Shown: one piece after another, positions 1 through 63,223 of the stretch
How positions within the stretch are numbered: the first letter of the stretch is position 1
How the letters are laid out: each line of letters opens with the position of its first letter
Assembly: GCA_019661945.1 (NCBI GenBank)
Contig: JAIFWI010000006.1
Location: 1-63,223, forward strand
DNA from: Candidatus Parcubacteria bacterium
GTDB taxonomy: Bacteria; Patescibacteriota; Minisyncoccia; Phycocordibacterales; JAKAEA01
DNA: 63,223 bases
Direction: 5' to 3'
Notes under the pieces: generated by a model
Database searches by the model: none
Seen by the model: only the letters and a program-made list of their open reading frames with translations
What the model was told of the DNA's origin: nothing
Translations under genes and position numbers: made by a program

Positions 1-160
1 CTTGGGCTAAGAGGGCCACGGCTTCTTTAGTATTCTTGTCAGCCACAAATTTCTTGAGCTTTTTAACGACGTCATTCATGGTCGATTTTCGGCGTTGGTT
101 GAAAACGCGCTTCTTTTGCGATGAGCGGAGGGCTTTTTTAGCTGATGATGTGATGGGCAT
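1..160 (-). CDS. rpsT: 30S ribosomal protein S20; 3' end cut off by the window edge
   Basis: My reverse translation from the ATG at 160-158 reads MPITSSAKKALRSSQKKRVFNQRRKSTMNDVVKKLKKFVADKNTKEAVALLAQ. This matches the basic S20 N-terminal pattern. It is absent from the ORF track because it is truncated. Confidence 0.8.
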   Translation of the reverse strand, partial: MPITSSAKKALRSSQKKRVFNQRRKSTMNDVVKKLKKFVADKNTKEAVALLAQ

Positions 161-347
161 GGGACGATATTACATTAATTACCTAGAAAAGGCAATGGCA
201 CGGCCTTCAGAAGGATAGAATTTTTAGGTCCTCGGATCTCCTGTCCACGCCTGCTAAATTGCAGTCGAGGCAGGCCAGACCATAAAAATTCTATCATTCT
301 TTTGGCCTTGGCTAGCGCCTAATAGCTAGAAGCTATATACTATCCCT

Positions 348-917
348 ATGATTTCACGCCTCACCGGCACCATCGTGCATGCTGATACCCGCTTTCTGAT
401 TATTGATGTGGGCGGTATTGGTTATAAGGTTTATACCACTGCTGGTATATTAGAGAAAAACCTCTCTGACACCGTCACTTTTTGGACCCATCAGGCTGTG
501 CGCGAAGATGCTTTGGATTTGTATGGCTTCCCCACTAAAGATGAACTGGACTTTTTTGAACTCCTCATTACCATTTCCGGCATTGGTCCGAAATCTGCTT
601 TGAGTATTTTAAATGTGGCTAATCCTGCCACCATCCGCCGAGCTGTGGCCACAGAAGATCCGGCATATCTTTCAAAAACTTCGGGCATTAGCAAAAAGAA
701 TGCTGAAAAAATAGTTCTAGAATTAAAAAATAAATTAGTGGTTACGGGCGATGAAGTTGATGCGGCGCACTACTACGGCTCAGATAGTTTGGAAGCGCTC
801 GTCTCACTTGGCTACAATGAACGCGATGCCCGCGAAGCTTTGAAAAAAGTGCCGAAAGATGTCACCGACACCAGTGAATGTATCAAACACGCTCTTAAAA
901 TTTTGGCAAAAAAATAG
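348..917 (+). CDS. ruvA: Holliday junction branch migration protein RuvA
   Basis: 189 aa. RuvA-like start MISRLTGTIV..IIDVGGIGYKV, HhH segment ISGIGPKSALSIL, and C-terminal domain LGYNERDAREAL. Confidence 0.9.
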   Translation: MISRLTGTIVHADTRFLIIDVGGIGYKVYTTAGILEKNLSDTVTFWTHQAVREDALDLYGFPTKDELDFFELLITISGIGPKSALSILNVANPATIRRAVATEDPAYLSKTSGISKKNAEKIVLELKNKLVVTGDEVDAAHYYGSDSLEALVSLGYNERDAREALKKVPKDVTDTSECIKHALKILAKK

Positions 918-1224
918 ATAAGAAAAAACGCTACCCCTTTTTAGGTGGGCGGCGTTTGAGCTTTTGATTACTAGCGCTCCATGCTCCCGAAGGCCTAACA
1001 TTCGAGTGAGTTGATGGGCATGCTTGACCCCCACCATCTTTACGCAAACATTTTCCTGATGAACCGGCACACACGCCAAGGCAATCATTAGATCTAATGC
1101 ACCCCTGAGGTAGACCTTGCATACAGCACCTCCGCCTGAAAAGAAAAACTAACCACCTTAAGTGTAACTCTTCAATACGACGCGTCAACTCGATTTTATT
1201 TCGCTCTTCCTATATGATACGGAC

Positions 1225-2520
1225 ATGGACAGCATTCTGTACTACATCAAGAAAATCATTCCAAGAAAGATATTCAAGCGAGCCCAGCCGATGTATCACT
1301 ATCTTTTGGCATTCCTTGGAGCTCTCATATATCGCTTCCCTTCTCGACATATAAACGTTATTGCTATTACCGGCACGAAAGGCAAATCGAGCACGACTGA
1401 AATTCTTAACGCAATTCTTGAAGCTGCAGGTAAAAAGACTGCCGTAGCCGGCACAATTAGATTTAAAGTCGGTGACAAGACCTGGGCTAATAAATATAAG
1501 ATGACCATGCCCGGCCGATTTTTTGTCCAGAAATTTTTACGCCAGGCAGTTGATGCACAATGTGAATATGCCATTCTTGAAATGACTTCGGGCGCGGTCA
1601 TGCAATTTAGACACAAATTTATTAATTTCAATTCACTAATATTTCTCAATATTTCACCGGAACACATTGAGCAACACGGCAGTTTTGAAAATTACTTGGC
1701 CGCAAAATTAAAGCTAGCACGAGCACTTGAAAAATCATCCAAGCGTCCGCGAATTATTGTTTCAAATGCGGATGATAAACACGGTGCTCGTTTCTTAGGT
1801 ATTGATGTAGAAGAAAAATATGAATTTCGATTAAAACACGCTGAACCGTATATGTCGGATAGATTTGGATTATATTTTATTTATCGCGGCCGAAATATCC
1901 GAACGCATCTCCAAGGTACATTCAATGTCTACAATATTTTGGCCGCTCTAACTTATGCTTCAACCCAAGGTATTAGTCCTGAAGTGGCCCAAAAAGGCCT
2001 GCAGAAATTAGCAATGATTCCCGGCCGAGTCCAAAAAATTGTTTTGCACAAAGATAATCCTCTAGCTTCAAAACAAGATTTCACTGTAGTAGTTGATTAT
2101 GCCCACACGGTAGATTCTCTTGAAAAAGTGTACGGGGTATTTAAAGATTCTAAAAAGATTTGCGTCATTGGTAATACTGGTGGTGGGCGCGATACCTGGA
2201 AACGTCCAGAGATGGCAAAGATTGCCGATAAATATTGCTCACACATAATTCTAACCAATGAAGATCCGTATGATGAAGATCCTCAAAAGATTTTAAATGA
2301 AATGCTGCCGGGCATTACCGTCAACCGCCATGAAATAATTATGGATCGCCGCCATGCCATTAACCGGGCTATTCGTCTGGCAAAAAGAGATGATACCGTT
2401 CTCATCACCGGCAAAGGCACGGATCCTTATATCATGGGGCCTCGTAATACTAAAATTCCATGGAGTGATGCCAAAGTAGCTGAAGAAGAATTGGAGAAAG
2501 TGCTAGCTGCCAAAAAGTAA
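1225..2520 (+). CDS. Mur ligase family protein (MurE-like UDP-N-acetylmuramyl peptide synthetase)
   Basis: 431 aa. P-loop ITGTKGKSST plus NISPEHIEQHGSFENY and VVDYAHT motifs typical of Mur ligases. The added amino acid cannot be assigned by eye. Confidence 0.8.
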   Translation: MDSILYYIKKIIPRKIFKRAQPMYHYLLAFLGALIYRFPSRHINVIAITGTKGKSSTTEILNAILEAAGKKTAVAGTIRFKVGDKTWANKYKMTMPGRFFVQKFLRQAVDAQCEYAILEMTSGAVMQFRHKFINFNSLIFLNISPEHIEQHGSFENYLAAKLKLARALEKSSKRPRIIVSNADDKHGARFLGIDVEEKYEFRLKHAEPYMSDRFGLYFIYRGRNIRTHLQGTFNVYNILAALTYASTQGISPEVAQKGLQKLAMIPGRVQKIVLHKDNPLASKQDFTVVVDYAHTVDSLEKVYGVFKDSKKICVIGNTGGGRDTWKRPEMAKIADKYCSHIILTNEDPYDEDPQKILNEMLPGITVNRHEIIMDRRHAINRAIRLAKRDDTVLITGKGTDPYIMGPRNTKIPWSDAKVAEEELEKVLAAKK

Positions 2521-3660
2521 ATTGAGTTTGGCCCGCGTAAGAGGACCGACAACACCTGTCTGAGAAATACCATATTTCTTTTGGAATGCTTTCACTCCTC
2601 GCTCCGTGCATGGACCATAGAGACCTACCACACCACAATTATAAACTCCTGTAGTGGTCAATGCCTCCTGAAGGGCTGAGACATCTGTACTTTGCATTTG
2701 TTTTTCGAGATCTATTTTCCAAGTATGTGGTAAATATTTTCTAGCCGCAATCGAAGTAACAGTCCGGCCATATAATTGTCGGTCGCCAAAGAACCGATGC
2801 AGTCCAAGAAATGTTTGATAGGCTAAATCTTTTGTTACTGTTTCTTGAATGTTCAAGTTTCGAAATTGGGGTTCGTAAATATATCCATACTCAACAAGAA
2901 CCGTGGCGGCTTTGGTGACAGTATTACTTGCTCCAATTGCAATAAGATCTTGATCTTCAAGAAGACCTAGGGCCTCGGCTGGATAGGTGCTTTTTTGATT
3001 CTTTAGCAGTAATTCATTAAAGATAGCTTCACCCACAACGGCACTAGCCGGAGCATGATCAAATTGTTTTTCAGGAATATAGACCGAGATACCCGTATAT
3101 TGTCCAGGACCACCCCAGTACCGACCTCCCTCATCATTAACATGCAGGTGAAGAACAATGTCTATATCATTCTCGTTTGCCCATTTATTTATTCCATACA
3201 GACGAATGGCTACTTCAGCATTAGCAGCATTATGCGGCACACTTGATGTTGAGACTATTGCTCCTGATGAAACCTGTGCTCGAAACATCGATCGGCTTTG
3301 AGTAATGAAATCTTGGATTGCCTGCCTATTATTGGCAAAATAATTTTTAAATGTGTCGGTATAGCCCATCTGGGTCCGGGTAATCTCGACTTCAATTCGT
3401 GGATCATGCTTGAGACGATCATAGAGATACTGGCCAATAGCAACAACAACGTCAGACTCACGAATGTTTCCATACTGAGTACCCCAATATTCATCATCAT
3501 GCCCCGGAACGATGAGAACTTTGACCTTGTTTTCTGGTTCTTGAACGGCTGTTTTGTACTTATTTACAATTTCGACTGGAGTTACAGCATGAACAATTGA
3601 GGTTGGACCAATAAGTAGAGAGATGCCCAGCACTAGATATAGTCCACTTCTCTTTTTCAT
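2503..3660 (-). CDS. N-acetylmuramoyl-L-alanine amidase with C-terminal peptidoglycan-binding domain
   Basis: Amidase_3-like pattern (VLIVPGHDDEYWG, VLHLHVNDEGG, GISVYIPE) plus a PG_binding_1-like tail (GVKAFQKKYGISQTGVVGPLT). I moved the start to the MKKRSGLYLVLG signal peptide at 3660 so it no longer overlaps fpg. Confidence 0.75.
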   Translation of the reverse strand: MKKRSGLYLVLGISLLIGPTSIVHAVTPVEIVNKYKTAVQEPENKVKVLIVPGHDDEYWGTQYGNIRESDVVVAIGQYLYDRLKHDPRIEVEITRTQMGYTDTFKNYFANNRQAIQDFITQSRSMFRAQVSSGAIVSTSSVPHNAANAEVAIRLYGINKWANENDIDIVLHLHVNDEGGRYWGGPGQYTGISVYIPEKQFDHAPASAVVGEAIFNELLLKNQKSTYPAEALGLLEDQDLIAIGASNTVTKAATVLVEYGYIYEPQFRNLNIQETVTKDLAYQTFLGLHRFFGDRQLYGRTVTSIAARKYLPHTWKIDLEKQMQSTDVSALQEALTTTGVYNCGVVGLYGPCTERGVKAFQKKYGISQTGVVGPLTRAKLNLLFGS

Positions 3661-3682
3661 AGATATATATAGTATATGTATT

Positions 3683-4594
3683 ATGCCAGAATTACCAGAA
3701 GTCCAAACAACGGTTAATGGAATTAATGACGAGGTCAAGGGCCTTTCTATTACCGATGCCTGGACTGATTACAAAAGTCTCTTTCATGCCAATAAACAGA
3801 ACATTAAAAATCCTGAGTATTTTTCTCAATTTAAAAAAGATGTGGTTAAGGCAAAGATTACCGGCGCCAGCCGCAAAGGTAAGAATGTTCTGATTCATCT
3901 TTCAAATGGCAATACGATTTTAACTCATATGAAAATGACCGGGCATTTTATGTATGGTAAGTATGTATTCGCAAAAAAGAAATGGACGCCTGCGGATCCC
4001 ACCGGGCCACTTGGTGACCCATATAATAGGCATATTCATTTACTTTTTACATTATCTGACAAAAACCATTTGGCCTTTGCAGACCTCAGGAAATTTGCCA
4101 AAGTATTTGTGTTTAAAACAAAAGACGAGCATGAAGTCTTAGACCTGATGCATCTTGGACCCGATCCCCTCTCAAAAAATTTCAGCTATGAACTATTTAA
4201 AGAGAAGATTTTGAAACGCTCGAATGGCAGAATTAAACAAGTGCTTATGGATCAAACATTAATTTCGGGCATCGGTAATATTTATTCTGATGAAATTCTC
4301 TGGAGCGCTAGTGTCCATCCAGAATCAAAGCCAGGAAAGATCCCCGCCACAAATCTTAAAAAGATGTATGAAGCCTCAAAAGAGATCTTAAAGAAAGGCA
4401 TTAACTTCGGCGGCGATTCTGATTCAGATTATCGCAACATTTACGGCGAAAAAGGTAAATTTCAGTCAAAGCACAATGCCTACCGTCGAACCGGTGAAAA
4501 ATGCCCCAAACATGACGGCGGCATCATCGAACGCAAGATGATAGCCGGCCGTTCTGGCCACTTCTGCCCCAAGCACCAGAAGCTCTACAAATAG
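3683..4594 (+). CDS. mutM: Formamidopyrimidine-DNA glycosylase (Fpg/MutM)
   Basis: The internal start gives the canonical MPELPEVQT N-terminus with catalytic Pro2. H2TH region GIGNIYSDEILW and a C-terminal zinc-finger-like CPKH..FCPKH. Confidence 0.85.
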   Translation: MPELPEVQTTVNGINDEVKGLSITDAWTDYKSLFHANKQNIKNPEYFSQFKKDVVKAKITGASRKGKNVLIHLSNGNTILTHMKMTGHFMYGKYVFAKKKWTPADPTGPLGDPYNRHIHLLFTLSDKNHLAFADLRKFAKVFVFKTKDEHEVLDLMHLGPDPLSKNFSYELFKEKILKRSNGRIKQVLMDQTLISGIGNIYSDEILWSASVHPESKPGKIPATNLKKMYEASKEILKKGINFGGDSDSDYRNIYGEKGKFQSKHNAYRRTGEKCPKHDGGIIERKMIAGRSGHFCPKHQKLYK

Positions 4595-4620
4595 TCACAG
4601 ATTTGTACTATAATTAGGGT

Positions 4621-4866
4621 ATGGCAAATCTGGAAAACAACTTGGAGCATACTCCGAAAATAGACACCTCTGAATTAGAAGCAGAAGCTAATTTGAAGCC
4701 TGAAGAATTTGATGGGCTTACTGAAGAGGAAGTAGGTGACCTCTACCGTTTATACCACTCTATCCTTGACGCACATGAGGTCCACGTGAACTCAATTCCT
4801 CCACCTGAAGTCAGAAAAATACTTCGTGAAGAAATTCGTGAAAAAATTAAGTCATTTCGCAAATAA
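4621..4866 (+). CDS. Hypothetical small acidic protein
   Basis: 81-aa ORF in an otherwise empty interval. No recognisable motif. Confidence 0.45.
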   Translation: MANLENNLEHTPKIDTSELEAEANLKPEEFDGLTEEEVGDLYRLYHSILDAHEVHVNSIPPPEVRKILREEIREKIKSFRK

Positions 4867-4867
4867 A

Positions 4868-5353
4868 TTAAATATTCAGTATCCGGAATAAAGCAATCCC
4901 TAGAGAAACAGCAACGTTTAGGGATTCTTTTTTTCCCTTCATCGGAATCTCAGCAATAATGTCAACTTGTTTTAACAAAGATTCAGAAATACCGGTAACT
5001 TCATTGCCGACAATAAAGAGTACGGGAAACTTCGGTTTTACTTTTTTGTAATCAACTGATTTAGGGTCTTGCTCAAGAGCAATAACCTGCGTTACTTTTT
5101 TCTTAAGCTCACGTATTACTAGTAAAGGATTCTTCTTATATTCCCATGGCACAACACTGCCAAGGGAGGTCTTTGAGAACTCTTTGACTTCCCGGCCAAA
5201 GCGGTCAAGCGGTGTTGGAGTGTAGCCTGAGAGGTAGATCTTCGTAATACCAGCAGCATCAGCCGTTCGAAAGATCGAGCCGACATTATAAGTACTGCGG
5301 ATATTGTGAAGTAAAAGATAAGCTTCTTGGGGTTTTTGACGAGTCATGGCCAA
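4868..5353 (-). CDS. SpoU/TrmH family RNA 2'-O-methyltransferase
   Basis: 161 aa. SpoU motifs NVGSIFRTADAAG, GNEVTGIS, IPMKGKKESLNVAVSLGIALF. Confidence 0.8.
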   Translation of the reverse strand: MAMTRQKPQEAYLLLHNIRSTYNVGSIFRTADAAGITKIYLSGYTPTPLDRFGREVKEFSKTSLGSVVPWEYKKNPLLVIRELKKKVTQVIALEQDPKSVDYKKVKPKFPVLFIVGNEVTGISESLLKQVDIIAEIPMKGKKESLNVAVSLGIALFRILNI

Positions 5354-5402
5354 ATACTAGCCTAGAATAGGATTTTTTCAATTTTTTATATACAATCACC
5401 GT

Positions 5403-6767
5403 ATGGATAAAGACCGATATGATTTTGTTCACGCTGAAGTCCCGCTCTGGATGACCTTTGTCTTTTTTGTCATTTTTACTATTGCCGGCGTCGGCTTTTT
5501 TTCTTATTTCAATCGAACTGGTTATACCATCAAGGTTCCCGGCAGTTCATTGATCTCAAACCAGTTTCAATATGGCGCCAATGCGGCTTTGGCTAATGCT
5601 AACTATTTTGGACAGGTAAAAAGCAGCTTCATTTCTTCAAAAGCCGAGTTTATCGAGGCTGACCTCTCAAACATGATAGTGCGGGTCTACAAAGACGGTG
5701 CTATTGTCGAAGAAGTACCAATAAAAACTAAAGGCCGTGAAGGTTCCTGGTGGGAAACGCCGGCCGGTCTTTATAAAGTAGAGAGTAAAGAATCAAATCA
5801 CTTTTCTTCGATTGGAAAAGTCTACCAGCCCTACAGTATGGCTTTTCAGGGAAACTTTTTTATCCATGGCTGGCCATATCATTCTGATGGTACCGAAGTA
5901 GCCAGCACGTATTCCGGTGGTTGCATTCGCCTGACGACCGAAGATGCTAAAAAGATATATGCCCTTGTTTCGGTTGGTACGCCAGTTTTAGTATTTGAAA
6001 AAGATTTTGCTGAAGATTCATTTACCTATACTCATGGACCTGAGTTAACAGCCGACCGATATTTAGTAGCAGATTTGAAAAGCAATTCAGTTATCTTGGA
6101 AAAAGGCCTCGGTGAAAAAGCTTCAATCGCTTCTATTAGCAAACTCGTTACGGGACTTGTGGCTGCAGAATATATTGATTTAGAAAAAGGCGTCCGGATC
6201 ACTGAAAGTATGATTGCTTCAACATCAAAACCTCGACTTAAGCCTGGAGACGAGACAACCGTCTACAATTTGATGTTCCCGTTGCTTATGGAATCATCGA
6301 ATGAGGCGGCTGAGGCCATTGCCCGGCCGCTCGGACGGGACCGTTTTATAGGTCTCATGAATGATAAGGCTATGGCTATCGGTATGAAAAACACTACCTT
6401 TGCCGATCCATCAGGTGTCAGTGCTTATAATATTTCTACAGCAGAAGATCTCTTTGCCTTGGCCAAATATATTTACAACAACCGCAGCTTCTTATTTAAA
6501 ATTACTACCGGCAATCTAACAACCAGCGCCTACGGCAAAACTACGTATCAAAATCTCAGCAACTTCAATCTCATTCCAACAGTGGCTGATACATTTATCG
6601 GCGGCAAAATCGGCAAAGGCACCCAGGCTGGTGAAACATATTTAGGTGTGTTTGAGGTGACGATCAAAGGTGAGAAGCGCCAAATCGCTGTCATTATTCT
6701 CCACTCCGATGAACTCTACAGCGATATGAATATTATCTTCAATTATATCAATTCCGTTTATCCGTAA
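5403..6767 (+). CDS. Fusion protein: YkuD-type L,D-transpeptidase domain plus S11 D-alanyl-D-alanine carboxypeptidase domain
   Basis: N-terminal TM segment. YkuD signature HGWPYHSDG..YSGGCIRL. This is followed by SxxK (ASISKLV), SxN (SSNEAA) and a KTG-like GKIGKG, as in PBP5-type carboxypeptidases. Confidence 0.7.
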   Translation: MDKDRYDFVHAEVPLWMTFVFFVIFTIAGVGFFSYFNRTGYTIKVPGSSLISNQFQYGANAALANANYFGQVKSSFISSKAEFIEADLSNMIVRVYKDGAIVEEVPIKTKGREGSWWETPAGLYKVESKESNHFSSIGKVYQPYSMAFQGNFFIHGWPYHSDGTEVASTYSGGCIRLTTEDAKKIYALVSVGTPVLVFEKDFAEDSFTYTHGPELTADRYLVADLKSNSVILEKGLGEKASIASISKLVTGLVAAEYIDLEKGVRITESMIASTSKPRLKPGDETTVYNLMFPLLMESSNEAAEAIARPLGRDRFIGLMNDKAMAIGMKNTTFADPSGVSAYNISTAEDLFALAKYIYNNRSFLFKITTGNLTTSAYGKTTYQNLSNFNLIPTVADTFIGGKIGKGTQAGETYLGVFEVTIKGEKRQIAVIILHSDELYSDMNIIFNYINSVYP

Positions 6768-6771
6768 GAAT

Positions 6772-7347
6772 TTATTTAGGATCCCAACCGCAAATAATTC
6801 CTCCTGAATCCCAAGGTGTAATTGTCGTAGCCCCTGGCAATACACAACTGTTAGTCGGACCTTCGAGCGCATAGCGAAATAGTATGGTCGGATTGCTTGC
6901 TGACCCAGACACCTGATATTCTGCTCCCCAAAACGGAACATATGCGTTGATAAGAATAGCATTGGGGGTTGCCAGTGAAGGCAAATATTGTCCCAGCTGT
7001 TGATTGAGTGGTGAACCTTCTACACCATAGATTTGAGTAACCATGCCACATCGTCCTGTAACTGCTTGGCCAGAAACAGTGCCTACACTTGGAGATTTAC
7101 CAAGACAGTAGAGCCCAATACCACCGGAAGTATTGGCGACATCATATGGATAAGTACCATACTGGAGATAGTAGAGATTTATAACATTTCGATACTCTCG
7201 GACCGCTTGAATTGTAGCAATATTACGAGCTTTTTTTCGAGCAATATTAAGACTGCCGAATACTACTGAAGATAAAAGTCCGATAATAGAAATGACAACC
7301 AATAATTCAATGAGTGAGAAACCTTTTTTCGTACTGACAGGTATCAT
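6772..7347 (-). CDS. Type IV pilin-like protein (prepilin N-terminal methylation motif)
   Basis: The N-terminus KKGFSLIELLVVISIIGLLSS is the class III signal/pilin motif. Confidence 0.8.
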   Translation of the reverse strand: MIPVSTKKGFSLIELLVVISIIGLLSSVVFGSLNIARKKARNIATIQAVREYRNVINLYYLQYGTYPYDVANTSGGIGLYCLGKSPSVGTVSGQAVTGRCGMVTQIYGVEGSPLNQQLGQYLPSLATPNAILINAYVPFWGAEYQVSGSASNPTILFRYALEGPTNSCVLPGATTITPWDSGGIICGWDPK

Positions 7348-7464
7348 TATTCTTTTATAGTAGCATAAAAACAGAACATCTCGCCAAGAAAAAAGTTTGT
7401 CGTCACAAGTATTTTTCTACTGAAAAATCTCGCGACCCCGCCTCGGCCCGTCGGCCTCCGGCTC

Positions 7465-7507
7465 GGACACGTTTAAAACTTTGTGCCACAAACTTTTAAA
7501 CGTGTCC
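7465..7507 (-). terminator. Long AT-rich hairpin directly after tRNA-Lys (terminator or processing hairpin)
   Basis: Arms ggacacgtttaaaactttgtg (7465-7485) and cacaaacttttaaacgtgtcc (7487-7507) are complementary with one mismatch. The right arm overlaps the tRNA 3' end. Confidence 0.5.
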
Positions 7508-7577
7508 GCCCAGTAGGAATCGAACCTACGACCCTCTGCTTAAAAGGCAGGTGCTCTACCAACTGAGCTATGGGCGG
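7505..7577 (-). tRNA. tRNA-Lys (anticodon UUU)
   Basis: The reverse strand reads CCGCCCA UA GCUC AGUUGGUA GAGC A CCUGC CUUUUAA GCAGA GGGUC GUAGG UUCGAUU CCUAC UGGGCGG A. This is a full cloverleaf with a canonical T-loop; the anticodon loop is CU-UUU-AA. Confidence 0.85.
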
Positions 7578-7630
7578 AATGTACAACGTTTATATCACAA
7601 AAATCACAAAATTAAAAGCTCAGAAATATA

Positions 7631-7670
7631 CGTGCCCGCCCGAAGCTTTAGCGAAGGAGGGGCAGGAATT
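7631..7670 (-). repeat. Intergenic copy of the short GC-rich element family (AGCTTCGG-CGGGC core)
   Basis: The reverse strand cctgcccctccttcgctaaagcttcgggcgggcacg aligns by eye with the in-frame elements in pcrA, holA and polA. Confidence 0.5.
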
Positions 7671-7685
7671 TGGAGAAAAGTCTAA

Positions 7686-8207
7686 CTACTCTATTGTTTT
7701 TTGACACCAAGTTGCAGTCCCTAAATCAAGCGTTGTTTCTGCATTACCACACTTCTGCGCCCCTCCCTCCAAAATCCATATAATGAGAACGCTTTTACAT
7801 AGTTGTCCGGTACTATCATAGGTACAGGTATAGGTACCACCTGAATAGGTTGAACCAAATAGAGAGTACTTCTTGATACTCGGTGCTGGTAATGATGGCA
7901 TGTATCGTAAAAGGATAGTATTTAGAGTAGGACTAACTGGCACTCCACCGCTAAATTCATCCCAGCATCTATTACCACTAAATGTTGCCGCACCAAGACA
8001 AAATGTTCCTGAGCCTGGATCGGGATACTCACCATTATCACTATAGGCCAGAGCAAAAGCATTTTTGTACTGTTGAATTGTCTGAATAGTAACTGCATTT
8101 CTGGCTTTCATCCGAGCAGCATTAAGAGTGGCTAATGTAATCGATGACAAAAGTCCGATAATTGAGATGACTACCAAGAGTTCTATAAGCGTAAAACCTT
8201 TTTTCAC
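7686..8207 (-). CDS. Type IV pilin-like protein
   Basis: N-terminus MKKGFTLIELLVVISIIGLLSS. Confidence 0.8.
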   Translation of the reverse strand: MKKGFTLIELLVVISIIGLLSSITLATLNAARMKARNAVTIQTIQQYKNAFALAYSDNGEYPDPGSGTFCLGAATFSGNRCWDEFSGGVPVSPTLNTILLRYMPSLPAPSIKKYSLFGSTYSGGTYTCTYDSTGQLCKSVLIIWILEGGAQKCGNAETTLDLGTATWCQKTIE

Positions 8208-8212
8208 AGATA

Positions 8213-11200
8213 TTAGAGAGTATTATTACAATTACCGAAACCGGCTCGGACTTTATTGATGGCATCAATAGCGGTGTAGCCTGGTTTTTGGAGGCGTGCA
8301 TTAGCGATGAATGAATCAAATGATTGTTTGACGACATCTGGGTTTGGATGAGTGACCTTACACTCTCCCTCAACCTTGATGAGGTTTGTTGGAATTGAAG
8401 CTCCAGCTAAATCATTGTTTCTAAAGGTAACGTTACTCCAGGAATTTTTACCGGTTCTATCAGTACTGAGATTTTTGACAAGAAGCGGACGTGTCCAATC
8501 ATAGACAATGTTTCCGGAAACAATCATGTCATGAACACCAATAGCTTTTTCTTGGAATATGCCGTAGCCTGGTGCAAAGCTGAGCGCTGCTTGATCTTTA
8601 ATATCGACATTGTTGAAAGCAATAATGTTATTTGAGATTGTGGCGCTTAAAACATTGGCAATTTGTATGCCATATCCTCGCTGGCCATTTTCGGTCATAC
8701 TGCCGATATTTCTGGTGCCGATCATAACATTGCCTGATATTTTGCCAGTCACTCCACCAAGACTGATCGGGCCTTCACCATTGACCAAGCCGAAATCGAG
8801 ATGAATTGGATTGTTATAGAAGAAATTATTCTCGATCACTCCTCCAGAGCGCGCCTGAAGCCCATTATGCGCGGCATTAGCAAAAATATTATTTCGGACA
8901 ACGATATTTTTATTTTTGCCAGTGAGATAGACATTGTGGTCATGAACGGTGCCGCCTGAGCCATCAGCTTTTCGGCCGTTTTTGTCAAAAACGTTTCCCT
9001 CGATGAGGATACCATCAATGCCTGAAAAATATATACCATTCGGCGGATAGAGTTGTTTGTAATTTTCAACAATAACAGAATTGCGGACGGTTACATTTGG
9101 AATATAGCGCTGAAGTATTTCATCTGCATCTTCTTTTGTATGAATAGTAATGCCTTTTGAAAATTGTTCGATATAGCAGTCAATAACACTGATATATCCA
9201 GCATCGTTGCCAACGAGACCAACACCGGTTGAGCCGCTACCAAAAGGAGGTCGTTGAGTATCCTTAAGATGAACGCCAATAAGGGCAAAATATTTTGTGA
9301 CCTGATCAAGATAGACCGCGGTGCCGCCATTTATCTCTTCAATGATTGGCCGCTCACCCTCACCATATGCTCCAAGTACTAATGGTTTCTGAGCTGACTG
9401 ACCGCTTAACGGTTTATTATTTTCATCATAATTGTTAAAGGTAATCTTCCAGGTGTCGCCGCGCTTCAAGAGAATAAAGTTGTAGCCGCCCGTGTCAATT
9501 AATTTTTTAGCGGCCAGAAATGTTTTAACGGGCTCGGCTCGAGTGCCAGGATTGGTATCATCCCCTTCCGACCAAGAGACATGGATCACTTTACTAGTAC
9601 TGTCAGGAACATACGGAGAATTGCTGGTAGCTGGAGGATTATTTAGTGGAGGCAAAGGCTGAGATGGTGGCAGTGGAGTTGTAGTAATTGTTACTGACTT
9701 TACCTCACTTCCGCCTGCACCAGTACACGCTAAGGAATATGTTTGATTTGATGTTAACGGACCAACAGTTTGTGAACCTGATGTCGTCTTACTGCCTGAC
9801 CAGTTGCCACCTGCTGAACAACTAGTAGCGTTGGTGCTAGACCAGGTGATGCGAGCTGTTTGGCCTTTAGTAACACTTGCTGGAGCAGTCAGAGTTACTA
9901 CCGGTCGTGGAACTGTAACGGGCGGTTGAGTAACATTAGCATTTGTGACAGAGAAAGTAATAGTTGTCGGTGTACCGGCTATCATTCTGCCATTAACCTC
10001 TCTGCTTAATGTAGCAGTAAGTGTGTGTGTTCCATTGGTGAAAAATCCAGAAGGTAAGGAATTTAAATTTCCAGACGTATCACCTCCGAGAGAATAAGGG
10101 GCTGTTTCCTCTGTCCGATAATTGCTTTGGTTGTCATAGCCAAATTTAATATTAGAAAATCCAGATGAATTTGATACTTTTGCTTCAATATTTAGTTTTC
10201 GAGTCGTGAATTTTGAAAAATCAATAACTGCACCATTCCGTAATGGACTAAAGCCTGAAACTGCTGTATCAGTATCAGCATTCACTAAGATAAATGTAAT
10301 TGTGCCGGTAACTGGAGCCGGGGTAGGCGTAGCTGTAGGTCCGGGAGTAGCTATCGGTGGAGGAGTAGCTGTTGGTCTTGGAGTTGAGATTGGAGACTGA
10401 CTAGGTTGTGGTGATTGGGTTGAAATAGGAGCATTCTTGACTGAAAAGGTAATGACTTTAGGTGTTCCTGAGATCATCGAGCCATTAACATCTTTATGCG
10501 GTGTAACAGTCAGAGTATGTGTACCAGCAGTAAAAAATCCATCAGGCAATGGTACTAAATTGCCACTCACATCTCCGTACATTGAATATGGGTCAATAGC
10601 CTCGGTCCGATAATTATTCTGACCGTCATAGCCAAACTGAATATTTGATATACCATCCTGCGCATCAACAAAAGCTTGAATGGTAAGTTTCTTTGGTAAT
10701 GTCGCCAAATTTAATTCTGCTCCATCACGAAATGGATTAAATGTTGAAATCGGTGTATCAGTATCGGCATTGACCAAGGCAATATTTTCTACAGCAAAAC
10801 TATTGATAGTAAAGGCTGGACACTGAACCGTAATACTTTGGTTGCCTGATTGGACTTTAAGTGAGGCATTTTTTGAACCAGCGGTAATGTATTTCTTGGT
10901 GATTTGCCCTGATGAACCTGACAGCCCTTCTGAACCAGACCAGGTATATACCGGTGACTGAGTGGATCCAGCTGTTATCGTCGCTTTCCAGGTTACGGCA
11001 TCACCGACCTTTACTGGTGAAACAGGAGAAACGCTACAGCTTGCGGCAAGTGCAGTTTCATCAATGAGTTTAAGACGCAACGTCACTGTTGCACCAGCCG
11101 TACCCTTAAGACCTGTCAGCGGATATGGTTTTGCGGTAATAGTATGATCTCCAAGCGAAAGATTCCAGGCGTGAAAATCTGTGCCCGTATCTCCGGCGAA

Positions 11201-11575
11201 AGCAAAGGGCGCTGTGTTTTCGGTAATAAAACTTGGATTACCATCTAAACCGAAAATGACACTCTCTGTATTTAAAACATTAGCTCGAAGATTAAAATTC
11301 TTAGCTGGCAACAACGATCTGAGGTTGAGCGTAACGCTGCCTGTAAGATTTTCATAACCGACAATAGGAACATTGGTGTCGGCATTGATCAGCGCAAAAC
11401 TTGTTACAGATGCAGGGGAAGCTGTTGTAGACATAACCTGTGAAAGAAGTGAGGTCCGGCCGCCTGTCTCGGTATTAATAAACGGAATTGTAGATCCGAT
11501 AATTGCTATGCCGATAAGTGAAAGAACAGTTCCGATTATTTTTAAACGCATATATGAAAGTGTTATTAGGTACAC
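8213..11575 (-). CDS. Large secreted surface protein: three tandem ~150-aa beta-sandwich repeats, P/T-rich linkers, Ig-like modules and a C-terminal right-handed beta-helix
   Basis: 1120 aa with an N-terminal TM/signal. Three repeats start (F/I)(A/I)L(I/V)NADT(N/D)..; the last two then share motifs such as SNI(Q/K)FGYD..NYRTE and GTHTLT. PT-rich spacers. Tail carries NNIFANAAHNGLQARSGGVIENNFFYNN beta-helix-type repeats. Confidence 0.7.
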   Translation of the reverse strand: MYLITLSYMRLKIIGTVLSLIGIAIIGSTIPFINTETGGRTSLLSQVMSTTASPASVTSFALINADTNVPIVGYENLTGSVTLNLRSLLPAKNFNLRANVLNTESVIFGLDGNPSFITENTAPFAFAGDTGTDFHAWNLSLGDHTITAKPYPLTGLKGTAGATVTLRLKLIDETALAASCSVSPVSPVKVGDAVTWKATITAGSTQSPVYTWSGSEGLSGSSGQITKKYITAGSKNASLKVQSGNQSITVQCPAFTINSFAVENIALVNADTDTPISTFNPFRDGAELNLATLPKKLTIQAFVDAQDGISNIQFGYDGQNNYRTEAIDPYSMYGDVSGNLVPLPDGFFTAGTHTLTVTPHKDVNGSMISGTPKVITFSVKNAPISTQSPQPSQSPISTPRPTATPPPIATPGPTATPTPAPVTGTITFILVNADTDTAVSGFSPLRNGAVIDFSKFTTRKLNIEAKVSNSSGFSNIKFGYDNQSNYRTEETAPYSLGGDTSGNLNSLPSGFFTNGTHTLTATLSREVNGRMIAGTPTTITFSVTNANVTQPPVTVPRPVVTLTAPASVTKGQTARITWSSTNATSCSAGGNWSGSKTTSGSQTVGPLTSNQTYSLACTGAGGSEVKSVTITTTPLPPSQPLPPLNNPPATSNSPYVPDSTSKVIHVSWSEGDDTNPGTRAEPVKTFLAAKKLIDTGGYNFILLKRGDTWKITFNNYDENNKPLSGQSAQKPLVLGAYGEGERPIIEEINGGTAVYLDQVTKYFALIGVHLKDTQRPPFGSGSTGVGLVGNDAGYISVIDCYIEQFSKGITIHTKEDADEILQRYIPNVTVRNSVIVENYKQLYPPNGIYFSGIDGILIEGNVFDKNGRKADGSGGTVHDHNVYLTGKNKNIVVRNNIFANAAHNGLQARSGGVIENNFFYNNPIHLDFGLVNGEGPISLGGVTGKISGNVMIGTRNIGSMTENGQRGYGIQIANVLSATISNNIIAFNNVDIKDQAALSFAPGYGIFQEKAIGVHDMIVSGNIVYDWTRPLLVKNLSTDRTGKNSWSNVTFRNNDLAGASIPTNLIKVEGECKVTHPNPDVVKQSFDSFIANARLQKPGYTAIDAINKVRAGFGNCNNTL

Positions 11576-11633
11576 TCTATTATATATGGATATTGCCGGG
11601 CTTGCTATGAGGTGTTATTCACAGGCCTTTCCC

Positions 11634-12359
11634 TTATAAGGAAAGGATGAACATTTCTAAGCCACTGCCGAAGTCAATAATCCCTCGCCTAGCATCGTGA
11701 TAGAGAGATACAAGCTTTGAAGATGTGGTCTGAAGTTCAGTTTCCTGGAAATTCTTGAGAAATCCCTGGGATTTTTGGTATACAAAAGGATTGAGACCGG
11801 CATCTTTTGCATTTTTAGCTGATTTTGCTTGGAATAGTGCCTTAATCTGCCAAAAAAGGATACCATGGATCTCTTCATCAGAGATATTTTTGCGTTTAGC
11901 TTTGGTATAAAGGACCCATAATTGCTTTCTGTCACGCTTACCAAATGCGTCCGTGAGCGCAAAGATCTTGAAATCCCCGCCCCGCGAAGCCTCGGCGGAG
12001 TGGGGTTCGTCAAACTCCTGCACTTTCTCCGCATGCTTTTCAAACTTTTTTACTTCCCCTGCATTTAGTTCGCCCTCAAGTACAACAAAAATATTTTCTG
12101 ACTCGGCAATATCCTTAAGTCGCTCGAGTACAACAGGCTTGGCTTCTTTGTTTCTAAAAACATTATCAAGTTCAACAATTGTTTTCTGTGAAAATAATCC
12201 CATACCGCTTATATGTTCATCGAGACTCGATTCCGTAAATGTCTCATCAGTAATCCTGACATGTGATGCATCAGGCTTTTTCTTCACCAGGGAACCTACA
12301 AGTTCATGAAGCTTCGAGCGTGATTTTTCTGTATCCGAGCCGTAAAGAAGATAGATCAT
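11634..12359 (-). CDS. holA: DNA polymerase III delta subunit-like (HolA)
   Basis: 241 aa. MIYLLYGSDTEKSRSKLHELV is a typical delta-subunit start, and the gene sits directly downstream of polA. The assignment rests on pattern only. Confidence 0.55.
   Translation of the reverse strand: MIYLLYGSDTEKSRSKLHELVGSLVKKKPDASHVRITDETFTESSLDEHISGMGLFSQKTIVELDNVFRNKEAKPVVLERLKDIAESENIFVVLEGELNAGEVKKFEKHAEKVQEFDEPHSAEASRGGDFKIFALTDAFGKRDRKQLWVLYTKAKRKNISDEEIHGILFWQIKALFQAKSAKNAKDAGLNPFVYQKSQGFLKNFQETELQTTSSKLVSLYHDARRGIIDFGSGLEMFILSL
11975..12008 (-). repeat. GC-rich element inserted in frame in holA (encodes PHSAEASRGG)
   Basis: The reverse strand gaaccccactccgccgaggcttcgcggggcgggga matches the polA copy at 25/35 and the pcrA copy at 26/35 (hand alignment). 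Confidence 0.6.
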
Positions 12360-12362
12360 ATA

Positions 12363-14777
12363 TTATGAAGTTTCCATATCGCCCCAGGTTTGACCGACGG
12401 ATCTGTTTGAGACAATCGGCACGCCTTTCGCTTGCTCGGGAGTTAAGACGTCTTGCATAATGTTTTGAATTTCATCAAGAAGGCCGTCTACTAAACTGTC
12501 TTTGACTTCAAAGATGAGTTCGTCGTGAACCTGGAGAAGCATGTGCACATCTTTTTTTAGATTTTCCTTTTCGAGATAATCATTAATTCTAATCATGGCT
12601 ACTTTAATAACATCAGCCAATGTTCCTTGAATTGGCGCATTAATAGCCATGCGTTCTGCCTGGGCTTTAATGTGGGGCATATGAGATTTAATATCTTCAA
12701 AATATCTCTTGCGCCCAAAAATTGTTTCCGTGTATCCCCTTCTCTCAGTTTCAGCCTTAACATGATTGAGATAATCTGCGAGGCCGGTGAATGTAGAAAA
12801 ATATTCATTATAGAAAGTCTGAGCCTCTTCGCGCGTACCGCCCAAATTTTGTCTCAATGCATTCACTCCCATACCGTACAAAATACCGAAGTTAATAATT
12901 TTCGCTTTGCGACGCATTTCTTTATCAACTTTTTCGGCTGCCACTTTAAAAACCTGTGAAGCTACTTCGGTGTGAACATCGCGGCCGGATTTAAAAATCT
13001 CAACCAGCTTTTTGTCTTGAGACATAATAGCCGCTAAGCGTAATTCCATCTGAGAATAATCAAAGGCCACAAGCTTCGAACCTTTGTCTGCAATAAATGC
13101 TTTTCTAATTTTTCTACCCTGCTCGGTTTTAATCGGAATATTTTGAAGATTGGGATTGAGCGACGACATTCGGCCGGTGCTTGCCCCAACTTGAATAAAG
13201 GTTGTGTGCAGACGGCCATCTTTTTCAATAAGATTTGGAATGCTATCTATATATGTTGAGAGAAGCTTTTGCAATTCTCGATACTGTAAAATACAAGCGA
13301 TGATTGGGTGGAGATCACTCATCTTTTGTAATTCTGATTCGCGCGTTGACTGTGCGCCGCCCGCTGTCTTTTTCATTCCTTTGACCTTGAGACCCATTTT
13401 CACAAACAACACTTCTCCCAATTGTTTCGGCGAATTAATATTAAATTCCTCTCCTGCATGTTTCCAAATATCTTTTTGAATTTTTTCGAGCTTTTCATGA
13501 TATTCAGTACTCAATCGTTTTAGATGATCTGCATCAATTCTAATACCACGGGTATGCATTTCAGCCACAATCGGTATAAGCGGTCGTTCAATATCAAGAT
13601 AGACATGTTTTAGATTTCTTTTTTCGAGTTCAGCAAAAATAATTTCTTGGGCTCCAGAAAAAGAATCCGTCTTGGCAAAACGTAGAGCATCTTCAAGCTG
13701 TGGATTAGTAATACTTGAATCAACAACCGATAAGGCCACAAGAGTTTCCTGAAGTTTCACCGAATCTATAGATTCGGTGTCCCGAGGAGCTTCAGCGGAG
13801 TGGGACTCAGGATCATCGCCAAATGCATCGGTTAGTCCTAAAATTTCTTTAACTCTCACTTGAAGAGAACGGAAGCCAAGTTCTTGAAAAAGATTTTCAA
13901 CGTGTTTAATATCAATAGTATCTTTCCAATCTTTTTCTGGCAGTTTAAATTCAATTGGCGCATCTCGGCGAATAGTGGCCAGCATTTTTGAAAAGAGCGC
14001 TTCTTCCTCTCCTTCTTTCAAAAGACCAATAATACGCTCCGTTAAGCCGGCTTGTTGAAATTTTTTGGTACTCTTCTTTAATTCTTTATACATATTCTCA
14101 ATCGTACCGAATGTCTGAATGAGAATGGTGGCAGTTTTTTCGCCAATGCCTTTGATACCAATAATATTATCTGAAGGGTCACCGCGTAGTCCCTTAAAAT
14201 CTGGAATAAGTTCCGGTCCAAAGCCGTAGCGATCGATAACCGCTTTTTCATCATAAAGAATAGTGTCCTTAATTCCTTTCTTCAAAGTGTAAACCTGAAC
14301 TCTTTTATCATAAATGAGCTGCATCGTATCCATATCGCCTGAAGCAATAATCGTATCAACTGTTGTATCTTTCTTCATCATCTCAACAATGGTGCCGAGC
14401 ATATCATCAGCTTCAAAACCGGGTTTGTCATAGATCGGAATGGAAAAAGCTTCAAACACATCGCGAGAGCGAATCATTTGAGCAACTAAAGCTTCATCAG
14501 CTTTTTTTCGTCCTGCCTTATAGTCTTTATAAGCCTCGTGACGATAGGTGGCTTGTGGAAGATCATATGCCGCCACGACATAATTTGGTTTAAAATCCTC
14601 AATAATTTTCATGAGCATCGTCGCCAAGCCGTATAATCCTCCGGTCGGCTCACCTTTTGGTGACGCGAAATCAGGTAAAGCATGGTAGGCTCGATGCAAA
14701 ATAGCATGCGCGTCAAGAAGAATAAGTTTTTTATTCTTCTCTTTGCTTTTTGGAGTTTTTTCTTGTTTTTTTACCAT
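12363..14777 (-). CDS. polA: DNA polymerase I (5'-3' exonuclease plus polymerase domains)
   Basis: 804 aa. 5' nuclease start LILLDAHAILHRAYHALP. Polymerase motifs DYSQMELRLAA, RRKAKIINFGILYGM, QVHDELIFE. Confidence 0.95.
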   Translation of the reverse strand: MVKKQEKTPKSKEKNKKLILLDAHAILHRAYHALPDFASPKGEPTGGLYGLATMLMKIIEDFKPNYVVAAYDLPQATYRHEAYKDYKAGRKKADEALVAQMIRSRDVFEAFSIPIYDKPGFEADDMLGTIVEMMKKDTTVDTIIASGDMDTMQLIYDKRVQVYTLKKGIKDTILYDEKAVIDRYGFGPELIPDFKGLRGDPSDNIIGIKGIGEKTATILIQTFGTIENMYKELKKSTKKFQQAGLTERIIGLLKEGEEEALFSKMLATIRRDAPIEFKLPEKDWKDTIDIKHVENLFQELGFRSLQVRVKEILGLTDAFGDDPESHSAEAPRDTESIDSVKLQETLVALSVVDSSITNPQLEDALRFAKTDSFSGAQEIIFAELEKRNLKHVYLDIERPLIPIVAEMHTRGIRIDADHLKRLSTEYHEKLEKIQKDIWKHAGEEFNINSPKQLGEVLFVKMGLKVKGMKKTAGGAQSTRESELQKMSDLHPIIACILQYRELQKLLSTYIDSIPNLIEKDGRLHTTFIQVGASTGRMSSLNPNLQNIPIKTEQGRKIRKAFIADKGSKLVAFDYSQMELRLAAIMSQDKKLVEIFKSGRDVHTEVASQVFKVAAEKVDKEMRRKAKIINFGILYGMGVNALRQNLGGTREEAQTFYNEYFSTFTGLADYLNHVKAETERRGYTETIFGRKRYFEDIKSHMPHIKAQAERMAINAPIQGTLADVIKVAMIRINDYLEKENLKKDVHMLLQVHDELIFEVKDSLVDGLLDEIQNIMQDVLTPEQAKGVPIVSNRSVGQTWGDMETS
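13781..13808 (-). repeat. GC-rich element inserted in frame in the polA interdomain linker (encodes SHSAEAPRD)
   Basis: The reverse strand gagtcccactccgctgaagctcctcggga shares the CCCACTCCGC core with the holA copy. It is flanked by a perfect 22-nt palindrome, caccgaatctatagattcggtg, at 13758-13779. Confidence 0.6.
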
Positions 14778-15202
14778 TCAATTTCGCGAGTGTTCTCATC
14801 AACAAACGTAAAACTCACCTTCTTAATATCATGTGATAAAATTCCTGCAACTCTTTCAGGCCATTCAAGAAAAATAAGATTCTTGGTATTAAAGGTTGTG
14901 TCTTTCCAACCAAGTTTTAAAAGTTCATGACCATCCTTGAGACGATAGGCATCTATGTGAATAAACTGATCAAAGTTTTTATCTTTTAAGGGATATTTTT
15001 TTTCAATAACAAATGTTGGGCTAGTCACCGATCCTTCAATACCAAGTATCTTAGCAACAGCCTGAGTAAATGCCGTTTTTCCTGAGCCCAGTTCACCGAC
15101 AAGACCAACAATACATGCTCCATTTGATTTGGGCATAATTGTTTTCACAAAATTCTCTGCCAGCTCAGCTGTTTCAGCCAGACTTTTGGATATAAATTTC
15201 AT
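14771..15202 (-). CDS. tsaE: tRNA t6A37 biosynthesis protein TsaE
   Basis: 143 aa. P-loop GELGSGKTAFTQ and the HIDAYRL motif. Overlaps the polA start by 7 nt. Confidence 0.85.
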   Translation of the reverse strand: MKFISKSLAETAELAENFVKTIMPKSNGACIVGLVGELGSGKTAFTQAVAKILGIEGSVTSPTFVIEKKYPLKDKNFDQFIHIDAYRLKDGHELLKLGWKDTTFNTKNLIFLEWPERVAGILSHDIKKVSFTFVDENTREIEW

Positions 15203-15227
15203 AGGGGCATTCTACCATACATGGAAG

Positions 15228-15254
15228 GCCCCCCACGCGTTAGGCGTAGGGGGC
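15228..15254 (-). terminator. GC-rich hairpin downstream of the high-GC lipoprotein ORF
   Basis: Arms gccccccacgc / gcgtagggggc (11 bp, one mismatch) with a 5-nt loop. No clean U-tract follows, so terminator function is uncertain. Confidence 0.4.
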
Positions 15255-15271
15255 ACAATAGGTTGGAACAA

Positions 15272-15658
15272 TCACGGGTTCGGGCCGACAGATGGCATCA
15301 TGCCCCGGACCAGCTTGTTTTGGTACGGTGTCTGCATGAGCCCGAGCCCGGTCTGGCGCCTACTCGTCGAGTATGACCTGCTTTTGGCCAGCTGCGGTAC
15401 GGGCTGACGGTACGACCCAGCGTAGTCAGGGTACCGGTCATATGCCGGCAGTGGCCGCTCCTCGTAGCTTGAACGGTAGTAGCGCCTCCGGCGATACTGC
15501 GGCGGGTACGGATTGTCCGACCATCGGTAGAGGCTGCGCCGATCGGGGTCAAACCGCGGCGGACGGTCTTGGTAGTACGACGGATGCGGACAATAGCAGC
15601 CCGCCTGAACAAAGGCCAGAACGAGAAGTATGGGCACGAGACAAAACTTGGCGAACAT
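15272..15658 (-). CDS. Small R/Y/P-rich lipoprotein, compositionally foreign (high GC)
   Basis: The internal start gives MFAKFCLVPILLVLAFVQAGC with a lipobox-like AGC. RBS AGGAG lies 7 nt upstream. 36/60 G+C at 15421-15480, against flanks below 40%. Confidence 0.6.
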   Translation of the reverse strand: MFAKFCLVPILLVLAFVQAGCYCPHPSYYQDRPPRFDPDRRSLYRWSDNPYPPQYRRRRYYRSSYEERPLPAYDRYPDYAGSYRQPVPQLAKSRSYSTSRRQTGLGLMQTPYQNKLVRGMMPSVGPNP

Positions 15659-15702
15659 AGGGCATCTCCTACTCAAGAGTTTGTCGATCTTTTCCGGATC
15701 TA

Positions 15703-15731
15703 AATATATCATGCTTGTACACAAAAGTCAA
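15703..15731 (-). promoter_or_regulatory. Sigma70-like promoter for the high-GC lipoprotein ORF
   Basis: The reverse strand has TTGACT (15726-15731), a 17-nt spacer and TATATT (15703-15708). Confidence 0.45.
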
Positions 15732-15775
15732 TGGTCTGTTCCAGCTACAACATAAACCTGATACAATAACGGTAC

Positions 15776-17455
15776 ATGGTAGTCTTTAATGAAGAAAAAC
15801 AAGACGAAAAAGTTGAGGCCTTACATAAGGAAGAAGAAGAAAATCTAGCCCGGACACTCTCAAAAAAATACAACGTCAGTTATATTGACTTAACAACAGC
15901 TGCCATCAACAGCGATGGGTTGCGCTCAATAACTGAAGCTGAAGCTCGAGAAGCAAATCTGGCCGTCTTCGATATTGTTAATAAAAAACTTAAAGTTGCT
16001 GTCCTTGCTCCCAACAATGAGAAAACTATTAAGGCTCTCACCATTCTCAAAGATAAAGGCTACATTCCGACGGTGTATATGACATCGATTGAGAGCCTCA
16101 AAAAAGTTTGGGCCCGCTACAAAGATTTGTCATTTTCATTTGAAACCAGAAGCGGCGCTCTCGATGTCTCTAATGAAGAAATTACGGCATTTCTCAAGGA
16201 AGTTCATAGCTTAGAAGATATTAAGAAACTCATTGAAGTAATTCTCGTTCAAAAGAAGGGCTACAAAACTTCGCGCTTGCTCGAAATTGCTATTGCCGGA
16301 GCATTAGCCCTCAATGCTTCCGACGTCCACCTCGAGCCTCAGGAAAAAGATGTCCTGATGCGCTTTCGACTTGATGGAGTGTTAACCGAAATCGCTACAT
16401 TTGATAAAGAGACGTATAATCTTCTACTTTCGCGTATTAAACTTCTCTCTGGCATGAAATTAAATGTGAAGGGTGCACAGGACGGACGCTTCAGTATTGT
16501 GCTTGAATCTATGGAGATTGAAATCCGATCCTCTGCCCTGCCAAGTGCCTATGATGAATCTATCGTCATGCGTATTTTAAATCCCGATGCAATTTCTGTG
16601 CCGCTCGAAAGCATGGGTATTCATCCAAAACTATTAGATATATTGCTCCGGGAAATTAAAAAACCCGAAGGCATGATTTTAACAACTGGGCCAACGGGCT
16701 CTGGTAAGACTACAACGCTTTATGCATTTCTGAAAAAAGTATATTCAACGGAAACAAAAATTATTACCATTGAAAATCCAATTGAATATCACTTAAAAGG
16801 TATCGTTCAAACGCAGGTTAATGAAGATAAGCAATATACATTTCTTGAAGGATTGCGCTCAGCACTTCGACAAGATCCAGACATTATCATGGTTGGTGAA
16901 ATTCGTGACACAGAAACCGCTGAAACAGCTATCAACTCGGCTCTGACCGGTCACTTGGTATTCTCAACGCTTCACACCAATAATGCAGCAGGTACATTCC
17001 CTCGCCTCATTGATCTTGGTATTAATCCAAAAATTTTAACATCGGCCGTATCAGTATCGATGGCCCAGCGTTTGGTACGACAATTATGTCCGCATTGTCG
17101 AAATGAAATAGTTCTTGAAGGACACACCAAAGAGTTAGTGCACAAAATTCTTAACAGTATTAAAAATAAAGATGAGTACATTGATCATATGCCGACAAAA
17201 ATCTCTGAACCTAAGGGCTGTGATAAATGTAACTTTACTGGTTATAAAGGTCGCATTGGTATATTCGAAGCAATCTTACGAAGTGAAAGAATAGAAAAAG
17301 TTGTCCGAGAAAGCCCAAGTGACTATGAAATATGGAAAGCCGCGGAAGATCAAAATATTTTAAATATGCGTCAGGATGGCATTATCAAAGTTTTGAATAG
17401 TGTCACTTCCCTTTCTGAACTTGAGCGTGTGATTGATTTGGAAGCTGAGAGGTAA
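15776..17455 (+). CDS. pilB: Type IV pilus assembly ATPase PilB (GspE family)
   Basis: 559 aa. Walker A GPTGSGKTTTLYA, the Asp box, Walker B IIMVGEIRD, and a tetracysteine motif CPHC..CDKC. Confidence 0.9.
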   Translation: MVVFNEEKQDEKVEALHKEEEENLARTLSKKYNVSYIDLTTAAINSDGLRSITEAEAREANLAVFDIVNKKLKVAVLAPNNEKTIKALTILKDKGYIPTVYMTSIESLKKVWARYKDLSFSFETRSGALDVSNEEITAFLKEVHSLEDIKKLIEVILVQKKGYKTSRLLEIAIAGALALNASDVHLEPQEKDVLMRFRLDGVLTEIATFDKETYNLLLSRIKLLSGMKLNVKGAQDGRFSIVLESMEIEIRSSALPSAYDESIVMRILNPDAISVPLESMGIHPKLLDILLREIKKPEGMILTTGPTGSGKTTTLYAFLKKVYSTETKIITIENPIEYHLKGIVQTQVNEDKQYTFLEGLRSALRQDPDIIMVGEIRDTETAETAINSALTGHLVFSTLHTNNAAGTFPRLIDLGINPKILTSAVSVSMAQRLVRQLCPHCRNEIVLEGHTKELVHKILNSIKNKDEYIDHMPTKISEPKGCDKCNFTGYKGRIGIFEAILRSERIEKVVRESPSDYEIWKAAEDQNILNMRQDGIIKVLNSVTSLSELERVIDLEAER

Positions 17456-17560
17456 AAGCAATATAAAACAAAAGTCGGCCCTGTTGAAGTTGCCCTGTTT
17501 CAGAAAAGGCGTAGTATGAGCGACAGGCCGCCTTCGAAAACTTCGGCGAGCCAAAGAAAA

Positions 17561-17728
17561 ATCCACTACATAATTCTCTAGACAAGACTTTTAATATAAA
17601 AATTAAAAGCTAAACGTTTCCCTAAGGATAACCACAGTAACGTTTACCGAGGTAAAGAACCATAGTGTCCTCGAAAAAACGCTATGAAGCCTGGAAGGGC
17701 CTGTTGTCTAGAGAATTATTGAGTGGAT
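17561..17728. repeat. 168-bp unit bounded by 25-nt imperfect inverted repeats (MITE-like or long-stem RNA)
   Basis: atccactacataattctctagacaa (17561-17585) versus ttgtctagagaattattgagtggat (17704-17728), with 23/25 complementary. Lies in a 389-bp non-coding gap. Confidence 0.5.
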
Positions 17729-17844
17729 TCTCTTGCTGTTAAAAGCACTAGTATCTTATCACATATATTTTTATATGTCAATCTGAAGCATTGATCGCTG
17801 CTTCGATATGTGGCCTCATTTCGTCTCTGAAATTATGATAGAAT

Positions 17845-18855
17845 ATGACCATGGAAGAGACACCTATACCAGAAGAAGGAGTGTTTTTGGACTCAACCCT
17901 GCGGCCGGACCGTTGGGATGATTACATTGGCCAGAAAACTATTAAGGATAATCTTCATATACTCCTAACCGCTGCTCAAGAACGCAAAACTGTGCCTGAG
18001 CACATTCTCTTTTATGGACCTCCTGGACTTGGAAAAACGACCCTGGCCCATCTCATAGCCAAGGAAATGAATACTCAGATGAAAGTGACCTCGGGTCCGG
18101 CTATAGAAAAAGTTGGAGACTTGGCTTCGGTCCTGACAAACCTTTCTCCCGGCGATATTCTTTTTATAGATGAAATTCACCGTTTAAATAAGGCTATTGA
18201 AGAAGTGCTCTATCCAGCTATGGAATCGGGCAAACTTGATATCATTATCGGCAAAGGCCCATCGGCAAGAACGATTCAACTCGATCTACCACCATTTACA
18301 TTAATTGCAGCTACAACACGTATTGCTCTTCTCTCCTCGCCGCTTCGCTCACGATTTTCTGGAGGAGTATTCCGTTTGGAATTTTATTCTCATGATGAAA
18401 TAGAAGAAATTGTCCGCCGATCTGCAAAGATTTTAGGAATAACGTTATCAAAAAAAGCAGCTGAGGAAATTGCTAAGCGCTCACGCTTCACTCCGCGTAC
18501 CGCAAATTATTTTTTGAAACGTGTCCGTGATTATGCTCAGGTTCATAAGAAAGAATTGGATCACGCAGCTGTACACGAAGCCTTAGAGATGCTCGGTGTT
18601 GATCATAAAGGCTTAACTCAATCAGACCGGACAATTTTGGAAACTATTATTCAAAAATATAATGGTGGGCCGGTAGGATTGAATACCATTGCTGCTTCCC
18701 TTTCCGAAGAACAAGCCACCATTGAAGAATTCAATGAACCCTATCTTATTCAAATGGGACTGATTGAACGCACACCGCGTGGCCGAACTGCTACGACTGA
18801 TGCCTACTCACACTTAGGTATGAATCCACCGGAGGAGCAGAATAAACTTTTATAA
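17845..18855 (+). CDS. ruvB: Holliday junction DNA helicase RuvB
   Basis: 336 aa. Walker A GPPGLGKTTLA, Walker B LFIDEIHRL and a sensor region. This is the typical RuvB layout. Confidence 0.95.
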   Translation: MTMEETPIPEEGVFLDSTLRPDRWDDYIGQKTIKDNLHILLTAAQERKTVPEHILFYGPPGLGKTTLAHLIAKEMNTQMKVTSGPAIEKVGDLASVLTNLSPGDILFIDEIHRLNKAIEEVLYPAMESGKLDIIIGKGPSARTIQLDLPPFTLIAATTRIALLSSPLRSRFSGGVFRLEFYSHDEIEEIVRRSAKILGITLSKKAAEEIAKRSRFTPRTANYFLKRVRDYAQVHKKELDHAAVHEALEMLGVDHKGLTQSDRTILETIIQKYNGGPVGLNTIAASLSEEQATIEEFNEPYLIQMGLIERTPRGRTATTDAYSHLGMNPPEEQNKLL

Positions 18856-18863
18856 AAAACAGC

Positions 18864-18888
18864 GGGCACCCCTTTTGAAGGGGTGCCC
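18864..18888. terminator. Bidirectional intrinsic terminator between ruvB and the high-GC ORF
   Basis: gggcacccc ttttgaa ggggtgccc, a perfect 9-bp stem with A/T runs on both sides. Confidence 0.7.
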
Positions 18889-18948
18889 AGGTACGCACTT
18901 GGCGTAAGCGTTGGAACTCTTGGTGAATGAACATGGGCCGCGGGGAGA

Positions 18949-19326
18949 TCAGGCGGGGACGAGATGCTCGCACTCGACACGGGTCTTGGCGTCGATGGTG
19001 ACGTTCAGCTCGCCGTTCGAGTGGATGAGTGCGCCGCGGAGGGTGTAGAAACCCCGCGGCAGCCCCTCGAGCTGTTCGGCGCCGGCGATGGTGGCGGGAC
19101 AATCCGGGATGGGCCCGGTACCGTACTCGGCGACCTGTCGACCCTGGGGAATCTCCGAATTGCAGAACCGGACGTCGGGGCCGTCGGCCGATGGCACGAT
19201 CTGGACCCGACCGATGTCGACACGGCTCTTCTCCCCGTGTTGGACGCCGGCCTCCTGGGCGGCGTAGTGAAGGGCTTCGGGCTGTTCAGAAGTACGCAAT
19301 TCGCGACGTGTGGGCGTGGAGCTCAT
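18949..19326 (-). CDS. Hypothetical protein, compositionally foreign (high GC)
   Basis: 125-aa ORF with RBS AAAGGA upstream of the ATG. 43/60 G+C at 19081-19140. No motif recognised. A mirror ORF on the + strand is judged to be a GC artefact. Confidence 0.5.
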   Translation of the reverse strand: MSSTPTRRELRTSEQPEALHYAAQEAGVQHGEKSRVDIGRVQIVPSADGPDVRFCNSEIPQGRQVAEYGTGPIPDCPATIAGAEQLEGLPRGFYTLRGALIHSNGELNVTIDAKTRVECEHLVPA

Positions 19327-19415
19327 GAGCAGATCCTTTCTCCAAGAGCGTTACCTTACCAAAGATTATACCTCTACCATAAAATTGTAAAGCATTAAGA
19401 TATATCCAAAGAGAA

Positions 19416-19439
19416 AGGGCGACACCGGAGTGTCGCCCT
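19416..19439. terminator. Intrinsic terminator hairpin downstream of the RTX-like ORF
   Basis: agggcgacac cgga gtgtcgccct, a perfect 10-bp stem flanked by T/A runs on both sides. Confidence 0.65.
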
Positions 19440-19489
19440 TCTTTTTTTACATAAAACAGATGTACAGATTACAGATGGGCCGATGTCGA

Positions 19490-20464
19490 TCAGCCCTTGG
19501 TCGGGGGCGGCAGCGTCGGCTCCGACCGCTTGGTCAGGATGTCGACGCTGGTGATGACGATGTTGACGAGGTCGGAGTCCTGGTTGTACCAGAGCTCGTT
19601 CTCGCCATCGCCGCCGTCGATCGTGCCGCGGGGGGTCAGGGGGCGCTGGCCGTCGTAGGGCCGACGGATCTCGAAGAGGTCGTAGTCCTCGCCGCCGACG
19701 AGGGTGTCGGTGCCAGCGCTGAGGTAGAAGTGGTTGTAGCCGTTTCCGCCCCGGACGATGTCGTCACCATCCTCGCCGCCCATGACGTCGCCGCCGTCGC
19801 CACCCTCGATGAGATCGTTGCCGGTCCCGCCGAAGATGAAGTCGTTGCCGGAGGCGCCGTAGAGCTTGTCGTTCCCGGAGCCGCCGTAGAGGTTTGCGTC
19901 GCCGGCGTCGTAGTCCGCGGGTTCGACCGCCCGAAGGATGTCGTTGCCGCTGCCACCGTCGGCGTAGGACCAGACGTCGGGTTCGACGTACTCGCCCCGC
20001 GGGATGTAGACCTGCGGGGCGTCCATGTAGATGGTGTCGCTGCCCGAGCCGCCGTTGACGGACACAGACATCGAACCCTGGACGCTCCGCGGGTCGGTGA
20101 TGAGCACCGCCCCCGCCACCTTCTTGAAGGTGATGGTGTCGTTGCCGCCCTGCCCGGTGATGTAGACCGAGTTGTAGCTCCCGGTCAGGCGCGTGTTGTC
20201 CACCAGCACTTTGTTCACCTCGCGCTTCAGCGCGAGCTGGGGGCCCTTGCGGCCCATGCTCAGGGTGAGCGTGATCTTCTCGGCCGCGGACGTGCCGACG
20301 ATCGAGAGATTGGTCCAGAGCTTGTGGTCGTCCATGACCTGGACGTTGGTGTCGATGCTCAAGGGCGCCGGCGGTGCCGCTGCCATGAGCTGCCTCGACT
20401 CGAGGCCCTCGATGAGGGCGCGCTGGATACAGGCGGTACGACGGGAAAAGATGCTACGCAGCAT
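19490..20464 (-). CDS. Secreted RTX/hemolysin-type calcium-binding repeat protein, compositionally foreign (high GC)
   Basis: 324 aa. Tandem GGxGxD nonapeptides (GGSGNDKLYGASGNDFIFGGTGNDLIEGGDGGDVMGGEDGDD). The N-terminal IEGLESRQLMAA leader is of the LExRxLL type common in planctomycete secreted proteins. 41/60 G+C at 19501-19560. Confidence 0.75.
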   Translation of the reverse strand: MLRSIFSRRTACIQRALIEGLESRQLMAAAPPAPLSIDTNVQVMDDHKLWTNLSIVGTSAAEKITLTLSMGRKGPQLALKREVNKVLVDNTRLTGSYNSVYITGQGGNDTITFKKVAGAVLITDPRSVQGSMSVSVNGGSGSDTIYMDAPQVYIPRGEYVEPDVWSYADGGSGNDILRAVEPADYDAGDANLYGGSGNDKLYGASGNDFIFGGTGNDLIEGGDGGDVMGGEDGDDIVRGGNGYNHFYLSAGTDTLVGGEDYDLFEIRRPYDGQRPLTPRGTIDGGDGENELWYNQDSDLVNIVITSVDILTKRSEPTLPPPTKG

Positions 20465-20564
20465 GGGATGCTCCTTCTCTGTATGGCTACATAGGCGTAG
20501 CCGAGCCAGATTCAGTTCTAAGGCAACCTTCCAAGGCAGCCCTATACCAAATCTTCTGATGGGT

Positions 20565-20593
20565 ATATTATCATATTACTTTACTTTTGTCAA
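20565..20593 (-). promoter_or_regulatory. Sigma70-like promoter upstream of the RTX-like ORF
   Basis: The reverse strand has TTGACA (20588-20593), a 17-nt spacer and TAATAT (20565-20570). RBS GAAGGAG precedes the ATG at 20464. Confidence 0.5.
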
Positions 20594-20815
20594 TATATGT
20601 TTAGTGGTAATCCTGCTTGTGGTTTTTTATGAGTTCAGCTTGTTCAATAGCCTCCTTGGGAGTGTATTCACCTGTTCGCAGGCGCCGACGAATATCATGA
20701 AGTGCCTCTACTTACCCATCATTTGCACCCATGGTCTGGACAACATTTATAGTGTTTAAAACAAAGTTCTCCGGATCTCCAACATTTAGTCCTCCTTCAA
20801 AAGTATTGAGTTTCA

Positions 20816-21193
20816 TTAGATGAGACCAGTGAAATAACTACGGGTAAAAAATGCTATAACAAATCCAATGGCTACAGCCAGTACAAATATTCCAAATGTT
20901 TTAAGACTTTTTATGCGAGAGAGTTCTCGGACAACCAGTCCGCCAATCGGAGCGAGGATAACATATGGCAAGGCCGTAGTGGCAAATCCAAAGCCGCTAA
21001 ATTGTTTGCCGTAGCTGGTGAGGCCCATGAGATCACCGGCAAGTTTTGTGCCGTAATCAATGACATCTTTCGGACCAAAGAAAACCATCAATCCGATGAC
21101 AAAACCAAATGCCAGATTAGTAATAATATTTAAAAGATTTGTGCCCTGATTCATTCCTGGCATTCCGCCCATACCATTTTGAAAAGGATTCAT
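20816..21193 (-). CDS. Hypothetical multi-pass membrane protein
   Basis: 125 aa. G/M/N-rich N-terminus followed by 3-4 hydrophobic helices. Confidence 0.55.
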   Translation of the reverse strand: MNPFQNGMGGMPGMNQGTNLLNIITNLAFGFVIGLMVFFGPKDVIDYGTKLAGDLMGLTSYGKQFSGFGFATTALPYVILAPIGGLVVRELSRIKSLKTFGIFVLAVAIGFVIAFFTRSYFTGLI

Positions 21194-21234
21194 ATGCGCT
21201 CAATAATACACCTGATTAATACTTATGGACAGGC

Positions 21235-21648
21235 TTAGAACTTGTTTCTTCTCTTCTGTCCTCTTTTGATCTGGAAATGATAGTAGAAAAATATAATTAC
21301 TGAAAAACAGAATGTTAAAAGATATACCAAATTCATTGAAAAAGAAATTGCATACCGTAGTAAATTCATTCCCACAAAGAAAACAATCGTAAATCCAATA
21401 ATTTTGTTGAGCGGGTATAATAATCCAATTGGAGATGAATCTAAGGCCCTCTTTGCATTCCGTATCTGTATATATCTTCCAACTAAAATTGCAGAAAAAA
21501 ATATAATGTATATTAATAAGAGTGGGGCCCATGAAAACCTTCCCCACACATCAGTAAGTGTGGCAGAAATAACCAACATGATTACTAATGCAGCGCCGAG
21601 AATAGATACTAACAAAAGAAAAATAATCCTTAACAATGATTTGATCAC
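21235..21648 (-). CDS. Hypothetical multi-pass membrane protein
   Basis: 137 aa with four hydrophobic segments. The overlapping 115-aa ORF (21200..21547) is judged spurious. Confidence 0.55.
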   Translation of the reverse strand: MIKSLLRIIFLLLVSILGAALVIMLVISATLTDVWGRFSWAPLLLIYIIFFSAILVGRYIQIRNAKRALDSSPIGLLYPLNKIIGFTIVFFVGMNLLRYAISFSMNLVYLLTFCFSVIIFFYYHFQIKRGQKRRNKF

Positions 21649-21690
21649 GTTAATACAATTATACTATACCTCAACTATATAGGTAACTAT

Positions 21691-21720
21691 GGTTGGGTCG
21701 GCAGGTGTTAGGGGTCAGGT
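21691..21720 (-). repeat. Array element E1 (divergent copy)
   Basis: The + strand ggttgggtcggcaggtgttaggggtcaggt shares the TTGGGTCGGCAGGTG half with E2-E6. Confidence 0.5.
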
Positions 21721-21741
21721 ATGCTCTATAGAATAAATATC

Positions 21742-22080
21742 TTAAACTTTTGGATGTTTTGCTAAATCATCTAAATAGGCATTGTTTGCCTCAAGTTTAG
21801 ATCGGGCAGATTCTACTTCTGTTGTTTTATTGTGAAGTTCTTCTTTCAGTGCAATAGTCTTTTTCTGAATACGTGAAATGAGAAAGCTTCTGCGTATTGC
21901 ACTTGGAATTGAAACCAGTACCCCAATCAAAATTCCGGTGACTACTGCCGCTATAAGTATTATCGCCAACGATCCGTCAATCTGCCAAGCCAAAAATGTC
22001 ACCGTTATAACCGTGATATTTTGTAAAGCAAAGATTACTGCAAACCCTCCAAGCACCAAACCAATTAAAAGAAATATCAT
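21742..22080 (-). CDS. LapA-domain (DUF1049-like) membrane protein with coiled-coil tail
   Basis: 112 aa. GGFAVIFALQNITVITVTFLAWQIDGSLAIILIAAVVTGILIG matches the two-helix LapA-domain pattern. Confidence 0.55.
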   Translation of the reverse strand: MIFLLIGLVLGGFAVIFALQNITVITVTFLAWQIDGSLAIILIAAVVTGILIGVLVSIPSAIRRSFLISRIQKKTIALKEELHNKTTEVESARSKLEANNAYLDDLAKHPKV

Positions 22081-22120
22081 AACTCATTGTATCACATAGT
22101 AGTTCGAATTCCTTTAGATA

Positions 22121-22154
22121 TGTCGGCAGGTAGATAGTGTTAGAACCTATTTTG
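22121..22154 (-). repeat. Array element E2
   Basis: The + strand is tgtcggcaggtagatagtgttagaacctattttg. It begins directly after the stop of the upstream cassette gene. Confidence 0.6.
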
Positions 22155-23063
22155 CTATTTTCTGATTTTAAAAGACTTACTAAATGCCTGAACAATTGGT
22201 GTTCTATCCTCACTTAGTCCATCCGCTTCATCAATACGAATTTGGTATTGGTCAAATAATTTGCTTGAATCTAAATTAAAATTACTTGTACCGTCACGGA
22301 GTGGTATTTCTCTTGGGTCAAGATACCATGAGAAACGTCCATCACTTGCCTTAACTGATTTTCCACCATTCAACACTATTAGGTTGGTGTAACCATTAGA
22401 ATCTGTGCCCACAATATATATTTGGACCTCCTTCATCCCCTTTGATTGCCACTCGATACTATTCGCTGAATCTACCCGCCATACTTGCCCGGCTTGAGGT
22501 GAAGTAATAGAAATAGAAATTAAATCAGATCTATACCTCAAGGTAAAAACAGCATCGGAGTTACTACAAATATATTGTCCTGTATTTTGTATATCGCCAC
22601 AAACATAAGCAATGTATTTAATATCGGCCATTAATAAAGGACTGTTTTTTACAATATCAGAATGAGTTAAGATGACAGCTCCCCTGTCAACACCGCCATC
22701 CGAAAGAGATTTTGAGATATACGTTGGGGCTTCTTCAAAATTATATCTTTGTACAAAATCATATTGCTTTACAACGATTTGTGGATTTACGAGTGTAACG
22801 TTTGAAAACCATTCAAATTGCATGTGAAAGAAACCATCATCATTTATCGTATAGCTTTCTTCGCCATCTGGTAAACTGACTTTTATTGATGGCAAGGTAG
22901 TAGCAGTCGGAGTATTTGTAGCATTTTTATTAACTGCCTCAGTCTGCAATAATTGATCTGATTTTGTCTTTGCGCCCAGGTAATAGATACTTCCACCTAT
23001 AGTTAGAACTGCAATTAGTAAAAAAACAAGCAGAGGAGTAAAACCTCTTTGTGAGTTTTTCAT
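22155..23063 (-). CDS. Hypothetical secreted/anchored protein
   Basis: Start moved to MKNSQRGFTPLLVFLLIAVLTIGG. This is a pilin-like GFxP(L/I)L anchor without the Glu5 of true pilins. The rest looks beta-rich. Confidence 0.6.
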   Translation of the reverse strand: MKNSQRGFTPLLVFLLIAVLTIGGSIYYLGAKTKSDQLLQTEAVNKNATNTPTATTLPSIKVSLPDGEESYTINDDGFFHMQFEWFSNVTLVNPQIVVKQYDFVQRYNFEEAPTYISKSLSDGGVDRGAVILTHSDIVKNSPLLMADIKYIAYVCGDIQNTGQYICSNSDAVFTLRYRSDLISISITSPQAGQVWRVDSANSIEWQSKGMKEVQIYIVGTDSNGYTNLIVLNGGKSVKASDGRFSWYLDPREIPLRDGTSNFNLDSSKLFDQYQIRIDEADGLSEDRTPIVQAFSKSFKIRK

Positions 23064-23102
23064 ATTGAGATAATTATACCCCATAATTAAATGAGTATAT
23101 AG

Positions 23103-23144
23103 ATGGGCTTGGTTGGGAGCTGGACGGGCTTAGAACCTGTTTTG
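23103..23144 (-). repeat. Array element E3
   Basis: The + strand is atgggcttggttgggagctggacgggcttagaacctgttttg, nearly identical to E6. Confidence 0.7.
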
Positions 23145-23147
23145 TAT

Positions 23148-23577
23148 AAAAAAATAGGCCCCGCTCGTTATTACAAGCGGGGCACCTGGTCAAGCCAGGA
23201 TTTTCGAAAGAACCTTCAGAAAGAGCTGCCGAACTTGTGAGGCGAAGATCCAAGACCTCACCAAGTTCAAAGGGTTGTCCAGAGGGACTGCGTGTCCCTT
23301 GTCGTGTCTATGATTTATTCGGAAGCTAACCCTTCCTAATACCGCCGATAAATCACAGAAACCTAGGCCTGATTGAGAAATAGACAGGCTTTTGCAGATA
23401 ATCAACCAAACTCTGCAGAAGCAATGGATAACCACGATCTTCGCACTTACTTATATCCTCTTCACTGATTAATCATCCATTACAATTCACCAGTGACACA
23501 AATGAGGGGCGAAGAGTCAGACTAGAACCGAACCGGTGCCAGGACCCGCTGACCGAGGGATACCTGCACTGAGCTGT
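23148..23577 (-). ncRNA. Candidate ~430-nt structured non-coding RNA of unknown class
   Basis: Bounded by a consensus promoter and an intrinsic terminator (GCCCCGCUUG UAAUAA CGAGCGGGGC followed by a 7-U run at 23148-23154). The only ORF (81 aa, 23190..23435) is Cys/Leu/Ser-rich and looks like junk. Many local and long-range complementary segments are visible by eye. Confidence 0.6.
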
Positions 23578-23582
23578 GATAG

Positions 23583-23610
23583 ATTATAGCACAGTCATAA
23601 TATTTGTCAA
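23583..23610 (-). promoter_or_regulatory. Consensus sigma70 promoter driving the candidate ncRNA
   Basis: The reverse strand has TTGACA (23605-23610), a 16-nt spacer and TATAAT (23583-23588). Confidence 0.65.
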
Positions 23611-23658
23611 CCTTTTTAGTGTAGTATTAAGAAATACGGCTCAATAGAGCCTTCCATT

Positions 23659-23696
23659 CGCTGGGTCGGGAGATGAACAGAATTAGAACCTACCAG
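23659..23696 (-). repeat. Array element E4
   Basis: The + strand is cgctgggtcgggagatgaacagaattagaacctaccagg. Confidence 0.6.
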
Positions 23697-23746
23697 GTAT
23701 AAATAAAAAAACTTTCGCCTGTTGAGCAAAAGTCTTTGTTTCGTGG

Positions 23747-24280
23747 TTACCTCCGAATCCTACCGTGGTTGAGCATGAAGTCAGGTGGAAAACGGAAAAT
23801 GTCGAGGTCCAACTTCGTTGTTATGCGCTTCCCCTGTTCGTCCACCGTAACTTCAGTCTCCTTGACAACGGCATCGATGATCACACGCCGCATCACTCCA
23901 AAAAATGATTCGATGACCCCATTGATCGTCTCTGATTCTGGCTCTGTATCACTTTCAATAAAGCCCGTAACAAACTCATAATCAGAAAAGGGTTCTTCCT
24001 GACCATCAATGTGATACCAGATCGTGTGCACGATCTCAGATTCAGCACTAGAACCACCTGTAGTGATCTTCCTGCGGCTTGAAGTTGCATTGAAGTCTAG
24101 TGTCACAAAGGGTCGGAAGGCAATGTATCCCACAGCTGCCACACGATCATGGATGTCGAACACGAGCTCCTCTACCCTGCCCTTCTTCTTATTGAGAGAT
24201 TCGAGCAGATGATGCAGCCTAACCGCTCTAGCAAGCCAAGGATCCTTACGGACAAGAGCAATGAACTTGTTCCAGTTCAT
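23747..24280 (-). CDS. Orphan cytosolic protein (177 aa from ATG 24280; 197 aa if the duplicated ATG at 24340 is used)
   Basis: Clean ORF with RBS GAAAGGAA 4 nt upstream of the ATG, and its own promoter (TTGACT..TATAAA at about 24408-24435). A hairpin plus T-run follows at about 23705-23740. No TM segments or known motifs. Confidence 0.65.
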   Translation of the reverse strand: MNWNKFIALVRKDPWLARAVRLHHLLESLNKKKGRVEELVFDIHDRVAAVGYIAFRPFVTLDFNATSSRRKITTGGSSAESEIVHTIWYHIDGQEEPFSDYEFVTGFIESDTEPESETINGVIESFFGVMRRVIIDAVVKETEVTVDEQGKRITTKLDLDIFRFPPDFMLNHGRIRR

Positions 24281-24390
24281 ATCATTCCTTTCTACCCTAT
24301 AGGTAGATGCGGGAATTGGATCTATCAGAGTCCAGTTCATATCATTCCTTTCTACCCTATAGGTAGATGCGGGAATTGGATCTATCAGAG
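24271..24390. repeat. Perfect 2 x 60-bp tandem duplication covering the 5' UTR, RBS and start codon
   Basis: 24271-24330 and 24331-24390 are identical (tccagttcatatcattcctttctaccctataggtagatgcgggaattggatctatcagag). Confidence 0.95.
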
Positions 24391-24443
24391 TCTGACTCTG
24401 ATTTCTGAAGTGTTTATACCATTATCTGCACAATAGTCAATGT

Positions 24444-24480
24444 CTTGGTCGGCACGTGGACACCGTTAGAACCTGTTTTT
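24444..24480 (-). repeat. Array element E5
   Basis: The + strand is cttggtcggcacgtggacaccgttagaacctgttttt. Confidence 0.65.
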
Positions 24481-24496
24481 AAGATTCCAAGCAGAT

Positions 24497-25045
24497 TTAT
24501 TCTGAAACAAATGAAGACTTTCTTAGTATTAGCTGTACCTCCTTTTGATTGGCATTAACAAATTGAATTTGCCAAATTATATCTGGTCTATAGTAATATC
24601 TACCAATTTTAACTAAGGTTGGTTCTGGGTCTACAGCTTCAGGGAATCGATTAGTTATCTCGCCTCTACCTATAAGTGTTTGTTCACAATGAGCATTTCC
24701 GCAATATCCAGCTTTATAAGCCATAATAAGTTTTCTACAATTGGACTGATTAGTAATTTTCCACCCAAGATTCAATCCCTCAACCGCAAAATTTCCATCT
24801 TTGTCTGTAATTGTTTTGATATTATCACCGTATTGAACCTTTCTAATATCCCCTCCAAAACCTGGCGTTGTACATGAATATTCAATTTCAACTGTTACAT
24901 CTTGTATTCCATTACCACTAATATCAACTATACGACCAGATGTTTCTGAAAAAGAAATATATTTTGGAATACCTAAAAAGACATAGAGACTAATACCTGC
25001 AACTATTACAATAATAATACTAATTATTAAAGAAAATACTTTCAT
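24497..25045 (-). CDS. Membrane-anchored protein with a carboxypeptidase-regulatory-like beta-sandwich
   Basis: Start moved to MKVFSLIISIIIVIV. GRIVDISGNGIQDVTVEI...TDKDGNFAVEGL resembles the CarboxypepD_reg fold signature. Confidence 0.55.
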   Translation of the reverse strand: MKVFSLIISIIIVIVAGISLYVFLGIPKYISFSETSGRIVDISGNGIQDVTVEIEYSCTTPGFGGDIRKVQYGDNIKTITDKDGNFAVEGLNLGWKITNQSNCRKLIMAYKAGYCGNAHCEQTLIGRGEITNRFPEAVDPEPTLVKIGRYYYRPDIIWQIQFVNANQKEVQLILRKSSFVSE

Positions 25046-25068
25046 ATTGCATCCATTGTACCACAAAG

Positions 25069-25108
25069 GATGGGCTTGGGTCGGGAGCTGGACAGGCTTA
25101 GAACCTAT
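25069..25108 (-). repeat. Array element E6
   Basis: The + strand is gatgggcttgggtcgggagctggacaggcttagaacctat. The reverse strand forms the T-arm-like hairpin AUAGG UUCUAAG CCUGU. Confidence 0.7.
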
Positions 25109-25112
25109 ATAT

Positions 25113-26273
25113 CTATTCAGTAACAGTGAAATCTACCGCCTTGCTCTCAACCGCATGTCTGATTAGGTATATCTTATATTTTCCTGGCACTACCGTAAAA
25201 TTAGATTTGCAATACCAATCGATATTGTATATACAGAGACTCGATTTTATATTTACCTTGGCAAGCGAAGCTGTACTTCTTGGTTCAGGAAATAACATAC
25301 CCTTTTCACCCTTAACATTTTCAATGATAATAATGAAATCACTTACATCTCCACCGAAATTCTTACCCCTAAGCTCTATGTATGTACCAATCTTTCCGTG
25401 ATCTGGAGAAACACTGTTTATGACAGGATCATTAGCTTTACCAGGGAAAGTCTGAGGATATTCATCAAGCGCATTCAAATTAAATGTCTTCTCGGTAGTT
25501 TCTGGCTTTGGAGTGGTCAGTTTTAAAGTAACCTCATTTTCATTTTTCCAACCAATGACATCAACCCCTCCGCCATATTGGAATGTAAGTGGAATAAACT
25601 TTAATGTTTTAAAATCATAAACCCAACCAAAATCATGAGCGGCATTTCGTACAGAGAAAGCAACTTTTGAACCATTAGGTGAAAACTGTACATCTTTAAA
25701 TTCTGCATCTCTACCTGCTTCAAATACAGTATCTTTTTGAACAACCATCGCTGGAATGTTCTGAGTCGATATTACTTTATTATCAATTGATATTTGTTTT
25801 TTATTCCAAGAGACTCCGGTATGCTTAAACGTTGAGAAAATTTTATTAATTATTATTGTATCCTCTGAAGTGCGCGCTACCATATCAAATCCAATATTGT
25901 AAGAAGGATCATATGCTGACTTTAAAAAAATAAACATATCTTCTTTCCATTCAGTATTTTCTTTATTATGTGGATTAGTATTTATACTAATACCGTTATA
26001 TGGGGAATCCGACTCTTTAACTGGGAAATTAATGTCTTCTATAGTTACATACGATTCATCACTATATACAGCTCTCCAATTCGGTGGAGCCTTAATACTG
26101 TAACCATACTTATCATTTCTGTATATCTTCCAACTTGCAGTTTCATCAAGTGCTTCCTGTGGTGCATTGATCTGACTTTGTAAAAAATAGTACCCGCCAC
26201 CGACAAGTACAACTACTAATAAAATAAGCAGGATGGGAGCAAAACCCTTTTTAGCATTTTTCATATTATTCAT
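25113..26273 (-). CDS. Hypothetical secreted/anchored protein with a C-terminal IPT/TIG-like domain
   Basis: 386 aa. KKGFAPILLILLVVVLVGGG anchor, and a C-terminal PVINSVSPDHGKIGTYIELRGKNFGG. Confidence 0.6.
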   Translation of the reverse strand: MNNMKNAKKGFAPILLILLVVVLVGGGYYFLQSQINAPQEALDETASWKIYRNDKYGYSIKAPPNWRAVYSDESYVTIEDINFPVKESDSPYNGISINTNPHNKENTEWKEDMFIFLKSAYDPSYNIGFDMVARTSEDTIIINKIFSTFKHTGVSWNKKQISIDNKVISTQNIPAMVVQKDTVFEAGRDAEFKDVQFSPNGSKVAFSVRNAAHDFGWVYDFKTLKFIPLTFQYGGGVDVIGWKNENEVTLKLTTPKPETTEKTFNLNALDEYPQTFPGKANDPVINSVSPDHGKIGTYIELRGKNFGGDVSDFIIIIENVKGEKGMLFPEPRSTASLAKVNIKSSLCIYNIDWYCKSNFTVVPGKYKIYLIRHAVESKAVDFTVTE

Positions 26274-26424
26274 ATTGTCTCACTAAAATCTAAACACAGC
26301 CATTCGGCTGTGCACAGGTTCGAGTCCCGCAATGGGGTGCCTACTGGGATTCGAACCGATGGAAAGATTAGACAAAAAGGATACTGTTGGTAGGATAAAG
26401 GCAACTCATTTAATATATACGAGC

Positions 26425-26955
26425 ATGTCAGGACATAACAAATGGTCAAAGATTAAAAGGAAAAAGGGCGCGTCGGATGCTCAGAGGAGTAAGCTGTTTG
26501 GGAAATTGGTGCGCTATATTACGGTTGAGGCAAAAAAGTCTGGCGGAAATCTGGCTTCGCCGGGACTGAAGACTGCTATTGAAAAAGCTAAGGAAGCCAA
26601 TATGCCTAATGACACTATCGATCGGGCAGTCAAAAAAGCCGCCACTGACAATTCGGCTCAGATGGAAAATATTACCTATGAAGCGTATGGTCCGGGAGGA
26701 TGCGCGCTTGTCATTGAAGCCCTGACTGATAATCGAAACAAAGCGGCGCAGGAAGTGAAACACATTCTTTCAAATCATGGTTTTTCATTAGCCGCTATGG
26801 GTGCGGCGACGTGGGCGTTTAAAAAAGAAGGCGGCGAATGGATTCCGCAGACGCCTGTTCAGATTAATGAAGAGGATAGTAAAATTTTAGAAGCCCTGAT
26901 TGAGGAGCTTGAAGAAAATGATGAGGTGCAGGATGTGTATACGAATGCAGAATGA
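26425..26955 (+). CDS. yebC: YebC/PmpR family DNA-binding regulator
   Basis: Start at MSGHNKWSKIKRKKG, which is the family signature. The track ORF begins upstream in non-coding sequence. Confidence 0.85.
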   Translation: MSGHNKWSKIKRKKGASDAQRSKLFGKLVRYITVEAKKSGGNLASPGLKTAIEKAKEANMPNDTIDRAVKKAATDNSAQMENITYEAYGPGGCALVIEALTDNRNKAAQEVKHILSNHGFSLAAMGAATWAFKKEGGEWIPQTPVQINEEDSKILEALIEELEENDEVQDVYTNAE

Positions 26956-27455
26956 AAATTATTGCCATAGATCCTGGATATGAAAGACTCGGTATCGCCG
27001 TCATGGAAAAAATTGATGGTAAAGAGGTTTTGTTGTACTCAAGTTGTTTTATAACTTCGAAAGATTTAGCACATCACGAACGCCTGACATTAGTTGGCAA
27101 CGAAGTTGAGCGGATTATTAAAGAATATAAACCTCAAGCCTTGGCTATAGAAAAATTATTTTTCAGTAAGAATCAAAAAACGGCCCTTATGGTCGCCGAA
27201 ACCCGCGGCGTAATTCTCTATACCGCCTCACGTCTAGGCTTGAGCGTGAGCGAATACTTGCCAGTGGATATTAAGATTGCCGTTACCGGCTATGGCAAGA
27301 GCGACAAGAATCATATCATTGCCATGGTCCCCAAACTCGTAAAAATCACCAAGAAAATTCAGTACGATGATGAATATGATGCCATTGCCTGTGGCATTAC
27401 CTATTTTGCCCACGGTTTACCACGTGGCGAAGTTACTAGGTTATCCACAGCTTAA
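26952..27455 (+). CDS. ruvC: Crossover junction endodeoxyribonuclease RuvC
   Basis: 167 aa. MKIIAIDPGYERLGIAV contains the catalytic Asp, with E/D residues further on. ATGA overlap with yebC. Confidence 0.85.
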   Translation: MKIIAIDPGYERLGIAVMEKIDGKEVLLYSSCFITSKDLAHHERLTLVGNEVERIIKEYKPQALAIEKLFFSKNQKTALMVAETRGVILYTASRLGLSVSEYLPVDIKIAVTGYGKSDKNHIIAMVPKLVKITKKIQYDDEYDAIACGITYFAHGLPRGEVTRLSTA

Positions 27456-27545
27456 AACCTCAAATATTGCAAAAAAAGTAGAATCTGATACAACTAAAAA
27501 GCATCAGAAAGAATATTAATTAAAAAGACCAATTATTTGTATTTT

Positions 27546-27764
27546 ATGGGAAACGACGAACTTTTTGAAGAAAAGGATTTAGAAGACCGAGACCTAGCAA
27601 CTTCTAGCTCAGATGATGACGACGATGAAAAAGAGGAAGATGAGGATGCGGGAAAGCTACACCCGGATGAGGAAGAATTTGATAATACCGAAGACGAAGA
27701 CTTTGATGAAGATGATGATGACGACGTCGATGATGATTACGGCGACGGTAAAGGAGAATTTTAA
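27546..27764 (+). CDS. Hypothetical extremely acidic (D/E-rich) small protein
   Basis: 72 aa from the ATG. Mostly Asp/Glu runs, and low complexity, so coding status is uncertain. Confidence 0.35.
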   Translation: MGNDELFEEKDLEDRDLATSSSDDDDDEKEEDEDAGKLHPDEEEFDNTEDEDFDEDDDDDVDDDYGDGKGEF

Positions 27765-28963
27765 TCTATCTCAATTTTAATAAACCGGCGACTGCCAATC
27801 TTGTAAACCCCAGGTTCTTCTATTTTTTCAAACTGGTCTTCTATTTTTTTTCCTGTTCCCATTATTGACGCTGAATGTCCTTCAACGAGACGTCTCCACT
27901 CAGATTTAGAAGGGACAATATTCTTTTGAATAAGAATATCCGCAAGCAATGTTCCCTTTTTTACTTTGACTATTTCTACATTATCAGGCACTCCTCCTTT
28001 CGCAAACGTATTAATGAAATTTTCCTGAGCTTTATCTGCGGCATCTTTGTCATGATAGAGCGTTACAATCTCTCGAGCTAGGCGCATTTTCAAGTCACGA
28101 GGATTTGCATCTCCAGCTAATTCTTTTTCAATAGTTTTTATTTCTTCTTGTTTAACATCAGTACAGAGTAAGAAATATTTAATAATTAAATTGTCATTGA
28201 GTGACATGACTTTGCCGTACATATCATTTGGCTCGTCAGTAATATTAATGACGTTGCCCCATGAGGTAGACATTTTCCGGCCATCGGTGCCTTCAAGCAT
28301 TGCTGTAGCAACAATATCCTGCTCTGGCTGGCCAAAATGTTTTTGAATGACACGGCCGGCTTTTAAATTAAAGAGCTGATCAAAACCGCCAAGTTCAACA
28401 TCGGCTTCTACAGCTACAGAATCATACCCTTGCATCAGGGGATATAAAAATTCCCGCAGAGAGATTTCTTGGCCTTTATCAATTCGCTCTTTGAAATTTC
28501 GTCGAGCAATCATTTGTTGAACAGAAAAACTTTCGGCTAGTTCTGAAATTTCCTGAAAACCCAGTTTCTTAAGCCATTCGCTGTTATATACAAACTCAGC
28601 TTTATCTACATCGATAATCTTGCCAATAATTTTTTTGTAGTTCTTTAAATTCTCATCGATACTTTCACGCGTAATCATTGGCCGTTTTTCAAGTTTGTCG
28701 GATGGGTCACCAATTTGGGCAGTAAAATCACCAACGATAAGAATAATATGGTGTCCAAGATCCTGAAAAGCCTTGAGTTTCCGTAAAACAACGGCCCGGC
28801 CAATGTGAATAGTGTTGCCGGTTGGATCTATGCCTAATTTCACCCGTAATTTTTCACCAGACGTAAGCCTTGACTCTACGTGTTCTTTGACTACAATGTC
28901 CTCAACACCTCTCGTTAGGATGTTACGAATGTTTTCTTCTGACGTATCTATAGATGAATTCAT
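27761..28963 (-). CDS. tyrS: Tyrosyl-tRNA synthetase
   Basis: 400 aa. HIGH-like TIHIGR, KMSKS-like KMSTS, and a C-terminal S4-like domain. Confidence 0.85.
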   Translation of the reverse strand: MNSSIDTSEENIRNILTRGVEDIVVKEHVESRLTSGEKLRVKLGIDPTGNTIHIGRAVVLRKLKAFQDLGHHIILIVGDFTAQIGDPSDKLEKRPMITRESIDENLKNYKKIIGKIIDVDKAEFVYNSEWLKKLGFQEISELAESFSVQQMIARRNFKERIDKGQEISLREFLYPLMQGYDSVAVEADVELGGFDQLFNLKAGRVIQKHFGQPEQDIVATAMLEGTDGRKMSTSWGNVINITDEPNDMYGKVMSLNDNLIIKYFLLCTDVKQEEIKTIEKELAGDANPRDLKMRLAREIVTLYHDKDAADKAQENFINTFAKGGVPDNVEIVKVKKGTLLADILIQKNIVPSKSEWRRLVEGHSASIMGTGKKIEDQFEKIEEPGVYKIGSRRFIKIEID

Positions 28964-28997
28964 AGCGACACTTTAGCACATATGATACGATTTATAA

Positions 28998-31565
28998 ATG
29001 CCGAAAAATTCTAGATATAAAGGGGCTTGGAAGTCCTTCATGACTTGGTTCAAGAGTAAAGATCTGCGAAAACAGATCATTTTGGTCGTTCTTATAGCCT
29101 TTATGTTCATCTCTGGCCTTGTGGCTCTCTGGGTAGCAACATTGCGCATTCCTGACCTTCAATCATTTGAAGACAAAATCCTGTCCGGTTCAACCAAAAT
29201 ATATGATAGAACGGGCGAAGTTTTGCTCTATGATCTGAACCAAGACGTCAAACAGCAAGTCGTACCCTTTGAAAAGATTTCGCCCAATATTAAAGAAGCA
29301 ACAATTGCCATCGAAGATGAGCAATTTTATGCCCATAAAGGAATTCAATTTAACTCAATCATTCGAGCCGTTCTTGTAAACTTGAAAAGCCTTGAGTTCA
29401 GCCAGGGTGGTTCAACTATTACTCAGCAGGTTATAAAAAACGCACTGCTCACGACCGACAAAAAGATTTCTCGCAAAATTAAAGAATGGGTTTTGGCCTT
29501 GAAGCTCGAGCGAGTCATGGCTAAAGATGAAATTTTAAATCTCTATCTGAACGGTACATCATATGGCGGTACATATTATGGTGTCGAAGAAGCCAGCCAA
29601 AACTTTTTTGGTAAATCATCAGAGGAAGTCACCCTGGCCGAGGCAGCCTATCTAGCGGCTATTCCCCAAGCTCCAAGTCGCTACTCGCCTTTTGGCAATA
29701 ACAAGCCTCTCTTGGAAGCCCGCAAAAATTTGGTCCTCGACCGGATGCTCAAAAATAATTTCATTACCAAAGAGGAATATACAGCGGCAAAGGCCGAGAA
29801 GGTGAGCTTTTTACCGCAGCAAAGAAATAATATTAAAGCACCGCACTTTGTAATGTATGTTCGAGAATATTTAATTGAAAAATATGGTGAGGATGTGGTT
29901 CAAAATGGAGGTCTCCATGTTATCTCTACAATTGATTACAAACTCCAGGCCAAAGCAGAAGAGCTGACCAAAAAGCATGCTTTGCAAAACCAAAAGAATT
30001 TTAATGCTTCGAATGCTGCCCTTGTTGCTGTTGATCCAACAACCGGACAAATTTTAGTTATGGTCGGCTCGCGCGATTATTTCGATAAAGAAATTGAAGG
30101 GAACTTTAATGTTGCTCTAGCTAATCGCCAGCCCGGTTCGGCCTTTAAACCATTTGCCTACGCCACAGCTTTTAAAAAAGGGTATACCACCGAGACAGTG
30201 CTTTTTGACTTACCGACTGAATTTAATACAAATTGTGATCCTCAGGGCAATCCGCGCAATTCCACCGCAAAGTGCTACATGCCCCAAAACTATGACTTAC
30301 AGTATCGCGGACCAATGAATTTGCGTAATGCCTTAGCTCAGTCAATTAACATTCCGGCTATTAAAGTTCTCTACCTTGCCGGATTACGTGATACCCTGCA
30401 GACAGCTCAAGACATGGGCATTACCAGTTTAAAAAGTGCTGATACATACGGTCTGACTCTGGTTCTTGGAGGTGGTGAAGTTTCTCCTCTTGAAATGACC
30501 AGTGCTTATGGAATCTTTGCCAATGGCGGTATTCGTAATGCTCACACTCCAATTCTCAAAGTGACTGATAAGCAGGGTAAGGTTCTTGAAGAGTTTACTC
30601 CGGATCCAAAGGAAGTTATTTCTGAGCAGGTGGCCTTAACGGTTACTGATGTCCTCAGTGATAATAATGCTCGGGCTCCTCTTTTCAGCACCAACTCACC
30701 AGCAATGTTCTATGACCGTGAGGTTGCTCTGAAAACCGGTACAACGAACGACTATAAAGATGTTTGGATTTTAGGTTATACACCACAGATTGCCGTTGGA
30801 GCCTGGGCCGGAAATAATAATTACACTTCGATGGAAAAAAGAACATCAGGTACAATTATTGTGCCTCTATGGCGGGCATTTATGGACGAGGCCTTGAAAG
30901 AATTACCCAATGAACCCTTTAAGAAACCGGATCCTATTGATCCAAATACCAGGCCAATATTACGCGGTGTTTGGGGCGGTGCTCAGACGGTGGTGATTGA
31001 TAGAACAACCGGACAATTGGCAACTGATCAGACACTGCCTGAGAATCGAGAAGAACGCGCTATGGGCGGCGGCGAAGTTCATAGTATTTTGTACTGGGTC
31101 AATCGCAATGATCCAACTGGTGCGCCGCCTTCAAATCCTCAGGCTGATTCACAGTTTGAAAATTGGGAGACACCAGTCCGAGCTTGGGCCGCAGCCCATG
31201 GTGGTAGTTTACCTCCAGGCGCCCTTATCTCAAATCCAAGTGGACAGAATCCAGGACAAAACATTAATCCAAATGGTCCAGAGATCCCTGTAGTAACAAT
31301 TCAACATCCATCCCCTAACCAAACATTCGCTCGACCAGACAGGATTCAAATTACTACGTCATATCAAAACAAAAATCCGCTTAAAAAAGCTGAGTTCTAT
31401 ATTAATAACACTCTTATTGGCACCGTCATCAATCCGCCATTTAATCTCTCATTTACCCCGCAAGAAGTGCCTGGCATTAAAGATTCAAATTCCCTCAAAG
31501 CCATTTTGTATGACGTTTTCGACAACAAAGGCGAAACCCAAGTGCAGTTTAACGTCCGACGATAA
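28998..31565 (+). CDS. Bifunctional penicillin-binding protein 1A (glycosyltransferase + transpeptidase)
   Basis: 855 aa. GT51 motifs EDEQFYAHKGI and GGSTITQQ. Transpeptidase motifs SAFKP (SxxK) and KTGTT. Confidence 0.9.
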   Translation: MPKNSRYKGAWKSFMTWFKSKDLRKQIILVVLIAFMFISGLVALWVATLRIPDLQSFEDKILSGSTKIYDRTGEVLLYDLNQDVKQQVVPFEKISPNIKEATIAIEDEQFYAHKGIQFNSIIRAVLVNLKSLEFSQGGSTITQQVIKNALLTTDKKISRKIKEWVLALKLERVMAKDEILNLYLNGTSYGGTYYGVEEASQNFFGKSSEEVTLAEAAYLAAIPQAPSRYSPFGNNKPLLEARKNLVLDRMLKNNFITKEEYTAAKAEKVSFLPQQRNNIKAPHFVMYVREYLIEKYGEDVVQNGGLHVISTIDYKLQAKAEELTKKHALQNQKNFNASNAALVAVDPTTGQILVMVGSRDYFDKEIEGNFNVALANRQPGSAFKPFAYATAFKKGYTTETVLFDLPTEFNTNCDPQGNPRNSTAKCYMPQNYDLQYRGPMNLRNALAQSINIPAIKVLYLAGLRDTLQTAQDMGITSLKSADTYGLTLVLGGGEVSPLEMTSAYGIFANGGIRNAHTPILKVTDKQGKVLEEFTPDPKEVISEQVALTVTDVLSDNNARAPLFSTNSPAMFYDREVALKTGTTNDYKDVWILGYTPQIAVGAWAGNNNYTSMEKRTSGTIIVPLWRAFMDEALKELPNEPFKKPDPIDPNTRPILRGVWGGAQTVVIDRTTGQLATDQTLPENREERAMGGGEVHSILYWVNRNDPTGAPPSNPQADSQFENWETPVRAWAAAHGGSLPPGALISNPSGQNPGQNINPNGPEIPVVTIQHPSPNQTFARPDRIQITTSYQNKNPLKKAEFYINNTLIGTVINPPFNLSFTPQEVPGIKDSNSLKAILYDVFDNKGETQVQFNVRR

Positions 31566-31823
31566 CTAGCGTATATCTCGTGGGGATTTTTTATCTAACA
31601 AAGTTTTGAGATCAGCCAAAATTTCCCCTTTTCGCATAAAGACTTCATTTTTGATTGATGGATGAGAGTATAAATATAAAATACCATCACGAATATCAAT
31701 ATCTTTTTCTTGAAATTCTATTCCTAGATGTTTATGGAGGTTATCTAAAATAGTTTTCTTCGTATCCCGCGAAGAATTCAAAAGCGTTTGAAATTTCGCA
31801 AGAAGACCTTCAAGAGGATTCAT
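31566..31823 (-). CDS. Small DUF721/DciA-like protein (tentative)
   Basis: 85 aa. The pattern DIDIRDGILYLYSHPSIKNEVFMRKGEILADL resembles DUF721. Weak call. Confidence 0.35.
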   Translation of the reverse strand: MNPLEGLLAKFQTLLNSSRDTKKTILDNLHKHLGIEFQEKDIDIRDGILYLYSHPSIKNEVFMRKGEILADLKTLLDKKSPRDIR

Positions 31824-31860
31824 AGGCCTATTCTATCATTATTCAAAAAATAATTTGTAC

Positions 31861-32694
31861 TTATGTATTTTTTATAGCCAGCCATGGAGTGAAGAACTTT
31901 TCTTCTGACATCTCAGGTTTTACGACAGAAAAACCAACCTCATGTAGCATCTCTTCCAATTCTTCTTCTTTAAGATCATAGGTAACATTTGGTAATCCGT
32001 CTTCAACTCCTGTCTCTACATCTTTTATAATCATTTTGGCACGACGTATTCCAGCTTCTTTATCTCTGTTGGTCCAAAAGATAAGCTCTTTCTTCTTTCC
32101 ATCTACTTCAAACACACCAACAGTATCCTTGTGATCAACCTCACTGTCCTTAAATTTATCCAGATAGAGTACACCCCCTTTCGCTAATAAAGAATAAAAG
32201 GCTGATAAGGTGTCTCTGAGTGCTTTTAGGGTGGACTCCTTTGTGATCTCGACATCTTTATTCCAGCCACCACCTGCATACCAGATAGAACTTTTACAGA
32301 TAAGTGCTTTAAATTGTTCTGGATCAAAATGAGCTGGTAAATCTTCCCATAAGCATTTTTCACTACGTACATCTAATCCCTTTGCTTCAGCCTTAGCATT
32401 GAATAATTCTATCTGATCTTCAGAAGCGTCTACGCAAGTGATATTTTTATAACCAATTGCATACATATCAAGAGCAGGAAATCCTGAACCAGCACAGGTA
32501 TCTAATATCTGTGATTCCTTAGTGATGTTATATTCAGCGAATGCTGCGCATAACTCATCAACATACTTAGGAACATTGTAATGCATCTCATAAACACATC
32601 TATCCCATAGGTATGCGAATTTGGGTTCAACTTCAAATTTTCCTAAATCTTTTAATACTGACTGTTCCATATTTTGTATATTTTCATTTTTCAT
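31861..32694 (-). CDS. Class I SAM-dependent methyltransferase (glycine/sarcosine N-methyltransferase-like)
   Basis: Motif I LDTCAGSGFPALDM followed by VDASEDQI, a layout like GNMT/GSMT. Start moved to MKNENIQ (32694), because the longer ORF would overlap the tRNA-like gene. Confidence 0.7.
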   Translation of the reverse strand: MKNENIQNMEQSVLKDLGKFEVEPKFAYLWDRCVYEMHYNVPKYVDELCAAFAEYNITKESQILDTCAGSGFPALDMYAIGYKNITCVDASEDQIELFNAKAEAKGLDVRSEKCLWEDLPAHFDPEQFKALICKSSIWYAGGGWNKDVEITKESTLKALRDTLSAFYSLLAKGGVLYLDKFKDSEVDHKDTVGVFEVDGKKKELIFWTNRDKEAGIRRAKMIIKDVETGVEDGLPNVTYDLKEEELEEMLHEVGFSVVKPEMSEEKFFTPWLAIKNT

Positions 32695-32696
32695 AG

Positions 32697-32770
32697 TAGG
32701 AGGGGTGGGATTTGAACGCCACAACCTCTGGCTAATGTAACCAGTGCTCCGCCAATTGAGCTACCCTCCC
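32697..32770 (-). tRNA. Atypical tRNA-like gene, anticodon CAU (Met/Ile2 type)
   Basis: The reverse strand reads GGGAGGG UA GCUC AAUUGGCG GAGC A CUGGU UACAUUA GCCAG AGGUU GUGG(C)G UUCAAAU CCCAC CCCUCCU A. It forms a cloverleaf, but position 33 is A, position 37 is U, the T-stem has a bulged C and the first pair is G1-U72. Confidence 0.55.
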
Positions 32771-32786
32771 ATTCTGAAATCATTGG

Positions 32787-35018
32787 TTATGTACCAATAA
32801 TTTCAGTAGCGAGGGTACCTTCTTTAAGTGACTGTTCTGAATGTGGACCAAATGGAGTATTCAAGAACATAAATCCCTTACCGAACTCACGCTGGAATAG
32901 CTTTGTATAGAGTTCTGCACCATTTGTAACAGCGTCATCACACATAGCAGGGCTAAGCATGACTAATGCTTTATGGGTAGAAGTAACCTTTGGACTAAGT
33001 ACCTTTTGATTCAGATATTTAAATTCCACATTATCATCTTTACCAAAGAGTTCTGCCATTAACTCAGCTACTTCAACTACACAGAAAGTACCACCTGTTT
33101 TTGAATGAAATGTATCGAATGTACAGGTTTTTACATCATTGTTATCAAGAACTTTAATTGATACATCGATACTCTCATTATCAGCTCTATAATCAATAAG
33201 ACCGTTGAAGAATTTTTTATTCTTTGAGACAAAAGATTTAAAGTCTTTTCTTAGAATCGTTTCCCGAATGTAGTGATTCTCTCCGAATTTCATGACATCA
33301 TCTAATGAGAGATTGTGTTTCTTTAGTGTTTCCCAATATGTATCTGGAATACCAATCTCTCCACTAAATTTTGCCAGTAATTCTTTTCGATATTGATCAG
33401 CAGTTTTCTTTTCTTTATTCACAGGAGAAAGTCGAAGTTCGTTAATACCAGTAGTATCATTTGCAATAATAAACAATTTGGCTTTAATACCATCAGCTTT
33501 CAGGTTTGAGACAATTTGTGCAGCTGCTTCAAAAGTCACTAATGGAAATGTTGTCATTCCAAACTCTTCAAGTAAACCTGTAAGCCGTTTAGGGATTAAT
33601 GGAGCTATACTTGGGAAGAAAGTATTGGTTTCTGTATCAGGAATTCCAAGGAAGTGACCTCCCATGATGAGAATCTCTGTTTCATTATGCTTAGCAAATT
33701 TACGAACATTGTTTTCAATATCTTGGATACTTTTAATTAAAATTTCTTTCTTTTCAATTGGAATATTCCTAATAAGAGCAAGATGGTTGTTTTTAGATTC
33801 TCCATATTTTCGTGCTAAGAAGTTTTCAATTTCTTCAACAGCAAGATTAATATCTGCTTCAGTATTATAAACTCCAACACTTAAGCGGACTGTCTCATGT
33901 CCTAACTCATTAGTTAAAGGGAAAGCGCAATGTGAACCATAACGAACACAGATATCATTACCAGCAAGATATGTACCTAATTCTTTTGGTGATACCCCAT
34001 CTACTGCGAATGACACAAGACCTACACGATTTCGCGCATCCTTAGGACCATGAATTATTAAATTGTTTATCTTATCCAACCGATTAATAAGTTCGTGAGT
34101 GAGTTTTATTTCATGTTCCCGAATTTCATTCATTCCGATATTAGTTAAGAATTTAACAGCCTCTGCTAATCCTACTGCACCTGAAACATTTGGAGTACCA
34201 CCTTCAAGCATAGAAAGGCTGCCATCATAGTCAGGTGATATAAGATCATGTGAAATACCATGGGTAATAGCAACATTATTAACACTACCGCCGCCAGCTC
34301 GAACAGGAGCAAGCAAATGCTGAATTGCTCTTTTTACGTAGAGGACACCGATTCCATCTGGTCCATACATCTTATGCCCAGAAAAGGCATACATATCACA
34401 ACCAATATCTTCTACATTCACAGGTATATGGGCAACTGCTTGTGCACCATCAATAATGTAGATAATATCCTTATTGTATTGTTTAATAGCTTTTCCAATT
34501 GCTGTAACATCATTAATTGTTCCAAGAACATTAGAACAGTGCGTAATTGCTACAATTTTTGTTTGTGGAGTAAGAGCTTTTACTACATCATCCGGCTTTA
34601 TACATCGTTCCTTCGTAGGAACAAACTTTGTGTGAACACCTCTTCGTCGAAGTTTGAGATACGGCAACATATTTGAATGATGCTCCATCGTAGACAGAAC
34701 AATAACGTCGCCTTCTTCAAAGAGGTGGGCTAAAGCCTCAATAGCTAAGTTAATGCTATCAGTAGTATTTCTTGTAAAAACAATCTCTTCACTTTGTGCA
34801 CCTATAAAATCCGCAACAGTCTTTCGGGCATCATCAAGAAGTTTCCCACTGCGTTGTGCTAATGGATGTGCACTTCGATTTGGATTACCTCGAAAATCCA
34901 TTGCATGTTGAACAGCACTAACCACCTGTGTTGGGGTAGGAGTCATTGCAGCCGAGTCCAAATAAAGATAATTAGACTGGCGAAACACCTTAAATTTTTT
35001 GCGGACTATGTCATTCAT
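32787..35018 (-). CDS. Fusion protein: SufS/CsdA-like class V PLP cysteine desulfurase (N-terminal ~410 aa) plus an unknown ~330-aa C-terminal domain
   Basis: PLP-lysine motif SGHKMYGPDGIGVLY and active-site Cys region VRYGSHCAFPL. Nothing in the C-terminal half is recognisable. Confidence 0.7.
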   Translation of the reverse strand: MNDIVRKKFKVFRQSNYLYLDSAAMTPTPTQVVSAVQHAMDFRGNPNRSAHPLAQRSGKLLDDARKTVADFIGAQSEEIVFTRNTTDSINLAIEALAHLFEEGDVIVLSTMEHHSNMLPYLKLRRRGVHTKFVPTKERCIKPDDVVKALTPQTKIVAITHCSNVLGTINDVTAIGKAIKQYNKDIIYIIDGAQAVAHIPVNVEDIGCDMYAFSGHKMYGPDGIGVLYVKRAIQHLLAPVRAGGGSVNNVAITHGISHDLISPDYDGSLSMLEGGTPNVSGAVGLAEAVKFLTNIGMNEIREHEIKLTHELINRLDKINNLIIHGPKDARNRVGLVSFAVDGVSPKELGTYLAGNDICVRYGSHCAFPLTNELGHETVRLSVGVYNTEADINLAVEEIENFLARKYGESKNNHLALIRNIPIEKKEILIKSIQDIENNVRKFAKHNETEILIMGGHFLGIPDTETNTFFPSIAPLIPKRLTGLLEEFGMTTFPLVTFEAAAQIVSNLKADGIKAKLFIIANDTTGINELRLSPVNKEKKTADQYRKELLAKFSGEIGIPDTYWETLKKHNLSLDDVMKFGENHYIRETILRKDFKSFVSKNKKFFNGLIDYRADNESIDVSIKVLDNNDVKTCTFDTFHSKTGGTFCVVEVAELMAELFGKDDNVEFKYLNQKVLSPKVTSTHKALVMLSPAMCDDAVTNGAELYTKLFQREFGKGFMFLNTPFGPHSEQSLKEGTLATEIIGT

Positions 35019-35172
35019 AATTACCCCATATATTACAGTATATGTAAATATTGTAGTAATATAAATAACATTAAATGTACCTAGAATGGCTATAAATAAA
35101 GATATACACCGTTATCGTGGTATTTTGTTAGTTTAAATTGACAATATTTGTGCTATCTGCTATCATATTCTA

Positions 35173-35964
35173 ATGTACAATACATCATTAAACCAAAAGC
35201 TCGAGCGAGTTGGTTTATCCCCCAAGGAGGCCCTTATTTATGGCTATTTATTAGAAAAAGGGGGTGCCTATCCTTCGAAAATTGCTGAGGATGTAAAACT
35301 CAATAGAAGCACCGTTTACGCCGTTTTGTTAGATTTAAATGTAAAAGGACTCGTCAATGAGATAGAAAAGAAGAATAAACTCTTCTATACTGTTGAACGT
35401 CCAGACCGTTTAGTTCGTCATGCTAAATCCCGTATAACGATGGCAAATGACCAGTATGAGCGTACAGAGCAACTTTTGCCTGACTTGGATGGAATCTATA
35501 ATATGGTCGCTAATAAAGCACGTGTACGTTATTTCGAAGGTATAGATGGCGCTCTTACTATTCTCGAAGATCAGATTTCTATCGATAAACCTTATGAAAT
35601 GTTAGCTATATCAAATGCTAATTACCTTGAAACATTCTTGCCAAAAGAATTCTTTGAGAAATATCGACGTACAAAAGAGCGAAAAGGGATAACTACCCGT
35701 GGTATCGTACCTGATACTGCCGAGAATAGAACTTTTAATTCTCGTGTATATGCAGGATTTAAGAAAAAAGTAATTCCTCTCATTCGGCATGTTTCAGCAG
35801 ATCAGTTTCCATATAAAGGTGAAATTACGATCTATGGTGACAATAAGGTTTCGATAGTAAATATGACTGCGGAAAACGTGACTGGTCTTATTATTGAAGA
35901 TCCTCTCATTCACAACATGATGAGAATGATATTCGAGCTTGCCTGGAAGAGCAGTAAGGAATAA
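35173..35964 (+). CDS. TrmB family transcriptional regulator
   Basis: 263 aa. N-terminal wHTH LGLSPKEALIYGYLLEKGGAYPSKIAEDVKLNRSTVYAVLLDL is typical of TrmB. Confidence 0.7.
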   Translation: MYNTSLNQKLERVGLSPKEALIYGYLLEKGGAYPSKIAEDVKLNRSTVYAVLLDLNVKGLVNEIEKKNKLFYTVERPDRLVRHAKSRITMANDQYERTEQLLPDLDGIYNMVANKARVRYFEGIDGALTILEDQISIDKPYEMLAISNANYLETFLPKEFFEKYRRTKERKGITTRGIVPDTAENRTFNSRVYAGFKKKVIPLIRHVSADQFPYKGEITIYGDNKVSIVNMTAENVTGLIIEDPLIHNMMRMIFELAWKSSKE

Positions 35965-37062
35965 CTACTTATTAATTGGCATCACAAGATACATGAATGA
36001 TTTGTCGTTCACTCCCCGAGCGATAAGGGGTTTAGTTACACCGTTAAATTCTAAGGTGACACTATCGGCATCAACTGATTGGAAACAATCAGTAATATAT
36101 TTGTAGTTAAAATTAATTTCAATCGGATCGCCTTCGATGACTGCCTCAAGGGAAGTGCTGTTTTCACCAACATCGGCATTTCGAGTTGAGAGTTCAAATT
36201 TTTTCTCTTTAGGATTTATCTTAACTGAGAGCTTATTGAATTTATCTGAAAAAATGGTTGCAACCCTAAAAGCGCTTATAAGGTCCTGTTTCAAGGTAGT
36301 AACGTGGGTTGTGTAGGACTTGGGTATAATCTGTCGGTAATCGGGGAAAACACCGTCTACAACACGTGATGTCAGGTAGACTCCACTGTACGTAAACGAA
36401 ATTTGATTTTTTGTGAAAGAAACCTCAACCTCACCTGGACATGATTCCAATATACGCAAAATATCGGGTACGTTTTTAACCGGAATGAGCAAAGAGCCAA
36501 TATCGCGGGCATTTTTCATCTTCACCTTCTTCTCAGCTAGTCTGAATGAGTCTGTGGCGACGAAAATTGCTGTGTCTTCGTCAGCGTAAATGTAAATACT
36601 TGAGAGTTCCGGCTTCATACTTGAAGTAGCTGAGCTATACCAGACTGATTTTATGCCTTTGATAACATCTCGAGCACTCAAGGTAAGAGTCTTATCACCC
36701 TTAAGCTGAGGAATAGTTGGAAAGTCTTCATGGTTAAGAGACTTTATAACTGTCGTATTGGTTTCAGTTGTGACCTTAAGATTTCCTTCAGATCCTTCCA
36801 AGGTAACAGTCTTATTTCGGAGTGTCCCTAAGAAGTTATTGAGGATAGTGCCGGGAACTGCTATCGTACCCTCTTTGGTAATCTTCGCTGGAATAGTAAT
36901 TTCTATACCTAGATCAAGGTTTGTAGCCCTTAAAGTAAGGATTTTTCCCTTAGCTTCAAGCAGAATACAGCTTAAAACGGGTAATGTTAAATTTTTACCA
37001 GTTATCTTTTCTGATTTACCTACAGCTTCAACCAATATATCTGTCGTGCATTCGATCTTCAT
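35965..37062 (-). CDS. dnaN: DNA polymerase III beta sliding clamp
   Basis: 365 aa. MKIECTTDILVEAVGKSEKI..LSCILLEAKG..LRATNLDLGIE is the typical clamp N-terminus, and the gene lies downstream of dnaA. Confidence 0.9.
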   Translation of the reverse strand: MKIECTTDILVEAVGKSEKITGKNLTLPVLSCILLEAKGKILTLRATNLDLGIEITIPAKITKEGTIAVPGTILNNFLGTLRNKTVTLEGSEGNLKVTTETNTTVIKSLNHEDFPTIPQLKGDKTLTLSARDVIKGIKSVWYSSATSSMKPELSSIYIYADEDTAIFVATDSFRLAEKKVKMKNARDIGSLLIPVKNVPDILRILESCPGEVEVSFTKNQISFTYSGVYLTSRVVDGVFPDYRQIIPKSYTTHVTTLKQDLISAFRVATIFSDKFNKLSVKINPKEKKFELSTRNADVGENSTSLEAVIEGDPIEINFNYKYITDCFQSVDADSVTLEFNGVTKPLIARGVNDKSFMYLVMPINK

Positions 37063-37317
37063 AATCTTTAATTATTCTATATATAAAATCCTATTACTAC
37101 TATTAGCCCTGTTGATATGTGTATATCTCATAAATATGGCTTATTTTAGGCATTTTGTCACCTATTCCAAAAGGAGACCTTGTGTATATATTTATTAACA
37201 CTGGGATATGTTCTTAAAATTCTCATTTTATACACATTCTTTCCTTTTTCCATACACATCTTATTCTCAGTTTATATCCCCATTATCCCCGAGCTTATCC
37301 ACAGTTTTATCCACATT
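37063..37317. promoter_or_regulatory. Candidate oriC segment: DnaA-box cluster in the dnaA-dnaN spacer
   Basis: Two perfect TTATCCACA boxes (37295-37303 and 37307-37315), TTATACACA at 37228-37236, further 7/9 matches, and AT-rich tracts. Confidence 0.65.
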
Positions 37318-38658
37318 TTAGAACATTGAACGTATCTGTTTAAGTTCCTGGGCTAAGATATGGTTGGTTTTAAGCTCATTTTTGATCTTCTCACATGAGT
37401 GTATGACGGTGGTATGGTCTCTTCCCCCTAGTTTTTGGCCTATTGAGGGGTAAGAAACGTCAAATTCCTCTCTGAGAACATACATTATAAGCTGGCGGGG
37501 TCGAACTACCTCTTTTCGACGGGTTTTCTCATAAATACTGGCTTCTTCGATGTTATAAAAGTCAGCAATAGTCTTAATAACGTCCTTAACGGACACAGCT
37601 TTCTTTGGTTTTGAATTGTCCTTTATGAGATTTTTGATCTCGTTTACATTCAATTCCCTGCCCTTAAGCTGAGAATGCATAATAACAGAGTTTAGGGCAC
37701 CCTCAAGCTCACGAATGTTGCCGTCTATAGTAGAAGCCAAATATTCGATATTATCAGTCGAAAGCTCAAAATTCTGCATTTTTGACTTAGCTCGCAGTAT
37801 TGCTGCTCGTGATTCCTGGTCAGGATGAGGAATATCCACTATCATACCGGCCGCAAAGCGTGATTTTAAGCGCTCTTCGAGGTGTGGAATGTAGTTGGGG
37901 TGCTTATCTGATGAAAATATGATTTGTTTATTATCATCATAGAGATTATTGAACAAATGGAATAATTCCTCCTGCATTTTCTCCTTAGTAGAGAAAAATT
38001 GGATGTCATCCATGACCAAAACATCATATCGGCGGTATTTTTCTTTAAAAACATTCACTTTATTGTTTTGAAGCGAGTTAATATAGTCTTGGCCGAATTT
38101 TTCTGAGGTTACGTAGAAGACTTTCTTAGCTGTATTACCTTTAAGGTAGTTACCTACAGCCTGAATGAGGTGGGTTTTACCACGGCCAGTATCACCGTAA
38201 ATAAAGAGTGGATTATAGGTAATACCGGGCTTTTTAATGACTGCCTGAGATGCGGCGTGGGCAAGCTCATTAAATGGCCCTACTACGAAGGATTCAAAGG
38301 TATATCGAGGGTTTAGGTTGTCCTCCTTGTTTATATAATAGTCATTAAGAGGCATTTCACTGGTGGAATTGACCGGAATACGGCGCTCTGTCTCATTTTC
38401 CTGGCGTTTTTGATCATCTTTTGAGACAACATACTCTATTCCCCGGACATCGGCGCCGGCCCGGAGACATTTCAAGACAAATTTGTGGAACTTATTATAG
38501 AGCCAATCTTTGACAAAGACATTGGGGACGGAGAGGAAAATGATACCGTCTTCAAAGCGTACAATCCGGGTATCCTTAAACCACATGTTGAAATTAGCTT
38601 TCGATACCGTTAGTTCAATTTCTGCCAGTGCATTTTCCCAGAGTTTTTTTGTATCCAT
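37318..38658 (-). CDS. dnaA: Chromosomal replication initiator DnaA
   Basis: Start moved to MDTKKLWENALAEIE. Walker A GDTGRGKTHL, Walker B VLVMDDIQF, and C-terminal domain IV (LGGRDHTTVIHSCEKI). Confidence 0.95.
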   Translation of the reverse strand: MDTKKLWENALAEIELTVSKANFNMWFKDTRIVRFEDGIIFLSVPNVFVKDWLYNKFHKFVLKCLRAGADVRGIEYVVSKDDQKRQENETERRIPVNSTSEMPLNDYYINKEDNLNPRYTFESFVVGPFNELAHAASQAVIKKPGITYNPLFIYGDTGRGKTHLIQAVGNYLKGNTAKKVFYVTSEKFGQDYINSLQNNKVNVFKEKYRRYDVLVMDDIQFFSTKEKMQEELFHLFNNLYDDNKQIIFSSDKHPNYIPHLEERLKSRFAAGMIVDIPHPDQESRAAILRAKSKMQNFELSTDNIEYLASTIDGNIRELEGALNSVIMHSQLKGRELNVNEIKNLIKDNSKPKKAVSVKDVIKTIADFYNIEEASIYEKTRRKEVVRPRQLIMYVLREEFDVSYPSIGQKLGGRDHTTVIHSCEKIKNELKTNHILAQELKQIRSMF

Positions 38659-38770
38659 AGATCCTTGGACAGTAATTATATACTTTATACACTGCTCCGA
38701 AACTTGTGCACACCCCATAATTATGTTGATAAGTTGTGTATAAAGTGGGAATAGTGTATACTCACCAATC

Positions 38771-38905
38771 ATGTCTAGAACATATCAACCAAAGAAGAGA
38801 AAGCGCAGCCGTTCTCACGGCTTTCTTACCCGCCAAAGCACTAAAGGCGGAAAAAATACTATTAAACGACGCCGAGCGAAGGGACGAGCCAAGCTTTCAG
38901 TCTAA
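38771..38905 (+). CDS. rpmH: 50S ribosomal protein L34
   Basis: My translation reads [44 protein letters not shown] (44 aa). It is too short for the ORF track. Confidence 0.9.
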
Positions 38906-38908
38906 TCT

Positions 38909-39250
38909 ATGCTGAGAGAGCCGTGGAGGGTCTCAAAAGTACTCTTTAAAGATATTTTAACCCGGGGCAAAACAATCCATGCTCCGCATCTTTCTTTGCG
39001 TTTAGCTGTTATTCCGGCCTCATCAACAAAGATGGCCGTAGTCGTACCAAAAAAAGTTCAGGCTAAAGCTCATGATAGAAATCTGCTTCGCAGAAGAATA
39101 TATGCAATTGTCCGTCAGTATAGGGATAATTTACCACAAGGATTTGGCGGATTGATATTTGCAAAGCCTCAAGCGTCACATTTAAACCACAGTGACTTAC
39201 AAGCGGAGGTTCGTGGACTTCTTTCAAATAGTTTCGGTATAGACTTATAA
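38909..39250 (+). CDS. rnpA: RNase P protein component
   Basis: 113 aa and basic, with VVPKKV..AHDRNLLRRRI. Sits in the conserved rpmH-rnpA-yidC order. Confidence 0.8.
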   Translation: MLREPWRVSKVLFKDILTRGKTIHAPHLSLRLAVIPASSTKMAVVVPKKVQAKAHDRNLLRRRIYAIVRQYRDNLPQGFGGLIFAKPQASHLNHSDLQAEVRGLLSNSFGIDL

Positions 39251-39272
39251 AAATATCTGATACAATAATCCC

Positions 39273-39992
39273 ATGCGCGCATTTTTAAAAACAATTATTT
39301 ATATTCCACTCTACAACGCTCTAGTCGCTCTTATTGTTCTTATGCCCGGACATAGTGCGGGACTAGCTGTTATTTTGCTGACACTGCTTATTAGAATCAT
39401 TCTCTTTCCTCTCTCTCGCAAGGCTATAAAGACTCAAATTGAAATGCGTCGGATTGAACCAGAGGTGAAGCGTATTCGTGAGACAGTCAAAGATCGACAA
39501 GAACAAGCTCAGGCTTTAATGCAGTTGTATAAAGACAGAGATATAAATCCTTTTGCCAGTTTAGTGCTCATTATCATTCAGCTGCCGATCTTGATTGGGC
39601 TCTATAGTGTCTTTCGTAGCGGCTTGCCGATGATTAAACCGGAACTCCTGTATTCATTCATTCACGTGCCGGAATTTGTTTCGATGATTTTCGTCGGTAT
39701 TGATTTAGCTGGAAAAAGTTTGGTACTGGCTTTAGCTGCAGTCATTACTCAATTTATTCAGATAAATCTAGCCTTGCCGAAGTCAGTTAAAAAAGAAAAA
39801 GGTACATTTCAAGAAGATCTGGCCCATAATCTTAATATGCAGATGCGTTACATCATGCCGCTCGTTCTCTTCCCTATTGCCTACTTCTCGGCCGTTATTG
39901 CCCTCTATTTTACAACAAGTAATATTCTCATGACTTTGCAGGAGATTTTTATCAAGCGAAGATTAGAACGAAAACTCGAACCTAAGGTGTAA
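39273..39992 (+). CDS. yidC: Membrane protein insertase YidC (short form)
   Basis: 239 aa, five TM segments, LLIRIILFPLSRKAIKTQIEMRRIEPE motif. Confidence 0.85.
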   Translation: MRAFLKTIIYIPLYNALVALIVLMPGHSAGLAVILLTLLIRIILFPLSRKAIKTQIEMRRIEPEVKRIRETVKDRQEQAQALMQLYKDRDINPFASLVLIIIQLPILIGLYSVFRSGLPMIKPELLYSFIHVPEFVSMIFVGIDLAGKSLVLALAAVITQFIQINLALPKSVKKEKGTFQEDLAHNLNMQMRYIMPLVLFPIAYFSAVIALYFTTSNILMTLQEIFIKRRLERKLEPKV

Positions 39993-41208
39993 GACGAATA
40001 CTCCATGGTGTAGAATCTTTTTTGTTTGTGACAAAAAGATATTCTTCAGTTGGACTTAAGGTAATATGTGAGATGTCTAAATTCTTTGTGGTAATATTTT
40101 TTTCGTCAGTAAGTGGTTCATTTACCCCAGTATCAATTCTGATTGTGTACAGTTTGTCTGTAAAAGAAACTTGGCCTTGATACCATAGGTCTGGAAATTT
40201 ACCGGTACCGATAATTTTAGGAACAGCACAGTAGAGTGTGGAGCTTTGCTTTTTTGACCAAACACATTTATCAACGATTGTTCCAACCTTTGCCTGGGTG
40301 ATTGCGCCGGTTTTAACATTATAGAGTTGTAACAATGTGCTGGCATCAGTGAAAGCGACAAATGTGGCTGATGGATTAGTTAGGGTCGCTAAGGCGTTTA
40401 CTGGACCGAGAACTTTTTTAAGGCTGCCACTTGTAGGATTTAAGAAATAGGCGTATCCAGAAATACCGCTTGAGGGTTTGGTGGTAAGCGTAATAGTGTT
40501 TGTTTCCGGCCATGAAATGTTCCACTCAGTCAGAGCAGAGTTGAAAATAGTGCGTCGGTTGCTGCCATCACTTGCAGCAACGATGCCCTGTATTCCCCCG
40601 GATATTCTCTCAAGAAAAAATATCTTCTTTAAATCGGGCGAGGCCACAACTGCCTCAATGCCTTCAGACAAAAATGTGCCCTTTACTTCCCGAAGCGTTG
40701 TATCGACAGCCTTGCTTTTAACAAGGGCGGCATTATACGTTCGGATACTGTCTGTTTCAGAAAGGTAGCGATAGATAACAGTGTTGCCGCCATTAAGCCA
40801 CAGTGTCTCTTGAATTTTAGGCAGGGTTGTATTTGAGATCCGGGTCTGTTCTCCGGTAGACATGTTCACTTCAAAAATATGACCTTGAGCACGCTCTGCA
40901 AAGCGTACAAATGTTGTTGGTCCAGATGTATAGGCAAAAGTGCTGGCGGAAGGATCTGCTGAAAGTTGGGTGACGGTAGCTACAGGGATACTGACTGTTT
41001 CGTTATTGTCTGTAGGTTTTGTACTTGTTCCTATTTCGATTGGCCGATTTTCTGAATCCGGACCGAAAGGAGTAAACTCTTCATTGGAATTTTCTTCCTC
41101 AGCCGACGGGGTTGGAGCTGTATCATTTTTGAAAAAAACAATATAGCCGGCAAAGCCGAGAGCAATAATAAAGAAGAGAATTGATGTAATAAAAACTTTC
41201 TTAAGCAT
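39982..41208 (-). CDS. Membrane-anchored periplasm/surface protein, beta-propeller-like; last gene of the T4SS-like operon
   Basis: 408 aa. N-terminal TM segment and an acidic linker, then repeated beta-strand-rich blocks. No specific motif. Confidence 0.5.
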   Translation of the reverse strand: MLKKVFITSILFFIIALGFAGYIVFFKNDTAPTPSAEEENSNEEFTPFGPDSENRPIEIGTSTKPTDNNETVSIPVATVTQLSADPSASTFAYTSGPTTFVRFAERAQGHIFEVNMSTGEQTRISNTTLPKIQETLWLNGGNTVIYRYLSETDSIRTYNAALVKSKAVDTTLREVKGTFLSEGIEAVVASPDLKKIFFLERISGGIQGIVAASDGSNRRTIFNSALTEWNISWPETNTITLTTKPSSGISGYAYFLNPTSGSLKKVLGPVNALATLTNPSATFVAFTDASTLLQLYNVKTGAITQAKVGTIVDKCVWSKKQSSTLYCAVPKIIGTGKFPDLWYQGQVSFTDKLYTIRIDTGVNEPLTDEKNITTKNLDISHITLSPTEEYLFVTNKKDSTPWSIRLTP

Positions 41209-41224
41209 TTTCTTGTATTATATA

Positions 41225-41629
41225 CTATTTTGCTCTGTTCAAACTGTCGTAAATTCGATTAAGGTTCAGTAATTCTGGATTAATCGTCTGTAAAATAAGA
41301 GCGGAACCAAGGATAAGGACTAATCCCCACAAAGAACGTAAAATGATAGCTTTAGCATTGGTTTTTTTACCAAATGATTCGGCGCTAATATACATAAAAC
41401 CACCAACGACAAGAGATAGTACCGCTAAAACTCCTGAGAGACCGACAATGATTTTATACATAGCGCCAATATATTTTGGCAGCTCATTTGATTTAACCGA
41501 CGGTCCAATTTCTTTACTGATAGGTGCAAGCAGGACATAATCCTCTACGGCAATAACTCGGGCCGTAGGAAGGAAAAGTGTAGATATGATGAGACAGAGG
41601 GATATAATAAATAAAAATAAACGTTCCAT
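41225..41629 (-). CDS. VirB2/TrbC-like small two-helix membrane protein (putative pilin subunit)
   Basis: Signal peptide followed by two hydrophobic helices separated by a short charged loop (MYKIIVGLSGVLAVLSLVVGGFMYISAESFGKK..LWGLVLILGSALIL). The call rests on architecture only. Confidence 0.4.
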   Translation of the reverse strand: MERLFLFIISLCLIISTLFLPTARVIAVEDYVLLAPISKEIGPSVKSNELPKYIGAMYKIIVGLSGVLAVLSLVVGGFMYISAESFGKKTNAKAIILRSLWGLVLILGSALILQTINPELLNLNRIYDSLNRAK

Positions 41630-41633
41630 GAAA

Positions 41634-42617
41634 TTACTCCTCGGCATTGAAGGTAATAGTTACCTGTCGATTACTATATTGTAAAAGTTTTGCTGGGTTT
41701 GTGGCTTTTGCTCCAATCAGTGATCTACCTGTCTCAGTACCCGTATGGCGTAAGATAATCGAGCTGTCCTGCTCGGATGCCGCTGTATTATTGACGCGCC
41801 AATCAAAGGTAAGAGTAGAAAGATCGTGAGGAACGGCCGTGCTGAAGAAATAAGGTGCTGCTTTTAGCCATATTTCTTCATTTAGTAGGTTAATAGTCTG
41901 ACCTAAGGCTCGATGATAGAGTGGTCCGTAAAGTGGAGCCTCTTCGTATAAAACAATTTCAGGTGATTGCGGTGTTAAGACCACCCGGCCAGTACCTAAA
42001 GTCTTACCACTCTGTGAACTAACAGTGACTATCACTTCTATGGCTCTCAATACTACCCCACTTGTTACGGTCATTGAATCTTTGCCAAAGCCTGAAGCTT
42101 CTCGCACATTTTGGCCATTGACTTTCCAAGCATAGATTAGATTTTTTGGGCTTAGGCGAGTACCGTTTTCATAAAAATTTGACATAGCTACGACAGTAGC
42201 TTCTCCTTGAAATGGATACAGGGCCTTACCTCGGTAAAACGGCGGGGTATATGACTTTGCCTCCCAAATGAGATCAACTGTTCCCGGATTAATAACCTGG
42301 CTTACTTCATAGTCTTTACCATCAGCAGTAACAGCCACTACTCGAATGGATGTTTGTGAACCCTCCCGAGCAGCTGTGGTCTTAAAGCTTGTCTTGCCCT
42401 TACCGCTTGAGACTTCCGAACCATTAACAAGCCAGGTAATATCTGAGCGATTGAGATCAATAGCACCGCTCAAGACCGTAAAGCTTACACTTTGCCCTGG
42501 CTGAGGGTATTGAGGACTGAAGCGAAGAGATAATGTTGTATCAGGAAGCTGGGCAAAGACAGCCATGGGAAGATATAGTCCAAGCCCACATACTATATAA
42601 TAGAGAACCTTCTTCAT
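41634..42617 (-). CDS. Secreted Ig-like repeat protein
   Basis: 327 aa with a signal peptide ending AVFAQ. Beta-sandwich-like repeats. Confidence 0.5.
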   Translation of the reverse strand: MKKVLYYIVCGLGLYLPMAVFAQLPDTTLSLRFSPQYPQPGQSVSFTVLSGAIDLNRSDITWLVNGSEVSSGKGKTSFKTTAAREGSQTSIRVVAVTADGKDYEVSQVINPGTVDLIWEAKSYTPPFYRGKALYPFQGEATVVAMSNFYENGTRLSPKNLIYAWKVNGQNVREASGFGKDSMTVTSGVVLRAIEVIVTVSSQSGKTLGTGRVVLTPQSPEIVLYEEAPLYGPLYHRALGQTINLLNEEIWLKAAPYFFSTAVPHDLSTLTFDWRVNNTAASEQDSSIILRHTGTETGRSLIGAKATNPAKLLQYSNRQVTITFNAEE

Positions 42618-42641
42618 GGTATTAGTATACTATATGTTGAG

Positions 42642-43085
42642 TTAGGCTGCCTGTCGGTATTCTGACTCCTCTTCAGCATATTCCTCTTCTTCCTGCTGCT
42701 CTTGTTCTCGCATCTGGCGCATCCATAATGCTCTTTGGATTCGTTGTTCTTCCTCCTGTGAGGCAGCTTCGGCAGTTTCTTTTCCCTGAATTTTCATCTG
42801 GCGTTTTTTTTCGGAGCGAAAAATAAGTTCACTTGATATAAATTGCCAAGGAATGAAACTCAATGGCCAAATCCATGACAAAATAGTTGCAATGGCAGTA
42901 AGAACAATAACCTTCCAATCTTTAAGAAGGTGTAGGTAGCGCTTAATGCCGAGGTAGGCTTGATAGATCCAAAATATACCACTAAATAAAATTCCAGCCA
43001 CAGGTATCCAGCTCAAGACCCAAGCTAACCCAGATGCTATCCTTGAGTTTCGTCGATCACGTTTCAATGTATCTAGCTTATCCAT
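42642..43085 (-). CDS. Small 3-TM protein with an E/Q-rich tail
   Basis: 147 aa. Its start overlaps the VirB4-like stop by 1 nt (TAATG). Confidence 0.5.
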   Translation of the reverse strand: MDKLDTLKRDRRNSRIASGLAWVLSWIPVAGILFSGIFWIYQAYLGIKRYLHLLKDWKVIVLTAIATILSWIWPLSFIPWQFISSELIFRSEKKRQMKIQGKETAEAASQEEEQRIQRALWMRQMREQEQQEEEEYAEEESEYRQAA

Positions 43086-44896
43086 TAGGTTTGCCTACGT
43101 AGGTCCTCCTTTGCTTTTTTAATGGCTAGAATCTGCGAAGGATCTGACGTAATGATTTGATCTTCAGTATACGAAGCAATAACTTTAATAGCAACGTGTT
43201 TCACTCCGGCAAAGAAGATGCCCTCCCCTACATCGGACTCAAGGAGCAAATATTTTTCTTCATCAGTTAAGTTAAATGTTTGTTGAAGTTTATCAATTGA
43301 CGAGGGTGATTGTTTTAAGAGGACTTGAATTGAGGAGTTGGTAATAATCGGTAGGCCGTAGGGCGATTTCAAAAAGTCTTCAACGTCTTGAGTAATAGTA
43401 GATAATCCCAAGTAATATTTTCGTCCACGCTTTGCTAAGCCAAGCAAGAATGAGGCAGTATCTTCCGATTTCATCATCCACCAAGCTTCATCGATCACCA
43501 ACAGACGTTTCTTGATATTTTTACGAACAACATTCCAGATATAGTGAGTAACAATGTACATTGCAATTGGCTTCAATTCATCTTCCATATCACGAACAGA
43601 AAAGACAACAAACTTTTTATTCATGTCGACGTTTGTCGGCCGATTGATAAAACCGGCCCAGGTGCCTTTGGTATATTTGGTCAATCGTTGTGCCAATGAT
43701 TCCCCACCCTCCATACCTGCCAGTACCAATTCAAAATCAGAAAGGAGGGGTGGTTCAATGTTTGAGAAATCATTTTCAGGCGTAATATCTTTAAGAGCAT
43801 ATGTCTCTGTAATAGCTCGATCGATGATAGCATCTTCTTCTGGAGTAATTCCTCCAAGCATAATCCGAAAGAGACCGACTAGGTTAATAATATTTGAGCG
43901 TAAGACACTTGCCGGTGATTCATCTTCCTGAATGGGCGGCAAATCGAAAGGATTAATATGGTGTTCGGAATTAAGAGAAATATTAAAGTACCGGCCGCCG
44001 GTGGCTTCGGCCAGATATTCATACTCGCGTTCCGGATCAATGACAATGACTTCAGTATCAAACATAAGCGTTCTTAAAATCTCGAGCTTTGTTGTATATG
44101 ATTTTCCTGAGCCGGATTTTGCCAATGTTACTGAATTGTAGTTTTCAAGTGAGAAACGATCAAAAAGCACAAGACTTGAATTGTGGCGATTGATACCATA
44201 CAAAATTCCTTTATCAGAGGTTAAATCGAAAGAAATAAAGGGAAAAATACTTGAAAGTGGTGTCGAGTTTATTTTTGAATTCACCGACAACTCGTCATTT
44301 CCAAGAGGAATAACACTCTTAAAGCCTTGTTCTTGCTGGAAAAGTGCCGGCTTTACGTAGACCAGTTTTGATTCAAGAATCGATTTAATTTCTGATTCAA
44401 CCTTATCGAGTTCAGCATCAGTCTCACCATAAATTGAAATATAGAGGCCGACGTCAAATAATTTTTCCTGAGCTTGCTGAAGATTGTCGCGAAGGGTTTC
44501 TAGATCTTGGTAGGCAGTATCGAGAACTGGATCACGCACAAGACCCTTATCTTCCCTGATGCTGATCTGGCTTTGAATTTCAGCTACTTTCTTTTGAAAA
44601 TGACGGAGAATTGTTGCTGTATCAATTGGGTGAATGAAAATAGAAATATCAAAAATCTTGTCGAGATTGATGATTGGTGAGAACCAATTTTCGGACAAAA
44701 AACGTGGATACGAAATGACAAAGAAGGTCCTGACAATCTTATCACCCAAGTTCAGTGAACGTGGAGTGACTTTCAAAGCTGACGGAGCAATGATATCTTT
44801 AAGTTCAAGTGTAGCGGCTTGATAGACATCCTGAGGCAAGACTGTTGTATTCTCATCCTCTTTCTTATTCTTTTGTAGAAAACTAAATAATCCCAT
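43085..44896 (-). CDS. virB4: VirB4/TrbE/TrsE-family type IV secretion ATPase
   Basis: 603 aa. Walker A LAKSGSGKSYTTK and Walker B RLLVIDEAWWMM. The N-terminal domain pattern is typical of Gram-positive-type VirB4. Confidence 0.85.
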   Translation of the reverse strand: MGLFSFLQKNKKEDENTTVLPQDVYQAATLELKDIIAPSALKVTPRSLNLGDKIVRTFFVISYPRFLSENWFSPIINLDKIFDISIFIHPIDTATILRHFQKKVAEIQSQISIREDKGLVRDPVLDTAYQDLETLRDNLQQAQEKLFDVGLYISIYGETDAELDKVESEIKSILESKLVYVKPALFQQEQGFKSVIPLGNDELSVNSKINSTPLSSIFPFISFDLTSDKGILYGINRHNSSLVLFDRFSLENYNSVTLAKSGSGKSYTTKLEILRTLMFDTEVIVIDPEREYEYLAEATGGRYFNISLNSEHHINPFDLPPIQEDESPASVLRSNIINLVGLFRIMLGGITPEEDAIIDRAITETYALKDITPENDFSNIEPPLLSDFELVLAGMEGGESLAQRLTKYTKGTWAGFINRPTNVDMNKKFVVFSVRDMEDELKPIAMYIVTHYIWNVVRKNIKKRLLVIDEAWWMMKSEDTASFLLGLAKRGRKYYLGLSTITQDVEDFLKSPYGLPIITNSSIQVLLKQSPSSIDKLQQTFNLTDEEKYLLLESDVGEGIFFAGVKHVAIKVIASYTEDQIITSDPSQILAIKKAKEDLRRQT

Positions 44897-44905
44897 ACAA
44901 TATTA

Positions 44906-45541
44906 TTAGCCTAACTTAATTGGTTTTTCTGTCTCGCCTGGATTGAACAGTTTGTAAAATAATTCAACAATTTCTTCAGTGCCCAAACGAGCAACACGAA
45001 TGCCGCAGCGAATAAGACCCTGCTCGACAACGGAAACTCTTTCTTCAAGCTGTGCCCGATTTTCCTCATACATTTCAGTAGCTTCCTTCTTTACTTCCTC
45101 CTGTGGATGTTTTTTAAGGAGCGAGAGCGGATTCTTTTTGGTCAAAATTGCCGGGCTGTAGGGAATAATGACGAAGAAACTCTTGGTCATAATACTCGTT
45201 GTCTCGGTGAAATTTTTGACGAAGCCAATATATTCCTGAATTTGAATTTTTAACAAATCACTCATTTGTTCCTTTTCCCGCTGTTCAAGCAAAGCAAGAT
45301 ACGGCCTGATATCGAGTTTTCGTGATTCGATAAAAATTTGGATGGAGAAATCGAGGGAATTTAAGAAATCTTGGAACTGAAACAGGATAGCATTCTGCTC
45401 ATCAGCCGATTTCAGGGCAAAATTAAGAGAGGAACTCATAATAAGAGCACGCATTGAGTCATCTTTTAAGATAGCATAGCCATCCCGCACTTCTTTTATA
45501 GGCACAAATGCCTGTGTTGCCTTTCCCGGTTGCGAAGCCAT
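44906..45541 (-). CDS. Stand-alone protein resembling the VirB4 N-terminal domain
   Basis: 211 aa. FVPIKEVRDGYAILKDDSMRALIMSSSLNFALKSADEQNAILFQFQDFLNSLDFSIQIFIESRKLD parallels the N-terminal ~180 aa of the adjacent ATPase. No P-loop. Confidence 0.5.
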   Translation of the reverse strand: MASQPGKATQAFVPIKEVRDGYAILKDDSMRALIMSSSLNFALKSADEQNAILFQFQDFLNSLDFSIQIFIESRKLDIRPYLALLEQREKEQMSDLLKIQIQEYIGFVKNFTETTSIMTKSFFVIIPYSPAILTKKNPLSLLKKHPQEEVKKEATEMYEENRAQLEERVSVVEQGLIRCGIRVARLGTEEIVELFYKLFNPGETEKPIKLG

Positions 45542-45545
45542 ATGA

Positions 45546-45977
45546 TTATTGTATCACATCGTCCCTAGTCACTGGATTTAGGGACTCTCGGGTATCTAAA
45601 TTCCAGGTTAATTCCTTTAATTTACTGTTTGAGAGTTTTGGTATGAAGGCTGATGAGGCAGCACTTGGTTCCTCTTTCTTTATTTGTACGGCAGGCTTTG
45701 TTTCATGCTTCCAAATATAGAGCTTAGGATTGATGATATACATCACTGCATTTTCGAGAACGACGATGAATGGCCGATTATTGACCTTATAAAATGCCAA
45801 GGCAGACACAAAAGCAATAATAGGCATGATGAAAAACATCGATATGTACCAGGGAAATAAAAGATAGAAGACAACTGAAAGCCCTCCTCCACCGGCAAGG
45901 TACACAAACTGTTTTAAGGTAAGTGGGCCAAAGATTTTATCTTCTATTTCAATAAATTGTGGAATTTGAAACTTCAT
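45546..45977 (-). CDS. PrgI/VirB3-like small membrane protein
   Basis: 143 aa. MKFQIPQFIEIEDKIFGPLTLKQFVYLAGGGGLSVVFYLLF matches the PrgI-family start followed by two TM helices. Confidence 0.6.
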   Translation of the reverse strand: MKFQIPQFIEIEDKIFGPLTLKQFVYLAGGGGLSVVFYLLFPWYISMFFIMPIIAFVSALAFYKVNNRPFIVVLENAVMYIINPKLYIWKHETKPAVQIKKEEPSAASSAFIPKLSNSKLKELTWNLDTRESLNPVTRDDVIQ

Positions 45978-45982
45978 AACCT

Positions 45983-46753
45983 CTACAGACTCCTATGTTG
46001 CTTAACAATGAGTGGCATTAAATCCTCATGATGATCAGGCAAATTTGGCTGCATATCCAAATTATGGACTGTTTCTACCTGCTGTCGTAGAATCCCCTGA
46101 TTTTGCATAGGTGGAATAACCCGAGCTGTTGGCAAGTTTTGGGCCACAACAGGCTCTGGCACAGGTGCTACAAACTGGAGACGTGATGACGCTACATTAT
46201 GTGTATTTGATATAAAAGACTGAGGAATAAGCGCTGGTACGGCTGGCTTACTACGTAATCCTACTGGCGGAGCATAGGAGGATCGAGGAGAGCTTGTCAT
46301 CGGACTTGGTGTTGGATGTTCTATTTCATCAAGGATATGTCGCTGAATTGATGATTCGTTATCATGAGTGCCATCGTTTCCCCGAAGTGGCGGTAAGGGT
46401 GATTGTGGTTCCTTAGGATGTATACCTGTGTCCTCTTCCCCGGCATCAGGATCAATAGCATATGTTGAAGGATCGAGAATTAATTCATCAATATCAATGA
46501 GCACTTGTCGGGCAACGTCCTCAGGAAAATTGTATTCTCGGGAAATTTCTTGAATAAATTCATCAACGTAATACGTACCGGTAAGCAAAGCAAAAATTTT
46601 GAGAGCGAAATCATCTTCTTTACTTTCAGGCACGAGGTACTCATCAGAAATAAGGTGAACTGATTCAGCTACTTCTTGAGACATGATGTAATCCTGAAGT
46701 GCTTCGGGCAATTCATTATATGTGTCGTCTAATTGTTGCATTGAATATGGCAT
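45983..46753 (-). CDS. Hypothetical Pro-rich protein in the T4SS-like operon
   Basis: 256 aa. Acidic N-terminal half and Pro/Ser-rich C-terminal half. Confidence 0.5.
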   Translation of the reverse strand: MPYSMQQLDDTYNELPEALQDYIMSQEVAESVHLISDEYLVPESKEDDFALKIFALLTGTYYVDEFIQEISREYNFPEDVARQVLIDIDELILDPSTYAIDPDAGEEDTGIHPKEPQSPLPPLRGNDGTHDNESSIQRHILDEIEHPTPSPMTSSPRSSYAPPVGLRSKPAVPALIPQSFISNTHNVASSRLQFVAPVPEPVVAQNLPTARVIPPMQNQGILRQQVETVHNLDMQPNLPDHHEDLMPLIVKQHRSL

Positions 46754-46758
46754 ATATT

Positions 46759-49443
46759 TTAAATTTCATCTGATCTCCTATCTCCGCGTTCTACTCGGTC
46801 GGCAGCTGCATCTATTTCAGTTTGACGTTCGGCCTCCGTTCTTGCCGCTATCTGGCGTCGTTCTTCTCGGTGTGTCTGAGCGGCTTCTTGTTTGCCTTTT
46901 ACGTACCAATAATTATCTCGAGAATCTGCTTTTGCTTTAATAACATATTCATATGCCGGATTGTTTTCATCTTTAAGAATTTCTTCGACAACTTTCTCAA
47001 CCTGATCTTCATTAAGGGTCTTTTCTCGGGCAATAGTCTCAAGAGCTTTCTGTGAAAGGTTCTTAGCCACTCGTTTATCACTGAGTATTGTCGGCCTAAG
47101 TTTTGCCACCTGAGTATGAGGCATGTTTTTAATCGTTTTTGCCACAATTTCTTCTTGTTGTGCTGGATTAAGCTGGAAGTTATTAAAGGTATCAGTAATT
47201 TTATCCTGATTCTCGTCAATCTGTTCTTCTTGTGACTTTTTAGCAGACCGATGGACGGCAAGATATTCTTGAGCAGCCTTAACTCGAGCTCGGGCTTTGA
47301 CACTCTTACCACCTTTGGCCACAATTTTTGCGGCTCGTTCTGCCTGAGCATTTCGAGCTGAAGTAACTGCTGCTCTTTGGGTCCGGCCGAGGTTATCTTG
47401 GGCAGTTCTAAGATCTGTCTTTGCTTTAGTGATTCGTGCTTCTTTAGCTGCCTTTTCTGCTTCAGTATCTTCACGCATTAAGCTAGCCTCACTTATTTCT
47501 CGATCATGATGTGCCTCAGCAGCTTTCAATGTATCCTGAGCAGCATATACTTCCTTCCAACTCTCCTGTGCCACTGTCTCACCTTTCTTTCCCGCCTTTG
47601 TTGCATTCTTTTCTTTTTGAGCTTCAACACGTCCCTTATATCCTCCGCTCTTACGTGCTGGACCTAAGACTTTGCTAAAGCCTGCAACATTTCGAAGATC
47701 CCATTCTTTTGAAGCCTTTTTCTCAAGTCGCTCGAGTTCTTTCTTGGCACTTGGATCAGTCTTAGCAAGCTGAGTGAGGGTATCACGTCTTCGTTCAAGT
47801 TCATTGTATGCTTTCTTGCCACCAAAGAGTCTTTGGGCTGAATTTGAAATCCTATTGGCTGCAAAATTACCCGTCGTTCTACCGGCAAGTTTAGCCGTAC
47901 CGACTGCACTTCGTCGAGCCAATCGGCCCGAGCTTGAAAGGAAATTTTTACTTCGGCCGATGATGCTTGCGGCAAATCCACCGGAGCTTGTGGCTACCGA
48001 TGTGGCTACAAGTGTTGCAGCATTAATAAAGGCAATAAGCAGTACAAAGTTAATGATAGGTCCGAGAGAACTTTCAGTTGCGCCAGCGCCTCCGCCGCCT
48101 GGAGGCGGCGCTTTAGAACCTGTTCCCAGAGCACTAGCTAGGCCCTCAGTTGCGGCATCATAACTAAACCCTATACCGCCTGCCCCAGCTGGTTTATTTA
48201 AATTAGCAGCCATTAAAAGGACCAAAGTAATAAGCAACATGTAGAGCGGAGCAAAGGTCAATTGAGCCATGAGCGTATTCCACCATTTTCTTGCCCAGCC
48301 CATCGTTTGCGGCAAAATATATCCAAAATATCCAAGCGGTGACAAAATCAAAAGGCCAATAAGAATGACAAAACGCAGGAAAAATAGCATTCCTGCCCAG
48401 AAAAATGTCAGAGCAACAAACAAGAAGAATATTGAACCACCAATACCTATAGTCAGCATTCCTATCCACTGTTTTGAAATCAAGAACTCCTGAGCTTTTT
48501 CTGGATTATAAATATCAACAATACCAAGATCTTTAACAAGCTGTTCAGACATACTGCGGATATTTACACTGCCGCTGCCTGGTGCTGGTGGAGGTGTACC
48601 GGGGGGTGTTGCGGCCTGAGTCTGAGTAAATCGATCATAAAATGCCAGTGATACGACATTCGAAGCATCAATCAGAACCTTAGTAAAAAAGAGACTAAAG
48701 TTAACAAGCAATGCCACCAGAATTAAATTTCGAATAAGCTTTGTGGTATTTGTGCTCGCTAATCCAAGAATGGTAGTGATGGCAACGTACAGGAGGACAA
48801 AAATAAAGAAAAGATTGCCAATATCACGAATGATTGTCCAGCCAACATTAATGATAGAGATACCATTGATCTTGGTTGACATGGTCACGACACTAAATTT
48901 AATTGCCTCATCTAGAAAAAGTCCAGCCATTCCTGCCAGCCATGCTGTTACAAAAAGGAAGATGTAAGCAATCCAAGACGCAAGATCCTTGATACAGTTT
49001 TCGATAACCGGTGTTAGTCCGTCCCAGCATGCATTTGGATCAGTCCCGCCCTTTCCCGCCAACACTTTTTCGGTGTTACCAGCATTCTTTTGAGCTGCGT
49101 TAGCTAATACATCACTATCTTCGCCTTCAGGGTTATTCTGAATATTTGTAATAAAAGTGTTTATGGTATTGATTGTGCCCTGGGCACTTTTTACTTTACC
49201 CTTCGCTGCATCAAGATTTATTGCACTACCTGGACACAACGATTTGACCCCACAAAATGCTTCTTCGGCACGATTTTGCTCTTGCTGAGCTGCAGCAAGA
49301 GCAGCCTGAGCTCTCTGAAGAGCCGCTTGAGCTTTAGCCAAGTTTTCTGCCTTCGTGGCAGCATAAACCTGGATATTTTGATATGGAAAAAGAGAAACAG
49401 CGATGAGAAGGATGAGGATACATGTGCAGAGAATTCTTTTCAT
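46759..49443 (-). CDS. VirB6/TrbL-like polytopic membrane protein with a long charged coiled-coil C-terminus
   Basis: 894 aa. Signal peptide, about 8 TM helices between residues ~150 and 480, then a K/E/A/R-rich tail of about 400 aa. Confidence 0.5.
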   Translation of the reverse strand: MKRILCTCILILLIAVSLFPYQNIQVYAATKAENLAKAQAALQRAQAALAAAQQEQNRAEEAFCGVKSLCPGSAINLDAAKGKVKSAQGTINTINTFITNIQNNPEGEDSDVLANAAQKNAGNTEKVLAGKGGTDPNACWDGLTPVIENCIKDLASWIAYIFLFVTAWLAGMAGLFLDEAIKFSVVTMSTKINGISIINVGWTIIRDIGNLFFIFVLLYVAITTILGLASTNTTKLIRNLILVALLVNFSLFFTKVLIDASNVVSLAFYDRFTQTQAATPPGTPPPAPGSGSVNIRSMSEQLVKDLGIVDIYNPEKAQEFLISKQWIGMLTIGIGGSIFFLFVALTFFWAGMLFFLRFVILIGLLILSPLGYFGYILPQTMGWARKWWNTLMAQLTFAPLYMLLITLVLLMAANLNKPAGAGGIGFSYDAATEGLASALGTGSKAPPPGGGGAGATESSLGPIINFVLLIAFINAATLVATSVATSSGGFAASIIGRSKNFLSSSGRLARRSAVGTAKLAGRTTGNFAANRISNSAQRLFGGKKAYNELERRRDTLTQLAKTDPSAKKELERLEKKASKEWDLRNVAGFSKVLGPARKSGGYKGRVEAQKEKNATKAGKKGETVAQESWKEVYAAQDTLKAAEAHHDREISEASLMREDTEAEKAAKEARITKAKTDLRTAQDNLGRTQRAAVTSARNAQAERAAKIVAKGGKSVKARARVKAAQEYLAVHRSAKKSQEEQIDENQDKITDTFNNFQLNPAQQEEIVAKTIKNMPHTQVAKLRPTILSDKRVAKNLSQKALETIAREKTLNEDQVEKVVEEILKDENNPAYEYVIKAKADSRDNYWYVKGKQEAAQTHREERRQIAARTEAERQTEIDAAADRVERGDRRSDEI
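48079..48127 (-). repeat. GC-rich palindromic element in frame in the VirB6-like gene, carrying the array-element core
   Basis: The reverse strand ACAGGTTCTAAAGCGCCGCCTCCAGGCGGCGGAGGCGCTGGCGC encodes GTGSKAPPPGGGGAGA. TTAGAACCTGTT is a 12/12 match to E3/E5. Confidence 0.55.
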
Positions 49444-49444
49444 A

Positions 49445-51223
49445 TCAGTTTACGGTTACATCTCTAGTAGCAGTGCCGATTGCCCCATTTTGATCTGCCA
49501 CAGTATACGTTAGGGTATAGGTACCAGGAGTATCAATATTGACTGTACCGGTTGGAAGCGGAACGGTTAATGGTCTGCCTTGACCATCGACAGCATCTGC
49601 TCCTGCGTCTATGTATGAATTCCCTCGTGGTAGAAATACTGTGGATGGTCCGCGTAAGGTAATTGCCGGCAATATATATGTTTCAACCTCTACTTCGGCC
49701 AAGGCTAAACGTCCAGGCGCATTCGTTGTTGCCGTACTTTGAATTCGAACATATCGACCAGCTTTTACTCCTTGTCCGATGGTGCCCGGTACGTAGATGG
49801 TAATTTCATCATCTAAATCATGGGGATAGGTAGTGCTTTCCCAAACAAGATTTCTATTTTCATCAAAAATCTGGGCTCTCAGTACAAGATTGTTGATTCG
49901 ACCTTCATCAGGATTTGTTCTTTGGAAAATTCGGATCCGGCCAATGTCATATGTTCTTTCAAGATCTATTTCAACCCAAGGACTCGTTGCATCGGTTGTG
50001 CCTGTGCTTGGTGTTGATGAGTAGCCAGTATAGAGTTCATCAAAACCATTATCTCTATCGCTATCAACGATTTTTCGGGCAGGATTTCCAGTACGACTGC
50101 CTGAAGAATCAACTGGTTTACCCTGAGCAACGTTTTGGGCAGGCGTCACTCCTCCCGGAAGGCCGCCATTGTCTCCTGATGTAGCGCCGTCTATGTCATC
50201 AAGATAGTCACTAATATCCCCTGCTCGGTCGATTCGATCTCGAAAATTGTTTGAATTCTGATCACCACTAATGCCGCTGCTGCCAAGCAATCCTCCGGCA
50301 CTGGTGAGGAGCGTACTAAAAAGTTGATCAGCCAAGGCATTGAAAATTTTATCAAAGCTGTCTGCCAGGCCTATTTGATTTGCGGCGCCAAAAAATTGAG
50401 CATCAAGAGCAGCGCCGATAGTATGTCCCGGTGTGACAATGTCACAATTTCCGTATTCATCACATTCTTCTTGTGAAAAGAAACCGCTTCCCCAATCAAG
50501 TTTTGCTAATTCGATTGACTGACTCTGACCTATACGAGCATGAAGTGCAGCTTTTGATTCAAGGTATGCGCCGTAAGGATTGTTATACGGATTTTGAGTC
50601 ATACTAAACCAGCCATTCCAGCCGCCTTGAGAAAAATCCTTGAAGAATCCTTCAATGTTGCCGACAACATCTTCGAGGGTACATTGGGCTTGTCTGCCCA
50701 AATCATTTCCGTATGAATAATTTATGGCAAGAGCAATTTGAACTTGAGCTTTAAATGGACTACACAAAAATGCCAAATCTGAACTTAAAATAATATCGCT
50801 CAGTAATCCATCACCAATGTTAAGCAAGAAGCCGCCTGGATCAGTTAAAAATTTAGGGCTGCCATCGAAGCCGCCATTGATCCATGCCACTAAAGAATTT
50901 GTTATTTCTGCAATGACAAGTCGGGCAAAAGCAATTGCTAGTGGTTTTTGTAAACAATCCTGCCAAAATTGAGTGTAGGTTGCTCCTGTTTGAGCGCCGT
51001 CTGTATAAATCGAGCCAGCATTTGTTACCGGTACAACTGGTTTAAGTTTTTCTCCTGAACTTTGGAGAAAAGATGGAAGAAATATTCCAAGACACGCTCC
51101 TACTCCCGTAGCCTGAGCTTCTGCTTTTTGAGGAAGGGTTAATAATGTTGCGGGAACGATGAGCGACAGTATCAAGATACCGCTCAGAATTTTTTTAGAA
51201 TATGTTCGTATAATTCTTTTCAC
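49445..51223 (-). CDS. Secreted protein with a discoidin (F5/8 type C)-like domain and a C-terminal Ig-like (DUF5011-like) domain
   Basis: 592 aa. Signal peptide ending KAEAQ. NVAQGKP..WVEIDLERTYDIGRIRIF is a discoidin-like pattern. The C-terminal end reads TPGTYTLTYTVADQNGAIGTATRDVTV. Confidence 0.55.
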   Translation of the reverse strand: MKRIIRTYSKKILSGILILSLIVPATLLTLPQKAEAQATGVGACLGIFLPSFLQSSGEKLKPVVPVTNAGSIYTDGAQTGATYTQFWQDCLQKPLAIAFARLVIAEITNSLVAWINGGFDGSPKFLTDPGGFLLNIGDGLLSDIILSSDLAFLCSPFKAQVQIALAINYSYGNDLGRQAQCTLEDVVGNIEGFFKDFSQGGWNGWFSMTQNPYNNPYGAYLESKAALHARIGQSQSIELAKLDWGSGFFSQEECDEYGNCDIVTPGHTIGAALDAQFFGAANQIGLADSFDKIFNALADQLFSTLLTSAGGLLGSSGISGDQNSNNFRDRIDRAGDISDYLDDIDGATSGDNGGLPGGVTPAQNVAQGKPVDSSGSRTGNPARKIVDSDRDNGFDELYTGYSSTPSTGTTDATSPWVEIDLERTYDIGRIRIFQRTNPDEGRINNLVLRAQIFDENRNLVWESTTYPHDLDDEITIYVPGTIGQGVKAGRYVRIQSTATTNAPGRLALAEVEVETYILPAITLRGPSTVFLPRGNSYIDAGADAVDGQGRPLTVPLPTGTVNIDTPGTYTLTYTVADQNGAIGTATRDVTVN

Positions 51224-51227
51224 GCTT

Positions 51228-52235
51228 TTAACTATTCATTAAAATGTACCCTGAATCTGTCTGACTAAATTGTATTCCGGTCTTTTTTAAATATGCCGCT
51301 ACCTCACGTATTGCTTTTGATGAACCGACGGCTGCTTCTTGATATAAGGTCAAAGATACAATTGACTGGGCTGAGTCTTCAAAAACTTTTAATAAGCCCT
51401 CATCGGCTTTAATTGCAAACTGTAAATTATTAATAAAATCCAGATGAGATGTGGCTACATTTTGTGGTACGGGTAGAGCAAGTAATCCGGCTATGATTTT
51501 TCTATATGCCGTGATCATTGCTTCTATTTTTTTAAGTTCAGCAGGATTATTTTTTTCAACGGCTACATTAGCGATGACAAGTTCGTTGATCAGAAGTCCT
51601 TCTTTATCAAATTGAGCAAATGAATTGCTAAGGATAATTTTTCCAAATGCATTTCCATAATTTCTTAATGCCTCGGGAGTATTAGTCGTTAATTTAAGAT
51701 GTCCCAGGTTATATGTAGGTTTGGTATCTGTTGTTGTTTTACTTGCATCGATGAAATTTTGGACTAATTGTTGTTCAATGCCGGGTGTAATCTCTTTACC
51801 GGTTTGTTTTAGAGTCATATATTGAGTAAAGAGATCGCGAGCGAGTTTTTCGGTTGTAGTAAGTGGAGCTGAAGCAGTACTTGAAGTCGTTTCTTTTTTG
51901 GTTTCAAGTTTATCGTTTGGTCCTTTTACAGCGGGATTTCTGTTTTGATTAATTTCAGTATTGTCCGATGTGCCGTCTCCATCAGTATCTTTATTGTTAG
52001 GACTCGTACCCCAGAGTGATTCTTCCCAATCTTTAAGACCATCACCGTCAGCATCACGCTCGGTTAACCTATTTTGAATGCTGACTTCGGCAGTGACTGC
52101 CGCAAATTGCGATTCAGTAGCGGCGCTTATGTTTTTTGGGCTTGAGGTGGGATAAAGAGCAGCAAAACTAATGCTTATAACTGCAATAAGACAAGCGATA
52201 ATGAGCGGTATAATCTTTTTTGATGGTAACTTCAA
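51228..52235 (-). CDS. Anchored protein with thrombospondin type-3-like Ca-binding repeats; first gene of the operon
   Basis: 335 aa. Repeats DADGDGLKDWEE..DTDGDGTSDNTE. Confidence 0.5.
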   Translation of the reverse strand: MKLPSKKIIPLIIACLIAVISISFAALYPTSSPKNISAATESQFAAVTAEVSIQNRLTERDADGDGLKDWEESLWGTSPNNKDTDGDGTSDNTEINQNRNPAVKGPNDKLETKKETTSSTASAPLTTTEKLARDLFTQYMTLKQTGKEITPGIEQQLVQNFIDASKTTTDTKPTYNLGHLKLTTNTPEALRNYGNAFGKIILSNSFAQFDKEGLLINELVIANVAVEKNNPAELKKIEAMITAYRKIIAGLLALPVPQNVATSHLDFINNLQFAIKADEGLLKVFEDSAQSIVSLTLYQEAAVGSSKAIREVAAYLKKTGIQFSQTDSGYILMNS

Positions 52236-52326
52236 GGTAGTACAGTAATTACTCCTTTATTATAGCAGGCTTAGCCGTTAAATATTCATATATTATGGGG
52301 ATAAACAGCCGTGTTATAATGTCCCT

Positions 52327-53436
52327 ATGTATCGGTTTGGAATTTTGATGATTATTGCCTCAATTCTCGCTTTTGGATATCCAGAAAATGTTGAAGCGTA
52401 TACATTTTTGCGAAGTTTGCGATTAGGTGACAGTGGTGGAGATGTCAAAGAGCTTCAGAAGGCCCTTAATGCTGATCCCGTCACAAGAATTACGGCAGCA
52501 GGAAGCGGCGCCCCTGGTCAAGAAACCAACTATTTTGGCAGTTTGACTCAGAAAGCGGTTATTAAATTTCAAGAAAAGTATAAAACCGATATTCTCAATC
52601 CAGCAAGACTTTCATTAGGAAATGGCTATGTAGGGCCATTAACAGTAAAAAAGCTCAATACTATTCAAATTCAAGGACCTTTAGTCTTAAATCCCAATAA
52701 TACGGCTGTAAATAATGATATTCTGGCTGAATTTAGGGTAAATGACAGTGAAAAGATCGATATATATGCTACTGATAAGAAAATTCAAGGAATCCATGAT
52801 TCCTGGATCCAGAAAATAAATAATGTTTTAGCCACAAAAAATGGTGCAGCGGCTATTAATACCAATGAATTACTGCCGCAAAACTTGAGCCCTGTTCTCT
52901 TGACTCAAATTTCCCAGCAATCTGCATCTCCAGGTACCATAATTACGCTGTCAGGTATAGGCTTTAATAGTGAAAATACTCTTTATTTTGGATCACAATA
53001 TGTGTTGAGAGGGATAAAAGGTCAAAATGGGGTGTTAAGTATATCAGTTCCCTCACTGCCATATGGAAAATATGATCTAGTTATTAAAAATAGCCAGGGT
53101 ACAAGCAATAGTCTCGTTTTCATCATTACATCGAAATCGCCTACGCCAGTCATTGTCTCAAGTGTTTCTCCTCAGAGAATTTCGTATGGTCAAACAATAA
53201 CTTTGAATGGTTCAGGTTTTAGCCCAACAGGCAATGATATATATACAACATTTGGTACAATAAAGGGTGTGAGCTCAGCTGACGGAAAAAGTCTTACTGT
53301 TACATTTCAGCCCGAATATTTGCGCGAGATAATAAAAACGGCACCTGGCGGTACTCAGTATGGTGTTCTTGTTACAGTAGTGAACGATAATGGTTATACA
53401 GCATCACCTGCGCTTTTCAATTTAACGACACCTTAA
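52327..53436 (+). CDS. Secreted protein: peptidoglycan-binding domain plus two IPT/TIG-like domains
   Basis: 369 aa. PG_binding_1 pattern GDSGGDVKELQKALN..GSLTQKAVIKFQEKY, then two repeats of the ISQQSASPGTIITLSGIGF type. Confidence 0.6.
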   Translation: MYRFGILMIIASILAFGYPENVEAYTFLRSLRLGDSGGDVKELQKALNADPVTRITAAGSGAPGQETNYFGSLTQKAVIKFQEKYKTDILNPARLSLGNGYVGPLTVKKLNTIQIQGPLVLNPNNTAVNNDILAEFRVNDSEKIDIYATDKKIQGIHDSWIQKINNVLATKNGAAAINTNELLPQNLSPVLLTQISQQSASPGTIITLSGIGFNSENTLYFGSQYVLRGIKGQNGVLSISVPSLPYGKYDLVIKNSQGTSNSLVFIITSKSPTPVIVSSVSPQRISYGQTITLNGSGFSPTGNDIYTTFGTIKGVSSADGKSLTVTFQPEYLREIIKTAPGGTQYGVLVTVVNDNGYTASPALFNLTTP

Positions 53437-53439
53437 GCT

Positions 53440-53856
53440 ATGCATAAGATAAAACATTTAAAACTTTTTGTAACGATACTGCTCTTCTTTTGTTGGTTTT
53501 TTTCGGCAACAATTGTTAATGCGCAAGTGCCTTTTGGAGGGCTAAGTACTGGAATAATACTTCCGTGTACATGTCCTGGACTTATTGGCCCTCCTCCCAT
53601 TCCAGGATCAACCTGGCAGGCATTTACTCCGCTCTATTTCACACCTGTGCCATTGGCTGGGGCTATGGTTGTTCCTCCAGTAATTACCTTTCCATCCTAT
53701 ACAATTCGGCCGGCATCATGGGGATTGGGATTTTATGTTCCTGGAGCAGGGGTTGGATGCGGAATATTTGTTCCTAATCCGATACTTCCATTTTGTATTC
53801 CCCTACCTAATCTAGGATTGATTACTCCTTTTGCTGGCAGTTCACTTATTCCCTAA
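53440..53856 (+). CDS. Small secreted Pro/Gly/Cys-rich protein
   Basis: 138 aa. Signal peptide ending VNAQ. Confidence 0.45.
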   Translation: MHKIKHLKLFVTILLFFCWFFSATIVNAQVPFGGLSTGIILPCTCPGLIGPPPIPGSTWQAFTPLYFTPVPLAGAMVVPPVITFPSYTIRPASWGLGFYVPGAGVGCGIFVPNPILPFCIPLPNLGLITPFAGSSLIP

Positions 53857-54688
53857 TCACTCGAGAAAGTTTTTTCCAATCCTCCAGTGTAATATCTTCG
53901 GCTCGAGTTTTTTTATCAATACCGCTCTGCGCAAAAAGTTCTTCGAAGTTTCTATTTTCAAATACATTCTTTAAATTTCCAATGAGCATTTTGCGTTTAT
54001 GAGCGAAACCGGCTTTCATGACATCGAAAAAGAATTTCTCATCGATGTCTTTAAAAAAGTCACGAGAAATATTCTCGACAAGTAAAATTCCTGAATCAAC
54101 TTTGGGTGGAGGTGAAAAATATTTTGCTTTGACCGTGCCAATGTATTTCGGTGTACCGTATGCCTTAACACCGATGGAAAGAATACTTTCTTTTTTATCA
54201 CGGGCAACAATTCTCTGGGCGACTTCTTTTTGCAAAAGCAATACCATAAGCTCTGGTTGATATTCTGCAGTCAAAAACTTTTGAATAATCGCTCCGGTAA
54301 TATTGTACGGAATATTGGCAATAATTTTGTAACCTCCCTCCTGCTTCGCAGTGCTCCCCCCTAGGGGAGATTCTCCCTTTGAAGGGAGTGGCCTTGTGCC
54401 GAGGGATGTTGGATCAAATTCTAGAATGTCGCCTTGTTTAATATCCAATCTGCCCGATCCGATTTCTGTTTTAAATTTTTCTTGCAAAAGTGAAACAAGT
54501 TCGGCATCTTTTTCGATGGCCATAATTTTTCCAGCGACTGTAAGAAGCATTTCAGTTAAAGCCCCCTTGCCTGGTCCAATTTCTAAAATAACATCGTCAG
54601 TTTTAATCTGTCCTGCTGTAACAATGTCCCGAAGTGCTTCTTTTGATTTTAGAAAATTTTGCCCGAGTGATTTTTTAGGGTGGTGCAT
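53846..54688 (-). CDS. rsmA: 16S rRNA (adenine1518/1519-N6)-dimethyltransferase RsmA/KsgA
   Basis: 280 aa. KSLGQNFL, EIGPGKGALT and NIPYNIT motifs. Confidence 0.9.
   Translation of the reverse strand: MHHPKKSLGQNFLKSKEALRDIVTAGQIKTDDVILEIGPGKGALTEMLLTVAGKIMAIEKDAELVSLLQEKFKTEIGSGRLDIKQGDILEFDPTSLGTRPLPSKGESPLGGSTAKQEGGYKIIANIPYNITGAIIQKFLTAEYQPELMVLLLQKEVAQRIVARDKKESILSIGVKAYGTPKYIGTVKAKYFSPPPKVDSGILLVENISRDFFKDIDEKFFFDVMKAGFAHKRKMLIGNLKNVFENRNFEELFAQSGIDKKTRAEDITLEDWKKLSRVIRE
54333..54406 (-). repeat. GC-rich double-palindrome element in frame in rsmA (encodes ~LGTRPLPSKGESPLGGSTAKQEGG)
   Basis: Sub-palindromes ctcccc..ggggag (54354-54369) and ctccct..agggag (54373-54388). It lengthens the loop between the GD(I/A)L box and NIPYNI by roughly 18 aa. 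Confidence 0.55.
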
Positions 54689-54710
54689 GAGGGCACTCTA
54701 GCATATTGCA

Positions 54711-54760
54711 GCCTCACCCCCAACCCCTCTCCTGTTAAGGAGAAGGGCTAGGGATGAGGC
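54711..54760. repeat. 50-nt GC-rich imperfect palindrome in the rsmA-pcrA spacer
   Basis: gcctcacccccaacccctctcc tgttaa ggagaagggctagggatgaggc. Arms are 18/22 complementary, and the four mismatches are C/T, giving G-U pairs on one strand. Confidence 0.7.
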
Positions 54761-54766
54761 TGATTA

Positions 54767-56737
54767 TTAATCAAAATAAATTGTTTTGATTGCAGACTTG
54801 CGAGAGCCGGTTCTGTCCTCTGACTGAATCAATTCCTCATCCATTTCAATCATAAATTCAGAGGGAATATTGACTTGTTTCGAGCCGAAAATGGTGCGCA
54901 TACCGGCATAGGTCAAGAACAATTTTTTGCGGGCTCGAGTAACAGCAACATAAAATAAGCGGCGTTCTTCTTCAAGATCAACATCCTCATTACTCGTGCC
55001 CATTCTTTTGTGCGGAAATAAATTTTCTTCAAGACCGGTAATGAACACGTAATCAAATTCCAAACCTTTTGAGGCATGGATGGTCATGAGTTTCACAGCA
55101 TTTTGGTCTTTAATCATATCATCTTGATCTGAGGCAAGTGCTGCGTCTGCCAAGAGCGATTCAATCCCTCCCTCGCCCGCCGAAGCTCCTGCGGAGGCGG
55201 GTTCGTTATCATATCTTGTGGCGAGCGTCACTAATTCTTTTATATTTTCCAATCGCTCTAAATCTTCATCGAGCTTGCTGGCTTTCAGTGTTTGCTCGAT
55301 ACCAGAAACTTTTAAAATATATTTTATAGTATCACTCGGTTTTGATGTTGAAGCCGTTTGTTTAATGGCACCTAAAATATTGAAGAAGGTATTTATTTTT
55401 TCGCGTGTTGCTGCTGGTAGTGTATCCTTTTGCCCGGCAAATAATTTAAGTAGGGTGACTTTGCCAATGCCTCGAGCAGGGACATTGATAATTCTTTTTA
55501 TATCAGTTAATGAATCTTCATTAAGAGCGGCGCGCAAGTATGACAAGATATCTTTGACCTCTTTTCGTTCAAAAAATCGTACGCCCAAAACTTGATACGG
55601 TAAAGAATTACTGAGAAATGCTTCTTCCAAAACACGTGACTGAAAGTTTGCTCGATACAAAACCGCAATGTCTCGAGGTGCGACTCCTTTTTTTATAAGT
55701 TCCTGGGTTTTCTCAGAAATAAATTCGGCTTCATCGGCTTCATCATATCCACCAAAAACACCGATGCGGTCCCCCTCTGCTTGTTTAGTGAATAATTTTT
55801 TCTCTCGGCGGTTTTTGTTTTTTTCAATAGCCCGATTCGCTGCGGTTAAAATAGTCTGGGTTGAGCGATAATTTTCTTCAAGTACTACTACTTTTGCTTC
55901 AGGGTAATCTTCCTCAAAATTCAGAATATTTTGAATGTCTGCGCCACGCCACGAATAGATCATTTGATCGATATCACCAACCACACAAATATTTCTTGTC
56001 TTTTCTCCAAGAAGTTTTGAAATAGTATATTGGACCTTGTTTGTATCCTGGTATTCATCAATGTGAATATATTTCCAAATATTTTGATATCGTTCCAAGA
56101 CTTCTTTATTTCGGCGTAAAAGCAGAACAGTCTTTAAGAGTAAATCATCAAAGTCTAGGGCTTTTTCTTTCTTGAGAATCTTTTCATATCGCTGCCAAAC
56201 ATCGGCTACAATCCGTGGAAAATACTGATTACCGGCACTTTGGCTGAATGTCTCAACCGTATTTAGGTTGCCTTTCTCCCGAGATATGGCATTCATGATC
56301 TTGCCCGGCTCAAATTGCTTGGGATCGAGCCCTGATTCCTCAAGCGCTTCCTTAACAGCTCGCTTTGAATCGTTTTTATCAAAAATGCCAAAATGGCGCG
56401 GCAAGTCTATTAAGCGGGAATTTTCTTTGAGAATATGAACTCCTAATGAGTGAAAGGTGCTCATGAAGGGCTTGTCTTTAAATGAAACAGGCAGATTGAG
56501 CTCCTTGTCCTCTGCCAAAAGCTTTTCAATCCGCTCACGCATTTCCTTAGCGGCCTTATTGGTAAAGGTAATAGCTAAAATGTCTTGAGGAGCTACCCCT
56601 TGCTTTATGAGATGCAAAATTCGATAGGTTATGGTCTTGGTCTTGCCTGCTCCGGCCCCAGCCAATATAAGTAAAGGCCCGTCTTTGTGTAAAACGGCAT
56701 CTCGCTGAGGAATATTAAGACCATCAAGGTAGTTCAT
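54767..56737 (-). CDS. pcrA: ATP-dependent DNA helicase PcrA/UvrD
   Basis: 656 aa. AGAGAGKTKT (motif I), IHIDEYQDTN (motif II), and TIHASKGLEFDYVFI with VAVTRARKKL (motifs V/VI). Confidence 0.9.
   Translation of the reverse strand: MNYLDGLNIPQRDAVLHKDGPLLILAGAGAGKTKTITYRILHLIKQGVAPQDILAITFTNKAAKEMRERIEKLLAEDKELNLPVSFKDKPFMSTFHSLGVHILKENSRLIDLPRHFGIFDKNDSKRAVKEALEESGLDPKQFEPGKIMNAISREKGNLNTVETFSQSAGNQYFPRIVADVWQRYEKILKKEKALDFDDLLLKTVLLLRRNKEVLERYQNIWKYIHIDEYQDTNKVQYTISKLLGEKTRNICVVGDIDQMIYSWRGADIQNILNFEEDYPEAKVVVLEENYRSTQTILTAANRAIEKNKNRREKKLFTKQAEGDRIGVFGGYDEADEAEFISEKTQELIKKGVAPRDIAVLYRANFQSRVLEEAFLSNSLPYQVLGVRFFERKEVKDILSYLRAALNEDSLTDIKRIINVPARGIGKVTLLKLFAGQKDTLPAATREKINTFFNILGAIKQTASTSKPSDTIKYILKVSGIEQTLKASKLDEDLERLENIKELVTLATRYDNEPASAGASAGEGGIESLLADAALASDQDDMIKDQNAVKLMTIHASKGLEFDYVFITGLEENLFPHKRMGTSNEDVDLEEERRLFYVAVTRARKKLFLTYAGMRTIFGSKQVNIPSEFMIEMDEELIQSEDRTGSRKSAIKTIYFD
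55166..55205 (-). repeat. GC-rich element in frame in pcrA (encodes EPASAGASAGEGG)
   Basis: The reverse strand cgaacccgcctccgcaggagcttcggcgggcgagggaggg matches the holA copy at 26/35. Confidence 0.6.
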
Positions 56738-56746
56738 AGAGAACTA

Positions 56747-57316
56747 CTATAACATGTTCCGGTTTTTCGAGTGGAGAGGGTTAGGTTTGGCGAAACTCGT
56801 GAATATTGAAATAAAGCCACGGAACATTCTCTTTAAAATATGGACCTTTTTAAGAGGTGCTGGATTAACGACTGGAGTAGCAGCAGCAATGGGCTCAAGA
56901 TCAGTAAAAATTGTTTCAATTGGTTCAGTATAATGACTTACTTCTTCTTTAATTGGTTGGGGCTCAATTGCAGCGATCTCAACCCGTTCTAAAACAGCTG
57001 TTTGAGTTGATTCGGCTGGAGCATGTTCCATAGTTGGTGTGGGCATTGGTCCAGATAAAAGAACCTCAGGAACTGTTTCATAGAAGTGAGAGGCAAAAAT
57101 TGGCGAAGGTATTGGAGCTATTTCTGTTGGAGCATCCCCGACAATTAATTCAGGAATAAGCCCAGTTGTAATCAGAGGCTTCTTTTCTCGGATCTTTTTT
57201 TTAGGAGTTTTAGAAGAAACTTTTTTAATTGCACCTTTTTTCTGAGCAGAAAACTTCCTAGTGGGTGCTTTTTTTTTGAGTTTTGGTGTCGTTTTTTTAG
57301 CCGGAACTTTCTTCAT
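56747..57316 (-). CDS. Hypothetical protein with a Lys-rich (histone H1-like) N-terminus
   Basis: 189 aa. The first ~50 residues are K/P/T/A-rich, and the rest is P/E/I-rich. Confidence 0.45.
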   Translation of the reverse strand: MKKVPAKKTTPKLKKKAPTRKFSAQKKGAIKKVSSKTPKKKIREKKPLITTGLIPELIVGDAPTEIAPIPSPIFASHFYETVPEVLLSGPMPTPTMEHAPAESTQTAVLERVEIAAIEPQPIKEEVSHYTEPIETIFTDLEPIAAATPVVNPAPLKKVHILKRMFRGFISIFTSFAKPNPLHSKNRNML

Positions 57317-57545
57317 GAGTATATTTTACCATGCACAGGCTTTATGGTGGGCTGTGGATATCTGTTTGACATAGTTAACCCATGGTCTATGATTACTAAG
57401 TCGGCAGTATTACCTGTCGGCATACCTGATACGATTGAACGCCTGATGGCTTAACCAAGCCAAAATTTACTGAAATTCTGAACGACTCTCTAAATTAAGG
57501 CTTATTCTACACATTCCACAGGATCCTTCTCGATCTCAGTCACGA

Positions 57546-58691
57546 TTGATCGGAAAGGTGACAAAATATATAGCGGTCGGGGTCATTACCTTACAGCTCA
57601 TTCTGCCCCTACCACTATCCCCTTTTACGTATACCGCTCATGCAGGCTTCCTGTCTGTGGTGTCTTCTTTCTTGGGTATTGAAGTCAAGGCTGCTCAGGA
57701 TGTAATCATGACAAACTCTCAGAAGATGCCTCTCTTAGAAGCACCTTTGAACCCTTTAGCAACAGCTCCACAGGCTGAAGTTAAGAAATATCTGGCAATG
57801 GCTTCAGCTGCCCAGGCTTTAATCTCAGCTAAGTCTGCTTTTGAACTTGAGGATACTCGCGATCATGGGCCGATACCTGAGGACAAAGACCAAGAGAATA
57901 ACGATGGTGAAAATCATACCATTACTAATTATAAGGTAGTTGCCGGTGATACTGTTACAAGTATTGCAGAAAAGTATGGAATTTCAGTCAACACTGTTCT
58001 TTGGGCCAATGATTTGCGACGTGACAGTAAGCTCATTGTTGGTAAAAACCTAACCATTTTGCCTATAACAGGCGTGAAATATGAAGTAGAACCCGGCGAT
58101 ACCCTAAGCAGTATCGCCCTTAAATTTAAAAGTGATTCCAAAGAAATTTTTGCCTACAATGAGCTCGGGACTGATAAACTCAGAATTGGTGATGTTATTG
58201 TTATTCCCGATGGTGAAATAGCCCCTACTGCTACCTTGGCTAAAGCCCAAACGAGCTCTGGGAATATAGCTCAAAAGGCAGTTACTACTGCACTTGGAGT
58301 AAATATTGCTAAAGCTGATGTTCCCGAGGGCAGCGGTTACTATATGCGACCGATACTTGCCGGAACAAAGACCCAGGGAATTCATGGTTCAAATGGTGTT
58401 GATTTAGCAGATTCTTGCGGAACACCTATCTATGCAGCGGCCAGTGGTGAAGTGACTTTGAGTAAAGGAGGTGGCGCTTGGAACGGCGGTTATGGAAACT
58501 ATGTTGTTATCAGCCATCCAAATGGTTCTCAGACTCTCTATGCTCACATGCAATCCGTGGCTCTTGATGAAGGTGTTCAGGTAGAAAAAGGCCAAGCTAT
58601 TGGCACCATTGGCGCTACCGGTAAGGTACACGGCACAACCGGCTGTCACGTTCACTTCGAAGTCCGAGGCGGCGGCCGAAATCCTTTCTAG
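57546..58691 (+). CDS. LysM-domain M23 family metallopeptidase
   Basis: 381 aa (TTG start in the track). Two LysM repeats (YKVVAGDTVTSIAEKYG and YEVEPGDTLSSIALKF). M23 motifs HGSNGVDL and HVHFEV. Confidence 0.85.
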   Translation: MIGKVTKYIAVGVITLQLILPLPLSPFTYTAHAGFLSVVSSFLGIEVKAAQDVIMTNSQKMPLLEAPLNPLATAPQAEVKKYLAMASAAQALISAKSAFELEDTRDHGPIPEDKDQENNDGENHTITNYKVVAGDTVTSIAEKYGISVNTVLWANDLRRDSKLIVGKNLTILPITGVKYEVEPGDTLSSIALKFKSDSKEIFAYNELGTDKLRIGDVIVIPDGEIAPTATLAKAQTSSGNIAQKAVTTALGVNIAKADVPEGSGYYMRPILAGTKTQGIHGSNGVDLADSCGTPIYAAASGEVTLSKGGGAWNGGYGNYVVISHPNGSQTLYAHMQSVALDEGVQVEKGQAIGTIGATGKVHGTTGCHVHFEVRGGGRNPF

Positions 58692-58721
58692 ATTTCCTTA
58701 ATTTAAATATTGAAAATGAAA

Positions 58722-58746
58722 AAGCCGCAAGAAAACCTTGCGGCTT
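58722..58746. terminator. Bidirectional intrinsic terminator
   Basis: aagccgcaag aaaac cttgcggctt, a perfect 10-bp stem with T runs on both strands. Confidence 0.7.
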
Positions 58747-58776
58747 TTCTCGCGGCTCTGTTTGCCGACGAAAGAC

Positions 58777-59100
58777 TTACAGCACGTCGACCGACTCGAG
58801 GCCGTCGCGCAGGCGCTGCTTGAACCAGTCTTGGTCGAACTTCTCCGGGACGATCACGGTGAAGAACCTGTTTTGTGGGTTCTCCCAGAGCCCGGACAAG
58901 ATCACGGCATTGATGGTCGCCTGGTCTGCCTGGTTTTCCAGACGCAAGTTGCTGCCGAGCATCCCCTTGAAGTACAGCACGGCGGTCCGGGTCCCCCCGT
59001 CGAGCGTCTGGTTTTGCCCTTGTCCCAGGTTGAACGCTAGACGGAGCTTTGTCCCAGCTCGGACGTCGCGCAGGATTTCACTGAGCTTTGCCCTGTCCAT
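58777..59100 (-). CDS. Hypothetical protein, compositionally foreign (high GC)
   Basis: 107 aa from MDRAKLSEILRDV, with RBS AAAGGA 6 nt upstream. 33/60 G+C at 58861-58920. No motif recognised. Confidence 0.5.
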   Translation of the reverse strand: MDRAKLSEILRDVRAGTKLRLAFNLGQGQNQTLDGGTRTAVLYFKGMLGSNLRLENQADQATINAVILSGLWENPQNRFFTVIVPEKFDQDWFKQRLRDGLESVDVL

Positions 59101-59172
59101 GGCGGATCCTTTCAAAAGAGGGCCATTTGTTCGTGTTGGAGGCACATTGCCTGCCAAAGACTGCTGTCCGGC

Positions 59173-59200
59173 ATAATAGCATAAAATTTAAATAAGTCAA
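59173..59200 (-). promoter_or_regulatory. Sigma70-like promoter for the high-GC ORF
   Basis: The reverse strand has TTGACT (59195-59200), a 16-nt spacer and TATTAT (59173-59178). It starts 6 nt past the comM stop. Confidence 0.45.
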
Positions 59201-59205
59201 TGACA

Positions 59206-60756
59206 TTAAGCTCTTTTAGGCCGGTATTGCAGGGCTTCGAGGATGCATTCTTTGTTTATTTTCTGCATACCGCCCAAGTCAGCGATAGTTTGAGCTAATT
59301 TCATCATCCGGTGATGGGCTCTACCCGATAAGCCGAGCCTTTCTGAGGTGGTATTCAGGATTTCTTTAGCATATGAATCGAGTTCAATATAGGTATGAAG
59401 ATCTCGGGCGCTCATTTCGCTGTTTGTAAGAATGCCGCGACTATGACCTTTGAAACGTTTAGCTTGAATATCCCGGGCTTTTTGAATGCGTTCTTGAACT
59501 TCTTTAGTAGATTCTCCACCTGATTGCCGCTCGGTTAGAGCTCGGTGGTTAATGGCTGAAACTTCAGTCCAAATATCAATCCGATCAATAATAGGGCCAG
59601 AGATTTTGCGCTGATAACGGGTGACAATGTTTGCCGTACAGGTGCATTCTTTGCCGGCAATGCCGTAATTGCCGCAGGGGCATGGGTTCATAGCCACAAT
59701 CAGGATGACATGGGCCGGAAACGTGCTTGTACCACGGGCTCGGGCAATAGTAACGGTTCGCTCTTCGAGTGGCTGACGTAGAGCATCAATAACTTTGCGG
59801 TCAAATTCAGGAAACTCATCCATGAAAAGCACTCCTCGATGAGCTAAGGTAATTTCGCCGGGCTTGGGGAAAGTGCCACCCCCGACGATGGAAATATACG
59901 ATGACGTATGATGCGGCGCTCGAAAGGGCGGATGAATAATTAAATCTCCGGCTAAAGTGCCGGCCACAGAGTGAATTGAAGACACTTCAAGCATTTCTTC
60001 GAATGAAAGTGTTGGTAATAAATGCCGGAAAGCCCGGGCAAGCATAGTTTTCCCTGTTCCTGGTGGTCCATACATAGCCAGATTGTGTCCGCCAGCAGCA
60101 GCAATTTCCATTCCCCGCTTTGCACCCTCTTGGCCATTTACATCAGACATATCAACATCATAAGTTTCATCTTTAGTAGGTTTCTCCGTTGGCGGCTGAG
60201 GTATGATTTTCGGCCGCGGCTGGCCATCGTCAGTCTTTTTATTATTTATATGCTCGATAATTTCTTTGAGATTGAGGCTTGGGTAGACCGTAATACCAGA
60301 AATTAAGGCTGCTTCGCGGGCATTTTCGGTTGGAACGAATATTTCTTCAAATCCGCGAGATTTTGCTTCACGAGTGAGCGGTAAAACACCTGAGACTGGT
60401 CGTAGTCCTCCATCAAGCGACAATTCACCCAGGAAGAGCTTTTTTTCTGGATTAAAACGAATATCTTGGGCTGAAAGTAAGTAAGCTAAAGCCATCGGCA
60501 CATCAAAACTTGGTCCTTCTTTCTTTAAATCAGCTGGAGCAAGGGACACGACTACTTTTTGATTCTTACTTTTAGGCGAAGTGAAGCCGGAATTCTTAAT
60601 CGCGGCTGAAATTCTATCCCGCGACTCTTTCACTGCTTCATCAGGCAGGCCGACAATGGAAAAAGAGTGTAATCCCTTGGATAAATCAACTTCAATTGAA
60701 ATTATGGTAGCTTTGGTTAAATTCGCTTGAGCGCTATATACTTTGGCAAAACTCAT
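59206..60756 (-). CDS. comM: Mg-chelatase-like ATPase YifB/ComM
   Basis: 516 aa. Lon-like N-terminal domain. Walker A GPPGTGKTMLA and Walker B VLFMDEFPEF. Confidence 0.9.
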   Translation of the reverse strand: MSFAKVYSAQANLTKATIISIEVDLSKGLHSFSIVGLPDEAVKESRDRISAAIKNSGFTSPKSKNQKVVVSLAPADLKKEGPSFDVPMALAYLLSAQDIRFNPEKKLFLGELSLDGGLRPVSGVLPLTREAKSRGFEEIFVPTENAREAALISGITVYPSLNLKEIIEHINNKKTDDGQPRPKIIPQPPTEKPTKDETYDVDMSDVNGQEGAKRGMEIAAAGGHNLAMYGPPGTGKTMLARAFRHLLPTLSFEEMLEVSSIHSVAGTLAGDLIIHPPFRAPHHTSSYISIVGGGTFPKPGEITLAHRGVLFMDEFPEFDRKVIDALRQPLEERTVTIARARGTSTFPAHVILIVAMNPCPCGNYGIAGKECTCTANIVTRYQRKISGPIIDRIDIWTEVSAINHRALTERQSGGESTKEVQERIQKARDIQAKRFKGHSRGILTNSEMSARDLHTYIELDSYAKEILNTTSERLGLSGRAHHRMMKLAQTIADLGGMQKINKECILEALQYRPKRA

Positions 60757-60816
60757 GCCTTAAGCATACATAGTCGAGATAAAGGAAAAATAAAAACCGC
60801 CAGAGGGCGGTTTGGT

Positions 60817-61188
60817 TTAGGCATTCATATGCGCCTTGCAGGTTTTGGCGGCGGGATTGGCGCTTAAGCGATCTTCTTCAATTGGTTTGCCGCAGACTTC
60901 GCAGATACCGAACTTGCCTTCTTCCATTTTTTTCAAAGCGGCATCAATTTCCATTAAGCGAGTCTCAAGTTCATTAGTTAGAGCCGTGTTATTTTCATAT
61001 GATTCAATTCGATCGGCAGTTTCATTTGAGTCTGATCCAAGGATATCCATATCTGCAGGCTTACCTTGCCAATCATCAGGGCTTTTCATATTTTTAACTA
61101 CACCAATTTCTCCAAGCTCGCGTACTAAGAGCTCTTTTTCTTCAGTCAGCTTTTTCTTAAGTCCGTCATGGTTTTCGTGATGTGTCAT
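60817..61188 (-). CDS. DksA/TraR family C4-type zinc-finger protein
   Basis: 123 aa. Coiled-coil N-terminus and CEVCGKPIEEDRLSANPAAKTCKAH. Confidence 0.75.
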   Translation of the reverse strand: MTHHENHDGLKKKLTEEKELLVRELGEIGVVKNMKSPDDWQGKPADMDILGSDSNETADRIESYENNTALTNELETRLMEIDAALKKMEEGKFGICEVCGKPIEEDRLSANPAAKTCKAHMNA

Positions 61189-61222
61189 ATGAATATGATA
61201 GCAAGTACAGCTTCTAATGCAA

Positions 61223-62080
61223 TTACTGTACGAATTGAGACGTTGCCAGCCGACCGATTATTTCAGCAAAGGTTTCTTCATTGGTTGTCATGACGATTGT
61301 CTCTTTATCAGTCAGAGCATAATAGAGCACTGGCTGACCAGCTGCATTCTTGGCAATACGGACGTCTTTGTTTCGAATAATTGCGTCGCTAAAGGTGTAT
61401 GTTGAAGTTGGATTTTCAGCAAAGTGCACTGATGAGACAAAAAGAGGCTGGACATCTTCAACCATGGTCTTTTCCCAGGCAATCATGCCCGAAAAAGCAG
61501 TTTCATATGAACTTGTTTTAAAAATAATAAAGGGTTCATTAAATTCTGTACCGGTGTGATAGCCTAAGACATAATCTGGTTGAAGAGCCCGAACAAAGTA
61601 CGAAGGAATGCTACCAAAGGCTCCAGCAATACTTTCAACAGGAATTGGAATCTGAACTGCCGTTGTGGTAGCTAAAATAAATGAAAAACGTACTAACGAT
61701 CCGGGTGCGGTATTAAGAAGAATGGTGCCATCATTGATTGCCTCTTCTAAATACTGGCCAGGAGCAATAGGGATAATCAATTTACCCTCAGTAGCAATGA
61801 TATCAGCTTTAGTGATAGACGGTGGAGCAGTCTGACTCAGTCGGCGTTGAATGCCAAAAATAATAAGCGCGGCCAGGACACAGCCGAAAAGTAAAATGAG
61901 ACTAATCGGTAACAGCCAAATATTTTTTTTAACTTCAATAATCGGTTCAGATTGTTTTTTTTGATTCTGCGATACAGCGATATCGAGCATTGAGAGTTCT
62001 TTTCCTTTCAATGTATCAGCAAGATCACTGCTGTAGGTGTGAATAGGAGGCAGTGGAGACTTCTTTTTTTCATCTTCCAT
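61223..62080 (-). CDS. Hypothetical single-pass membrane protein
   Basis: 285 aa with one TM segment (WLLPISLILLFGCVLAALIIFGI). No known motif. Confidence 0.55.
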   Translation of the reverse strand: MEDEKKKSPLPPIHTYSSDLADTLKGKELSMLDIAVSQNQKKQSEPIIEVKKNIWLLPISLILLFGCVLAALIIFGIQRRLSQTAPPSITKADIIATEGKLIIPIAPGQYLEEAINDGTILLNTAPGSLVRFSFILATTTAVQIPIPVESIAGAFGSIPSYFVRALQPDYVLGYHTGTEFNEPFIIFKTSSYETAFSGMIAWEKTMVEDVQPLFVSSVHFAENPTSTYTFSDAIIRNKDVRIAKNAAGQPVLYYALTDKETIVMTTNEETFAEIIGRLATSQFVQ

Positions 62081-62103
62081 GTCTCTAGTATATCACTCTT
62101 GAG

Positions 62104-62132
62104 TTGACTCATGAAGCAGTCTCATCTACACT
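62104..62132 (+). promoter_or_regulatory. Sigma70-like promoter for the small high-GC ORF
   Basis: TTGACT (62104-62109), a 17-nt spacer and TACACT (62127-62132). Confidence 0.4.
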
Positions 62133-62179
62133 AAAAAAAGCGTCGCACATTTTTGTTTCTTTTTTGCATGGAGGCCCAT

Positions 62180-62347
62180 ATGAAAGCCACTTTGCCGGAC
62201 AGCGATTCTGTTCGCCTGAACTGTGCGGAGTCGACTGAACAGGACCCACACAAGCCTCAGCCGCCCGCCCCACGTCAACCCGAGCAGTCAACGTCGCCGC
62301 GCCAGCTACACGTCAACGACGCCTGGCTCCCGCAAGTCGAGAACTGA
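62180..62347 (+). CDS. Small hypothetical Pro/Gln-rich protein, compositionally foreign (high GC)
   Basis: 55 aa from MKATLPDSDS. RBS GGAGG (62170-62174) lies 5 nt upstream. 40/60 G+C at 62221-62280. Its short length makes coding status uncertain. Confidence 0.4.
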   Translation: MKATLPDSDSVRLNCAESTEQDPHKPQPPAPRQPEQSTSPRQLHVNDAWLPQVEN

Positions 62348-62370
62348 TTCGCCGCCGGACGAAACAAAAA

Positions 62371-62398
62371 AGCCCCGCCTCTCTGAGAGGTCGGGGCT
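62371..62398. terminator. Bidirectional intrinsic terminator
   Basis: agccccg..cggggct stem with A/T runs on both sides. Lies between the small high-GC ORF and the NYN gene. Confidence 0.65.
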
Positions 62399-62417
62399 TT
62401 TTCTTTACTGTTTTGAA

Positions 62418-63032
62418 TTACTCAGCTTCTTTTTCTTCTCTTGGCTCGAGGACAGGCATTTCTACCTTATCCATTTTGTCCATCTTAGGTCGGAAACCTT
62501 TGAGACGTTTATCATTGCGCGGATTGTAGCCGAGCAAGTATTTTCGAGGATTAGCTGAAAGATCGATGAATTCATCGGCTGCTTCCTTAAGGCGCTGGGA
62601 AGATGAGGCTCCAAACGAAGCTACTTCTACCTGACAGCCTTGATTTGTTTGTAAATATTCAACGAGGGGAATAAAATCGCCGTCGCCGGAGATAATAATA
62701 ACGGTATCGAGCTTTGGAGCCATTTTAATAGCATCCACAGCAATACCGACATCCCAATCGGCTTTCTTGGCACCGCCCATGAAGATTTGAAGATCTTTGG
62801 TCTTAGCTTCAATGCCCATTTTACCGAGAGCATCGAAAAAGTTTCGCTCGTCACCTGCCTCAGTCGTAATGACATAAGCAATGGCTCGAATGAGGGCTCG
62901 TCCGGCCAATACGTCTTTAACGACTTGACCGAAGTTTACCCGAGACTGATAGAGATTCTTTGCAGTATGATAAAGATTTTGCGCATCTATGAAAATTCCG
63001 ACGCGCTGCTCCTTGTGTTTAATAACTGACAT
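62418..63032 (-). CDS. NYN-domain (LabA/DUF88-like) protein
   Basis: 204 aa. VGIFIDAQNLYHTAKNLY and IIISGDGDFIPLVEYLQ are the conserved acidic motifs of NYN/LabA nucleases. Confidence 0.75.
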   Translation of the reverse strand: MSVIKHKEQRVGIFIDAQNLYHTAKNLYQSRVNFGQVVKDVLAGRALIRAIAYVITTEAGDERNFFDALGKMGIEAKTKDLQIFMGGAKKADWDVGIAVDAIKMAPKLDTVIIISGDGDFIPLVEYLQTNQGCQVEVASFGASSSQRLKEAADEFIDLSANPRKYLLGYNPRNDKRLKGFRPKMDKMDKVEMPVLEPREEKEAE

Positions 63033-63121
63033 AAAAATGATTACAGATTAAAAAATAAATGTACATGCCTCCAAAAGTATAAAAAGAACAATAAAAGCGT
63101 GATTGCTCACGCCTTATTGTA

Positions 63122-63223
63122 TTATGATTTCTTCTTTAAGTTAAGCTTTTTCACTAAAGCGCTGTATCGCTTGGTGTCTTTCTTCTGAAGATAATTCAGG
63201 TGAGTCTGGCGGCTGGCAACCAT
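63122..63223 (-). CDS. rpsO: 30S ribosomal protein S15; 5' end cut off by the window edge
   Basis: The reverse translation ..VASRQTHLNYLQKKDTKRYSALVKKLNLKKKS* matches the S15 C-terminus pattern (RRKLLDYLKRKD..RY..L...LGLR). Confidence 0.7.
   Translation of the reverse strand: MVASRQTHLNYLQKKDTKRYSALVKKLNLKKKS

What the first reader, a model, noticed from the sequence alone, without database searches (positions are those of the whole stretch)
39982..52235. Chromosomal 12-gene T4SS-derived operon with no coupling protein, relaxase or VirB11 in view
Twelve minus-strand ORFs run from 52235 to 39982. Gaps between them are 0-25 nt, and there are stop/start overlaps such as TAATG at 43085.

The recognisable parts are:
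- a VirB4-type ATPase (GSGKS; LLVIDEAWWMM);
- a separate ORF that resembles only the VirB4 N-domain;
- a PrgI/VirB3-like protein;
- an 894-aa VirB6/TrbL-like polytopic protein with a ~400-aa charged tail;
- a VirB2/TrbC-like two-helix mini-protein.

The other seven are signal-peptide or TM proteins carrying adhesin-type modules: discoidin-like, Ig-like, DxDGDG Ca-binding repeats and a propeller-like fold.

Nothing in the window looks like VirD4, VirB11, a relaxase, an integrase or a lytic transglycosylase. The operon also abuts the origin core genes (yidC) rather than an obvious mobile element.

This points to a non-conjugative surface machine for DNA uptake, attachment or effector delivery to a host cell. 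More than half of its subunits are unassignable by eye.
Basis: partly seen in the sequence, partly recalled or inferred. Interest (0 to 1): 0.7.

Follow-up and report, generated by a model that had tools for sequence, protein, structure and literature searches.

The report
Known Patescibacteria type IV secretion operon
This is the chromosomal type IV secretion gene cluster, lacking a relaxase and sitting next to the replication origin, that most Patescibacteria carry (here in a Paceibacteria-class genome); it is real and probably vital to the cell, but it was already described in 2023-2025 and its transported cargo is still unknown.

Summary
The operon is real, but it has 11 tightly packed minus-strand genes (39982-52235), not 12.

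HMMs confirm these parts:
- a VirB4 ATPase of the monoderm CD1110 type (380.8 bits, above cut-off);
- a separate TrsD-like ORF that supplies the missing VirB4 N-domain;
- PrgI/VirB3;
- a VirB2-type pilin.

The 894-aa protein has no Pfam hit itself. Its homologues carry TrbL/VirB6 domains, and its AlphaFold model best matches R388 TrwI/VirB6.

The remaining six genes are also conserved families. They include a membrane-anchored 7-bladed beta-propeller and a protein with a conserved N-domain plus swappable adhesin modules.

The 63-kb contig holds no VirD4, VirB11, relaxase, integrase or att repeats.

At least 592 species-level genomes encode a relative of this VirB4. The 80 best, named Parcubacteria/Paceibacteria where a class is given, are 76-90% identical. 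In 36 of 37 fully flanked loci the block sits between ksgA and yidC-rnpA-dnaA-dnaN. So it is a fixed, vertically inherited core operon, not an ICE.

All of this matches the published Patescibacteria T4SS (Wang 2023; Quinonero-Coronel 2025).

The most likely role is a pilus-forming host-contact conduit, probably for taking up host material.

The parts
51228..52235 (-). g1, 335 aa. N-terminal membrane anchor, thrombospondin-type-3 (DxDGDG) Ca-binding repeats, and a conserved C-terminal domain of about 200 aa with unknown fold.
   Evidence: TM segment at residues 8-26. TSP3_bac 7.2e-5, below cut-off. CglD/MtsD repeat region matched weakly. Detected by tblastn in 22 of 37 syntenic loci, and a best-matching ORF in 36 of the 80 loci. 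No PDB sequence match.
49445..51223 (-). g2, 592 aa. Signal/anchor sequence, a conserved N-terminal domain (about aa 80-320), then lineage-variable C-terminal adhesin modules; here these are a discoidin/galactose-binding domain and a bacterial Ig-like domain. Possible VirB5/TraI-like tip or stalk subunit (a lead only).
   Evidence: Pfam Bact_surface_Ig-like 3.4e-16; F5/8 type C 5.4e-6. Only the N-domain is conserved among orthologues. C-terminal modules differ between homologues: Flg_new_2, SdrD_B, fn3, discoidin. 5 of 77 family members hit DUF4141 (best 3.8e-8) and 1 of 77 hits the VirB5 family PF07996 at 0.0093; the window protein hits neither. The family has 6317 representative clusters.
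46759..49443 (-). g3, 894 aa. 'Extended' VirB6/TrbL-like polytopic membrane protein: signal peptide, N-terminal coiled coil, a core of about 6-7 TM helices (aa ~150-490), and a charged coiled-coil tail of about 400 aa.
   Evidence: No Pfam hit on the protein itself. Homologues at E 1e-38 to 1e-11 carry PF04610 TrbL and PF19590 and are named 'type IV secretion system protein'. AlphaFold model of residues 1-560 has pLDDT 77. Top Foldseek PDB hits are R388 TrwI/VirB6: 8rt9_F with probability 0.99, E 0.023, TM 0.39. TM segments. Present in 36 of 37 loci.
45983..46753 (-). g4, 256 aa. Predicted cytoplasmic protein with a conserved helical N-domain of about 110 aa and a variable proline-rich disordered tail. 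Orthologues end in a DPYREP motif that is degenerate in this copy.
   Evidence: No TM segment and no Pfam, NCBIfam or PDB hit. jackhmmer recovers 47 of 50 ORFs at the same position in related loci. C-terminal motif shown.
45546..45977 (-). g5, 143 aa. PrgI/VirB3-like two-TM protein.
   Evidence: Pfam PrgI 1e-10, 42.5 bits against a cut-off of 27. TM segments at 24-42 and 45-63. Present in 37 of 37 loci at median 48% identity.
44906..45541 (-). g6, 211 aa. TrsD-like protein, i.e. the detached N-terminal domain of VirB4.
   Evidence: NCBIfam VirB4_plasma positions 102-282, 1.5e-11; TrsD 3.7e-5; CD1110 positions 4-104. Present in 37 of 37 loci at median 62% identity.
43085..44896 (-). g7, 603 aa. 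VirB4-family ATPase (C-terminal motor part) of the monoderm MPF-FATA-like CD1110 type. Walker A is GSGKS; Walker B is LLVIDEAW.
   Evidence: NCBIfam conju_CD1110 1.3e-113, 380.8 bits above the 325 cut-off, model positions 169-733 of 752. Pfam P-loop_TraG 1.4e-26 and AAA_10. 76-90% identical to the best 80 species-level genomes.
42642..43085 (-). g8, 147 aa. Small membrane protein with two TM helices here and an acidic C-terminal tail. Its start overlaps the virB4 stop (TAATG).
   Evidence: TM segments at 16-34 and 60-78. ORFs at the same position in relatives have 2-4 TM helices and share a 'LIP(F/V)(A/V)G' motif; 23 were recovered by jackhmmer. Overlap shown. No family hit.
41634..42617 (-). 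g9, 327 aa. Secreted protein with a signal peptide and probable tandem Ig/fn3-like beta domains.
   Evidence: Hydrophobic N-terminus at 4-22 and a conserved AQ at positions 22-23. Only weak Ig_3, fn3, GldM_2nd and BiPBP_C hits at E 0.02-0.09. Weak Hoc/Ig hits in the PDB. Present in 37 of 37 loci at median 33% identity.
41225..41647 (-). g10, 140 aa. VirB2/TrbC-type T4SS pilin with a long signal peptide and two hydrophobic helices.
   Evidence: Pfam T4SS_pilin 3.7e-6, 27.4 bits against a cut-off of 26.6. NCBIfam Mbov_0395 pilin-like 2.7e-4. TM segments at 10-28, 66-84 and 101-119. Orthologues hit T4SS_pilin down to 2.6e-9.
39982..41208 (-). g11, 408 aa. N-terminal TM anchor, a disordered linker of about 40 aa, and an extracytoplasmic 7-bladed beta-propeller. 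Some orthologues are fused to a peptidoglycan-binding domain.
   Evidence: AlphaFold pLDDT 90, pTM 0.80. Foldseek gives generic WD40/TolB-like propellers at 1e-9 to 1e-11. Homologues carry PF01471 PG_binding_1. Present in 37 of 37 loci.
35965..39992 (.). Origin-core neighbours: dnaN (35965-37062, -), dnaA (37318-38772, -), rpmH (38771-38905, +), rnpA (38909-39250, +), yidC (39273-39992, +).
   Evidence: Pfam hits. L34 translation. The cumulative GC-skew minimum lies at about 36-40 kb. Neighbourhood conserved in 36 of 37 loci.
52327..54688 (.). Upstream neighbours: a divergent PG_binding_1 + IPT/TIG surface protein (52327-53436, +), a 138-aa ORF, and ksgA (53846-54688, -). ksgA is the conserved boundary of the block.
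   Evidence: Pfam hits. ksgA found in 30 of 37 loci and the PG-binding/TIG protein in 9 of 37.

Best explanation
This is the Paceibacteria-class version of the chromosomal 'Patescibacteria-clade' type IV secretion system. That system is a vertically inherited, origin-proximal derivative of the monoderm (MPF-FATA-like) conjugation machinery that no longer serves conjugation.

Shown here: the operon encodes a membrane translocon and energy module made of
- a split VirB4, i.e. a TrsD-like N-domain plus the ATPase;
- PrgI/VirB3;
- an extended VirB6;
- a VirB2-type pilin;
- six further conserved envelope or accessory proteins.

Inferred by homology: VirB4, VirB3 and VirB6 extract the VirB2 pilin from the membrane and polymerise a pilus or tube through the cell wall. 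The anchored beta-propeller (g11), the Ig-like protein (g9) and the Ca-binding protein (g1) would form the wall-spanning scaffold, standing in for the missing VirB8/9/10-type parts. g2, with its conserved N-domain and swappable lectin/Ig modules, would provide host-surface recognition.

Most likely purpose (inference, about 45% within this model): a contact-dependent conduit through which the epibiont acquires host cytoplasmic macromolecules such as RNA or nucleic acids, rather than exporting DNA.
For: Component identities:
- VirB4 of the CD1110 type scores above the curated cut-off, and the TrsD-like ORF supplies the missing N-domain.
- PrgI and T4SS_pilin score above their Pfam cut-offs.
- The VirB6 assignment rests on TrbL-annotated homologues and the top structural match to R388 TrwI/VirB6.

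Core-gene behaviour:
- At least 592 species genomes encode a relative, and the 80 best are 76-90% identical in VirB4.
- Median VirB4 identity is 80%, against 61% for DnaA and 49% for DnaN in the same loci.
- Gene order ksgA-[g1..g11]-yidC-rnpA-dnaA-dnaN is kept in 36 of 37 loci.
- g4 and g8 are also conserved families.

Nothing conjugative: no relaxase, T4CP, VirB11, integrase or att repeats in the 63-kb contig.

Surface parts:
- g11 is a TM-anchored propeller, with PG-binding fusions in relatives.
- g2 has variable adhesin modules on a conserved N-domain.

Literature:
- The same component set (VirB4, TrsD, PrgI, VirB6, VirB2-like pilin), the absence of a relaxase and the position beside dnaA/dnaN/rnpA/ksgA/rpmH are described for Patescibacteria, including Paceibacteria (PMC12102498).
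- The homologous cluster is essential for epibiotic growth of Southlakia epibionticum, while comEC is dispensable (PMC10633639, PMC12857230).
- Tubular structures penetrating the host, together with host-RNA uptake, are reported for a cultivated Microgenomatia strain (bioRxiv 10.64898/2026.06.21.733656).
- T4SS pilins and a protein with a galactose-binding fold are among the most highly expressed genes of unknown function in Paceibacterales MAGs (PMC10936435).
Against: - There are no functional data for any Paceibacteria system. The direction of transport and the cargo are pure inference.
- The VirB6 HMM does not hit this protein directly, and the structural match is weak (E 0.023, TM about 0.4).
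- The pilin hit is only just above threshold.
- No VirB8-like or VirB1-like component was identified in the operon. The scaffold roles given to g1, g9 and g11 rest only on predicted location and synteny.
- A VirD4-like T4CP may be encoded elsewhere in the genome (reported as common in PMC12102498), which would leave export possible.
- The link between g2 and VirB5/DUF4141 is seen in only a few family members, not in the window protein.
Confidence: 0.8

Rival explanations
1. Contact-dependent protein (effector or toxin) exporter. The machine injects or secretes proteins into or onto the host bacterium or archaeon to subvert or permeabilise it, as effector-translocating T4SSs do.
For: This is the usual non-conjugative role of T4SSs. 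Wang et al. suggest the S. epibionticum system 'may instead export proteins' (PMC10633639). T4CP-less exporters exist, such as Bordetella Ptl and Brucella VirB (PMC12102498, PMC12857230). g4 is a conserved cytoplasmic protein with a near-invariant C-terminal DPYREP motif in orthologues, which could be a docking or secretion signal.
Against: There is no T4CP substrate receptor in the operon or the contig. The distal T4CP of S. epibionticum was not essential, whereas the T4SS genes were (PMC12102498). No candidate effector genes are evident in the conserved block: all 11 genes are kept as structural-looking families.
Confidence: 0.25
2. Adhesion-only pilus machine. The VirB4/VirB3/VirB6 module only assembles a VirB2 pilus tipped or decorated with adhesins for host attachment, and nothing passes through it.
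For: The identifiable parts are those linked to pilus formation: the VirB4 ATPase, which the literature ties to pilus biogenesis (PMC12102498), with its membrane partners VirB3 and VirB6 and the VirB2 pilin. The operon also carries adhesin-type modules (discoidin, Ig, TSP3) and variable host-recognition modules on g2.
Against: The same window already encodes a type IV pilus system: a PilB-type ATPase, pilins and a 1120-aa ORF. In Saccharibacteria that system provides adhesion and motility (PMC12857230). VirB4 being more conserved than DnaA suggests a more central role than attachment alone.
Confidence: 0.15
3. DNA-uptake (competence) T4SS, analogous to H. pylori ComB or the archaeal Ced system. 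It would import environmental or host DNA for nucleotides or recombination.
For: DNA-importing T4SS-related systems exist: H. pylori ComB (cited in PMC11665869) and the archaeal Ced system (PMC12102498). The P-loop region of g7 gives a weak CedB hit, 4.3e-9. Import of DNA or other macromolecules is the hypothesis favoured in PMC12102498.
Against: In S. epibionticum, natural transformation depends on type IV pili and ComEC, and comEC is dispensable for growth while the T4SS is essential (PMC12857230). The CedB hit covers only about 70 residues around the Walker B region.
Confidence: 0.1
4. Ordinary or decaying conjugative element (ICE) whose relaxase, T4CP and integrase lie outside the contig.
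For: The VirB4 belongs to a family typical of monoderm conjugative elements (CD1110). The window is a whole contig, so the rest of the genome is unseen.
Against: The insertion context and gene order are identical in 36 of 37 species-level loci, between housekeeping genes at the origin. VirB4 identity of 76-90% exceeds that of DnaA. No att-like repeats are present, and GC content is the same as in the flanks. Relaxases were found in only 103 of 3,035 Patescibacteria genomes (PMC12102498).
Confidence: 0.02

Closest known systems
Patescibacteria-clade T4SS (S. epibionticum SEML1_0006-0019; survey of 3,035 genomes in Quinonero-Coronel et al. 2025, PMC12102498; Wang et al. 2023, PMC10633639)
   Same: The component set is the same: VirB4, a TrsD-like protein, PrgI/VirB3, VirB6 and a VirB2-like pilin. 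There is no relaxase and no T4CP nearby. The cluster is chromosomal and sits next to dnaA, dnaN, rnpA, ksgA and rpmH.
   Different: This is a Paceibacteria-type layout with a single short pilin gene instead of the six-pilin array of S. epibionticum. No peptidase or lysozyme gene follows virB4. Six conserved accessory genes (g1, g2, g4, g8, g9, g11) are not named in the main text of those papers that I searched and read (supplementary tables not checked).
Monoderm conjugative T4SS of the MPF-FATA class (pCF10 Prg/Pcf, pGO1 Trs, C. difficile CTn elements)
   Same: The VirB4 is of the CD1110 type. A TrsD-like protein is present, as in the pGO1 subclass. PrgI is present. The gene order VirB6, then VirB3, then VirB4 mirrors prgH-prgI-prgJ (from my own knowledge of pCF10).
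   Different: There is no relaxase, T4CP, PrgK-type hydrolase, PrgL/VirB8-like protein or PrgB adhesin. A VirB2-type pilin is present, which Gram-positive systems lack (PMC12857230). The cluster is fixed in the chromosome rather than mobile.
H. pylori ComB DNA-uptake T4SS and the archaeal Ced DNA-import system
   Same: These are T4SS-derived machines that work in import (PMC11665869, PMC12102498). From my own knowledge of these systems, not checked here, they do so without a relaxase or a T4CP.
   Different: ComB is a diderm VirB2-4 and VirB6-10 system. Ced uses CedA/A1/A2/B. Only a weak P-loop similarity to CedB was seen here. Competence in the one tested Patescibacterium depends on type IV pili and ComEC, and comEC is dispensable for growth while the T4SS is essential (PMC12857230).
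R388/pKM101 'minimized' Gram-negative T4SS (VirB2, VirB3, VirB4, VirB5, VirB6 stalk and inner-membrane complex)
   Same: The g3 model best matches TrwI/VirB6 in the stalk complex. A VirB2-type pilin is present. A protein with a DUF4141/VirB5-like N-terminus in some family members sits directly upstream of the VirB6-like gene.
   Different: There is no outer-membrane core (VirB7/9/10), VirB8, VirB11 or VirD4. VirB4 is split. VirB6 carries a 400-aa charged tail.

Membership tests
Type IV secretion system (any class) | A VirB4-family ATPase, the only universal T4SS hallmark | tested here: met
   NCBIfam conju_CD1110 at 380.8 bits against a cut-off of 325, and TIGR00929 VirB4_CagE at 1.6e-34. Pfam P-loop_TraG at 1.4e-26.
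Patescibacteria-clade T4SS (MPF-FATA-derived) | The VirB4 groups with Patescibacteria VirB4s rather than with plasmid or ICE VirB4s | tested here: inconclusive
   No tree was built. The 80 best of at least 592 species-genome matches are 76-90% identical, and every one whose record title gives a taxon is a Patescibacteria MAG, mostly Parcubacteria/Paceibacteria. The best curated model is a monoderm conjugative family, consistent with nesting inside MPF-FATA.
Patescibacteria-clade T4SS (MPF-FATA-derived) | A TrsD-like protein (VirB4 N-domain homologue) encoded next to virB4 | tested here: met
   The 211-aa ORF hits VirB4_plasma positions 102-282 (1.5e-11) and TrsD (3.7e-5, below the curated cut-off). 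It lies 9 nt upstream of virB4.
Patescibacteria-clade T4SS (MPF-FATA-derived) | A PrgI/VirB3 homologue near virB4 | tested here: met
   Pfam PrgI at 42.5 bits against a cut-off of 27.
Patescibacteria-clade T4SS (MPF-FATA-derived) | A VirB6/TrbL-like polytopic protein near virB4 | tested here: inconclusive
   A direct Pfam scan finds nothing. Homologues at E down to 1e-38 carry PF04610 and PF19590. The top Foldseek hits are TrwI/VirB6, but weak (E 0.023, probability 0.99, TM 0.39).
Patescibacteria-clade T4SS (MPF-FATA-derived) | A VirB2-like pilin near virB4 | tested here: met
   Pfam T4SS_pilin at 27.4 bits against a cut-off of 26.6. Orthologues reach 2.6e-9. The protein has a signal peptide followed by two hydrophobic helices.
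Patescibacteria-clade T4SS (MPF-FATA-derived) | Chromosomal position close to dnaA, dnaN, rnpA, rpmH and ksgA | tested here: met
   for the window. The position is conserved in 36 of 37 loci.
Patescibacteria-clade T4SS (MPF-FATA-derived) | Required for host-dependent growth | not testable with these tools
   Shown only for S. epibionticum by Tn-seq (PMC10633639). Here it is supported only indirectly, by VirB4 being more conserved than DnaA.
Conjugative element (ICE or plasmid T4SS) | A relaxase and oriT | tested here: not met
   No relaxase family hit in any large ORF of the 63-kb contig. The rest of the genome is unseen.
Conjugative element (ICE or plasmid T4SS) | A VirD4/TcpA-type coupling protein | tested here: not met
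   None in the contig. A distal copy cannot be excluded, because the window is the whole contig.
Conjugative element (ICE or plasmid T4SS) | An integrase and flanking att repeats, with variable presence among relatives | tested here: not met
   No integrase. Only two chance 16-17-nt repeats, neither of which brackets the block. The context is fixed in 36 of 37 loci.
VirB5 / TraI (DUF4141) tip-stalk proteins (for g2) | Match to PF07996 or PF13605 at the mature N-terminus | tested here: not met
   The window protein has no hit even at E up to 1. Within its family, 5 of 77 members hit DUF4141 (best 3.8e-8, residues 22-57) and 1 of 77 hits PF07996 at 0.0093. This remains a lead, not a membership.
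VirB11 ATPase | A VirB11-type hexameric traffic ATPase belonging to the system | tested here: not met
   The only T2SSE-family ATPase in the window (15776-17455) is PilB/GspE-type: TIGR02538 at 432 bits against VirB11 at 51 bits. It sits with type IV pilin genes 24 kb away.

The most novel reading that the evidence does not exclude
The six unassigned but conserved genes complete a monoderm pilus-conduit architecture that has not yet been described.

- g2 would be a VirB5/TraI-type tip protein. Its conserved N-domain would dock on the VirB6 stalk, and its interchangeable lectin/Ig modules would set host range.
- The anchored propeller g11 (fused to a PG-binding domain in some relatives), the Ig-repeat protein g9 and the Ca-binding protein g1 would form a wall-spanning collar that replaces VirB8/9/10.
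- g4 would dock through its C-terminal DPYREP peptide onto the split VirB4 (TrsD-like N-domain plus ATPase) as an adaptor that substitutes for the missing coupling protein.

Together these would run the T4SS in reverse, to pull host RNA or nucleic acid into the epibiont.
Probability: 0.15. Interest if true: 0.75.

Novelty: already known. Interest (0 to 1): 0.3.

Why it matters
Patescibacteria (the Candidate Phyla Radiation) are estimated to make up about a quarter of bacterial diversity (PMC7427843). They cannot make their own nucleotides, amino acids or fatty acids (PMC10633639). This T4SS is one of the few conserved candidates for the machine that links them to their hosts, and it was essential in the one species tested. 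Working out its cargo and direction of transport would explain how these organisms feed.

This window does not open that question, because the system, its missing relaxase and its position at the origin are already published. It does give a clean Paceibacteria example. It also shows that the whole 11-gene block is conserved across many species, including a propeller, an Ig-repeat protein and a protein with variable adhesin modules. That narrows the list of parts to test.

Tried and rejected
- Direct Pfam and NCBIfam scans of g3, g4, g8, g9 and g11 gave nothing significant.
- Profile searches of the g1, g2, g3, g4, g9 and g11 families against PDB sequences gave only noise: coiled-coil proteins, calmodulin EF-loops, and TolB at E 0.1.
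- I guessed that the long C-terminal extensions of orthologous pilins, many ending in an H-x-H pattern, are M15-type peptidoglycan peptidases. Pfam gave no support, so I dropped the idea.
- The ICE hypothesis was rejected on synteny, on conservation and on the absence of att repeats.
- I checked whether the PilB-like ATPase could be the missing VirB11. It is a type IV pilus ATPase.
- The promoter and terminator scans were uninformative: counts were close to those of the shuffles.
- No twelfth ORF could be found.

Full report
**Observation**

The minus strand between 39982 and 52235 carries 11 ORFs of 335, 592, 894, 256, 143, 211, 603, 147, 327, 140 and 408 aa. The TAATG stop/start overlap at 43085 is real. 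GC content in the block (0.39-0.44) is the same as in its flanks.

**T4SS components**

- g7 (603 aa) scores 380.8 bits on NCBIfam conju_CD1110, 'VirB4-like conjugal transfer ATPase', against a curated cut-off of 325. The match covers only model positions 169-733 of 752. Pfam gives P-loop_TraG at 1.4e-26 plus AAA_10.
- g6 (211 aa) is the upstream ORF. It matches the missing N-terminal part: CD1110 positions 4-104, VirB4_plasma positions 102-282 at 1.5e-11, and TrsD at 3.7e-5. VirB4 is therefore split into a TrsD-like N-domain and the motor.
- g5 is PrgI/VirB3 (1e-10, above cut-off).
- g10 is a T4SS_pilin, just above cut-off (27.4 against 26.6 bits). It has a signal peptide and two hydrophobic helices.
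- g3 (894 aa) has no Pfam hit, even at E up to 1. Its database homologues, with E values from 1e-38 to 1e-11, carry PF04610 (TrbL/VirB6) and PF19590, and some are named 'type IV secretion system protein'. An AlphaFold model of residues 1-560 (pLDDT 77) has R388 TrwI/VirB6 chains as its top PDB matches (8rt9_F, probability 0.99, E 0.023, TM 0.39). I accept 'extended VirB6-like' on combined but indirect evidence.

**The other six genes**

- g2 carries a bacterial Ig-like domain (3.4e-16) and a discoidin domain just under cut-off. Only its N-terminal part, about aa 80-320, is conserved in orthologues. The C-terminal modules change between lineages: discoidin, InlB B-repeat, SdrD_B, fn3. A profile of the family finds 6317 representative clusters, with lengths of 330-1170 aa among those listed. 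Five of 77 members hit the short DUF4141 model at their mature N-terminus (best 3.8e-8), and one hits the VirB5 family at 0.0093. The window protein hits neither. A VirB5/TraI-like role is a lead only.
- g11 is a TM-anchored 7-bladed beta-propeller (pLDDT 90). Some orthologues are fused to a peptidoglycan-binding domain.
- g9 is a secreted protein with weak Ig/fn3 signals.
- g1 is an anchored protein with TSP3-type Ca-binding repeats that score below cut-off.
- g4 is cytoplasmic and g8 is a small membrane protein. tblastn missed both, but iterative HMM searches recover 47 of 50 (g4) and 23 (g8) ORFs at the same positions in related loci.

**Context**

The rest of the contig is housekeeping: ruvABC, polA, tsaE, tyrS, a PBP1, an IscS-like gene, dnaN, dnaA, rpmH, rnpA, yidC, ksgA, a UvrD-family helicase gene, an M23/LysM peptidase, a YifB-family ATPase gene and a DksA/TraR-type zinc-finger gene. 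It also holds a type IV pilus cluster.

There is no VirD4, relaxase or integrase. The only T2SSE-family ATPase is PilB-type (432 bits against 51 for VirB11). No att-like repeats bracket the block. The window is the whole contig, so the rest of the genome cannot be inspected.

**Comparative evidence**

A scan of one genome per species found at least 592 genomes with a relative of this VirB4. The best 80 are 76-90% identical. Those named below phylum level are Parcubacteria/Paceibacteria lineages (Zambryski-, Taylor-, Nomura-, Kaiser- and Adlerbacteria), and many others are labelled only 'uncultured Candidatus Saccharibacteria' or 'bacterium'.

In 37 loci with full 10-kb flanks, the order uvrD-ksgA-[g1 g2 g3 g4 g5 g6 g7 g8 g9 g10 g11]-yidC-rnpA-dnaA-dnaN is kept in 36. 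Median identities in those loci:

| Protein | Median identity |
|---|---|
| VirB4 | 80% |
| TrsD-like g6 | 62% |
| DnaA | 61% |
| DnaN | 49% |
| PrgI (g5) | 48% |
| KsgA | 46% |
| YidC | 43% |
| g1, g2, g3, g9, g11 | 27-33% |

A VirB4 more conserved than DnaA, in a fixed position, is the signature of a vertically inherited core function. It is not the signature of a mobile element.

**Comparison with the literature**

- Quinonero-Coronel et al. 2025 (PMC12102498) surveyed 3,035 Patescibacteria genomes. They describe a monophyletic VirB4 clade nested in MPF-FATA. It is accompanied by TrsD, PrgI/VirB3, VirB6 and VirB2-like pilins. Relaxases occur in only 103 genomes, and T4CP genes are mostly far from virB4. 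In Paceibacteria and Microgenomatia the cluster lies next to dnaA, dnaN, rnpA, ksgA and rpmH.
- Wang et al. 2023 (PMC10633639) showed by Tn-seq that the homologous cluster (SEML1_0006-0019) is essential for epibiotic growth of S. epibionticum. It lacks recognisable coupling and relaxase proteins.
- The 2025 FEMS review calls these systems unique among monoderm T4SSs for their essentiality and their potential pili.
- In Paceibacterales enrichments, T4SS pilins and a protein with a galactose-binding fold are among the most highly expressed genes of unknown function (PMC10936435).

**Mechanism**

Shown by homology: an energy and translocon module (split VirB4, VirB3, VirB6) and a VirB2 pilin.

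Inferred: VirB4 extracts pilin from the membrane and drives assembly of a tube through the wall. g11, g9 and g1 scaffold the tube in the cell wall, and g2 recognises the host surface through its variable modules.

Purpose: I favour uptake of host macromolecules through a contact conduit, at about 45%. The reasons are:
- the T4CP substrate receptor is absent locally, and the distal copy was dispensable in S. epibionticum;
- comEC-dependent competence is dispensable there, while the T4SS is essential;
- a 2026 preprint reports tubes penetrating the host, together with host-RNA uptake, in a cultivated Microgenomatia strain.

The rivals are effector export (about 25%), an adhesion-only pilus (about 15%), ComB/Ced-like DNA uptake (about 10%) and an ICE (about 2%).

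**Verdict**

This is a real, well-delimited and biologically important operon, but it is already known as a kind. This window adds a clean Paceibacteria instance and some incremental detail on conserved accessory genes. Interest is 0.3.

Noticed in passing
window 45983-46753 (-); orthologues e.g. L013:8173-8859, L022:8198-8815, L001:1-630: The g4 family ends in an almost invariant C-terminal 'DPYREP(I/L)x' peptide after a variable proline-rich linker. This holds in about 37 of 39 Paceibacteria orthologues and in the closest relative, L001. The window's own copy ends '...PDHHEDLMPLIVKQHRSL', so the motif is degenerate here. It may be a short docking motif; its partner is unknown.
   Followed up: partly
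window 41225-41647 (-); orthologues e.g. L019:13287-14162, L007:15062-16363, L052:16024-17871: The window's VirB2-like pilin is 140 aa. Most orthologues are 200-600 aa: a signal peptide, the T4SS_pilin domain, and a long variable C-terminal extension with no Pfam hit. Many extensions end in an H-x-H pattern. Some loci have two such genes.
   Followed up: partly
window 35965-52235: The 12-kb operon converges on yidC and is transcribed towards the presumed oriC in the dnaA-rpmH intergenic region. It would therefore be head-on to the rightward replication fork. This orientation is kept in 36 of 37 related loci. The published suggestion of a gene-dosage benefit does not address it.
   Followed up: no
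window 6772-17455: A type IV pilus cluster lies in the same window. It comprises two pilins with N-terminal methylation motifs (6772-7347, 7686-8207), a 1120-aa ORF with no family hit (8213-11575) and a PilB-type ATPase (15776-17455).
   Followed up: partly
window 52327-53436 (+) and 57546-58691 (+): Cell-wall-related genes flank the operon. A divergently transcribed PG_binding_1 + IPT/TIG protein lies immediately upstream and is syntenic in 9 of 37 loci. An M23/LysM peptidase lies 5 kb away. Either could be the peptidoglycan-remodelling (VirB1-like) helper that the operon itself lacks.
   Followed up: partly
window 18000-20500: A locally high-GC stretch (0.54, against about 0.41 elsewhere) contains an ORF with RTX/HemolysinCabind repeats (19490-20464, -). 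It overlaps a 354-aa ORF on the opposite strand.
   Followed up: no
L060, L061, L071, L039 (VirB4 of about 703-712 aa): In several related loci VirB4 is about 100 aa longer. In L039, and in L060, L061 and L071, no separate g8-like ORF lies between virB4 and g9. This may be a fusion or a replacement of the small membrane protein. The extension was not examined.
   Followed up: no
L070: This is the one locus of 37 in which the block is rearranged: the matches to g6, g7 and g5 lie on the opposite strand to the matches to the rest of the operon.
   Followed up: no
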